Shown here piece after piece: positions 1 to 64,000 of a stretch of DNA of 64,000 bases. The notes beneath the pieces were generated by a model, which worked only from the letters and a program-made list of their open reading frames with translations, searched no databases and was not told the origin of the DNA. Every line of letters begins with the position of its first letter. Within the stretch, counting starts at the first letter, position 1. Source of the DNA: Paraspadella gotoi. Lineage: Eukaryota > Animalia > Chaetognatha. The stretch is from the NCBI GenBank assembly GCA_051294375.1, contig CM119263.1, forward strand, positions 7,332,494 through 7,396,493, read 5' to 3'. A program made the position numbers and the translations under genes.

Positions 1-7
1 TTCTTTA

Positions 8-41
<34 letters not shown>

Positions 42-395
42 TTTTAGACATTTACCATTTGCTTCTCCTTATTTTTCTCCTTTCCCGTTAACACATCTAA
101 ATATGTTTTTAAATGATTCAATAGTTTTTCTTTATGTTTCAAAACACCCAATTCGTCAATACCCATAAGCAGTGGTAAGGAGAATTTTCGCCAGAATCTG
201 ACTTAGCACAACCACCTGCCACGCCCACTCCAATTTCTCCTCACGCCCTCCCCCTGCCTTCTCCGCCCCTTTCTTCCCTCCTCGCCCATTTGAACACTAA
301 ATCTCTGAATCCGACCGCTTAGGTCAAGGTTATGCTGTCCCGAAATTGACCCTCTCCCTTCTCATTCTAAAACCGGAGTCAAACTCAGTCTCAGA

Positions 396-450
<55 letters not shown>

Positions 451-1439
451 CTCTCTCACTTACTAACCCCCTACTTCTATTTAGTGATTTGAAATTAATA
501 AGATGCTTATTGCAATCATAGTCTTTTCCGTCTCTATTCGCCTTTTTAATTTAATTATGTTACAATGTAGCTTGATTTTATATCGGTTTCTATTTAGTAT
601 TCCTTTTTTTACTTTTTCTTTTACTTTTTATTATTTTCGTCTCTTCTTTTCTAACGCTTTCTACTGATTTTTTGATTTTTCCTTACTTTTTTTGCCTCTT
701 CTCCCTTTTCTATCAAACCTTTTAAATCGCTTCTTTTTTAATCGGTCTCCTTCCCTTTATACAAGCTGCAGGACGTTCTGCGGACGTTGCCCTATTGAGG
801 GGCGAATGTATTTAGAAGCTAATCGCATAATACTATCTCAATTGAAGCTGTAGACTCGAATTCGTAAAAAGGAGACGCGAATTAAAAAAAAACTAAAACT
901 AATTTAAATATATTTAAAAGCGAATCTTTTGTTCTCTCTTCATCAAATTCTTTGAAATTCACGGCTCGTATGTCCTTCGCTTTCACCTCGCCTCGTCGTC
1001 TCTCATTCCCGCCATCTTTTAATCATCCCCGAATCCGATCCCAAACCCCTGATCCATCTCCCCCCCCCCCTCCAAGCTCATTTTTTCATGCACGCGATCA
1101 ACCTTCCAATGGGAGAGCCTTCACTCTTCCCGTCTGCCCATATTAAACGCATTTATCGTTCGCCAGATCTACTTTTCAATAGCGTTTTTTCGGTGATACT
1201 ACAGTCACACAAGTGTTACAATTTAGGCAGATTTAAAGAATTTTCGACGATCCAATTCATTAACCCAATAATATTTGACTTTTAGACTTATTTTTCTAGT
1301 TCTTTATCCCCATCATTCCTTCAATTCTCTCACTCCATTCATTTCATCTTTTAACTTGCCTATACTATATCTTCCTGCGTCTCGTTTTATTACCTACACG
1401 ATACAATCCCGCCTACCCTTTCTCCAGTATTTCGTCTCT

Positions 1440-1666
1440 NNNNNNNNNNNNNNNNNNNNNNNNNNNNNNNNNNNNNNNNNNNNNNNNNNNNNNNNNNNNN
1501 NNNNNNNNNNNNNNNNNNNNNNNNNNNNNNNNNNNNNNNNNNNNNNNNNNNNNNNNNNNNNNNNNNNNNNNNNNNNNNNNNNNNNNNNNNNNNNNNNNNN
1601 NNNNNNNNNNNNNNNNNNNNNNNNNNNNNNNNNNNNNNNNNNNNNNNNNNNNNNNNNNNNNNNNNN
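1440..1666. other. Assembly gap (227 N)
   Basis: N run. Other gaps: 9546-9555 and 21199-21208 (10 N each); 10320-10344, 45575-45599, 53596-53620 and 56427-56451 (25 N each). Confidence 1.
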
Positions 1667-2706
1667 GACAGAATGTAATGAAATTTGCATAAATAACGGA
1701 AGCGAAGGCATAAATCTCGCCCCGCGATATTGGAGTTTTGCCACGAGTGCCCGTTATTTTTCTCCCGGCGCGACGGTCGTGCGAAGACAAAGGAGCATCG
1801 TCGGCGATGGAATTATTTACGGTCGGCGTCGCGGCGTCTCAGTATTGAAAGGTTTTTTCGGAGATTCCATAGGGTTTGTGAGGGGGAGAGCGAAGGCGGG
1901 AAGAGGGGCGTGAGGGTTATGTAAGAGGGGGAAGGAAACCGAAGTTCGTTTGTTGAGTATAATTCAGTTTCCGCCTCGGCTTAATCAGAAACTTTAGCGT
2001 CGGTCGTTTTTTGACGGTTTATTTCTCTACTTTCTGAGAAACCTATATTAAAACCTTCATGATTTTTAGCATTTTTAAAATAATTAATTCTACCGGATGG
2101 CCCATATTTTTATACTATCCAATCTAGATTTAAAAATATATTCTACTTATTTTTTTTTTTAAATAATTCAAAAATTTGATAAGATAGTATAATATTTGCT
2201 AGTTTCGAGCGCATCATCCACTTACTTAACAGTTAACAAAAATACTGCGCTTTTTAAAAACTTTCTTCCTTCTACTTTTATGGATATTGAGTAGGAGCCG
2301 TCGACGGCAGAAAAAATCTACTTCCTTTTGACAGTTTTTATGAGAAAATACATTTTTTATCGAAAAAATTTGTTGAACTGAAGAAAGTATATAAACTTGT
2401 ATATGTTGAGACGTCACGAGAACGGAAGGTATTTAATGCGAGGAAAATAAAAATCGATTTAGTACTAGTAGTAGATAGTACCTAAGAAAATAGAGTCTTA
2501 ATAAATGCGCAGCATAGTATTATCAAAATACAAATAGCTGTTCACTTTAAAACTAAATTTTTTTTTATAATTCCAGTGGTGGGACACGAATACTGGCTTA
2601 GATTCTATCATCAATCTCAGAATAAAAAATTCACCAAGTACATAAGTCATATGTTAAAATTTTCATAAACGGCGAGGTACAGGTCATCCCTAACGGGGAA
2701 GAATCT

Positions 2707-3782
2707 TCAAGCCTTCAACTGCACGACGGCCTTGAGACAACCCAACTGCTTGTCGGTGTTGATGTCTTTGATCTCCGCGTGGAAGTGGTACTCACCCGAG
2801 GCCAAGGCGGCGACTGCGAGATAATTAAACAATAAAAGCTTTAGGTCAGATATGGTAAGGTGTATTTCTGAATTGTTTTTTTCATTCATAGGTTAGAGAC
2901 TCACTTAATCTTCCAAAGTCCGGAATAAAGAACTTGACCCTCTCGGTCCTCAGTACACCCTTCTTGAAGGGGCACGAGCAGGGGATCCCGGACGCCTTGA
3001 CGTCGGCGGGGCAAGCCTCCTCTCCCCACATAACGTCGCAAATGTTGTTGAAGGTGCTGGGGTCGGAATTTATGACTCAATGGACACTTTTTTAATTCTG
3101 ACAAAAGTCGTTCTTCTTCTCACCAAGATCCTAAACCGTTGATGCAAGGAGCCGGAATTTTGACGAAGAGAACTTTTTTCTTTAGGCTCATCTCCATTTT
3201 GAATGTGGGTAAGTCGCGAGCGATGGTCGCCTAAGGAGATTGCGATATCTTTATTCTTTAGTATATTCTAAAATTATACTTATGTATACGAACGAAATAC
3301 AAAGAAATGCAGTATAATAAACCTATTTATACATTCCCTCAAGAAAAGATGATAATTGGATCGTCGAGTGGTGAATTTAAAAATGAGAACGAAAAACGAA
3401 AACCCAAAAGCTGCTTACGAGGCGAATTTTTAATACAAAAGAAGAAAAAATAAAAAAAAACAAAAACAAAAAAACAAGAGGCAGACATCGAAAGAGGCGA
3501 AGTTGTCGGCGTTTCCTTTGAGCGGAGACGGGCTGAGTTCGAGGTAGGAGAACTTAATCGGCCTTTCGGGATCAGTACCTGACGGAAAATATAGTAAGTA
3601 CATTTCTCATTAGTATTTATCATTCCAATAAAAACATTGCTACAGCCAAACGAGTGTACAACGTAATGTGGATACAAGACAAAGATTGTAAAGGAGCAAA
3701 AAGACTGACCACAATCCTCCCACGTGAACGCCTGCGCGGCGGCGAAGAGGCAAATCGCTGCGAAGTAAGTTAAGCTTCTCAT
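2707..3782 (-). CDS. GM2A: GM2 ganglioside activator-like secreted lipid-binding protein (ML domain), 5 coding exons, 176 aa
   Basis: Exons 3782-3710, 3578-3487, 3230-3124, 3056-2905 and 2813-2707 have GT-AG boundaries and compatible phases (73+92+107+152+107=531 nt). Protein: signal peptide MRSLTYFAAICLFAAAQA, then FTWEDCG...LSPSPL...KIPAPCINGLGSCTFNNICD...CPADVKASGIPCSCPFKKG...LASGEY...LGCLK. This is the GM2A Cys pattern. The exon 2 donor (gtctgc) is weak. Confidence 0.9.
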
Positions 3783-3891
3783 CCTGAAATTGTAAATTAA
3801 GAAGTCATTTTAAAATTTTTTGTTAAACCTTAAACGTAAAAATAATTCGACATGTTTGTTGTAGTTCGTTTTAAAATGTGTTTTTAAACTC

Positions 3892-3983
3892 CTTCATTAA
3901 TATAAAAATAAATAAAAAATACAAAAAGGAAATAGTACTTCATTAATATAAAAATAAATAAAAAATACAAAAAGGAAATAGTA
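3892..3983. repeat. ~46-bp tandem duplication
   Basis: cttcattaatataaaaataaataaaaaatacaaaaaggaaatagta x2. Confidence 0.85.
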
Positions 3984-4664
3984 CGTTTTAGATTTTGCAT
4001 CAAGATCTTAAAAAATAAATTAAAAATAAATCAATGAAGGAATAAAAAAGTATAAAAACGTATATATACAATAATTATTTTTTGGAATTATTATTTTAAA
4101 AGTCGTAGAGCCGTGCTCGATAAAAATTTAAAATTGATGACATAAAATCGCGGCGACGTGTATCGGGTGAATAAAAACCGGTGAATAATCCGGGTAAACT
4201 TGCTTTTTAATCTCTACCCGATTTTACCAAATGCGACCACTCATCAAATAATTAGGCTGCAAAGTACATTTTCCAATTATTCTACTTTTAAAGTGTTTAG
4301 AGGACGGTAATGTTTTGAAATGTCCTGGCCAGATGTCCAGTTCACAAAGGGAGTCGCGTGTGAGATCAAAAACCTTAATCGGAAAATTTTGTGTCAGCCG
4401 GATCATGTCAATTCATTGCACAGTGCGCAACAAGACACTTTCAAAAGGCTAAATGTTCAGGAAGATTTTGTATTTGCAATAGAATCGACTGAAACACTGA
4501 AACTACTATTATAAAACTAACCCTCGGAGTGAACATTTAAATCTTTGTGGTAAGGATATCGCGAGGCCAAAAATCATCTTTGCATCAAAACAAAGAGGGC
4601 AGAGGGCGAATAAAAAAAGGAAAACCTAAATCCTGATTCTAATCAGTTCACGACATGTTCGGTC

Positions 4665-4713
<49 letters not shown>

Positions 4714-5281
4714 ACAAAACGTTTAGTGCGGCCATAAAACGAGGCATCAGCACTCATCCAGGATATGAGATTTCTAATCGTCGCCCCGAGGGATTCCCTT
4801 CTCGCCTTCCCCTCGAAAATGGAAAAGGCGCTCCATTTCTTTTCATTTCTCTCTCTACCTGGAAAGTCACTTTCATTAAACGTTTACTCTTGTTCGTATT
4901 TAAGAGGTTTTCAACCTGAAAACCGACTGTAAAACATCTCGTTTACACTAAGTATAAACAATTCAAGTTAAAGTTTTCTTATTCTTTTGATTATTAATTA
5001 TTCTTTTATCATTTAATAAAATTAATAATTCTGACATCATTATTTTTTTTTCTAACTTAAAAATTAAAAAAGTAACAGAAGGACCAAGTTAAATTTTCGG
5101 ATGTTCATGATAAATGAATTTTCACACAATACGTGATGAAACTATGTAATGAATATTTTTAATCAAAATACAATGTTTTGAAAGAACAAAGGGGAAGGGA
5201 CGCAAGTGACCTCAATGAAGGCAACAACACCAGACTCAGAGCAGCGCCTTTGGCAATCTCTTCGTTCGTATAAAAGGTCCG

Positions 5282-5326
5282 GTGATCGCATTAGTGATCG
5301 CAGTAGTGATCGCATCAGTGATCGCA
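5282..5326. repeat. 12-bp tandem repeat (gtgatcgca-nna) x4
   Basis: Directly visible; overlaps the stop codon of the divergent tropomyosin-like last exon. Confidence 0.9.
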
Positions 5327-6191
5327 CTGTAGCGTCTCCAGCTCGTCAAATGTTGACTCTAATTCTGACGCGATCTCGGCGTAGCGACCTCGCCATTGGT
5401 CAAGTTGCTCTGTCAAAAAATAATGTATATAATCATATCAATATTCAATAATCAATGGTTCCACCTCTTTTATTATACAATATTCACTTTTTTTCCGACG
5501 TTTTGAACTCAATTTTACCTTCAAGAGTGATACAATGAAGAACGAGAGCCAATTTTCGATCCTCATATTCGCTTGCGCGCCTCTCCGCCTGAATTTTTAC
5601 ATTTTCACTTCAATCCTTCAATGACTCATTTATTATGTTAGAATTATAAAATTATCTTAGACCGAATACATGTCAGTTAGTTACATATGAAAATTTTATA
5701 TCTCCCAAATACTGCAATCAGAATACATTTTTGAGGGAATGAACGTATCGTAAAAATTATAACTGAAAAACCTAATTTTTCCAACATAAAACAAAAAATA
5801 AAAAATCTTACGTCTTCCACTCGGGCTTTCAGATCCATAACTTGCTCTTCGTAACAAAGGTCTCTCTCTAGGCCCTGCATAAAAGTTGCAAGAAATCGTT
5901 GTACAAAGTAAAATTATAAATATAATTCTTATGAATATTAATGATAAATGACCTCTTCCTCAGCCACTTGTAATTCCTTCATTCTTCTCCCCAAATCAAT
6001 CAACGCCAATTCTTGAGATTGAATTTCACTAAAAGGGTTGAAAAATTGACATTGGGTAAAAAAATTCTGAATGTTAGTTTTTTTTTGTTTTTTTTTAAAT
6101 AATATTTTTTTCACTCACGCTTCGTCACTCTTTCTATTCGAAATTCTGTGTGATCCAAAGCCTCTTCCATCGTCGACAAGTTTTCCGCCGC
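5315..6191 (-). CDS. Divergent tropomyosin-like exon cassette equivalent to exons 5-9 (orphan C-terminal half)
   Basis: Exon 6191-6119 (AAENLSTMEEALDHTEFRIE.., 73 nt vs canonical 71). Exon 6028-5953 (76 nt, EIQSQELALIDLGRRMKELQVAEEE). Exon 5874-5812 (63 nt, GLERDLCYEEQVMDLKARVED). Exon 5588-5519 (70 nt, AERRASEYEDRKLALVLHCITLE). Exon 5409-5315 (EQLDQWRGRYAEIASELESTFDELETLQCDH*). All are AG/GT bounded, three have exact tropomyosin exon lengths, and all align ungapped to the main gene's exons. Confidence 0.8.
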
Positions 6192-9100
6192 CTGAGAAAA
6201 TAACGTGTAGGCACTAACTGTATTAACAATATTTCCCTTCTTTTTCCTAGTAATTAATTTCCATCTTCCTTAAAACTCCTTCAAGTTAGTAGCAGCGGTT
6301 AGTAGTTTTCTGTATATATACATAAGTTATTGTTAAAGAGAGCGTTCGCGCCTTATAGTCGACAGGATTGCCGGATTCGCGAACATAACGCAAAAACGCA
6401 TTAAATTTTCTCCAAGTGCTCATGAAAAGTTGCCGAGGGAAAATGCTAAATAGAAAAAAGGGAAATAAGAAAAATATACTTCCAAGGCGTCGAGGGATTC
6501 TGGTTTGAAATTCGAAAACATTGCGAGCGCAACAACAGCGCGATCACAAAGAGAAAAGAAAAAGAGAATGGATACCATCATTTTAAAAGAAAGGCAGAAA
6601 AAAAGGACCGAGAGAGGAAAAGACAAAAAACTAAACTTGTCAAAAGAAAAAAAATGTTGTCTTTTTTTTTATTGAAGAAGAAGAAAATAAAAGTAGCATT
6701 TAATTCCCCCTGAATTCGATTCTACTATCTGCAATCGGATTGACTACCCTGAACGACCCCGCCCTTTTAATAAACGTTTCCTCTTCTTAAATCGGCTCCT
6801 GCCACCTCCCAATTAGAACGTCGAACTCCCCAGAAGAACTCCACAACCTTTTTTTTTTCTCACACGCAACATTGATTAAGAATGTGACTTTGAGTGTCAA
6901 TCAAGCGAGTGACTTTAAAAGCAAATGTGACTAGAGCGAATTAGAAAAGAGAATGTGAAGGAATCGAATCTCACGAAAGTTACTGGAACTAAAAATATCA
7001 TTTGTTTGTCAAAAATAACAAAATATATATAAAAATATAAACAATGGTAACGCTAATTTGAGATGACAAATCGCTAAGCATTCGGAAAGTTTTAAGGTTA
7101 AGAAGCGTATGCTGCCACTTTTCAAAAATTCTCCTCTTATTTTTTTATCGTACTTCAATATAAAATTTAAAATGTATACAGGACGCTTTTTATCCGAAGT
7201 TATTGACAGAGGGGGCCCAGTGGGGGGGGGCATTAAGTTGAGGCACATTTTATGGAGGGAACGTAAATCTAAGATTCTCGTCACCAAAATCAAATTATCG
7301 GAAATTTCAAACCGAGATTTTTAAGTCTTCTCCTCGCGGCTTTAATCCATAAAGGAAAAAAAAGGAGAAAAAAAAAGAAAAAAAGGAAATGGGAGGAAGG
7401 ATGCGCGACTCCGTCTAACTGAAAAGTGTCCAAAGGAAAAAAGAATAGATAAAAGTGGAAGAAGAAGAAAAAAAAAAATATTTAAAAAAAATAGTAGGCA
7501 AACGAAATTTCGATAATCAAATATTAAATAAAACTTAAACCGAGTAAAGGGACGGAAATATACAATGAAAAACCGTTAAGTCACCGCGAGGAGAGACTCT
7601 TTCCTTGCCTCCCAGGAAAAGATGCTTTTTCAAGGAGAAACAAGTCTAAACTCGATTATGTGGCTTCTCTTTTCGGCCGCAGGGATTTGTGGCCGTCGTC
7701 TTTTTCGTCGCTTTTTCAGTGAACCGACGCAGGAGCTTTGGATTGATAATATGGAAAGTAATAAGATTCGTTTTTGGGCGATGTGTTGAGTTGTTTTTAC
7801 AAAATTGTAAATTTGTGAATTGTTATTTTCTTTTTGGGTAAGGTTGATTCTCCTGCCATGATATTTTTTTTCTTTGAAAATTTCGTAATTTTAAAACCCT
7901 TAGAACTTATTAACGCCATGTCAATTTATGAGGGATGAATAGAATGGTGAATGAAATTTACTTAGCTGGAAAGAAAAATTGCATTGGAAAAAGTCTATTA
8001 GACATTATAACAAATATTTAGAAAGAAAAAAAGAAAGAAAGAAAAAGATGGAAAAAAAAGAAGAGCGATAATTGTTGGAGAGATTACAACCATGAAATGG
8101 AAACAGAGAGCCCATGTCAAAAAAGGTAGCTTCATAATGGACTTTGGACAATGAAAAAATTAAGGTCTACGTTCTTTCATTGCGTAAGCGGCAATGTTTA
8201 TGCAACTAAATCCGCTCAGGGCGTCCTGGCGGATAATTAAACCGCCTTTTGATTAACGACGCGAAACTTCACCGCAAAGTAAAAAAATAATAATTAATTA
8301 ATAAAGAAGGCGGGAAAAATAATTATAAAAATGAAAGTAGCAATACTTTGAATCATAAAAAAAATAAAGAAACTGGGGGATTGTTAAAAATTAAGATGAA
8401 ATGTTATCTGACCAAAACAATTATTAAATTCGGAAGGTTGTTAGTAATATAAAAGGTGAACCGAGAAATATTAGTGGGAATGGCGTCTTGAACGGTTAAA
8501 TTTAAAAAAGAAAAATAAATAAACTAATCTAAATGAGTTTTAGAAGCCATTAACTACCTGCCTGACGAGTTGTAAAAGAGGGAATATCTCCAAATCGGGG
8601 GGGAAAGCACAAGACGGTTGAGAGCTGTCGGAAGTAAAACGTTTAGTAACAATTATTTTACAAAATTTAAAGTAATTCACAAGTTTTGGTATAACTTTTT
8701 TTAAAGATTTATTACTTGATCATATAAGAAAAATATTACTTAGTATAATAGTAACAAAGGGTAGCGGAAACCAAGGGCAGAATTAGCTAACCATACAAAT
8801 ATGATGAGCCATAATAGAAGAGAAATCAAATCAATAAAAAAGCGCAAATGCGCGCATATATTTGTATAAACAACAACACTACCTAATTCTAAGAGCTGTT
8901 ATACTATTTCTGAGAATATTTTTGTGTTTTACCATAGACCCATTCCCACTAATAAAGCATTCAGATTAACGCTAATTTTTCTTTCCTTAGGCAAAGCTAG
9001 ATTAAAATGGATATACCTTGGAATAGTTGAGTATTCGAGCCCTTACGAACTCTATACTCTTTTCCAAGAAATGAATTTTTCTTTCATTTTCCCAGCAGAC

Positions 9101-9707
9101 GATCTCTAACTCTCGGACGGATCTGAATTGATAATTCGGAAAAAAAAATAAATGGTAGTTTTTTGACCGAAGATGATAAACGAGTTCGCCTTGCGGAATC
9201 TTCAATCAAAACCTCCTAAAAAACTTATATCGTCTGTCGAAAGAATCCAATAGAACTTAAAAAAAAAGGAGTCGTATTGAAACAGTACGCTTATATTTGA
9301 AATCGGCATATAAAAGATATATATGGAGAGAATTATAAACGACTAAAAAAAAAATCCTTTGAAAGTTGACACATTACACAAAAAATTTTAAGAACGAAAA
9401 AGAAAAAAACCGCATGATGAACATATTAATATTATTATGGTAGGAGGCGAGGCGCGAATAAAATTCCCAAAAACGAAGTGTTGATGACGTCATCGTTTCC
9501 GCTTCGTCGTCATGGTGACCGAGATGGTGGCGCTTCTTCCGTGACNNNNNNNNNNGGCTAGTCGACCAATGGGGTAGTGATGAACCATCATTAAACAAAT
9601 CATTCAAAACTCATTTCCACATCCGACTTTCTTCCTAACCTTCTAGGCTCCCTACCCTTCCCGAGGCTGCCGACTTCCCGCCCGCAGTCACACCCCTCGG
9701 CTGCCGC

Positions 9708-9783
9708 CGTTCGCCGGATCCCAGCCTAGTAGGATGCCGACGTTCGCCGGATCCCAGCCTAGTAGGATGCCGACGTTCGCCGG
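9708..9783. repeat. 33-bp tandem repeat, 2.3 copies
   Basis: cgttcgccggatcccagcctagtaggatgccga x2 + cgttcgccgg. Confidence 0.9.
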
Positions 9784-10344
9784 CCCCGACGAGGAAAATG
9801 AAGCGGCCAAACAAAATAAGGCGCCGTCTATTGTGCCAGATTTACATAATCGCTTGCGAACGAGAGAGAGAGAGAAATAACTTCTTTTTTTTTTTCACGA
9901 CTCCCCCTCGCTAATATTATTTCTCTCCTCTTCCTTTTTATAGTTTTAACGCGATAGGAATGCGTTTTTTACGACGGCCTTTCAGCGGAACTCGATGAGG
10001 AACGGAAACAATATGGTTCCGGACTTCAACGAGATTCCTTAGTTTTGAGTTAATTCATTTCATTAAAAAGATGTCAACAAAAACAGACTCGTAATGAGAG
10101 AGTTAGAAACATAAAGATCGTTGTCTGCGCTTGATCATTTGATGATCGATGATAAAAGTTATTCAAGATGAAAAATACAGGGGTGGGGAACCTATATCGA
10201 GACAACATTTAACAATTTTAAAAATCATAAAATCTTAATGATTTTTAAAATCTAAATAGATTTTAGTATTCTTCCTTCCTGTCAGATAATTAAATTAATC
10301 ATGTAAGATTTCTGAATGCNNNNNNNNNNNNNNNNNNNNNNNNN

Positions 10345-13300
10345 TGTCAGATAATTAAATTAATCATGTAAGATTTCTGAATGCATAATAAAAGTGTCCA
10401 AAAGGAAAGAAATTCATAAAGTTATTGACAATTTAAACATATTCATCATAATCTTCCTAAAATTTTGCTTTACTTACTTGAAAAAAAATTAAATAGGGTT
10501 AATTTGGATAGCGATGAAAAGCTTAAAATCAGGTGAATTGAAGATAAGAATAAAATGTCTTCAAGTTTGGCTTTTATCGCGTGCATAAAAACAACTTGTT
10601 TTGAAAACCTCCACGACGCGACTTTGCTTGCTTGTAGTTGCTAAATTTTTTTTTTCATTGTATATAAAATAAAAAGCCACTCATTTTATTGTATCAGTAT
10701 CTCAAATCGTTCAGAAAGGGCAGAACGTTGTTTTGTCTCGATATAGGGTCCACCCCTGTATGTCATATATCTTCTGTTTGAAGCCCAATCGGTGACAGAT
10801 CTCTCACCGATCAATATCCGGAGAGTTCGTTGAAGGCACGTTCCAGCTCGTCGCAGATGGCCTTGTACTTGTCCGATTCCGACACGAGATCGGCTGCGAG
10901 GGTAAAAAATGATTGGGGAAGGGAAAAAATCAGACTTGCATTTTGGTTTTGACCACATCGAAAGTGAACAAAAAGTTTTGTATTTTGGGGTACCTTAACG
11001 ACGAATGCAATCCGGATGGATGGATGTGATGCAAAACGGATGCGGGATTTCACTCAGATTTCACGGGGTTTTTTTTTCACTCTCGAGACTGCGTGCGTAT
11101 CACGCGTATAACGTGTGCGCGCGCACGAAATCGCGAGTTGGGAAGGTTCGACTCAAACATGCGTGTCAACGTGCAAAATTCAGGGTCGTTCATCTCTTTG
11201 GTGTTTTACATAGTTGACATTTTTACAATTAAATAATAGCTTTCACTCTAATTCTATTTAAATAAAATACTGCTGGATTTTAAAAAAATAAATCCTTAAT
11301 ATCCCGACATCTCGTTGAAAGTGGATTCTAATTCGAGGCAGATGCTTTTGTATTTTTCCACCCATTGCATTAATTCCGCTGAAAAGGGGACAATTTAAAT
11401 AATTATGGGTTAGACGAGTCAACTTTTTAACCAGTAAAGCTCAATCGAATGAACAACAGAGTAAAACAAAAACGCAACTGTTTTGAGCCTTGGGCCATAA
11501 GAGGACTCTCGACAAGGCTTTTTATTCAATCTTGGGCAAAAAACGGACAAAAAACCAAGATTTGAAAACCAACTTTTTTTAAAATAAATTAATATTCCGT
11601 GCACCTAATAGAGTTGTAATTTTATCACCATTCTTGAATATTAAATTAATCATCACTCAAACGCTTCAAACATTCTTAGCAACAATTTGAAATGACGTTC
11701 ACCTTACCTTTTAAACCTACCGCTTATAAGTCTTTGAAAGTTGGTTGAGTTTTAACTAATCAACACGGCACAGCAATGAAAAATTAATATTTCAAGACAA
11801 AAAGATCTGATAGTTGTTTTATTAATTAATGATAAGCGAATGTTTCACCTTGTAAGATGAAAAAACAAGATTATCTAGATAATTGTCGTTTAAAAAAACA
11901 CTACGAATCTCATTTGAATTAATTGTGCCAGAAACGTCGGAAAAAAAAAATTTACAACCCACAATCTAGGCACGATAATGATAATAATATATTTTCTTTG
12001 AAAAAGTCGCCATAAATTCATTTTAATTTAGGATTATTTAAAGGACAGCGCAGGTCCTAAGCGCGCATTTATTTTTATTCACACCGATGGGAGCGAAAAT
12101 CCCCAGTGCGACAGACAGTTTCTTCTGCATGCTCGTAAATAATAATAATAATCATGAAAGTAAAAGCTCATGAGATTATAATGAATCTTACAATTGCAAA
12201 AAAAAAAGGCTTGCTATTAAAAATCTTTAACCGATGAAGCAGACTTACGAAAGCAAGAGAACAGACAATTACACACAAAAAAAAAATATGGCATCATAAA
12301 TATGACTAAGATGATTGGCTGCGCCGAAATGGCGTGCTTTCTTTCCATGGGTGACCACTACTCATATTTATTCTGATCATGACCTTTAATACTCATGGAA
12401 TGTGTTAATTTCCACATCGCCGGTAAAAATATATATTTTTGAATATTGAACAGCCAAATAAAAATGAAAAACCTCACCACCCACCAAGCTCTTTTATATC
12501 GAAAGCAACAAAACGAGAAAAAAAAATTTACAAGAGTCGATTTTTGGGCGTCGAAAGGTAAGAGGCTTTGGAAATAAAGCTTAACTTTCACACATTTTTT
12601 TATTCCATTCAACAAATTACATTCGTATCACATTGGTAAAAGCCTTTAAATTTTATTTATCTCCGTTCAAAAATAATGCAGCCTCGTAAGCGAATGTTAA
12701 AAAAGGAAGCACATTTAAGATTCGCCTCTTATCTCACATTATGTACAAATTTTATCGCTATAAAATTAAAAAAAAAGAAAAACCCGCTCGAAGACGCTGC
12801 GACGATGCTACCCAGCACCAGCTGCTGCGTGGATTCAGTTTTCAAAACGCGATCAATGATTAAAAAAATACATAATACATATTAAAGAATTCTTAATGAA
12901 GTATTGCAATGAAAACAAAGGTTTGATAAGTCGAGGCAACCGTCGAAAGGCAGGAACCGAAACTATTAAATGGTCTTTTCGGTGACCAAATTGTTACGAG
13001 GAACATCTATAAAAGACATTACATTTTTTAACGTTAAATTAAAAAGGTAAAACTTTTAAAATACTAAATTCTTTGAAAATTATTAAAGAAAAGAATGAAT
13101 TATTTTTAGTTATGTTTAGATGTTCTAATACGAAAACGATTTCCCGCGCGCGCAAACAAGTTCTCGACACGCGCGCGACCACCGACGCCGCCGCAACTTT
13201 CATCGTTTTGGTGTTTAATTTTTTTTTTTTTTTTGTCTTGGTTTTCGTTGTCTTCGCGGAGAAGCGAGCGGGCGAGCGAGAAAGGAAAGACGTTACATTT

Positions 13301-15335
13301 CAGCCAACTCTGAAAACGCGGTATCCATTTCAGACTGCAGTTTGTTCACTTTTTCCCTCTCGTGCTCATACTCTCCTATTGGGAAAGGGGAGAGGAAGCG
13401 GATATAAGGGTTAGTCACAGCAAACGACTCACCTTGGAAGTCTTAACTTGTAACGAGGAGCTCAGTGGCATAATATTTAGTTGTTATGTTTAATAATGTT
13501 TATAAAAATTTGATTAATATTTAGTTATTCGAAAGTTGACTGAATTACAATCTGTCGACTTACGTTCGACTTTGTCCACTTGTTTTTGCAGAATTTCAAC
13601 CTGCCTTTCCGCCTGATCTGCTCTTTCTTCTGTCTGTAGATGGCGAATGGATCGGAGTCGTAAAACGTGACATGCATAAAAACAAAGGCAACTGCAGTAA
13701 GAACCATGCGATAATTTTTCTCGATCAAAAGTTGGGGAAAATTTAGTTGGGCTTGGGTTAAGAAAACGGGCGAACTTACCCCGATTCTGGCCGTAAATTT
13801 TACTCAAATGATAGAAAATGAGTAGTGATATCTACGAACTTAAGATTCAATCATTCATCGACAATCATTCCTCCTTAGTATCATTTCAAGTGGTCTAGTT
13901 TTACTAATTAAAACATCATGCAAAAAAAATACAAATATTGCCACTTCAAATGAAAACCAAATAATAAAAAATAATGAAAAAAGGTTTGAAGGGAATAGAG
14001 AGAGAAGTCGGCAGTAAAGAGAGAAAAAATAGAGAAAAGAAGGGAGCTGTAAGGGGAGATAAAGAAAACAGGCGCGAAAGAAGAAAAAGAAGAGAGAAGA
14101 GAGAGAGAGAGAGAGAGAACAAGGGAGACGGTTGACGAATAAGGGGGGAGAAAAGGGGGAAGAGAAAGAGGGCATCCTTCGCGACGCGGAATGCGATACC
14201 TTCGAGTTTATCACATTCCTTCTGTAGTTTTCCGGTTTGGCGCTCGCCCTCAGCGGCGCGAGCTTCAGCCTGTTTGAGAATTAGTGAAATAAAAAGGGCA
14301 ACGGAGTCGGAACAGTGAGTGACAGTCACAACAGACACGGCACAACCATGAATTTAATTTTAACGGTTGATAGATGGAGAGAGATTGACAAAAAGAGTAT
14401 GAGGATGTTATGTAAAATTTAAATATAATCTAAATTAAACTAAATCTTCAAAGTCAGGGCAAGAAACCCGTTACCCATTTTAATAAATGAATGGATAAGT
14501 TTATATTGGTGGTGCTAATTTCATTCAAAAAAATGTTGGTACGAAACCATAAGAAAAATTCACTGCAAAGAAAAACGTTGTTTAAAAAAAAAAACGTCAG
14601 CACGGCAAGAACGCCCAGCGGATTGCGGGACTCACGTCCTTGAACCGCCGTGCTTGAGATCGCGGATAGTCTCCTCGTAGGATTCCTCGCGAGAAAGAGC
14701 CTGTGAAAGAAGAGGCGAGTGTATAGTGAAAGGATTGGGTGACACTTACGCGACCGAGACGAGCCGTCAAGTCACGGGATCGAGAATTCGTACGCAATCT
14801 TCGCGACAATTCGCCTAATGAGAAGGCGGGGGTAGAACGTTTAGAACTTAACTTAACTTTTAAATGACCAACAATACTTCAATCTGTTGCTCGTTTATAG
14901 CGGTGATTAAATACGTTTCGTTGATATGAGTCAATATTTTACTTATCATCTTACGTAATTCTGGCTTTCTTTAGGAAACAACTGATAAACAGAGGAAAAA
15001 AATCAAGCAACAAGAAACAAAAAATGTCAGTTCTCACCTCAGCCTCGGAGAGACCTCCAATGATTTCATGTTGTTGCCGACAACCTTCAACTCTTCTCCA
15101 ACTCTTGAATCTTTCTGTTGGCGATAAGACGAAGCAAATAAATATATAAAATCTGGCACATTTATTCACTTTCACTTCAAAGACGCAATCGTTCTCTTAT
15201 GCAAAAATCAATCGAACTCACCTTCTCGCGTGCTCTGCCGCTCCTCAGCCCGCCTCAAATCGCCTCCAGCACAACGACCTTACGCGCCAGCCTTCATGTG
15301 CAAATGGGATGGAGGACACCACGGCAAATGCATGC

Positions 15336-15385
<50 letters not shown>

Positions 15386-15426
15386 GAGAGGTAGTGTGTT
15401 AGATAAATTACAAGATCGAAATCACG

Positions 15427-15461
<35 letters not shown>

Positions 15462-18400
15462 GGCTAGGAATATAAGAAGTTAGTTAAACATGTCTTAACA
15501 AAAGTAAAGAGAAAGACTGTGAGGAGCTGAACAATTAACAGACTTGACAAACTTTATCGTTAGTAAATTTATTACGCAATGTTTGAAAACTTATCCAAAA
15601 TCTATATGTTAATTAAATAGCTCTGCTCACTGTTCCATTGGCTAGTTGCAAAAGACAAAAATAATTTTTCAAATATTTCGTTATTCATTTCGATGGCCAT
15701 CGACCAATCCTTCAAGTTCTCATTCTTAGTCCGGATTACTTTTTTATAGATTTGAGTTAAAAAGGTAGAAGGTAGAATACTTCATCCGGATTAAGACACG
15801 CGATGTGAAAGGAATTCGATCGTTGACGTCACCCTTCAGAAATAACACTTTCAATATATCACTTTATTTATTAACGACTGATATTGTTTAAAATAATTAA
15901 CCAGCCAATGACGTCACGGCAATACTAAAAATTTAACCAATGACGTCACAGCAAACCACAAAATTTCAGCCAATGAAAATGGTTTACGGGAATTTTTCAG
16001 AGCGAACGGACCCCAGAAGACTATTAAAATACTCGACATCGAAAACGTAACTAATGAAATTTTTCAACTGATGAAATTGAAAACCATTTTTTTCGAAGAA
16101 AAATAGCCTTCTCGCGCCATCCTTCCTCTGAAAAAGAATCCCGATTTGCCACTCACGCCTCAGCGTCGTCAGCGCGTTGTTCCGCGCGCTCCAGGTCGAC
16201 CTCCAACATTGCCAGGCGCCTGGACGCCTGTCAATCACCAAAACGAGTGTGAGAAATAAGCTAATATTTAAACGAAATAGGCGTGCAAGTAAGGAAGAAG
16301 CTGCAAACGACAATAACTATAATTTAATTCTTACGTTTGCGGTCTCCTTCGTGGACGTGCCAGGTTATCTAGATGTGTCGGCTTATCTAGACGACGTGCA
16401 GTGATGCGGAAAACGAAAAATGTGACGCTATGCTAAACGGAAAAAAATACGCGAAGAACGTGCAAAAATAACGAGGCGTGCAAATTCTCCGAAGGTTTTT
16501 TTGTTTTAACAAGAACTTGATTGAATTCTATGGATTGTTAGAGTCTCGTAAAAACAGAATATAACAGTTGAAAACTTAAAAACTATAAATCGTCCCACTC
16601 ATGACAACTTCCGCATAATTCGAAGTGGGCGGTGGTCGTCAAAACGCAGCATGCGATACATTTTTTTTTCGCTGATAATTCTTTCCAAGATGCTCTTCAT
16701 TTTTAAACATTATTTCGTCGGTCAAAAATCTGAGTCGGCACAGCAAATTTTTTTTGACATGCTATTAGTGTCTTTTTTTAGCCAGCCTTGATGCTGCATT
16801 TTCTGTGTGGGTTCTTTGCGAGTTTTTACAAACAGATCGCTCGTTGGCTTTTAATTTTTCTAATATCAAAACTAAAGAGGTGCTTAGGTTTTTCCGGTGC
16901 TGCGAGTTTCACCTCAAAAATTTACTAATTTTAAACAATTGATACTTATACTAAAAAAACTTTCAAATTAAAAATAAGTGAGTGACTGTACCTCTTTCAC
17001 TAAAGGGTATAAGATTAGGGACGGATCGTCCGAGAGACACTCTTCCTTAATCGTTTCTAAGGAATTTGACGCTGAGGGAAACTCCTGTCCTTCCTTGTCT
17101 CTCTCACGTAAATGGGACGTTGTCCTGCGGAAGAATGATCCGCTTGAATGAGATCAACTCGATCGATTTATTCTTTCAAATAAACATTTTGTATTTCCTA
17201 ATATTTATAATTTTGGATTATTTTTGGTAAATTTCGGCGTGAAGAAAAAAAAAACTCGCAACAGGAAACCCCTATACGGGATGCTGTCTCAAAAGAGGCA
17301 ATGAGCTGCACGTAAAATAAGCGAACAGGCCGGCTTTGCGCACGGCCATGACGAAGAGATTTGGGAAGAGACGATGCTCGGACGCGGCCTCCGTCCATTG
17401 GCGTCTCTAAAAACGGTTCCCCTAACGCCTAACACTCGTCGTATTTTCTGTCAGAGTCCTCGCGATCATCTGCGCCTCTTTGAAGGGAGAGTTCCAACGC
17501 GGCGATGCGCTCGTCATTGGAAGCCTCAAGTTCTCAAGCACTTTGCGACCTCTGACGAGTTAGGGACGGGGTGTTTTGTTTTTGTTTTTTGGATAAAGGA
17601 GAACGTAGCAAAAAAAAACTCAGCGAGGCAAAAATAATTGCAATTACTAAACGCTCCCGACTGTCCACTCCCCCATTACTCAGATTTCTATTGCATTCGA
17701 AAGATCTAGCGTTGTAGACCGAACAAAAAAGATTAGTTGTAACAAGAATTACAATAATATTAGTCAAACGAAAAAAATAACCCTAAAATTTCGTGCCAAA
17801 CGCGCGATATTAAAGCCGGCACAACCCACAGAGAAACCCACTGGCGAGAAACATCAAGACTGCGACCTTAGTTTTTTCTTCTGTGCTCTACAAAACTCGA
17901 TCCGTTTCACACTCCGAAGCTTTGGCGTCCTTTAACTACAAGTTAGTCAGCTATTCCGTCCGGAAAGCTTGGAGACAAGTACTGACTCCTGTCTCCAATG
18001 GATACCTCGTCGTATTTTCGATCTGAATCTTTCCGCGATCATCTGAGCCTCCATCAATTGAGTCTCCAGAGAAGCGATGCGCTCCTCATCCAAGAAGCTT
18101 CGGTTTTCTAGAACCTTGCGTCCTCTGATGGAGACACGCCAAATTAAATGTAGAACTCGGAGGGAAAAATTGACTCATTAATACACTAGCAATTATGAAG
18201 ATATCTTATTAGGTCAGTCTCAAAGCTCAAAGAACTACATTTTCTTTAGATTTAACAGAATATCAAGATTTGTACATCAAGAACGGTCCCAATGATAAGC
18301 CACTTTCACTCACTATTTTTATAACTAATGCTTGTCAGAAAATGTCGAATAACCTGCGAAAAATTTGTCAGCCAAATAGAAATATTTTTATTAATTAATT

Positions 18401-21020
18401 TATAATCTCATATTGGCTGCATGCGGATAAACGCCTTTTACTCTTATAAGCATATACTCCATGAAAGATAGTTTAGACTTTTTGTTTTACATGCTGGTTT
18501 CCCAACTATGTATGATTAAGGATTTGAGTTATTTGTTTGTCGTGAAATCAAATAAGAATTCATCATGTAGAAAAAACTAAAATAATTATTAACTTTTTTG
18601 CTGTCCCAGAATTACAGAAAGAAAAGGGAGATTGAAAGAAAAAAAATTTGGATGGGAAATTAAAAAGAAAACTAGGTAGGAGAGAAAATTTTTTTTCCAT
18701 TTAAGATTTTAGAACAATTTAACTGAAAAGAGAAAAATTATAAGGAAGGAGACAATAATTGAGAAGAATTCACTTCAGAGTGAAGAAAGAAAAATAAAAT
18801 AGAATAAATAAATAAAAATAAATAAAATAAATAGAAGAGATAAGGAGGAAATCCTCTACCTCCTCGTATTTTTTGGCGGAATCTTCAGCGATGACTGTCT
18901 TTTTCTGAATTTCTGCATCCAAACTCGAAATCTGTTTCTTCCAAAGCGTCATTCCGTTTGTCCAAAACTTTTCGCGCTCTAAGTTATTCAGTTTTGGGTT
19001 TTGAAAAAATTTTATAATAAAAATTACCTTATTCCATTTCAATCATCACCCTTGGTTTTTGGTCATTAAAGTTAGTTCACCAATTGTTCAAGTGTAAATC
19101 AAAGCACCGTTGAAGCTGTCGACATGTATGCTTAGATTAAATTGAGGGATAGTGGTTTGGCCCCAAGAATTTCGCTAAAGATACCAGTGTGAAAACGTAG
19201 ATTGGTATAGATTTGGAGAAAGCAAGGGATGCGAATTACTAAGCCATTAGAAAGGGCCTTCACTGTACCTCTTGATATTTTTTGTCTGAATCTTCTATTA
19301 ATTGTTTTGAATCTTTGAGTTGAATCGCAACTGCCTCAATTTTCATCCTCATGTATGCGAGTAGTTTTTTTCCAAATTTCTCCTTCCCCTACAATAATTA
19401 TAATAACCATGGTTGCACATTCAATAATCAGTTTGTATTAGAATACTTTCAGGTAAACTTAACCGATATATAGCCTAATGCTAAAAGGAAATATAAAACA
19501 ATGAAGAACAATTAAGCTCAAAATTAAAAAGAAATCGTCGGAACGAAAAATAGAGAATGAATCGATACGTAGCGGACAAGGAATATCAATTGTTAACAGG
19601 AATACAAGGTATATAATGTAAGACTGGATCTGTGGTGCTTGTCTGTGTGTTCATTGCAAGTGGCTGTAGTGAAATGAGTTGGAAAAGAAAATAGGAGATT
19701 CTTTGCTTTACTGCTAAGTAAGCAATTGCGACGTCTGCACTAACCTGCATCATTAATACCACATACCTCTTCATACTTTCTATTCACTTCTTCTGCTATA
19801 AATTTGGCCTCTTTTAGTTTGAAGAGCACAAAATATCTATTCGATCTTCCAAATATTTGCGAGCCGTTATCCAACAGCTTTGCGTTGCATTGGACAGCTA
19901 GTAAAGGATTTTCAAGTGACAGAGTTAGATAATAGATAAAAAAAAAGAAACAATGAATTTTTTTTCTCGCAACGCTGAATCAACAACGAAAGCATTAAGC
20001 TTTGAGACATTCAGACATAAGTCACCTTTACTTGTAACCAGTCTGACAACTGAAGTCAGCATAAAGGGAAATAATATCAATCCCACTTCCGTCCAGCGTA
20101 CTCTCGACTCCGGTCGGCTTGGCTTTTGACGGTTCCTCCAGCCTTCTCCGACGCGATCTGAAGACGCTTCTTTCGCGCATTCTCAAGTCCTCCTCAACCA
20201 AACTGGCATTCGGCGTTGAAGAGCGGAGACCTCGCCTCGGCCCCTCGGAGTGGGTTTGTGGCAGGAAATGGGTGGCATGTTTGGAAGATAAGGAGGGGAG
20301 AGGAACGGAAACTAGATTGAGGATGAATTTTTGTTTTCATAAGGGTTTTATTCTTACAGATCAAGAATTTCAATGTGCTGCTTTGACAGTTCCTCGTTTC
20401 CAATTGGATAATTTTTCGTCTTTCTTACTTTCTCTTCTCTTTTTCTAGTCTGTGTTTTCTCGGTCAATCGACGCTCTTTCACAAAACTACGCGAAAACCG
20501 AATAAAGAAAATTAAAAAATTTTCAAAAGGATTTGGTGACTTAGGGCTTTTTTCTTTATTCCTTCTTTGAATCCCTTTTATGTCTCTCTTCAAAAAAATA
20601 GTCAATCTTTGCAGTTCTGTATTCATAAATCATTCTATAAGGTTTTTACCAGAATTTTAAGAGATGAAAATCCTCTGGTTTAAATTTAGGAGGTTCTTGC
20701 TAATATTCTGCGGCGAATATTAATTTTCTTACTTCGAGTCGATCTCGGCAATAAACTCTGAAATCGCCGAGCTGTTTATCCTTGAAGGAGGTCTTATAAA
20801 CATTCTAGGCTTTTTATTCAAGATGTATACCAAGTTCTAAAAATCCCTGGTTCGCGAAGGAAAACTGCCACAAAAAAATTAAGAAACCGTAGATTTGAAT
20901 TTCGATTCGATTCTTTAACATGAAAAAAAAATTCCGAGCCAACAAGTCATGTCACAGAGTCGAACAAAGATTAGTATTTGATCTTTAAAACAATTACCTC
21001 AACTAGAAGCCAATCTAATT
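10345..21020. repeat. ~10.7 kb tandem duplicate of 21672-32306 (probable assembly artefact)
   Basis: Collinear and nearly identical, introns included. It begins at a 25-N gap. Differences are mostly 1-nt indels, which increase toward 21 kb. Confidence 0.93.
10811..20245 (-). pseudogene. Duplicate tropomyosin exons 3-9 with frameshifting indels (likely a false duplicate rather than a real pseudogene)
   Basis: Exons 9b (10811-10893), 9a (13293-13375), 8b (13564-13633) and 8a (14200-14269) are intact. Exon 7b (14636-14700) is 65 nt instead of 63. Exons 7a, 6, 5b, 4a-e and 3 carry indels relative to the other copy. No exon 1 or 2 is present. Confidence 0.75.
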
Positions 21021-22017
21021 GATCTCCTCTTTTTAGCTTAAAATCAGGTGAATTGAAGATAAGAATAAAACTGTTTGGCTTTTATCGCGTGCATAAAAAC
21101 TTGTTTTGAAAACCTCCACGACGCCTTGTACTTATTGTAGTTGTTGTACTTGTACTTGTTGTAGTTGCTTAAATTTTTTTTCTTCATTGTATATAAAANN
21201 NNNNNNNNATGATAAAAGTTATTCTCGATGGAAAATACAGGGGGTGGGGAACCTATATCGAGACAACATTTAAAAATTTTAAAAATCATAAAATCTTAAT
21301 GATTTTGAAAATCTAAATAGATTTTAGTATTCTTCCTTAGCTTTTAGACGATGTATTAATTGTTTTGAAATTCTTTGATATTATGCTTTTTTTGATGCAG
21401 CAAAGTAAACTGCCCGGTTTTCTCCGCGCGTTTTGAAAAAAAAAAGTTTGAATACTTATTTTTAAATCTCATTCTAATACATAACAGTTAAAATATTTTT
21501 GGAAGTACTTATTTGTAATATAATAACGCTTCTAGCAAGGTATACACTGTACAAGTGAACATGGTATTTGGTTACAAAAAATATAAAGTAAGCAGGTAAG
21601 ATTTGGGTAAGTTACTGTATGGTTTAATTTTTATTAAAGCTTAATTTTATCAAGAAATTTATTAACGATATTGTCAGATAATTAAATTAATCATGTAAGA
21701 TTTCTGAATGCATAATAAAAGTGTCCAAAAGGAAAGAAATTCATAAAGTTATTGACAATTTAATCATATTCATCATAATCTTCCTAAAATTTTGCTTTAC
21801 TTACTTGAAAAAAAAATTAAATAGGGTTAATTTGGATAGCGATGAAAAGCTTAAAATCAGGTGAATTGAAGATAAGAATAAAACTGTCATGTGAAGAATA
21901 TTAACAAGTTTGGCTTTTATCGCGTGCATAAAAACAACTTGTTTTGAAAACCTCCACGACGCCTTGTAGTTGCTCAAATTTTTTTTTTCATTGTATATAA
22001 AATAAAAAGCCACTCAT

Positions 22018-22023
22018 TTTATT
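22018..22023 (-). terminator. Candidate polyadenylation signal (AATAAA) for exon 9b
   Basis: AATAAA on the minus strand about 120 nt after the stop, followed by GT/T-rich sequence. The hexamer is common in AT-rich DNA. Confidence 0.45.
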
Positions 22024-22145
22024 GTATCAGTATCTCAAATCGTTCAGAAAGGGCAGAACGTTGTTTTGTCTCGATATAGGGTCCCACCCCTGTATGTCAT
22101 ATATCTTCTGTTTGAAGCCCAATCGGTTGACAGAATCCTCACCGA

Positions 22146-22228
22146 TCAATATCCGGAGAGTTCGTTGAAGGCACGTTCCAGCTCGTCGCAGATGGCCTTG
22201 TACTTGTCCGATTCCGACACGAGATCGG
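22146..22228 (-). CDS. TPM: Tropomyosin alternative terminal exon 9b (muscle-type ..ELSGY*)
   Basis: 83 nt, [27 protein letters not shown]; cag acceptor. Confidence 0.95.
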
Positions 22229-25200
22229 CTGCGAGGTAAAAAATGATTGGGGAAGGGAAAAATAATCAGACTTGCATTTTGGTTTTGACCACATCGAAAG
22301 TGAACCAAAAAGTTTTGTATTTTGGGGTACCTTAACGACGAATGCAATCCGGATGGATGGATGTGATGCAAAACGGATGCGGGATTTCACTCAGATTTCA
22401 CGGGGTTTTTTTTTCACTCTCGAGACTGCGTGCGTATCACGCGTATAACGTGTGCGCGCGCACGAATCGCGAGTTGGGAAAGGTTCGACTCAAACATGCG
22501 TGTCAACGTGCAAAATTCAGGGTCGTTCATCTCTTTGGTGTTTTACATAGTTGACATTTTTACAATTAAATAATAGCTTTCACTCTAATTCTATTTAAAT
22601 AAAATACTGCTGGATTTTAAAAAAATAAATCCTTAATATCCCGACATCTCGTTGAAAGTGGATTCTAATTCGAGGCAGATGCTTTTGTATTTTTCCACCC
22701 ATTGCATTAATTCCGCTGAAAAGGGGATCAATTTAAATAATTAATGGGTTAGACGAGTCAACTTTTTAACCAGTAAAGCTCAATCGAATGAACAACAGAG
22801 TAAAACAAAAACGCAACTGTTTTGAGCCTTGGGCCATAAGAGGACTCTCGACAAGGCTTTTTATCAATCTTGGGCAAAAAACGGACAAAAACCAAGATTT
22901 GAAAACCAACTTTTTTTAAAATAAATTAATATTCCGTGCACCTAATAGCAGTTGTAATTTTATCACCATTCATTGAATATTAAATTAATCATCACTCAAA
23001 CGCTTCAAACATTCTTAGCAACAATTTGAAATGACGTTCACCTTACCTTTTAAACCTACCGCTTATAAGTCTATTGAAAGTTGGTTGAGTTTTAACTAAT
23101 CAACACGGCACAGCAATGAAAAATTAATATTTCAAGACAAAAGAATCTGATAGTTGTTTTATTAATTAATGATAAGCGAATGTTTCACCTTGTAAGATGA
23201 AAAAACAAGATTATCTAGATAATTGTCGGTTTAAAAAAACACTACGAATCTCATTTGAATTAATTGTGCCAGAAACGTCGGAAAAAAAAAAATTTACAAC
23301 CCACAATCTAGGCACGATAATGATAATAATATATTTCTTTGAAAAAGTCGCCATAAATTCATTTTAATTTAGGATTATTTAAAGGACAGCGCAGGTCCTA
23401 AGCGCGCATTTATTTTTATTCACACCGATGGGAGCGAAAATCCCCAGTGCGACAGACAGTTTCTTCTGCATGCTCGTAAATAATAATAATAATCATGAAA
23501 GTAAAAGCTCATGAGATTATAATGAATCTTACAATTGCAAAAAAAAACAAGGCTTGCTATTAAAAATCATTTAACCGATGAAGCAGACTTACGAAAGCAA
23601 GAGAACAGACAATTACACACAAAAAAAAAATATGGCATCATAAATATGACTAAGATGATTGGCTGCGCCGAAATGGCGTGCTTTCTTTCCATGGGTGACC
23701 ACTACTCATATTTATTCTGATCATGACCTTTAATACTCATGGAATGTGTTAATTTCCACATCGCCCGGTAAAAATATATATTTTTGAATATTGAACAGCC
23801 AAATAAAAATGAAAAACCTCACCACCCACCAAGCTCTTTTATATCGAAAGCAACAAAACGAGAAAAAAAAAATTTACAAGAGTCGATTTTTGGGCGTCGA
23901 AAGGTAAGAGGCTTTGGAAATAAAGCTTAACTTCTCACACATTTTTTTATTCCATTCAACAAATTACATTCGTATCACATTGGTAAAAGCCTTTAAATTG
24001 ATTTATCTCCGTTCAAAAATAATGCAAGCCTCGTAAGCGAATGTTAAAAAAGGAAGCACATTTAAGATTCGCCTCTTATCTCACATTATGTACAAATTTT
24101 ATCGCTATAAAATTAAAAAAAAAAAGAAAAACCCGCTCGAAGACGCTGCGACGATGCTACCCAGCACCTAGCTGCTGCGGTGGATTCAGTTTTCAAAACG
24201 CGATCAATGATTAAAAAAATACATAATACATATTAAAGAATTCTTAATGAAGTATTGCAATGAAAACAAAGGTTTGATAAGTCGAGGCAACCGTCGAAAG
24301 GCAGGAACCGAAACTATTAAATGGTCTTTTCGGTGACCAAATTGTTACGGAGGAACATCTATAAAGATACATTTTTTAACGTTAAATTAAAAAGGTAAAA
24401 CTTTTAAAATTCTAAATTCTTTGAAAATTATTAAAGAAAAGAATGAATTTATTTTTAGTTATGTTTAGATGTTCTAATACGAAAACGATTTCCCGCGCGC
24501 GCAAACAAGTCTCGACACGCGCGCGACCACCGACGCCGCCGCAACTTTCATCGTTTTGGTGTTTAATTTTTTTTTTTTTTTTGTCTTGGTTTTCGTTGTC
24601 TTCGCGGAGAAGCGAGCGGGCGAGCGAGAAAGGAAAGACGTTACATTTCAGCCAACTCTGAAAACGCGGTATCCATTTCAGACTGCAGTTTGTTCACTTT
24701 TTCCCTCTCGTGCTCATACTCTCCTATTGGGAAAGGGGAGAGGAAGCGGATATAAGGGTTAGTCACAGCAAACGACTCACCTTGGAAGTCTTAACTTGTA
24801 ACGAGAGCTCAGTGGCATAATATTTAGTTGTTTAATAATGTTTATAAAATTTGATTAATATTTAGTTATTCGAAAGTTGACTGAATTACAATCTGTCGAC
24901 TTACGTTCGACTTTGTCCACTTGTTTTTGCAGAATTTCAACCTGCCTTTCCGCCTGATCTGCTCTTTCTTCTGTCTGTAGATGGCGAATGGATCGGGAGT
25001 CGTAAAACGTGACATGCATAAAAACAAAGGCAACTGCAGTAAGAACCATGCGATAATTTTTCTCGATCAAAAGTTGGGGAAAATTTAGTTGGGCTTGGGG
25101 TTAAGAAAACGGGCGAACTTACCCCGATTCTGGCCGTAAATTTTACTCAAATGATAGAAATGAGTAGTGATATCTACGAACTTAAGATTCAATCATTCAT

Positions 25201-26669
25201 CGACAATCATTCCTCCTTAGTATCATTTCAAGTGGTCTAGTTTTACTAATTAAAACATACATGCAAAAAAATACAAATATTGCCACTTCAAATGAAAACC
25301 AAATAATAAAAAATAATGAAAAAAGGTTTGAAGGGAATAGAGAGAGAAGTCGGCAGTAAAGAGAGAAAAATAGAGAAAAGAAGGGAGCTGTAAGGGGAGA
25401 TAAAGAAAACAGGCGCGAGAAAAAAAAAAGAAAGAGAGAGAGAGAGAGAGAGAACAAGGGGAGACGGCTTGACGAATAAGGGGGGAAAAAGGGGGAAGAG
25501 AAAGAGGGCATCCTTCGCGACGCGGAATGCGATACCTTCGAGTTTATCACATTCCTTCTGTAGTTTTCCGGTTTGGCGCTCGCCCTCAGCGGCGCGAGCT
25601 TCAGCCTGTTTGAGAATTAGTGAAATAAAAGGGCAACGGAGTCGGAACAGTGGAGTGACAGTCACAACAGACACGGCACAACCATGAATTTAATTTTAAC
25701 GGTTGATAGATTGAGAGAGATTGACAAAAAGAGTATGAGGATGTTATGTAAAATTTAAATATAATCTAAATTAAACTAAATCTTCAAAGTCAGGGCCAAG
25801 AAACCCGTTACCCATTTTAATAAATGAATGGATAAGTTTATATTGGTGGTGCTAATTTCATTCAAAAAAATGTTGGTACGAAACCATAAGAAAAATTCAC
25901 TGCAAAGAAAAACGTTGTTTAAAAAAAAAAACGTCAGCACGGCAAGAACGCCCAGCGGATTGCGGGACTCACGTCCTTGAACCGCGTGCTGAGATCGCGG
26001 ATAGTCTCCTCGTAGGATTCCTCGCGAGAAAGAGCCTGTGAAAGAAGAGGCGAGTGTATAGTGAAAGGATTGGGTGACACTTACGCGACCGAGACGAGCC
26101 GTCAAGTCACGGATCGAGAATTCGTACGAATCTTCGCGACAATTCGCCTAATGGAGAAGGCGGGGGTAGAACGTTTAGAACTTAACTTAACTTTTAAATG
26201 ACCAACAATACTTCAATCTGTTGCTCGTTTTAGCGGTGATTAAATACGTTTCGTTGATATGAGTCAATATTTTACTTATCATCTTACGTAATTCTGGCTT
26301 TTCTTTAGGAAAACAACTGATAAACAGAGGAAAAAAATCAAGCAACAAGAAACAAAAATGTCAGTTCTCACCTCAGCCTCGGAGACCTCCAATGATTTCA
26401 TGTTGTTGCCGACAACCTTCAACTCTTCCTCCAACTCTTGAATCTTTCTGTTGGCGATAAGACGAAGCAAATAAATATATAAAATCTGGCACATTTATTC
26501 ACTTTCACTTCAAAGACGCAATCGTTTTCTTATGCAAAAATCAATCGAACTCACCTCTCGGCGTGCTCTGCCCGCTCCTCAGCCCGCTCCAAATCGCCTT
26601 CCAGCACAACGACCTTACGCGCCACCTTCATGTGCAAATGGGATGGAGGACACCACGGCAAATGCATGC

Positions 26670-26758
<89 letters not shown>

Positions 26759-29700
26759 GTGTTTAGATAAATTACAAGATCGAAATCACGGCAAAAAAAA
26801 AAAAAAAAAAAAACGGCTAGGAATATAAGAAGTTAGTTAAACATGTCTTAACAAAAGTAAAGAGAAAGACTGTGAGGAGCTGAACAATTAACAGACTTGA
26901 CAAACTTTATCGTTAGTAATTTATTACGCAATGTTTGAAAACTTATCCAAAATCTATATGTTAATTAAATAGCTCTGCTCACTGTTCCATTGGCTAGTTG
27001 GCAAAAGACAAAAATAATTTTTCCAAATATTTCGTTATTCATTTCGATGGCCATCGACCAATCCTTCAAGTTTCTAATTCTTAGTCCGGATTACTTTTTT
27101 ATAGATTTGAGTTAAAAAGGTAGAAGGTAGAATACTTCATCCGGATTAAGACACGCGATGTGAAAGGAATTCGATCGTTGACGTCACCCTTCAGAAATAA
27201 CACTTTCAAATAATCACTTTATTTATTAACGACTGATATTGTTTAAAATAATTAACCAGCCAATGACGTCACGGCAATACTAAAAATTTAACCAATGACG
27301 TCACAGCAAACCACAAAATTTCAGCCAATGAAAATGGTTTACGGGAATTTTTCAGAGCGAACGACCCCAGAAGACTATTAAAATACTCGACATCGAAAAC
27401 GTAACTAATGAAATTTTTCAACTGATGAAATTGAAACCATTTTTTTCGAAGAAAAATAGCCTTCTCGCGCCATCCTTCCCTCTGAAAAAGAATCCCGATT
27501 TGCCACTCACGCCTCAGCGTCGTCAGCGCGTTGTTCCGCGCGCTCCAGGTCGACCTCCAACATTGCCAGGCGCCTGGACGCCTGTCAATCACCAAAACGA
27601 GTGTGAGAAATAAGCTAATATTTAAACGAATAGGCGTGCAAGTAAGGAAGAAGCTGCAAACGACAATAACTATAATTTAATTCTTACGTTTGCGGTCTCC
27701 TTCGTGGACGTGCCAGGTTATCTAGATGTGTCGGCTTATCTAGACGACGTGCAGTGATGCGGAAAACGAAAAATGTGACGCTATTGCTAAACGGAAAAAA
27801 ATACGCGAAAGAACGTGCAAAAATAACGAGGCGTGCAAATTCTCCGAAGGTTTTTTTGTTTTAACCAAGAACTTGATTGAATTCTATGGATTGTTAGAGT
27901 CTCGTAAAAACAGAATATAACAGTGAAAACTTAAAAACTATAAATCGTCCCACTCATGACAACTTGCCGCATAATTCGAGTGGGCGGTGGTCGTCAAAAC
28001 GCGAGCATGCGAGTACATTTTTTTTCGCTGATAATTCTTTCCAAGATGCTCTTCATTTTTAAAACATTTATTTCGTCGGTCAAAAATCTGAGTCGGCACA
28101 GCAAATTTTTTTTGACATGCTATTAGTGTCTTTTTTAGCCAGCCTTGATGCTGCATTTTCTGTGTGGGTTCTTTGCGAGTTTTTACAACAGATCGCTCGT
28201 TGGCTTTTAATTTTTCTAATATCAAAAACTAAAGAGGTGCTTAGGTTTTTCCGTGCTGCGAGTTTCACCTCAAAAATTTACTAATTTTAAACAATTGATA
28301 CTTATACTAAAAAAACTTTCAAATTAAAAATAAGTTGAGTGACTGTACCTCTTTCACTAAAGGGTATAAGATTAGGGACGGATCGTCCGAGAGACACTCT
28401 TCCTTAATCGTTTCTAAGGAATTTGAGCCTGAGGGAAACTCCTGTCCTTCCTTGTCTCTCTCACGTAAATGGGACGTTGTCCTGCGGAAGAATGGATCCG
28501 CTTGAATGAGATCAACTCGATCGAATTTTATTCTTTCAAATAAATTTTGTATTTCCTAATATTTATAATTTTGGATTATTTTTGGTAAATTTCGGCTGAA
28601 GAAAAAAAAAACTCGCAACAGGAAACCCCTATACGGGATGCTGTCTCAAAAGAGGCAATGAGCTGCACGTAAAATAAGCGAACAGGCCGGCTTTGCGCAC
28701 GGCCCATGACGAAGAGATTTGGGGAAGAGACGATGCTCGGACGCGGCTCCGTCCATTGGCGTCTCTAAAACGGTTCCCCTAACGCCTAACCTCGTCGTAT
28801 TTTCTGTCAGAGTCCTCGGCGATCATCTGCGCCTCTTGAAGGGAGAGTTCCAACGCGGCGATGCGCTCGTCATTTTGGAAGCTCAAGTTCTCAAGCACTT
28901 TGCGACCTCTGACGAGTTAGGGACGGGGTGTTTTGTTTTTGTTTTTTGGATAAAGGGAGAAGCGTAGCAAAAAAAACTCAGCGAGGCAAAAATAATTGCA
29001 ATTACTAAAACGCTCCCGACTGTCCCACTCCCCCATTACTCAGATTTCTATTGCATTCGAAAGATCTAGCGTTGTAGACCGAAAAAAAAAGATTAGTTGT
29101 AACAAGAATTACAATAATATTAGTCAAACGAAAAAAATAACCCTAAAATTTCGTGCCAAACGCGCGATATTAAAGCCGGCACAACCCACAGAGAAACCCA
29201 CTGGCGAGAAACATCAAGACTGCGACCTTAGTTTTTTCTTCTGTGCTCTACAAAACTCGATCCGTTTCACACTCCGAAGCTTTGGCGTCCTTTAACTACA
29301 AGTTAGTCAGCTATTCCGTCCGAAAGCTTGGAGACAAGTACTGACTCCTGTCTCCAATGGATACCTCGTCGTATTTTCGATCTGAATCTTCCGCGATCAT
29401 CTGAGCCTCCATCAATTGAGTCTCCAGAGAAGCGATGCGCTCCTCATCCAAGAAGCTTCGGTTTTCTAGAACCTTGCGTCCTCTGATGGAGACACGCCAA
29501 ATTAAATGTAGAACTCGGGAGGGAAAAATTGACTCATTAAATACACTAGCAATTATGAAGATATCTTATTAGGTCAGTCTCAAGCTCAAAGAACTACATT
29601 TTCTTTAGATTTAACAGAATATCAAGATTTGTACATCAAGAACGGTCCCAATGATAAGCCACATTTCACTCACTATTTTATAACTAATGCTGTCAGAAAA

Positions 29701-32700
29701 TGTCGAATAACCTGCGAAAAATTTGTCAGCCAAATAGAAATATTTTTATTAATTAATTTTATAATCTCAATATTGGCTGCATGCGGATAAAACGCCTTTT
29801 ACTCTTATAAGCATATACTCCATGAAAGATAGTTTAGACTTTTTGTTTTACATGCTGGTTTCCCAACTATGTATGATTAAGGATTTGAGTTATTTGTTTG
29901 TCGTGAAATCAAATAAGATTCATCATGTAGAAAAAACTAAAATAATTATTAACTTTTTGCTGTCCCAGAATTACAGAAAGAAAAGGGAGATTGAAAGAAA
30001 AAAAATTTGGATGGGAAATTAAAAAGAAAACTAGGTAGGAGAGAAATTTTTTTTTCCATTTAAGATTTAGAACAATTTAACTGAAAAGAAGAAAAATTAT
30101 AAGGAAGGGAGACAATAATTGAGAAGAATCACTTCAGAGTGAGAAAGGAAAATAAATAGAATAAATAAATAAAATAAATAAAATAATAGAAGAGATAAGG
30201 AGGAAATCCTCTACCTCCTCGTATTTTTTGGCGGAATCTTCAGCGATGACTGTCTTTTTCTGAATTTCTGCATCCAAACTCGAAATCTGTTCTTCCAAAG
30301 CGTCATTCCGTTTGTCCAAAACTTTTCGCGCTCTAAGTATTTCAGTTTTGGGTTTTGAAAAAATTTATAATAAAAATATACCTTATTCCATTCAATCATC
30401 ACCCTTGGTTTTTGGTCATTAAAGTTAGTTCACCAATTGTTCAAGTGTAAATCAAAGCACCGTTGAAGCTGTCGACATGTATGCTTAGATTAAATTGAGG
30501 GATAGTGGTTTGGCCCCAAGAATTTCGCTAAAGATACCAGTGTGAAAACGTAGATTGGTATAGATTTGGAGAAAGCAAGGGATGCGAATTACTAATGGCC
30601 ATTAGAAAGGGCCTTCACTGTACCTCTTGATATTTTTTGTCTGAATCTTCTATTAATTGTTTTGAATCTTTGAGTTGAATCGCAACTGCCTCAATTTCAT
30701 CCTCATGTATGCGAGTAGTTTTTTCCAAATTTCTCCTTCCCCTACAATAATTATAATAACCATGTTGCACATTCAATAATCAGTTTTGTATTAGTATACC
30801 TTCAGGTAGAACTTAACGATATATAGCTAATGCTAAAAGAAATTAAACAATGAATAACAATTAAGCAAAATAAAAAAGAAAATCTCGGACGAAAATAGAA
30901 ATGAATCGATACGTAGCGGACAAGGAATACAATGTACAAGGAATACAAGGTATATAATGTAAGACTGAATCTGGTGCTTGTCTGTGTGTTCATGCAGTGC
31001 TGTAGTGAATGAGTTGGAAAAGAAAATAGGAGATTCTTTGCTTTACTGCTAAGTAACAATGCGACGTCTGCACTAACTGCATCATTAATACCACATACCT
31101 CTTCATACTTTCTATCACTTTCTTCTGCTATAAATTTGGCCTCTTTTAGTTGAGAGCACAAAATATCTATTCGATCTTCCAATATTTGCGAGCCGTTATC
31201 CAACAGCTTGCGTTGCCTTGGACAGTAGTAAAGGATTTCAAGTGACAGAGTTAGATAATGATAAAAAAAAGAAACAATTAATTTTTTTTTTCTCGAACGC
31301 TGAATCAACAACGAAGCATTAAGCTTTGGACATTCAGACATAAGTCATTTACTTGTACCAGTCTGACAACTGAATCAGATAAAAGGGAAATAATATCAAT
31401 CCCACATCCGTCCACGTACCTCTCGGACTCGTCGGCGGCTTTTGACGCTTCCTCCAGCTTCTCCGACGCGATCTGAAGACGCTCTTCGGATCTCTCCAAG
31501 TCCTCCTCAACCAACTGGCATCGGCGTTGAAGAGCGGAGACCTCGCCCTCGGCCTGGAGTGGGTTGTGGCAGGGAAGATTGGATGTTTGGAGATAAGGGA
31601 GGGGAGAGGAACGAAATAGGTTGAGGATGAATTTTTTTTTTCATAAGGTTTACTTCTACAGACAAAATTTCAATGTGCTGCTTTGACAGTTCCGATTTAA
31701 AAAGTCGGTCCTCGTTTCCAATTTGATTAATTTTCGTCTTTCTTACTTTCTTCTCTTTTCTGTCTGTTTTCTGTCAATCGACGCTCTTTCACAAAAACTA
31801 CGCGAAAACCGAATAAAGAAAATAAAAAATTCAAAAGGATTTGGTGACTTAGGACTTTTTTATTTATTCCTCTCTTTAATCCCTTTATGTCTCTCTTCAA
31901 AAAAATAGTCAATCTTGCAGTTCTTATCATAATCATTTCTATAAGGTTTTACCAGAATTTTAAGAGATGAAAATCTTGGGTTTAAATTTAGGAAGGTTCT
32001 GCTAAATCTGCGGGAATATTAATTTTCTTTACTTCGAGTCGATCTCGGCAATAAACTCTGAAATCGCGAGCTGTTTATCCTTGAAGGAGGTCTTATAAAC
32101 ATTCTAGGCTTTTTATTCAAGATATACCAAGTTCTAAATCCCTGTCGCGAAGGAAAACTGCCACAAAAAAATAAGAACCGAGATTGAATTTCGATTCGAT
32201 TCTTTAACATCAAAAAAAAATTCCGAGCCAACAAGTCATGTCACAGAGTCGAACAAATATAGTATTGATCTTTAAAAACATTACCTCAACAGAAGCCAAA
32301 TCTAATGTAAGGAAACAAACTATATTCAATTCATAATATTCCGATTGGTGGATTTAAAATCTAGTGGCTAAGGGTGGGCAGATTCACGACGCAGAAGAGA
32401 TTTATTTTCAAAGAAAATTTACAAAAAATTGAGGAAATTGAAGAAAAAAGAAAGAAAAATGATGAAAAGGAAGGAAAAGTTTTTTTCAAGATTAAAACCG
32501 AATGATTGGGTTAGTAACGATCTCCAGTAATTATATAGCGAGCCTTTAGAATGCTAAACGGAAATAACCGAGAAACTCTTGCAGTTTATTGCTGCATATT
32601 TTCTTAAAGAGCCAACTATGCCGACTCAATTCACAATACACGATAGACTTGATTTTCTACAACTATTTTATCATTTTTATTCCCCGCCGTCCACTAACAG

Positions 32701-34566
32701 CAAATCACTGCAGCATTTTTAAATCACTACTGCCGCAGAATCTTCAATCTCTTTCACTCATCCTTTTCGTTCCAAAAAAGAAATTCTTAAACTGCGTTCG
32801 CCAGAAAATCGTTTATCACCAAAGAAAAAAAGAAAAAATCTCATTTCGGTTAAAAAGATCATAAAAGAAAAAAATATAAGGAAATTCAAAACTTTACTGA
32901 CGAGTTTTTCTTTCACAAAAGCGAAGAATCTAAGTTCTCGAATCGCTGATAAAGTAAACAACGTGGTTCACTCAAGTTCGGAAGTTGACTGATCAAGACA
33001 AAAAAAAAATATTCGATAGGATTTATAATTTTTTTTTCTATTGGTTAGAATAAAAAGGATCACAATCGGAACAATGAGTGTAGTTAAGAAACAAACTTAA
33101 CTTAAAAATGACCCGAATATTCTAACAAGAGTAAGTAATCTCGCAAGCGGACAACTACGACGACCACAACGACGATTTACGGAGGAGAACTGGGATTCTA
33201 ATCTAGAGGGAAACGAAGGGAGGAGAAATCAAGCTTCGGGTTGAGATGATGATGATGATGATTCACAACGATGTTTGGACAACGTGATAAAATCGCCACG
33301 GAACTGACAACGAAAATAGTTCGGCTTTGGACGGAAATGGAAACGTTGAAAGAGGTTCACAAACACCATCCATTACCATGATTGAAGATCAAATACATTA
33401 ATTTGACCAAAAAAAACTATGACAGAAGAGAAAAATGACATTAAACAAGCACAGTGACTAAAACAGCAAAACGACGGGAGGCTGCAGAAAAAGAAACTAA
33501 ATCCCAGTGACTTAATATAAGGAAAGTGTAACCCTGAAGACGATTTATGACGGATGAGCCGACGGTAAACAACCTCAATTTCATAATATTTAAAATCTCA
33601 ACGCTAGGGAGGAAAAAAAATCGAAGGGCGTTGTTAGTAATTCATTAGCTTGGTTATGAACACTTGGGTTATCATTCCAGCTGTAGAAGTAATAAGCAGC
33701 GTTCAATTTTTTTATTATTACCTAAAAGTAATTCTAAACTAACGTTTCACAGATAAAGAAAAATTTGATTTGGCCGTGAGGAGATACATTCACCCGGAAC
33801 CCAGTTGACCCCATTTTTCGTGCACCCAGACAAGCATCACTCTCGAAGGCACCTGCTTCCCCTTCCCCTTAACGAGCAGCGCCACTCGAAACAAGCGAAG
33901 GGGTCGTCAAAACGAGAGGAAATCGAGACCCAGAGAAAAATTACAGGGAGCGACATTGACTTTAATTGAAGCATTAAAAATAAAGATGAAACATTTACAA
34001 CTTCATTTAAATACTCATTGTCTGTAAATTAGAAGAATCGTTAGTAAAAAAGTAACTTTGCAACTGATTTGTGTCCTTTTTAGAAAGCTTTAGTAAAAGA
34101 CAACTTAAGTCTTATTTAAAATAGTCACGAGGAAAATGACTTAATTCAAGCGATGGGTCAAACCGCTTTCTCCGACCGAATAGTGTCAATAACTGAATAT
34201 ATCCGAAAAACAACTAAAAGGGACCGGGGCGCGGAGAGATAAAGGAAGAGCGATTGACCGAGTCTCGAAATAGGGACGGTGGATACCCTAATTTCTGATC
34301 CGTCACGATGGAAGGATGCAGTGCAGAGTCGAAAGCGTCACAATCATTTCGACTCCGGGGATTAAACGAGATTTTCTCGGTGGCAAAGAGCGAAAGCAGA
34401 TTTCCTCTTCCCAGAGAAGAATTTCCACGGATTCGAAAGACGATTGTCTTTCTCGCAAAAAGAGAAAGAAAAAGAGAAAAAATCCAAAAGTCCTCCGCCA
34501 CCGCCGCCGAATCACTCGAGATTCGTCAGCCAAAATCGCGAAAAGGTTAGGCGCTGTCTGTCGTCC

Positions 34567-34610
<44 letters not shown>

Positions 34611-37593
34611 AGATCCGTCCGGTTCCACCCTCGATGAATGTTCCCGTCGGGCCGTTAAGCGTTATCTCCGGTTATGATCTCGGGATCGATTTTTTTTCAG
34701 TTGAAACAAAATCGTTTACATATTTTAGTGACGTAATATGAATAGTAAAGCGTTCTGTTTCGCTAAGTTTAATGCTCAAAAATGCAAAGTCCACTTTTGC
34801 CTAGCTTTCGAAAATGAACGTAAAATAAAATTTCAGAAAAAAATATCAAATATCTCGGCTATAATAAAATATGGACGAAGTACCGGAATATAGGGGTTCG
34901 ATTAAATGCGTCAACTATAAAATCTGTATTTAAGACTAGGAATTCTACAAAACACAGACCAGAGGGGAAAAAAGGGTGGGTTATACAATAGGCCAAAATG
35001 AGGGCGATAAAAAGATAAACGATAAAAAAAAATAAAAGCTTTTTTACACTAAAAAAGTGACGGTTGTCCAAAACTTCGTAGCTAATCAGATGAAGAGAAA
35101 AAAAAAAGTCGGAAAAACGAGGAAAAGACCGGAAAAGTCATTCCAAGAGAAAAAGGGAAAAAAATTACTACATATCTGATTCATTTCGCTTAACCTCCAA
35201 GAAAAAATATATAGGGGACAATTAAAAGTGTATGGTATAGTGCACTTAGTTTAAAAAACAAACGCGTTTATCAATCAATGTAAAGAGAAGCAGCGGTTCA
35301 CGCCTAAACAAGGAAAATAAATTGTGTCGACTGAGCTGAGACAATACCGAAGGCGAAGTATCGATGCTGGCAGAGTTGATAACATCGCAACATTTTGGCC
35401 GACCCGGCATAAATTAGATTGGATGGAAGGCTCACGCCCCGCCCTGTCATCGGTTTACCTTTTCCTTGGCCTTCTTCTCATCGTCTGCGATCTGATTGGC
35501 CTTATCGAGCTCCTCCTTGGTTTTGTCCAACTCGTCACGAAGTTCGTTGATCTTTTTCTTCACTTGGTTGGAAATATTAGCTGCGTTTTGCGTTTGGGCG
35601 CTCATTGTTTCTGGAGTCGTAGTTTGAGCGTTCGTGTACAAATATTCGAAATCGCGAGGATTTTCTCTTTTTTTTTTCCCTTTGGATGTCAGTCGCGCCT
35701 CCGAATTTATTGTGTCAGAAATGTTTTTTTTTTCTTTCGTTCAGTTGCGATTTATAGAGAATAATGAGCGATTTTTTAATTCTTTTTGCGAATTCTGATA
35801 AAAAAAAAACCGACACTGGTTTCGTCGGAGAAAGGGATCTGTTCCCGTCTATCACACCACCCAAGATCGAGAAATGCTGCCTGCGTGCGTGCGTGTGACG
35901 AAGTGCGTGGGTCTCTGCGTGCGAGCGTAGAATCTCGAAGGACCACTGACATAACTGCGGCGCAGCAGCCGCTTCACCGAGGCAGCTCCGCTGCGTCTCC
36001 GGCACCGCGACGAGAATAGAAAAGTAGTTCCTTCCCCACCGTCTCATTGTGCGGAATGCGACGTACAATATTTTGTGTATGGGACGAAGTTGGATATTCT
36101 TATTCTAACTAGTTTTTTTACATTTATTAAAAATCGATATTAAATGGTTATTTATAAGACGCAAACACTTCAGTTCCCACATTATTTCTAGTGGTGCGAA
36201 TCGGAAATTGAACCTCGACGGAAAAACGGAGAAGCAAAAACAAAAGGCGGGACACGCACGGGAGATTCAATTAAACGACCAGACGTCGGAAGGGACGGGC
36301 TCGGGAGGGCCTTGCCCTTTTCGGAGGAAAAAACATGAGTCAATAGGAGATATTTTAAGCAAAGTTTAATGGACGAATCTATTTAATTATCTTGTTAATC
36401 TTGTCTTGGGATTTCGTTTTAGAAAAAATTTAAAAATACGCTACAGTACAGAACAGGTTGTTACCAACTTTCATTGATTGATTGTTTGCAGCAAATAAGT
36501 TGTTAAAACCGGTTTCTATTTTCCTGGGAATGACCGTCAAGAGGACGCTGACCGAGAATTGTCCTCAAAACTTAATCGCAAGGCGAGGATTCCTGGCGCA
36601 CGACGGAATGGAAGCATCGATTCTGTTTTATCAAATTCGATTAAGTCCAATTTGTCTCAATTTCCGACCGACAAAAAAACGAGGATGAGTCGAGAGAGTA
36701 TCGGCTAAGTTGACGCCTTGAGTCGGTTAATTACGTGACGTCAATCAAAGAATTCATTTATTTTAAATTTTATTAGCAAGGTAAATTAGTTTAGTCTATG
36801 TATGCAGGATAAAATGTACATTGATATATTCGCCCTTTATAATGTTACAAACCAATTTTATTTTTATTGGACGGCCTCGTTTGATGATTTTCATTTATTA
36901 TTCAGACTATTCACAACACCTCTTTGGTTATTTTCAATTGTAATAAAAGTTTCTTCCCGATTTTTTTTTCGAGCCCCAGATGACGAGACATTAATTTTTT
37001 TTTTTTTTAAAGAACGACCTCTTCATTTATGACGGAAAAGGCATTTTCTAAAAGTCCAAATATTCTTCCTTACATTTTATGTATTATGTACTTGATCAAA
37101 TTAAATGCATTAAAAAATGTCATATGATTTTTTAACTCCTCATGTTTTCAAATTATTTTTTATCGTACAACTTAAAAAGAACCGAAACGAAATAAGTTGA
37201 TAAAGAGAGAAAAGACAAGCGACCCCGAACTGACAACTGACCTCAGCGACTTGTTTGTTGGCCGATTCGAGATTGGTGTTGGCGGTGGAGAGGTTCTCCG
37301 CCGTCGTGTCCAGGTCGTTCTCCACCTGTTGGATCTTCTTGTTCAGGGAGTTGATCTCATCGTCGCGCTTAAGGTAGGGAAAAAAAACTTTTAGTTTATG
37401 GAGGGCTCTCGCTCTCTATCTTTTTTTTTTTCTTTTCTTCTTCTTCTTTCTTCTTCTTCTTCTTCTTCTTCTTCTTCTTCTTCTTCTCTTCTTCTTCTTC
37501 TTCTTCTTTTTCTTCTTTTCTTTTCTTTCTTCTTTCTTCTTTTCTTTCTTTCTTTTCTTTCTTTTCTTTCTTTTTTTTCTTTCTTTTCTTCTC

Positions 37594-37646
<53 letters not shown>

Positions 37647-39546
37647 TCTCTCTTCTTGTTTCTCTTCTTCACGCCGGCATCCAAGGATCGAAGGTGGTTG
37701 ATGCTATGATGCCGAAGCTTGGCCTTTTCTCTCCAAGAAATTGATAAAGCAGAGAACGAGGGCGCGGGATCATGGATGCGTTGGTGCAAAAGGTCAGAAG
37801 GATTTGAGTTATCTTAACAGGAGTTTTGGGGTAAGATCGAAAAGTCTGTGAAAGAAGAGGTTTGCTGCTTGAAGATAGGAAAAGAATGGCAGATAGAATA
37901 AGTAGATAAATGTATAAAAATACTATGTATGATACGTATAGGAAAATATTAAATAAAAACTCGACTCGACTGATTAAAAAAAATGGGAAAAAGTCCTTTC
38001 TCTTCTAAATGAAAAAAAACAACTTTTTTCTGAAACTTTTCTACCGGGTTATTTGATAAACAAAAATCGCGCTCTCCCGCAAAATGTTATCTAACAGCAA
38101 AAATCGAAAGAGAGAAAAAAAAAAGTATTTTTAAATTCCTCGTAATCGAGAAAAAGAAACTGAGATCTTCAAGATGTTTCCTTCGAATCTTCTTTTTTTG
38201 TTGATATTCAGTGGAGAAGACTTTTGGATAACAAACCCGAGGATGCCTTCATTTCAATGGGGGTTGGGGGAGGGGGAGAATAGGAGATGATTTCGATTCA
38301 GGTGGTTTTTTTTGGGGGGGGGGTTGAGTCGAGATGGCGGAAAGAGAGGGAGTGAAATAGGGACTGAGTTGCGTTAGATGGAAACGATTAGTGACAGAAT
38401 TTTGTGGTTTTGTTCTCAATTTGTTACGAGATGTACGAAGATCATTACAACATATTTAACAGATCATGCCAGAGTATTTTCTTTATCCTACAAGCTGAAA
38501 CGGAAAATATAAATCGAGAAAAGTCGAAATAAAATGAAATTTAAAGTTTGATACTTGGCAGCCTTATCAATCGATGATGGACGAAAGGAAAAAGAAAGAA
38601 AGAAACTGAAAAAAAAAGAAGCTCAACATCAATGATTGAGAAAAAAAAATTGAACTGTTGGTTGATTCTGGCCGGCGGATAATGGTGAATAAAAGATGGT
38701 AACGTGAATGATAATGGTAACGTGAATCCCAGAGGGTGGAAGGGATGAGGAGGAGGAGGAAGGAGTGAGGAGAAAGGAGCTGGTTTTCATCGGCGATCCT
38801 TTCCACCAAAGATGCTGGAGGGCGAGGAGGGGATCGAACATCTCGAGGAGTCTGGAGTCGATGGTGGAAGTAGTTGGAAGATAATCTTCTGTTCGCGCAC
38901 AACGCGTTGAGGTTGCTCTCTCTCTCTCTCTCTCTCTCCTCTCTCTCTCCTCTCTCTCACTATGAGCCCGAGCTCGAACGATCGCGCCTTCAGTGTGGAA
39001 CAAAAATAGCGCTTTCAGCCTCTGACTGAATTAAAAGAAAATTCTTAATTTGCCGGTAAAAGAGAAGAAAAAAGTGAGAAAAAGAAAAACTGAAGATTAA
39101 ATTAGATATGATTTTGGTTTAGAAAAAAAAGATAGAGTTTAAGCGATGAAAAAGTATGTGATCTTAAATCGTGACATTTTATATAGTTTACAATGTAATA
39201 ATTTAAAAATGAAAATACACAGTACAGACGAAAGAGACAGAGAAAGACAGATAGCCAGACAGAGAAAATGACGCACAGTCGGGCACATTGTCAGACAGCC
39301 GGCCCGCAAGGAAGCAAGAATAAAACTACCCACCGATTGTCTCGATAGCTCAAGAACCCTTTATTTTACAATATTCTGAAGAATCATCTTTACAAATATA
39401 CAAATATGTGGGATAATCGTAATTGACCTCACCTCCTTGAGGTTCATCTGAAGCGCCTTCATCCTCTCCTCAGCCTGTTCCGCTCGGTCCACCGACTCTT
39501 CCTTCTCCTTCTTCATCTGCTGCATCTTCTTGCGGATCGCCTCCAT
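22146..39546 (-). CDS. TPM: Tropomyosin, long (284-aa) isoform path; multi-isoform gene
   Basis: Exons 1a,2,3,4,5,6,7,8,9 = 114+126+134+118+71+76+63+70+83 = 855 nt = 284 aa + stop, the canonical tropomyosin exon sizes and phases. Signature sequences: [51 protein letters not shown], ..FNELSGY*. Confidence 0.97.
24641..24723 (-). CDS. TPM: Tropomyosin alternative terminal exon 9a (probably non-muscle type)
   Basis: 83 nt, (R/G)[26 protein letters not shown]; tag acceptor with an upstream TGACTAAC branch-point motif. Confidence 0.9.
24905..24974 (-). CDS. TPM: Tropomyosin alternative exon 8b
   Basis: 70 nt, [23 protein letters not shown]; cag/gtaagt boundaries. Confidence 0.92.
25536..25605 (-). 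CDS. TPM: Tropomyosin alternative exon 8a
   Basis: 70 nt, [23 protein letters not shown]; cag/gtatcg boundaries. Confidence 0.93.
25973..26035 (-). CDS. TPM: Tropomyosin alternative exon 7b
   Basis: 63 nt, [21 protein letters not shown]; cag/gtgagt boundaries. Confidence 0.93.
26085..26147 (-). CDS. TPM: Tropomyosin alternative exon 7a
   Basis: 63 nt, [21 protein letters not shown]; tag/gtaagt boundaries. Confidence 0.92.
26372..26447 (-). CDS. TPM: Tropomyosin exon 6
   Basis: 76 nt, [25 protein letters not shown]; cag/gtgaga boundaries. Confidence 0.96.
26555..26625 (-). CDS. TPM: Tropomyosin alternative exon 5b
   Basis: 71 nt, [23 protein letters not shown](R); aag/gtgagt boundaries. 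Confidence 0.92.
26672..26755. repeat. (GA)n microsatellite
   Basis: Directly visible; reads (UC)n in the pre-mRNA about 45 nt upstream of exon 5b. Other GA/TC tracts occur at ~398-457, 4669-4708, 15341-15389, 34568-34607, 47186-47246, 52054-52104, 53651-53740 and 56488-56592. Confidence 0.95.
27511..27581 (-). CDS. TPM: Tropomyosin alternative exon 5a
   Basis: 71 nt, [23 protein letters not shown](A); cag/gtgagt boundaries. Confidence 0.93.
28349..28481 (-). CDS. Candidate non-coiled-coil alternative exon in exon-4 phase
   Basis: 133 nt between acceptor ttcttccgcag and donor gtacagt. Open frame with phase-2 start and phase-0 end: [44 protein letters not shown]. No homology recognised. Confidence 0.4.
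28791..28908 (-). CDS. TPM: Tropomyosin alternative exon 4e
   Basis: 118 nt, [39 protein letters not shown]; cag/gttagg boundaries. Confidence 0.93.
29365..29482 (-). CDS. TPM: Tropomyosin alternative exon 4d
   Basis: 118 nt, [39 protein letters not shown]; cag/gtatcc boundaries. Confidence 0.93.
30215..30332 (-). CDS. TPM: Tropomyosin alternative exon 4c
   Basis: 118 nt, [39 protein letters not shown]; tag/gtagag boundaries. Confidence 0.85.
30624..30741 (-). CDS. TPM: Tropomyosin alternative exon 4b
   Basis: 118 nt, [39 protein letters not shown]; tag/gtacag boundaries. Confidence 0.85.
31099..31216 (-). CDS. TPM: Tropomyosin alternative exon 4a
   Basis: 118 nt, [39 protein letters not shown]; aag/gtatgt boundaries. 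Confidence 0.88.
31420..31553 (-). CDS. TPM: Tropomyosin exon 3
   Basis: 134 nt, [45 protein letters not shown]; cag/gtacgt boundaries. Confidence 0.96.
35459..35605 (-). CDS. TPM: Tropomyosin exon 1b (first exon of the short/cytoplasmic isoform)
   Basis: 147 nt, [49 protein letters not shown]; phase-0 donor gtaaac; lies between exons 2 and 3, as expected for exon 1b. Confidence 0.9.
37242..37367 (-). CDS. TPM: Tropomyosin exon 2
   Basis: 126 nt, [42 protein letters not shown]; aag acceptor, gtcagt donor. Confidence 0.93.
37415..37645. repeat. Compound (TTC)n/(TTTC)n/(TC)n polypyrimidine microsatellite
   Basis: Directly visible, in tropomyosin intron 1 just upstream of exon 2. Confidence 0.95.
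39433..39546 (-). CDS. TPM: Tropomyosin exon 1a
   Basis: 114 nt, [38 protein letters not shown]; donor gtgagg; a splice acceptor (tttcag) lies 23 nt upstream of the ATG. Confidence 0.95.
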
Positions 39547-40817
39547 CGTGTTGGACGCCGCCTCCTTGCCTGAAAGTCAAATGATAAACCTTATTTAGGA
39601 AAATTATATATTCGATAATGTAGGAATCGAAATTAAAAATTCTGGTATTTTACATTATATATGTAGTTCCATAGGAAATGTATATGTTGTAAAAAAGATG
39701 ACTCAACTTTACTTAATCAAAAAATACCAAGTGATTTAAATTTGTATTTGTATAACGAAATGGGCCTTTATACAAAAACGCTTTAAACCATTAAAAGATA
39801 TTACTAACATCGTAGGGCAATTTGGCACGCAAATATTATACAAATGATAATCACGTGTGATAAAGTGATAATAGACAGATTTCAAATGATAAAAGCGGTA
39901 ATCATGTGACTGTATCTCGTTACATTAAACACCGCTCCCGCCCAATCTTTTTTTTTTGTCGGAGTTTTGTTTTGAAAAAGGAGAAAGTCAACACACGAAC
40001 CGTTTTCTGTTTCGCCAGTGATTTTTTATACAAACTTGTTCACTTAATCATTTTTAAGGAATCTTGCTACCAAAAGAAAATATTTTTTTGCGCAGTCGAT
40101 TTAACAGTTGACCTTAAAAACTGAATAGTATCGGTGATATTCTTATAATTTTTTTTTAAATATTCGCAATTTCGAAAAATTAATGAAATTGATCAAGTAA
40201 AATTCCCAAAAAATTTTTAACCACAATTTTACTTAAAAAATGGGACGCTCGCAATACCCACGACTCGAAAGAAAATTAGCGTTGAAAAATATATCGCTTT
40301 TATTTAGAGAGATGATTTCACATTTCGAATCTAATCGGACTTTGGAAAGTGAAAAACGACGCTTAATGGAAAATGTTTTGGTTCGAAGCCAAAGAAAAAA
40401 AGTCGCGAAAAAAAGGGAAAGACTTTAACGTGGAGCATTTTTTACGAACACATAAACTGCCTTTTTTTCTCTCTCTCTCGCTCTCTGCTGCGAGGATGTG
40501 TATTTGTTTGCATTTTTTGTAATTCTATATTTTGGTGTATATAGCCGTAAACGTCTGACAGCTTTTTTTGTTTACTTGATCGATATAAAGGTTAGATTTA
40601 CACTTTCAAGATTTGAAAGGAGCAAAAGTTGGACTGATGTTCAACAGCGGCGAGTTTTCGTAATGAACAAATTTAAATTTACTTATATCTATATAATTTT
40701 ACTTCCAAGTTTCATAAACTATCTCTCAACGCTCCGCAAAAGTTTGCCAAAAATCATGAACCCTCCCTACTACTTGCCGCCCAATCTTCAGTTCCAAGAG
40801 GCATAAAACTGACTTAC

Positions 40818-40833
40818 CCTTAGAAGTAGACAT
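40818..40833 (-). CDS. Candidate upstream tropomyosin exon '0' (coding end MSTSK-G)
   Basis: aaagATG TCT ACT TCT AAG G|gtaagt is a consensus donor. It joins in frame to the acceptor at 39570 (GC AAG GAG GCG GCG TCC AAC ACG ATG). Confidence 0.55.
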
Positions 40834-41699
40834 CTTTGATGTTTTTTAGGCGTTGGACGCACAAAAAAGAAGGAGAAAAAAAGGTTTTTTTTTAGTTTTT
40901 GATCAAAAAAAGGAAATTTTTGATCGATGTTGAACCGAGGAGCCTGGACTGCGCTACTGAAGCCTCTATCGCGTGGGGATTCTCCTCGAAAGCCTTCGGG
41001 ACGAGCTGCGGAGGCGGGGGAGGCTATGATGTGGTCGTCGTCGTCGTCGTCGATGAGGAGGCCGACGAACGCGTCGAGCGAGCGGAGGATGATGAGGACG
41101 AGCGATGAGGTTGCGCGATCGAAAACCGAAAATCGAATCGAATGTGAGATGAGAGAGAAAAGAAATTTCGGATGGAGTTTTTTGATGGTGGTTGGTGGTA
41201 GATTAAAAGTTGGTGAAGGAAGGTGGTCGAAAGAGTGGTAAGGAGTGGTGCATATAGTCAACTGGTCAGTCGAGGTTGCTGATGGATGCTAGCTTTGGTG
41301 GTTTCGAGAAATCGGGCGGGTGGTGAATTCGTAAAACGAGATTTCGGGAATGATCGAGTTTTTTAAGAAAAGGTGGTTGATCAAACTATGGACCGAAGCC
41401 GACCCTGAGGAGCGGAAAGGTTTGGAGGCGGAGATGGAAGATGCGGTTGAAGGATGAGTTGGTGAATCGATGGGGCTGAAGAAGAAGCGGGAGATTGGTC
41501 CGACTGTTTCGAGTCTGTGAAGTGGAAATGATGATGGTGATATTGGTAAATGTGATGGAGAAAACGAAGGCGTCGTCGGATTCGATCTAGTCCTTTACGA
41601 TAGTTGGACGACGTTGATGGATTCGAGTAGAAATGTGATGGAGTTAATATTGACGGTGAGATATAGAGAGAGAAAAACTTTTTAAAATTCAAATCAATT

Positions 41700-42275
41700 T
41701 GTCTTTTGGTTTTTTAATTTAAACACTTTTCCACTACTACGATTCCAACAAAAATTTATATCCAGCTTGATTCCATACTTTCCTACCCACACACGAAATT
41801 TCATTTCAGTTTATCGATCCAATTTTTAATAAATAAAATAATTATGTGTAAATGTAAGTAAAAAATCTTTAAGTAAATGTGACTTTGTTTTTTCAATTTA
41901 AACTCATTTCCACTGGGACGATTCAATCAAAACTTTATATCCATCTAAGTCACAAACTTTCCTACCAACACACAAAATTTCATTTACATCCAATCACGAG
42001 CAGTTGGAGTTTAATGCTAAGGTGAGACGGACAGACGGATGGACCGACGGATCTTAGAAATAAATAAAAAATTTTAGCCATTCCTATCTATAAATAAATA
42101 TTAAAAAAATAATATATATGTATAAAGTCATGTTATAAATTTTTTGTCTATCCTAATCTTAAAAAATATTAAAATTTTCATTTGAGCAGTGTGCTCAATT
42201 GAATTTTTGACCCAACTTACTGATAGGCCACCCCTAATTATAGAGTCGGAATCTAAATCTAAACCGACTAAAAAG
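41700..42275. mobile_element. Non-autonomous Helentron/DINE-1-like (HINE-like) repeat
   Basis: Homologous to 46370-46890. Contains a short GGAC/AGAC microsatellite (42027-42050) and the terminal motif ttatagAGTCGG-aatctaaatctaaa-CCGACT-aaaaa (hairpin followed by an A/T run). Mirrored at ~42510-43060 by the inverted duplication. Confidence 0.55.
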
Positions 42276-45200
42276 ACTTAAAGGAAAACATGAAACAATT
42301 ACAAATTAACCATTTAATATGGCCTGTTTTGAGAATGCTTGCTTTTTGATAAGTCAGTTAGCCGGCATTCAATCAATTCAGTTTACATGTTTCAACGAGA
42401 GATTGAACGTTTATCAAAATTTATCGATTAGTTGGCATACGACAACATGTAAATGAGAATATAGAAATTAAATGGTTAATTTGTAATTGTTTCATGTTTT
42501 CCTTTAAGTCTTTTTAGTCGGTTTAGATTTAGATTCCGACTCTATAATTAGGGGTGGCCTATCAGTAAGTTGGGTCAAAAATTCAATTGAGCACCTGCTC
42601 AAATGAAAATTTTAATATTTTTAAAGATTAGGATAGACAAAAAATTTATAACATGACTTTTATACATATATATTATTTTTTTAATATTTATTTATAGATA
42701 GGATGGCTAAAATTTTTTTATTTATTTCTAAGATCCGTCGGTCCATCCGTCTGTCCGTCTCACCTTAGCATTAAACTCCAACTGCTCGTGATTGGATGTA
42801 AATGAAATTTTGTGTGTTGGTAGGAAAGTTTGTGACTTAGATGGATATAAAGTTTTGATTGAATCGTCCCAGTGGAAATGAGTTTAAATGGAAAAAACAA
42901 AAAGTCACATTTACTTAAAGATTTTTACTTAATTTACACATAATTATTTTATTTATTAAAAATTGGATCGATAAACTGAAATGAATTTCGTGTGTGGGTA
43001 GGAAAGTAGGAATCAAGCTGATATTAAATTTTGGAATCGTGAGTGGAAAAGTGTTATTACAAATTGATTTTGAATTTTAAAAAGTTTTTCTCTCTCTATA
43101 TCTCACCGTCAATATTAACTCCATCACATTTCTACTCGAATCCATCAACGTCGTCCAACTATCGTAAAGGACTAGATCGAATCCGACGACGCCTTCGTTT
43201 TCTCCATCACATTTACCAATATCACCATCATCATTTCCACTTCACAGACTCGAAACAGTCGGACCAATCTCCCGCTTCTTCTTCAGCCCCATCGATTCAC
43301 CAACTCATCCTTCAACCGCATCTTCCATCTCCGCCTCCAACCTTTCCGCTCCTCAGGGTCGGCTTCGGTCCATAGTTTGATCAACCACCTTTTCTTAAAA
43401 AACTCGATCATTCCCGAAATCTCGTTTTACGAATTCACCACCCGCCCGATTTCTCGAAACCACCAAGCTAGCATCCATCAGCAACCTCGACTGACCAGTT
43501 GACTATATGCACCACTCCTTACCACTCTTTCGACCACCTTCCTTCACCAACTTTTAATCTACCACCAACCACCATCAAAAAACTCCATCCGAATTTCTTT
43601 TCTCTCTCATCTCACATTCGATTCGATTTTCGGTTTTCGATCGCGCAACCTCATCGCTCGTCCTCATCATCCTCCGCTCGCTCGACGCGTTCGTCGGCCT
43701 CCTCATCGAACGACGACGACGAGACCACATCATAGCCTCCCCCGCCTCCGCAGCTCGTCCCGAGGCTTTCGAGGAGAATCCCCACGCGATAGAGGCTTCA
43801 GTAGCGCAGTCCAGGCTCCTCGGTTCAACATCGATCAAAATTTCCTTTTTTTGATCAAAAACTAAAAAAAAAACTTTTTTTCTCCTTCTTTTTGTGCGTC
43901 CCAACGCCTAAAAAACATCAAAGATGTCTACTTCTAAGGGTAAGTCAGTTTTATGCCTTGGAACTGAAGATTGGGCGGCAAGTAGTAGGGAGGGTTCATG
44001 ATTTTTCTGCAAACTTTTGCGGGAGCGTTGAGAGATAGTTTATGAAACTTGGAAGTAAATTATATAGATATAAGTAAATTTAAATTTGTTCATTACGAAA
44101 ACTCGCCGCTGTTGAACATCAGTCCAACTTTTGCTCCTTTCAAATCTTGAAAGTGTAAATCTAACCTTTATATCGATCAAGTAAACAAAAAAAGCTGTTC
44201 AGACGTTTACGGCTATATACACAAAATATAGAATTATCAAAAAATGCAAACAAATCACATCTCGCAGCAGAGAGCGAGAGAGAGAGAAAAAAAGCAGTTT
44301 ATGTGTTCGTAAAAAATGCTCCACGTTAAAGTCTTTCCCTTTTTTTCGCGACTTTTTTTCTTTGGCTTCGAACCAAAACATTTTCCATTAAGCGTCGTTT
44401 TTCACTTTCCAAAGTCCGATTAGATTCGAATGTGAAATCATCTCTCTAAATAAAGCGATATATTTTTCAACGCTAATTTTCTTTCGAGTCGTGGGTATTG
44501 CCGAGCGTCCCATTTTTAAGTAAAATTGTGGTTAAAAATTTTTGGGAATTTTACTTGATCAATTTCATTATTTTTTCGAAATTGCGAATATTTAAAAAAA
44601 ATTTAAGAATATCACCGATACTATTCAGTTTTTAAGGTCAACTGTTAAATCGACTGCGCAAAAAATATTTTCTTTGGTAGCAAGATTCCTTAAAAATGAT
44701 TAAGTGAACAAGTTTGTATAAAAAATCACTGGCGAAACAGAAAACGGTTTCGTGTGTTGACTTTCTCCTTTTTCAAAACAAAACTCCGACAAAAAAAAAA
44801 AGATTGGGCGGAGCGGTGTTTAATGTAACGAGATACAGTCCATATGATTACCGCTTTATCATTTGAAATCTGTCTATTATCACTTTTCACACGTGATTAT
44901 CATTTGTATAATATTTGCGTGCCAAATTGCCCTACGATGTTAGTAATATCTTTAATGGTTAAAGCGTTTTTGTTAAAGGCCATTTCGTTATACAAATACA
45001 AATTTAAATCACTTGGTAATTTTTTGATTAAGAAAGTTGAGTCATCTTTTTTACACATATACATTTCCTATGGAACTACATATATAATGTAAAATACCAA
45101 ATTTTTAATTTCGTTTCCTACATTATCGAATATATATAATTTTCCTAAATAAGGTTTACATTTGAATTTCAGGCAGGAGGCGCGTCCAACACGATGGAGG

Positions 45201-46119
45201 CCGATCCGCAAGAAGATGCAGCAGATGAAGAAGGAGAAGGAAGAGTCGGTGACCGAGCGGACAGGCTGAGGAGAGGATGAAGGCGCTTCAGATGAACCAT
45301 CAAGGAGGTGAGGTCAAATTACGATTATCCCACATATTTGTATATTTGTAAAGATGATTCTTCAGAATATTGTAAAATAAAGGGTTCTTGAGCTATCGAG
45401 ACAATCGGTAGTTTTATTCTTGCTTCCTTGGCGGGCCGGCTGTCTGACATGTGCCCGACTGTGCGTCATTTTCTCTGTCTGGCTATCTGTCTTCTCTGTC
45501 TCGTTTTACGTCTGATTATTTTTAAATTATTACATTGAACTATATAAAAATGTCACGATTTAAGAATCACATACNNNNNNNNNNNNNNNNNNNNNNNNNT
45601 CATGTCCAAACTAATTGGACCAAAGGCTTGATAAGTATCGAAGTCAACCAAAATTTTAGGTGGGGCAGAAAGCTCTCTAGATAAAAAGAGAAACTTAACC
45701 TACAAAAACCGGAAACCCGTGTCTCTGCGATGTTGCTCCTTAGTTCCTTACCTAGATGACCTCCTTGCTGGGTTGAATAGCTGGGTAATAAGACCAGCTC
45801 GGCTCTCTCCCGTATAGGTCAACGTAAGGGAAACCCCCTCCAGAGATGCCGCGTTATCTCTGCGCGATTGTTTCCTTTTTCTTTTTAATTACTACGACAT
45901 ATCTTTTACCAAAAACAAGTTTGAGCAAACAATGTCAGATCTGCCCACGAACATTAGCGGTAATTAATTAATTAATACAAACTATATAAATTAAAATAAT
46001 AATTTAATTAATAAATTAATTAATTTGATCCGAAATGTTTGTTTTTAGGTCTTTTCGTCACTGACCAAGATAAGAGCAATGATGATGATGATGGCAACGA
46101 CAACAATACTGACGATAAC

Positions 46120-46315
46120 GATTGACTTGATTAATTAATTAAATAATTAATTAATTTATAAATAAATTGATTGATTGAATAATTACTTAATAGATAACTA
46201 AATAAATTGATTGATTGAATAATTAATTGATTGATTAACTGAATAATTAATTAATTATTTATTAATTAATTGAATAATTGATTAATTAACTGATTAATTA
46301 TTTGATTAATTAATA
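46120..46315. repeat. AT-rich low-complexity (TTAA/TTGA)n
   Basis: Directly visible degenerate tetramer array. Confidence 0.85.
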
Positions 46316-46369
46316 CATCTTGTATTTACATTTAATATAAAAAGAAAAAGAAGCATAATCAATTAGTGA

Positions 46370-46890
46370 AACAGGTTTTTGGTTTTTTTTCATTTAAACT
46401 CGTTTTCACTCGCACGATTCCATTGAAACTTTATATACAATTCAATCACACAATTTCCTACCCACACACAATAATTATTACAATCCAATCAATCCAATCA
46501 CGAGTAATTGAAGTTTAATGCTAAGGGGGGAACGGACGGACGGACGGACGGACGGACGGACGGACGGACGACGGGACGACGGACGGACGGACGGATGGAC
46601 GGACGGACGGATGGAAGGACGGATAGACGGACGGACGGACGGACGGACGGAAGGATGGACGGACGGACGGAAGGATGGACGGACGGACGGAAGGACGGAC
46701 GGACGGACGGACCGACCGACAGACAGACAGACAGACAGACGGACATAATTTTTTTGGCAAAATTTATCATAATTAAAGTTTCTAATATGATAAAAATGAT
46801 TTACCGACAAGATTTTGGGGTGGGACCGACGGACCGACAAAGTGAATTATAGAGTCGGAATCTGCTGATAAGCAGATCTGATTAAAAAAT
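46370..46890. mobile_element. Non-autonomous Helentron/DINE-1-like repeat with expanded (GGAC)n microsatellite
   Basis: Shares blocks tttcctacccacacac, ccaatcacgag..gtttaatgctaagg and ttatagagtcggaatct with the copy at 41.7-42.3 kb. Ends in the hairpin atctgct-gata-agcagat followed by an A run. Confidence 0.6.
46532..46745. repeat. (GGAC)n/(AGAC)n tetranucleotide microsatellite
   Basis: Directly visible; it generates the spurious RTDG/SVRP ORFs. Confidence 0.97.
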
Positions 46891-47182
46891 AAATAAAAAT
46901 AGATTTCATTTTTTCTTCCATCGAATTATTTCAGAAATTAAGATGATGATTATAAAAAAAATGAAAGTGGGATTCAATGTTATATTCCGCAATGCCCTTC
47001 AAAACTGACTTGTTTATTTGAATATATGTTTTAATAAATTTTAATGGCGCACGAGAATTAAGAAAGAATATTTGATTTTTTTTTTTAATTTGTTTTCCTT
47101 CGTCAGTCAAAAGCGACGAAGAAATCGTGAGTCCATAGAAAAAGTTCACTGAAATATTCTGTGGTGCCGCCTTCGACCCAAA

Positions 47183-47217
<35 letters not shown>

Positions 47218-50200
47218 CTCTCTCTCTCTCTGTCTCCCTCTCTCTCTTATTCGGACCGATCAAACTTGACAATTAATATATCAAGATTCACAAACGAACC
47301 GAGATTTTTTTTTTTTTGGAAAGAGAAATTTTCATTTCAAATCTTTTTTTTTTCTCTTTATTTTCACTTTCGTCACTTAAAAAAAATCTATTTCCTCTTT
47401 TGGTTCAAAAAATAATTTGGAAGTTGATTTTGGTTCGTCGGTTTTCTCGAAAACCAAATCGATTTAATTACATTCAAACTTAACGATCTTTAACTCCTTT
47501 ATGACTGAATTTAAGGCTGTGAGAAATAAATTTACTTTTTAAATAAGTTTTATCCATAGAAGGTAAACAATTTCTTCGTTATTCTGGGTTAGACATTGCA
47601 AAATTTATTTTTACATGCGTTAGCTTGTAAAAGTAGACTTAAAAGTTTAATATCGCAAAAGTAACAGGTCATTGAGTCATAAAATGTATTTTAGAATTGA
47701 ACACGTGTGGTATACAAGACAACTGCAGAAAATTAACAAAAATAATAAAAACAAAAGTCAAAAACAGTTCTTTTTTTTTTATTTTGTCGAATGCCTTTTT
47801 TTTTTTAGACGATGTAGTTAGGCATCTGGCAACATTTCGGTTCTTTACACGAAGATTCTTCACCGGCGGAGCGACTGGGAAAATAAGCATCGATCCAGGG
47901 TTTGGACCGGGGCTCGGGTGGGTCGAGTTTGAACCTGACAAAGTGGGGATTTGGGAATTAATGACCGAGGAAAATAAGAACACATCATTGACTGGAACTG
48001 CATTCGAGTTGCGCGACATCGGAACTATACAAGTTTTTATCTCTGATTGAAATAAAAAATATTTTCATTTTTTTACCATTTAATTCGTTTCTGAAGTAAA
48101 TCCGGTGTATAAAATTCCAAATTGATTGATTGATTGAGGCTGTATTGCATTTCGAAGTTGATTTAATTTTAAGAATTATATTCTACATTTTGCGTTCATA
48201 TCAAAACGTAATTTTCTTCTGTTTCTCGTCATCTCAAAATCTTAACCTTTGATATCCTTTTTTTTTTCTTTAAAAAACATATCTGTCATTTTTGCGAAAA
48301 ACGCGCAGACCACAAATCAGAACGACCTTAAAGAAAACGTATCTTTGTCGTGCGTTCACCTTTCATCGTTCGAACTCGGTTTGTTCGGGGAGCGAGAGAG
48401 GGAGAAAGAAAGAGAGAGAGAGAGAGAGAGGGGGGGAGAATTTATTCCAAACAGTTGTTTTTAGGGAATTGGTCTTCGACAATACACAGAGGTTCTCTCT
48501 CGTGTTCTCTCTTCTTCGGCTCAAATCCGAAAATTTCTGATCGTTTGTTTTGTTTCTTTTTTGGACTTAATAAATGTCCTATGTCCAATGGACATTGTCC
48601 AATGTCCATTGTCTATAGTCCAATGTCCTACTATGCCTGTTTGTGCTTCGAGCCTTCGAGCAAATTTGTTTTACTCTCCGTTGGCTGACTTTTGTTTCTC
48701 GATGGACGATACAGAATTTTGAACGCGTTGGTAAGTTTATTCATTTACAAAACAATATGGCGACGAGGATGTAGTATTAATACTATTTAACATAAAACAG
48801 GTCGTGAAATAACTAGATTAAAATTTAAACTTCCAACCTTATGGGTCTTTAAAAAAACGTGCACGTCAGAGGCTGTCGAAACAACTCAACTTTTCCTTCC
48901 GCGACGTTCTAAAGATAAAAATAACCCAGATACTAATTTTCTCCCAGTTTCCCTCTTTTCTTCGCGACTAAATCGGCGTTTAAACTTTTCCTGAAATACT
49001 GGGCCGGCCTTCATCGAGATATATCGTCCAATGGTGAATCCACGGACGTCTAACTTTTATTTCCGCTCGGACACGCCCATGTCTAACGCCACTATCGTTT
49101 AAACAATGTTCAATGTCAAATTGTCCATAGGCCGGTCAGATAATGGCGCCGGATAAGATAAATATTAAGAATCCATTAGAGAATTTAGTTTTGCGAATGC
49201 AATCGAAAAAATTGAATTAAATTTTAAAGGTTATCTCTTGGTCTGACAGGTAAGTTACGCTCCGCGGTTCAGTTAATATTTGAAAGCCTATGAGATTGGT
49301 ACAACCAAAGCAAAAATATCTATTCATTTATTAGCAAAGCTATCTTGCCCCTGACTTTGTACAGGCTATATAATTGTATGGCACGATGTTCTAGCAGGGA
49401 CAGGACAGGAGCTCGTGAGATCCGCGTGGATGGGCATTCTATTTAGTTCGGGCGATCGATCAATCCAACAATCCGATCGATTCATTCACGATGAGTCGAT
49501 GAGCCACGAGGAATCGAGAGCGAACGTTTAAAAGCTTAGAATCTTGCGAAAAATAAAGAAAGAAAAAATCGTTACAGAATTGGGTTCAGATCGTGTAAGG
49601 GGGGATTTGAGAAAAAAAAATCTCTCCATGAGTTAGAAAACTGTGGGTCTTAATTTAAAATCGGGGGGGGGGGAAACAAGCGAGAGAACCGTGAACTGAG
49701 TAGCGAGAGTTTTTGTGGCGGTGCGGAGATAAGAAGCAGGGTTATGGTTGGAAAACGTGATAAGTTAATCTGATATGTTGATCGTAGATATAATACATTT
49801 TGATGCAACTGTAGAAAAGGTCAATTAGTGAACGATTTGAACACGACTTGTTTACTGGTTGAATGAATTTAACGATAGAAACAAAATTTTGCTTCTTTTT
49901 TATGGCGAAGAAGAGAAAGCGGCGTTTAAACTGGAAATATGAGATGAGGTCGAGAGGACGAGAATGAGAGAGACACTAAGTGTTAAAATTAAAAATCTCG
50001 CGCATAGGAATCGTAAGGCGAGATGATAAGAGATCGAGTGAAACGGAACAAAATGATTTTTTTCTCCCAAATACCAAAATCAGAAGTAGAAAAAAAATAT
50101 TAAAGTACGCCTACAAATCTTGGCGGGTGGGAAAAAATGATAATTGAATTAGTTTCAGTTTTTTATTTGATTGTGACAGGGTCAAAGCATATAAGGTAAC

Positions 50201-52052
50201 AGTAATGTAAAAGATTTGTAATTATAGAACATTTAGGTAATATGTAAAGAATAAAATTGCCTTTACTTTCGGTTATAACAATGAATTGTGAGAATGTGAT
50301 GAACCAAAAGAAAAATCTCACTGATAACTTTTAGTATTTTTTTTTCTGTAGAATATAAGATCTGATCTGATCTTCCTATTTTTTATACAGCAGTACTTTC
50401 TTTTTAAGTTAACCAGTTAGCTGATCATTTGTTTCTCTTTGAAAGCCCAAACTCGAAAAGAATCCTGTTTGAAGCTGCCACCTATAGTAAATGATGATCA
50501 ACCACCGAGGAGACCACAGCGCTGATTTGGTTGGAATCACTCAATTTTGCGCAACAGGAAAATCAAATAAAAGACATTTTGTGAATTGGAGAAAATTTGA
50601 TGGTCAAGCAACTGCAAGATTTTTCCGAATTTGGCACAAATTTTTCTCTTTTCTTTTTTCTTAAATGGCATTGTGTTTCGGTAAAATTTAGTTTAAACAA
50701 GGCTTATATAGATCATTAGCCACAATTATTAACCTACAATTATTTGTAAGTTTAATAGGCGACAAAAGAAATTGGAGCGGAGGTAAGTTTTTATAATTTC
50801 TATTAATTAATGCTCCCGGGATTGACTTACAATTACGACGACGAAAAAAAAACTGGAAAGTATCATTTTCCTTCATGCCTTTTTTGTTTTTGTTTTGCTT
50901 TTCAAAGAGAAAAGAGGATTTTGAGAGTATTTACTGTAAAAAAGTAAAACCGAGACATAATCAGATTTTCCCTGACAGTAAAATCCGCTTGGGATTTGAT
51001 TCAAATTCCGAATTTTCATTCTTTCCACCTCCGCGTCTCTCACGAATTGAAAAGGGGGGGAACCGACTTTGAAGTCAATCTGCCTCACATCGAAATGCCG
51101 CCGGATCGAATCCACCGGTGAAGGTTTTTTTTTTTTTTCAATCTTCAATCTGTGAGTCACAGATTTACATATTTGTATTTTGAGGAAAGCCGAAGAATCA
51201 ACCCTACGATCGGAATAAAACCTCCCTGCGGTTTAGCTACTGGCAAATTCATTGGCTCTTAATTTCCTTCGATTTGTACTCAAAAATCTTATTTCCCCTC
51301 TCGTCTCTCTCTCTTCTCTTCTCATTCTCTCTCTCTCTCGTCTCTCTCTCTCTCTTCTTCCCTCTCTCTCACTCTCCCTCAACTCTCCATCCCGCATCTA
51401 CGTAACCAAAATCCTTTCCTTGTCCTCTTTCGAGGATTTTTTTTTGATTGAATTTGGCAAAAAAATTGTCCAAATTTGGCACGATTTCAAATTCGTCGGG
51501 ATTTCATGTCCTTCCGGAGACTTTTTTTCCTTTTTTTTTTCTTTATTTTTCTCTCTTTTTTTATTTTGACTCGTAGGAGGTCCCCGGCTTAGGGAGGCGG
51601 TGGGGGTGGTTGAGGTGGACAGAGGGGGGGGTTAGGGAAGGAGCGAAACGGGAGGGAGGGAGAGAAAAGGGTTTTGCCAAATTCCCAATTTCCTTGAAAT
51701 TCGCTTTTTTAGCCTCAGAAATTAATCCCGTTAAAAGACTCTCTTCCAGTTTGATACCAAAGATAGAAGTTAAATAGAGAGAAGATAGGAATTTAACTGG
51801 GAATTAGCGACGGAAACCGGAACTTAAAAAATCGAAGATAGCAGCAAAGAAACAGAAGTTGATATCAAAAGTAAACACAAGAGCAGAATATAAAAAATGT
51901 AAAACTACGAGGCAAAATAGAAATGGAGATAGAAAATAGAACCCAGTGAGGAATTTGAGCCGATTCGAAAATCGATCCAATATCAGTCGAATTGAGATTC
52001 AATTTCCGAGGGACTTAATTTTTTTACGACTAATTTTATTAATTTTTTACGG

Positions 52053-52108
<56 letters not shown>

Positions 52109-53646
52109 ACTCTCTTTCACTCTCTCTCCAGTGGTTTATTCAAATTGTCACAAAATAAATAGCCCGTGCCAGATAAAAGGCAGGAATGCGTTTCTCAACT
52201 TTTATAATTTGATTAATTCAAATTGTATCGATTTTATTCAGTCGCTGTGATTATCGTTTAAACAAGCCCCTATCTTTTTTTTACTTTACAATTCGGATTT
52301 GGAAAAAAAAAATATTACTTTCAGAAACATAAAATAGAAAACTATAGATCTACGAATAAAGGAAAAAACGAACAAGAAAAAAATCTTTCTTCATTGAAGA
52401 ATGATTATGCATCTTCATGCATCAACTTTCAGCAAAAATTCATGGTAAGTTCACATCACCTTTTTGAGATCGTTTTCTCAAGTTTCTTTTTCTTGCTCAA
52501 TACTCATTTATTGTTTAAATGTCATATTGTTTCAAATCGTTTAATCTTCTTATTGTCTTAATTGTCAAATTGTCTCTTTTATTTCAGAAAAAAAAAAAAA
52601 AATTCTTTTTCACTTTGACGTAGGTCGGCGTATTTTTATGAGGAATCCTATTGTTTTTTTTAAACACCACTACCAATAAAAAAATTATTCCAATCCGATT
52701 TTTCCTTTTTCTTTGCAAAACAATGAAAAAGGGAAAAAAAAAATTTCGTTTTCTAAGGATTTGACGTAACCGACGAATGAAAATAATACAAAAATACCAA
52801 AACGAAAATTATTCTCTTTTACATTCGCTAAAGAACAATTAGGCGGAGGTGGGCCGATTTTTCCTTGAAAAGAAATGGAATTTCGCGGGGAAAGTTGGAT
52901 GCGGAGCAAATGGAAATTAGCCCTTAATTTTTATTGCGTTTGCAAGACTAATCTAACGGCATTTTATCATGCGTTGGATTTTGGCGTAATGCATGATGTC
53001 ATTTTAATGTACCATTTACCGTTGCGCATTCTTGCACTGAAAAGCGCACATATTTAATTTGTTTCGATAAAGTCGATGCAACAGAAATTTGCAAAGGTGA
53101 AAGATGACGTTTTTGAGCTGTTCTTGCAAGGCTGATTGCAATGTGACAATGTCGACAAAAATCCAACAGATGAAGTTTTCGACCTTTTATCACTACAACG
53201 ATGAAGACTTTAGCATTTTTGTTTCGTCCCCGGAAGATATTGAAACACGACGTTGGCTCAAAATGTCACTTTCAGTCTCTCTTTTTGGCTAACCCTATCT
53301 TAACCTTCCAAAATAAATTCCGCTCTTATCACTATCAGTCTTGAAAATCGCAGATTTCGCGTCTTGACTTGGAAAATTTTGCTCTCCTCCAACTCAGCCA
53401 TATCTTTTCTGCCCCTCATGGACAAAATTTGGAACCCATCTTTCTAAAATCATCTTCTTCTTCGTCGTCGTCGTTGTCGTCGTCATCTTCGTCGTCGGCG
53501 TCTCTTTCTTATCAAAATCTGTCTCTTCCAATGACCTTCGGCCGATTTTAAGTGACCCCACAAGACTGAAAATAAATGACTTTGTCCGCCGATGANNNNN
53601 NNNNNNNNNNNNNNNNNNNNAATTCTACTTTAAGCGGGGGAGAGGG

Positions 53647-53744
<98 letters not shown>

Positions 53745-53745
53745 G

Positions 53746-55443
<1,698 letters not shown>

Positions 55444-56536
55444 TCCCAAGAGTCTCTCACTGTCTCTCTCTCTTCTCTCTCGTCGTCTCTCTCTCCTCCT
55501 CTCTCTCTCTCTCTCTCTCTCGTCTCTCTTGGCTCCATAAATTTTTCCGATGTGGAAATTCCAAATCCTTTTTTTTTTGGACTAATTAAGTGGGAAACCA
55601 GAAAACGATTCCAACAGAAGAAAAAAGCCAAATTCAAAATTGACCAACGAATTTTCTGGACTCGGGTCTGAGTCAATGTCTCGGGGATTCGGGGGAATTA
55701 GTTGGGTTCCGTGATTGAGATGGTTGGGGCTGGCTGGTGTTGGTTGGGTCAGAAGAGAGAATGGGAAAGGACAAGCCGGTTTGAAAAACAGGGGGTAGTT
55801 TTGTAGTCGTTCTTGGTTTTCAAATGTTACTTATTTTGTTACAGATATTCTGATCGGAAAATTGACGAATGAACTACAATTTAGTAATAAAATTTATTTT
55901 AAGGCTAAAAATACTAGAAAAAATACTTGAAATTTAAGTATTAATTATATTTTCACTATGGAGAAGCAGCGCAAGTACGAAAACGATATTTTTTGCCAAA
56001 TATTTCTACTTATTTTTTTAAGTCATCATCAGTGGTAAAAGATTTAATAGGAATAAAAGTGTTTTTTTTTTCTGGAAACAAATAACAAATATAGAGACAG
56101 ACTAAGAGAAATTTAATTTAGAGTTAAAAATACTTTTCATTCCTCTCTTAGCGGTCGAATATATTTCTCCTCTTCTCCCGAGAATAGAACACAACAAAGT
56201 ATTGCCGTAGGGAGTGACCAAAACTACAGCAACTTCCATTTCCATAAATATTGCACATTAAAACAACGACGACAGGCGGTTCTTTCTTCTTCGATCACCT
56301 TGTTTTGTTCGTAGAAACTCTAATGAAGCCAAAATTAACAACGTTCTAACCGTTTTCGCGTGACAGAATTCGTTTCCATCTTTATTTGTCGCCTTTGAAA
56401 TTAAGCGACGCTCTTTACCTTTCGATNNNNNNNNNNNNNNNNNNNNNNNNNTCGACGTCGTCGAACGAGTAATTTCTTTATAAGAAAGGAGAGAGAGAGA
56501 GATGAGAGAGAGAAGAGAGAGAGAGGAGAGAGAGAG

Positions 56537-56584
<48 letters not shown>

Positions 56585-58379
56585 AGAGAGAGCGAAAGAA
56601 AGGGGTGGAAAGAGAAAGCACGGATGCGGGAGAGAGCATGTGGCGGAGCGAGCAAATGGCCTTCGGGCTTACCCGGGCAGGCGGTGGGGGTTTGTTGTAA
56701 TGGTGATATTGCATGGGCAAAAGTAGGTCGATCTGCTGGGGAATATATCTAAAAGATTTATGGGAAAGAGAGGAGGACTCTGCGGATGAGGAGAGGCGAC
56801 GGGGACTGGGAGGCGGGGTACGAGAGTCTCTCAAACGCGAGCGGCATCCTGCCGATCAGTGGCTTTCAAAACCTCGGAGGACCTACACGTAAAGATACTA
56901 TTTACCGGTTGAACAACTGTTGAACGGACGGTTGTTCTGAAGAGTTTTAAACACCCATGGCACACATCAAATGGAAGATGACTATCTATAACGTTAATAA
57001 GGAAGGACATATTCTGGAAGAAAGGGAAGTAATATATTAGATAATGCATAGACGAGATGGACTGAGTTAGAAAAGCATTGGACAATAAGCCAATAGGCAT
57101 ATTCTTTATTCGAGATGTTCTCCTCAAATATTTTCCATAATGAGTTAATTGGGAATAATCAACAGATATAAGGATTAAAATACATGGTAGTGTATATAAA
57201 TATATATATATATATTTGCAGGATAAATAATTATATCTTTTAGGCAGTTATATTGTGATTTTAGGGTATGTAGATAAGAGAAATATCGATATAGCGATAC
57301 CTGAAAAATTTTCGGGTTATTTACAGGAAAAACCAATCATGATCAATCGGTTTAATGAGCTCGAACGCCCTGGGAAACCAATAAAGAATAGAAATAAAAA
57401 GGCGCGTCCTAGTGGTGGACGGGCAGCCCTCTGAAGCCGCTCTGTGATGATCATTCGAATTGGGGTTAGAAAAGGGGCTTTTTAGTATGGAGCATCAAAA
57501 ACCCGTATATCTGTTGGCCAAACCCGGGCGGCCATCGTTTTTTTAACTTTTAAATTTTTTGTTTAATGTTTCAAGGTCGGGTTCGGGAATGCGGAGACAA
57601 GATTTAAAAAGCTTTTATTTTCCTCTTTCAAATCATACGATGGGAAATAGGAAATAGAGGGGACTGAAATTGGGTTTTGGTAGATCAAAGATGTATGGTT
57701 CAAATGGCTGAGTCAATGTAGAGCTTTGAAAGGGCATTTTAAATAATATATATAAAAATTATATGTTACTATTTGTCAGGGCCAGCAGGTTCCCGTGGCA
57801 GGCGCCAGTGCCCTCCATGGTCCTCCGACAATCACCAATAATCTAATACACAACAATAAGGGACACAGACTGACAGAAACCGAGGCGCACGGCCATCTCC
57901 GAGCTGAGGCGGGTGGCGCTGGTCCACGACTCACCCCAACAAAAAAAAAAATAAAGGGGGTCAAGTTGGTAGTGTAAAAATATGTGTTTGGCACCCGGGT
58001 GAGCGCGAGGGCGAATGATAAAAAAAAAAACAAAAAAAAGAAAATAAAGTACATTAATCAGCGAGCTTTTGGTGGGTTAGATATAAAGATGATGTTCTTT
58101 TTAAAGTAATAAAGGGAAAGGAAAAAAGTAAGAAAGAAAAAAGGGTAATGAAAGGAAAGGAAAGAAAGAAAGGAGGAGAAGAAGAAAGATAAGAAGAAAG
58201 GAAAGGAGGAAGAAAGAATCCAGGGAAAGAAACAAACAAACAAAGAAAGAAGGAAAAAAGAAAAATCACAAAGCAAAGAATTAAATAAGAATACAAAGGG
58301 AAAATTCAATCACTGTCTTGGGCATGCATAAAACGACAGGGACAGTTTCCTCGAAGGGACTCAGTCATCGGCCCAGTTA

Positions 58380-59340
58380 TGACTTTGGCCCAGACAAACA
58401 AGGAGAGACATAGATCGGTGACCGAGTGGCCCATGGAATAGCATCGGTGGGGACGCTCGCAGATATAAGGGCGGGCGAAAGATTGTGCCGGATGGGACGA
58501 GCCGGAATGCGTTGAGGGAGTGTTCGCCTGGAATGATCAATTATGAAGAGACGAATTACAACAGTGAAAAGATAATCAGGAATGTAACGCCAAACACTTC
58601 TTATCGTGAAATCCACAAGAAATTAAGCTATGTTGAACTGGGGGAAGAATGGGTATCAGGCTAAAGGTGGGGATGATATCTCTGGTTAAGGCTAGTCTGC
58701 GTGGCATCGCAGGGAAAAGTGAGTAATGAAGGGTAAGGAATATATTGGGTAATGATGAGGTATATGTGAACTGATAGACAAAGGGGGGACTAAGGGTAAT
58801 AAAGGGGAAAAGGGAGAGGGAGTGGATTGGCAGGAGATCGCCCGGAAGGACCGGAGAGGAGAAGTTGAAGCTAGTGGTCGCGTGCATCCAAGACCTCTAA
58901 TATTCCGTGACTCGGAGATGAAGAGGAGGGGAACAGGACCAAACGAGGGGAAGGGGTAGGAGGCGTTGAAGAGGAATGAGAAGGGCGCCCGGGGAGAGTG
59001 AAGGTTCGTGGGCAGGGTAAGGTGAGCATCTATCTTAGGCCTCGTGCTTGGTCGGTAGGGGACCAGCCACTTGGTCTTGAAGGTTGGTACGACAGGGGTG
59101 GAGCGTCCGGGCGAATCAATATTGGTGTTGTTTGGGCGTACTGGGAGTCGTGGTTGAGGGGAGAGGTCAGGGGGACAAGGGGTGGAGCGGCCGGGGCCGG
59201 GAGGATCAAGATGGGGGATTGGGTTGGGGTGGGACGCGGGATGGTGATATTGGGGGGCGGCGGGGGATGTCTTAGGTCCTCCTATATGAGAGAGTTCCGA
59301 CACCTTCATCGATGGGGTTAGATTGGAAGCGAGGCGGTTT
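58380..59340 (-). mobile_element. Degenerate non-LTR retrotransposon (LINE) relic, ORF1 tail / endonuclease start
   Basis: A Pro/Ser-rich ORF is followed by LLFISESRNIRGLG, resembling the S-W-N-(I/V)-R-G-L start of APE endonucleases. Frames are broken afterwards. Confidence 0.4.
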
Positions 59341-62300
59341 GGGTGCAGGAGAGGGGGTCAGAACCCAATGAGGGAAGTCGCTGAAGTCAATAATGGGGTG
59401 AATCGATGGACGGAGGGTGGAAGGGCCGGAAAGGGCTTGGGGGTTTTTGTTATTCTATTATTTTTCTTTTGCGGGCACATTGAGCTCGTTAAGTCGGGGA
59501 TTGGGGCTTTTGGTATGGGTTCGAGTTTGGGGCGAGGGAGGACGCTGTGTGGGTCTTACGCCACACTGTGGAAAGGAGAAGACGCATAATCTACTGACTA
59601 AAATCAATCTGAGGTCGGAGGATATATTTTTGTTTTAATGGATTGTTTCTTTTTGTTGATAGAAAAATAAAGTTGACGCACAGTTTCTTTGAAAATATAT
59701 ACCCACATGAAGAGAAAGAAGAGAAAAAAATGTGAGTGTACCTTAAAACATATAACCATAATGACTGGTAGAAACTAACCTCTATAAATTAAAAGATGCT
59801 CGCACACTATGCCGAATAACAAATCATAAATAAGAATCGTATGGGAATGGGTTGTCGATGATTTAATTCGAATATTATATGTTTGTTAAAACTCTTTAAG
59901 TCGTGACGCGGAAGAACGACGGCAAATAGTAATAGTGTTGTAACTCAGCTATGGCGATGAGACCTGGTGAACCTACAGAAAGTAAAATGATTAACGAGAA
60001 AATTCGGAAGTGACGGAGACCTTCAAAGGTAGTAATAAGCTAGAGACCGGGATATTCGGTTTTGAGAGAGAAGGGAACATGAATTCTTTTTTTTATAAAA
60101 TAAACATTTGTCCACCAAATGCAGAATTAAATTTTAATGCAGAACATTTAAAATTCATTAGAATGCATATATTGTTGTAACAGAAGAGGTATAATACGAA
60201 TATTGTAAGAAAGAAAAGGCAAGGTCTCAGAGCTTTTATAAAGATGCTGAGTGACTAGGAGAAAAAATTGTAAAACAAAGGGGGGTTGCATATAAGGGTT
60301 ACTACAAGAATAGGTAAATGAGGGAAGCAGGGGGAAAGGGAGAGCCAATGAGTATACAGAAAGAGACGTTGGTCCCTGTGGGTAAGTCGCTTCGCAGATG
60401 CACCGGTGGGAAAGAGAAACAATGATACGTTGACCGGGACGGAAGTCGAAGAAAGACGGAGGATTTATGGTCCTGAGGTCGACCTGAGAGAGATTAAAGG
60501 GTGGGAGGTAATTTTTAGTTTTTAATTTTAAATGGACTGTTTGGGAGTACCGCGTGAAAGGGGGAGATGACGGCAGGTGAGAGAGAAGGGGGGAGTGGTT
60601 GGGGTGGGGAAGAGGGGAGGTAAGTGAGGAATGAGCGATAAGAGGAAGGGTTTTTTAGCGGGATCTAAGAGCAGAATCGCCAATGCGTTATTGTATGTCG
60701 ATCATCGTCGGCCATCGTACGTCGATCAATCAGGTCGACCATCGTCAACTATCGGGGGACTCGGGGTGTGGTCAGTTACGGATCCCGGATTACGTATCGG
60801 TCCCTGAATGATCTAAAGGCAGAACGTTCCGTACCTCATAACTGATTATGAAATTAGAATGGTTTTAGAATTATGTTATGTGGTGACATTGTTAATGTCG
60901 GGATAACCTATCATTATAAAACTTCTATTTGTTTTTTTCTTCTTCTTATTGTTTTTTTTTTTTTTTTTTTTTTGTTACTCCGTGAAAGTGGGATGTATTG
61001 GGATCTAATAGCACTATGGTAGTTGGGGTTCATTATTTATTTTTTTTGTTTTACTTTTTTTTTTTTTTAAACGGGTGGAGCACTATCGGGTAGCAATTCA
61101 AGGGAAAAGGCAGGCAGAAAGAGTAGGTTAACGTAAAAAATATTTGTTTTCCAAATACAGAGGGAAGAACTATAAAAGTTTTTTTAATACTTATATCCAA
61201 TCTTATTATAACGAAGCTTATGTGGTACTGGTGATTCCATAGGGCAATGATGGGTTTGACCAATGACACGGGTCTTTGTTTCATTCCTAGGACAATGAAG
61301 TCCAGCAGAGATATGAGAAAATCCTGAAGCTTGACAGATTTAAAAATGGTAAAAAGTTCGACGGACCTTTAAGGATCAAAATTTCAAAATCGACTTAGAT
61401 ATATCAAATGATCAGGAAAATTGATGAAGGAAGGTAGGACAACAAACATGGGGAAAAACAAGTATGCCTGGGAGGTCAGGACAAGAAGGACAAAAGCGGC
61501 AAAGGAGAAAAGGTTGCAACAGAGCAACCGTCAATAATAGTCGTAAATTTTTGGGCGCAAAAAAAAAAAAAGCGGGTTTAGACAGGAGTAGAGGATGAGA
61601 TTATCAAAGATCAATTGTTGGATAGTTTCAGAAGAAGGGGGCAAGTCATTAAGTCATAGTGCGAACAGACCAGTACACGGGAGAACTTAGAAGACGCTTT
61701 GGGAAGGGTCATGGGATTTGAGTTTCGGTGTGGTATAAGTTGATTTTTGGGTGTTTTTGTTTTTGAGTATTTGAGTTTATGAGGATTTCGAGGGATTTTG
61801 AGGGGTTTTGTTGGGCAGTTCATCATGTTTTTGTAAGGCAAACAGTCAAGAGGCGAGGGAAAGGTGCAATCATGTCTGGGTTTTAAAGCTATTCTGGAAG
61901 GATAACGATCATTGGGTGATATTATGCTTCACGCTGCTATTTCTCGTCATTCCAGACTCAATTTGTGGTTAGCTTGTTATTTTTCCACGGAGGTGCTCAT
62001 ATGAATGTTTTTGTAAAACTCACCAGCCCTTTAAAGATAAGGCACAATAAGGATAAACTTTCCCATTTCATATCGTTGGTGTAAGGGGCTTGTGCTCTTT
62101 ACTTCCCACGAGGTTTTTACACAACAAAATAGTAAGTTCATCGCTTTGGGAACAGGTGATTTCCTGACATGGGAAACGGGTACCCTGATAACGCCTATCT
62201 CACTCATCCTTTTGTTTAATTGGAATGTCAAATGAAAATGAATGAATCCTGAGGTCAAGATTTTCTAAAGACTGCCTGGTTTCTTGTGAAATACCCTTTG

Positions 62301-62414
62301 CCGGGACATGTATATTATTGTGTATTTTTGTTGAACATATACTTTTATTTTTCCTGAGATAAGTGGTCATCTATGATCATATATAAGGGGAGTTGGGAAG
62401 TTGTATGTTAGTCC

Positions 62415-63150
62415 CTCAGTGGGTAGTCGGAAAATGTCTATTGGGGGTGTGAGGACGTCCTGTTGGAATTGGATGTTGCTGGTTGGGGACGTTTGGAAGC
62501 TGGCTGGTTGGTGGCTGGGCAGGAAGCGCGAGTCGCTGGAAGAGATTGGACCTTGTCCGGTGATGTGGAACTAGATATGGGGTCGGTGGACTCAGGGTCT
62601 GAAGTATTCTTGTGAATTTTTTTTTCACGCGGGATGGAATCATGGAGTGACGAAGTGGTGAAAAACCCATTGCAGGGAGCGGAAACAACGACGCAATTAG
62701 ACCGGAACAATGCTAGTGGAGATGGATGACGCGGTTATGAGAGTAGCGTTAAACAAGCCGGGAAAACAAAGTCGGTGTGGTGGCGGTTGGAATCGAATTT
62801 TGTTTATTTGGATCATTGGATAATGAGGAGTCTCTATAAACTTAAGCATTGGAAGTGATGCTGAAGTTGATATTTTAACCCATAGAAGCAAAAGAAGGCA
62901 AGGTCAAGATTTTAAGAGGGTTAGCGGGGGAAAAGAGAAAATTTTGGCTGGGGGTGATTGTTGGTAGGAGGGCTTTTCGATGTATAGGGCATAGTACTCG
63001 CTTAATCGGGCGGCGGGATAATTTCCGGATTGTGGGACTAATAGGTCGCGCCAAATAAAAGACTATTCGCGTGGTCGAATGTCGTTGTGTGGGCTGTAGT
63101 AAGAGGGAGACAAAGACAGGAGACGGTGAATGTTGTTGGCTTTCACTTAT
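62415..63150 (-). mobile_element. Degenerate LINE ORF1 (gag-like) relic
   Basis: Across a stop the frame reads IVPV*LRRCFRSLQWVFHH, resembling the P..RCF.C..xGH zinc knuckle of I/Jockey-type ORF1, followed by an S/T/P-rich tail. Heavily disrupted. Confidence 0.35.
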
Positions 63151-64000
63151 CATTCTATTTAATCATTGATTAGAGGTCAGCGCAAGGTCAACGGCGTTGG
63201 AGGGTTGGTGGGGCCGCGCTCAAAGGTGAGAATGGTTCGTGTCTATGCTTTTAGCCTTTGGTTTACTTGTTCAAGCTCGATGTTTAAGGTTCAACTCAGG
63301 TTCGCCTTTTCTTTTTAGATGCCTAAGTTTTGCATTGAATGCTTTGTTTGCCCCATTCCAGTTTGATATATGGCGTGGATGACTTGTGGAAAAGTTTTTT
63401 ATTATGTTCATTATATTCATTTTTGATATTCGCGATAAAGCCGTTTCTCCCGCTCACCCTTTGTTTCTTTGTAGGCTCCCTATTTAGCGCTAATTAATGC
63501 GTTGCCAAGGAAGTTCTTGATTTATCTTTGTACACTAAGTATGCCACTATGTTTCCTTTTATCAAGAGTTTGAACTGGATGTTTTAGGAAAATTTTATCA
63601 CATTTAGGAATTTTTCAATAGTTTCTTGACTTAGTTTTTGCTTTATGTCGTGTTAGTTATTCCATCGGCGATCGTCTTGATTGTCATAAGATTCTTCATT
63701 TGTTGCTTTTTTGAGGCAAAGTTCGTGTTTCTTTTTTCCCCTTTGCAAAGTTTAAGCTGAAGTTTTGTGAGAATTTGTTTTCATTTCTGGTTGTTCATCC
63801 CCTGAGGCCAGTTGCCTGCCTTAGTTATTGCCTTAGGCGCTCGTTCGCGCTTAATGTCATAGAAGTAAACTTTTGTTGTATGCTTCGAAGAGAAGTCCGT
63901 CGGCCTATTTATGGTTGTCATAAATACAACAGGATATTTCCGAGAGTTGTTGGTGAATGATTTGTTAGATTGCTCCATTTGGATGCTTTTAACTGGACCT

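Follow-up and report, generated by a model that had tools for sequence, protein, structure and literature searches.

Tropomyosin is the textbook example of an unbroken coiled coil, with seven repeats that match seven actins; the parallel dimers of the standard long form join head to tail along F-actin. Irimia et al. reportedly described in 2010 how exons duplicated in tandem act as internal paralogues within the tropomyosin genes of bilaterians. The duplication of exons with mutually exclusive use is presented as common in tropomyosin genes in one review (PMC3342872), and another paper describes the protein as composed of seven repeats of 39-40 residues in an unbroken coiled coil (PMC4714992); the 39-residue exon 4 corresponds to one full actin repeat. 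Such internal paralogues are, like the exons presented here, duplicates within one tropomyosin gene that are mutually exclusive; they are also tied to one N-terminal form, which may hold for the present exons too. In the C. elegans isoform LEV-11U, an alternatively spliced and strongly divergent segment, exon 7c, likewise yields an atypical isoform with a changed surface charge (PMC10512467), and the Drosophila isoform aTm1, or Tm1-I/C, is also described as the product of a tropomyosin gene that makes a non-standard coiled-coil isoform through exon choice (PMC8247599).

In the window, that is, the whole stretch of 64,000 nucleotides of Paraspadella gotoi DNA analysed here, a tropomyosin gene is followed by an exon named Y and by five further exons, referred to as the module. 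These exons form a transcribed and spliced second copy of exons 4-9, likely spliced in cis to the gene's own exon 3, which would give a long-form isoform predicted to have a proline-containing hinge where the fourth actin repeat normally stands. Taken as a whole, this explanation is probable, and the confidence placed in it blends that of two parts: the architecture, in which exon 3, Y and the module belong to one gene, is highly probable, and the chances that the isoform has a role in the thin filament are about even.

The main gene and the quality of the assembly

The main gene lies on the minus strand. An upstream coding exon with an ATG (40818-40833) would lengthen the protein by 13 residues ahead of the classic tropomyosin Met, and similar extensions are present in the relatives' proteins P0004, P0007, P0008 and P0009; this addition to the N-terminus (40833-40818) could change the head-to-tail overlap. 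The remaining 5′ exons are exon 1a, the long-form start (39433-39569), exon 2 (37242-37367, 126 nt), exon 1b, the short-form start (35459-35605), and exon 3 (31420-31553, 134 nt), the branch point, which ends two bases into a codon and is 93% identical to P0005. The standard block (22146-31216, minus strand) comprises five coiled-coil exon 4s, the non-helical 4f, a single exon 6, three versions of exon 9 and a pair each of exons 5, 7 and 8; exons 4a-4c are strongly divergent. Exon 4f (28349-28481, minus strand, 133 nt; copy at 17124-16992) is a proline-containing, non-helical exon-4 variant placed before the standard exon 5. It encodes 44 residues in the window and has homologues of 68-79 residues in P0007, P0009 and P0010 (shuffle p of 0.002 or less for each), all of them ending in a Tyr-Pro-Leu motif.

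The standard block is repeated at 19888-10811, and exon 3 has a frameshifted second copy at 20241-20101. A direct repeat relates 10345-21019 to 21672-32306 at 96% identity. An inverted repeat (39154-42318 versus 42467-45574) includes exon 1a a second time, on the plus strand. The comparison of the two block copies revealed 236 gap openings, 199 of them of a single base, and 78 mismatches; 11 of the 17 exons contain gap columns. The second copy of the block is likely an assembly duplicate, and we infer that the repeated block is a single locus which entered the assembly twice, with its long-read errors left uncorrected. Other near-identical duplicates beside N gaps, including the inverted repeat and 53742-55529, present many single-base indels and are likely assembly artefacts. 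Between the module and the main gene there is a 10-N gap (9546-9555), adjoined by a GC-rich tandem repeat with a unit of about 33 nt (9790-9700), and a 25-N gap is found at 10320.

The downstream module, its RNA and exon Y

The sequence-only reading had described, downstream of the main gene, five spliceable exons in tropomyosin order that align ungapped to exons 5-9 and share few residues with them, and this description was confirmed. The module is composed of exon 5 (6119-6191), exon 6 (5953-6028, 76 nt), exon 7 (5812-5874, 63 nt), exon 8 (5519-5588, 70 nt) and the coding part of exon 9 with its stop (5315-5409, 95 nt), all on the minus strand and with AG/GT ends; exons 6 and 7 are supported by both RNA and alignment. 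Ungapped identity to the main-gene exons amounts to 6/20 (5a), 11/25 (6), 9/21 (7b), 10/23 (8a) and 9/26 (9c), or 45 of 115 residues (39%) altogether, and in shuffle tests the real score of each of these five pairs was reached by at most 6 of 10,000 shuffles. Module exon 9 is nearest to 9b (12/26, versus 9/26 for 9c and 6/26 for 9a). The lengths and phases are those of tropomyosin exons 5-9, namely 71 (in the RNA), 76, 63 and 70 nt, followed by a last exon in the correct phase. About four tandem copies of a 12-nt unit (5324-5282) include the stop codon, and this repeat may explain the last residues of the tail. The 3′ UTR can be followed on the minus strand to the limit of the RNA contig (5099-5314), and ATTAAA occurs at 5163 and 5017.

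RNA of the species came from one run, labelled 'RNA?', whose contigs were compared with positions 2500-7200. A neighbour gene in this interval (2500-3783, minus strand) is, by eye, what we take to be an ML-domain / GM2-activator protein; a Pfam search with one of its exons named no family and did not confirm the ML-domain reading. This gene is spliced in an RNA contig, which bears at the acceptor at 3783 16 loose letters absent from the window, and these are the last 16 of the chaetognath leader SL2 as given in Table 3 of PMC2481426. This leader end points to an arrow worm as the likely source of the window, and it indicates that the run holds RNA.

The module exons had been called orphan, and a lack of spliced reads on them had been named as the outcome that would speak against the proposal. 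Instead, one RNA contig of 688 nt (depth 15.9) spans module exons 9 to 5, splices all five and joins them to exon Y, which had been missed; the pieces of this contig sum to 688 when two rows absent from the printed table are included. Its joint 5409/5519 is clean, and joints 5587/5811 and 5873/5952 have canonical intron ends, yet are flagged 'between: not known'. At joint 6028/6132 the RNA carries 11 letters in place of 13 in the assembly, and exon 5, of 73 nt in the assembly, is therefore 71 nt in the RNA, in frame and reading like the relatives at this point. The 73-nt length had been ascribed to either a consensus error or early decay, and the RNA, free of a frameshift, places it on the error side: an assembly error is likely. 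A decaying duplicate with a real frameshift would account for the 73 nt of the assembly, and the RNA possibly came from a different individual, so that a broken allele is conceivable. This explanation is nevertheless scarcely credible in view of the 71-nt exon in the RNA, the indel-rich assembly, in which gap openings far outnumber mismatches between the block copies, and the open modules found in three other sequence types.

The loose end of the contig behind 6194 has a single match in the window, at 8590-8561, within exon Y (8558-8624, minus strand, 67 nt). This proline-containing exon-4 substitute, which leads into the module, is open as 1+66 nt, has an AG acceptor and a GT donor, is compatible in phase with the exon 3 donor and is 57-60% identical to the corresponding segment of P0005. 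It is located downstream of every normal last exon. Y and module exons 5-9 are, therefore, spliced together in the window's species. Y did not resemble any of the coiled exon 4s (p 0.42-0.99). When it was compared with 4f, p was 0.033 for the window's own pair and ranged over 0.007-0.53 for nine relative pairs, three of them under 0.05; these sequence comparisons speak weakly for homology of Y and 4f, which is not claimed. Upstream of Y there is an exon-4-like candidate, exon X (9017-9122, minus strand; 106 nt, or 76 nt with a donor at 9046), which has the phases of exon 4 and aligned in register to exon 4e at p 0.002, the best of five, with p 0.09-0.47 for the other four exon 4s. At 9212-9186, just upstream of X on the minus strand, nine residues resemble the last part of exon 4c (E 0.58), which may reflect either a relic exon 4 or chance. 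Pfam searches with X or Y named no family.

The contig overhangs Y by 30 nt (97-67). Since Logan graphs use k = 31 (10.1101/2024.07.30.605881), such an overhang would be the k-1 overlap expected where the graph branches, for example at an exon 3 with many followers. Alternatively, the module might be attached by trans-splicing, whether to the exon 3 of a different pre-mRNA or, as a module-only message, to a spliced leader at the Y acceptor: this organism does trans-splice a leader, which is 36 nt long beside 30 unread letters upstream of Y, and a cis route must cross three last exons. However, the leader-spliced neighbour shows an overhang of 16 nt (common to SL2.0-2.5), not 30, the sole early in-frame Met of the window's module exon 5 is not conserved in relatives, and with the same strand and order cis-splicing is simpler, so that joining in trans is considered improbable. 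The favoured joint in the window's species is thus a cis joint of exon 3 to Y, which would cross three normal last exons and, with the duplicate collapsed, about 11.7 kb plus the 10-N gap of unknown size.

The module among the proteins of relatives

A search with exon 3 retrieved relatives' proteins at 90-98% identity. Lineage motifs are borne by 24 of the 255 proteins collected, counts that come from searches and cluster look-ups, not expression, and these proteins are assemblies that can be chimeric; for example, P0124, with a P0004-type 5′ end and a P0005-type module, looks chimeric. After exon 3, eight of the 24 present a Y homologue and the module, three a 4f-like segment with standard exons and 11 a coiled exon 4; the sequences of the other two do not show this place. 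All 22 proteins showing the segment have one exon-4-slot type each, as expected for mutually exclusive use. Relatives make two kinds of presumably hinged isoform, the 4f type and the Y type, since the standard block has its own non-helical 4f.

In all eight module proteins exon 3 is followed by the Y homologue, and in none by a coiled-coil exon 4. An upstream phase-0 exon-4 variant had been proposed as the entry to the module, an expectation supported neither by this order nor by the RNA, in which module exon 5 is joined to Y. The broader proposal of a swappable C-terminal module of one gene gains support from the relatives' proteins (8/24) and was corrected in its extent, the swap spanning exons 4-9 and not 5-9. 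Mixing of module and standard exons was seen in none of the collected module proteins. They start with exon 1a in seven of eight cases and with 1b in none, in a sample that is small and biased by the search.

The N-halves of module and other (4f-type) isoforms are 98-99% identical, and five of the eight module proteins agree with P0007 and P0009 over the N-half in 116/117 to 123/124 residues. In contrast, comparison of the module with the standard exons by codon position gave identities of 64/117, 64/116 and 29/116 for the first, second and third positions (about 55% versus 25%). A separate paralogous gene, whose own exons 1-3 would either lie concealed in the 9546 gap or owe their identity to gene conversion, hardly fits N-halves so alike beside a C-half whose third positions are saturated. 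The true size of that gap is unknown, tandem duplication is common in chaetognaths (PMC12460157), and candidate exon X would be more of the gene copied, all of which would favour such a paralogue. Nevertheless, the absence of exon 1-3 equivalents downstream of the main gene, already stated by the sequence-only reading, held in a tblastn search of 6192-10810, where the best match (E 0.011) was a lysine-rich stretch on the opposite strand, and the 25-N gap at 10320 is bridged by the other, upstream copy of this stretch of the block. A separate paralogue is thus very unlikely. Judged by its codons, the module is an old duplicate under protein-level selection. It lies as one block behind exon 9c rather than as exons chosen side by side, one by one, and an old duplication of the block within the gene is its inferred origin.

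The window's module is identical to P0005 or P0121 at 81 of 118 residues (69%), and P0005 and P0121 share 102 of 123; the fragment P0015 represents a fourth module type. By exon, identity to relatives is 13/20 in exon 5, 19-20/23 in exon 8 and 20-21/29 in exon 9. The standard block, identical to P0010 at 115 of 118 residues, is far more conserved than the module. A search with module exon 9 alone gave no match among four candidates, and one with residues 117-269 of P0005 returned, from 210 candidates, only P0005, P0008 and P0004. A module profile compared with 1.84 billion representatives yielded 126 matches, in which the module cluster scored 280 bits and the following ones 80 bits and below. 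Of the next 14 matches examined, one was an unrelated coiled coil and the others were ordinary or other divergent tropomyosins, and Y occurred in none; module relatives outside the lineage were thus found neither with P0005 117-269 nor among these 14. The family is that of the tropomyosins: an atlas search found tropomyosin clusters only, all 11 PDB matches were tropomyosins, and Pfam PF00261 was recognized in the two relatives' proteins submitted, P0005 (136.2 bits) and P0121 (116.9 bits), against a cut-off of 38.6. A tree of 27 C-halves gave the module a long stem (1.56), with P0135 and the standard block of the lineage as its neighbours (92/91, unstarred); three rows were out of register, and no origin is drawn from this tree. 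The tropomyosins P0135 and P0256, both divergent and full-length, have a Trp at position 263, as in exon 9b and module exon 9; P0135, the neighbour of the module in the tree (93/82), could represent a further paralogue of the lineage.

Predicted hinge, altered surface and possible role

In the module form, the 39 residues of exon 4 are replaced by the 21-22 residues of Y, with Pro in three of four types, and the product would have 271 residues from the classic Met against 284 in the standard form, and would lack the unbroken coiled coil of seven repeats. AlphaFold2 modelled P0005 as a helix at 2-123, a break at 124-138 and a second helix at 139-268, with pLDDT under 50 at 123-132, in a monomer model built from 7 close sequences with a pTM of 0.31; the prediction of a two-copy complex scored 0.07 against a mark of 0.32 and carries no weight here. 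The model suggests, therefore, a hinge in the middle of the module isoform. Fifteen extended residues would reach 51-54 Å versus 49 Å for the 33 helical residues lost, so that the C-half would keep register only if the linker were stretched.

Beyond the break, the heptad core is preserved and the surface is not. Hydrophobic residues occupy 27 of 34 a/d positions in the module and 30 of 35 in the standard exons, and identity between the two is 20/34 in the core versus 9/48 at the outer b/c/f positions. Across three module types the core does not vary at 28 of its 34 positions. Outer Lys or Arg residues fall from 12/49 in the standard exons to 3/48 in the window (Fisher p 0.022), 2/51 in P0005 (p 0.004) and 2/51 in the third type, in tests picked after the alignment was seen. 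The equivalents of R167, K168, R244, D254, K268 and D272 are lost in all three module types; R167 contacts actin D25 (PMC4714992), and R167, K168 and R244 are listed as myopathy sites (PMC5035734). Among the seven troponin T contact positions taken from PMC9832952, 250, 254, 259, 268 and 272 are changed in all three types, 257 is kept and 266 is still basic. The surface residues with which the standard long form contacts actin and troponin T are, consequently, not conserved as a set, and the C-half of the module, as deduced from these residues, likely binds both poorly. The acidic actin contacts 177, 184, 257 and 275 are retained, and actin binding need not be lost, because several such contacts survive. 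In addition, module exon 8 carries at standard positions 247-254 an invariant, mostly hydrophobic outward patch (247, 248, 250, 251, 252 and 254), which the standard exon does not have.

The main functional alternative keeps the same architecture but has the isoform work away from actin, where it would serve in the cytoplasm as an adaptor or scaffold like aTm1 or LEV-11U. It would explain the loss of the outer basic residues and the invariance of the new hydrophobic surface. In addition, a single divergent exon gives LEV-11U poor actin binding (PMC10512467), and aTm1 binds kinesin (PMC8247599). By contrast, the N-half retains its three actin repeats unchanged, the long-form exon 1a prevails over 1b, and the last exon is still well conserved, observations that leave an adaptor off actin a tentative and rather unlikely alternative. 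Under the favoured reading, that of a hinged long-form isoform, the exon 3 donor would pick one of the five coiled exon 4s, the variant 4f or the remote Y, a choice surmised here from protein order in relatives, and the choice of Y would bypass all normal last exons and commit the message to the module. The normal N-half would then dock on actin and in the head-to-tail cable, in one muscle type, while the hinged C-half would flex at Y and sit loosely on actin or swing off it, and the invariant hydrophobic patch might bind a new partner at the usual troponin T site. The outcome would be a segment of thin filament with altered regulation or anchoring. The secondary muscle of chaetognaths has been called unique among animals because two sarcomere types alternate in it (PMC2020476). 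A more speculative and doubtful extension is that the gene holds a kit for hinged tropomyosins, in which two separate non-helical exons, 4f and Y, each stand in for the fourth actin repeat, and the tropomyosin with the re-surfaced C-half behind Y, where a new binding patch has taken over from the actin and troponin T surface, builds the unusual sarcomere type of this muscle.

A conserved and expressed isoform with a predicted central hinge and a re-surfaced C-half would indicate that the rule of the unbroken coil can be broken within one gene, and the module isoform would offer a natural test of which half serves cable assembly and which troponin control. Annotation pipelines are likely to treat the module as a separate fragment or as a pseudogene. 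Neither a chaetognath tropomyosin nor a hinged cassette of a whole half was found in the open-access literature searched, and the word 'tropomyosin' is absent from the main text and three supplementary files of the chaetognath genome paper PMC12460157. Provisionally, such a cassette is regarded as new relative to known exon duplication. Unlike in the internal paralogues, exons 4-9 were copied here as a block behind all last exons, are 39% identical to the standard ones and have in the exon-4 slot a segment that is not coiled-coil. LEV-11U differs by one rare exon (about 1/5000 of 7b), in its normal place and in a short form, whereas the present case concerns six exons, the long form and a shortened, proline-containing middle. 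The aTm1 / Tm1-I/C type, marked by an antiparallel dimer and kinesin binding, can be set apart by the P0005 model, which is predicted to be helical at both ends. Finally, the module isoform shares with the standard long form (PF00261, tropomyosin alpha-1 chains of the PDB) the lengths and phases of exons 5-9 and the heptad core, and departs from it in its 271 rather than 284 residues, the replacement of repeat 4 and the loss of outer basic residues and of several troponin T contacts.
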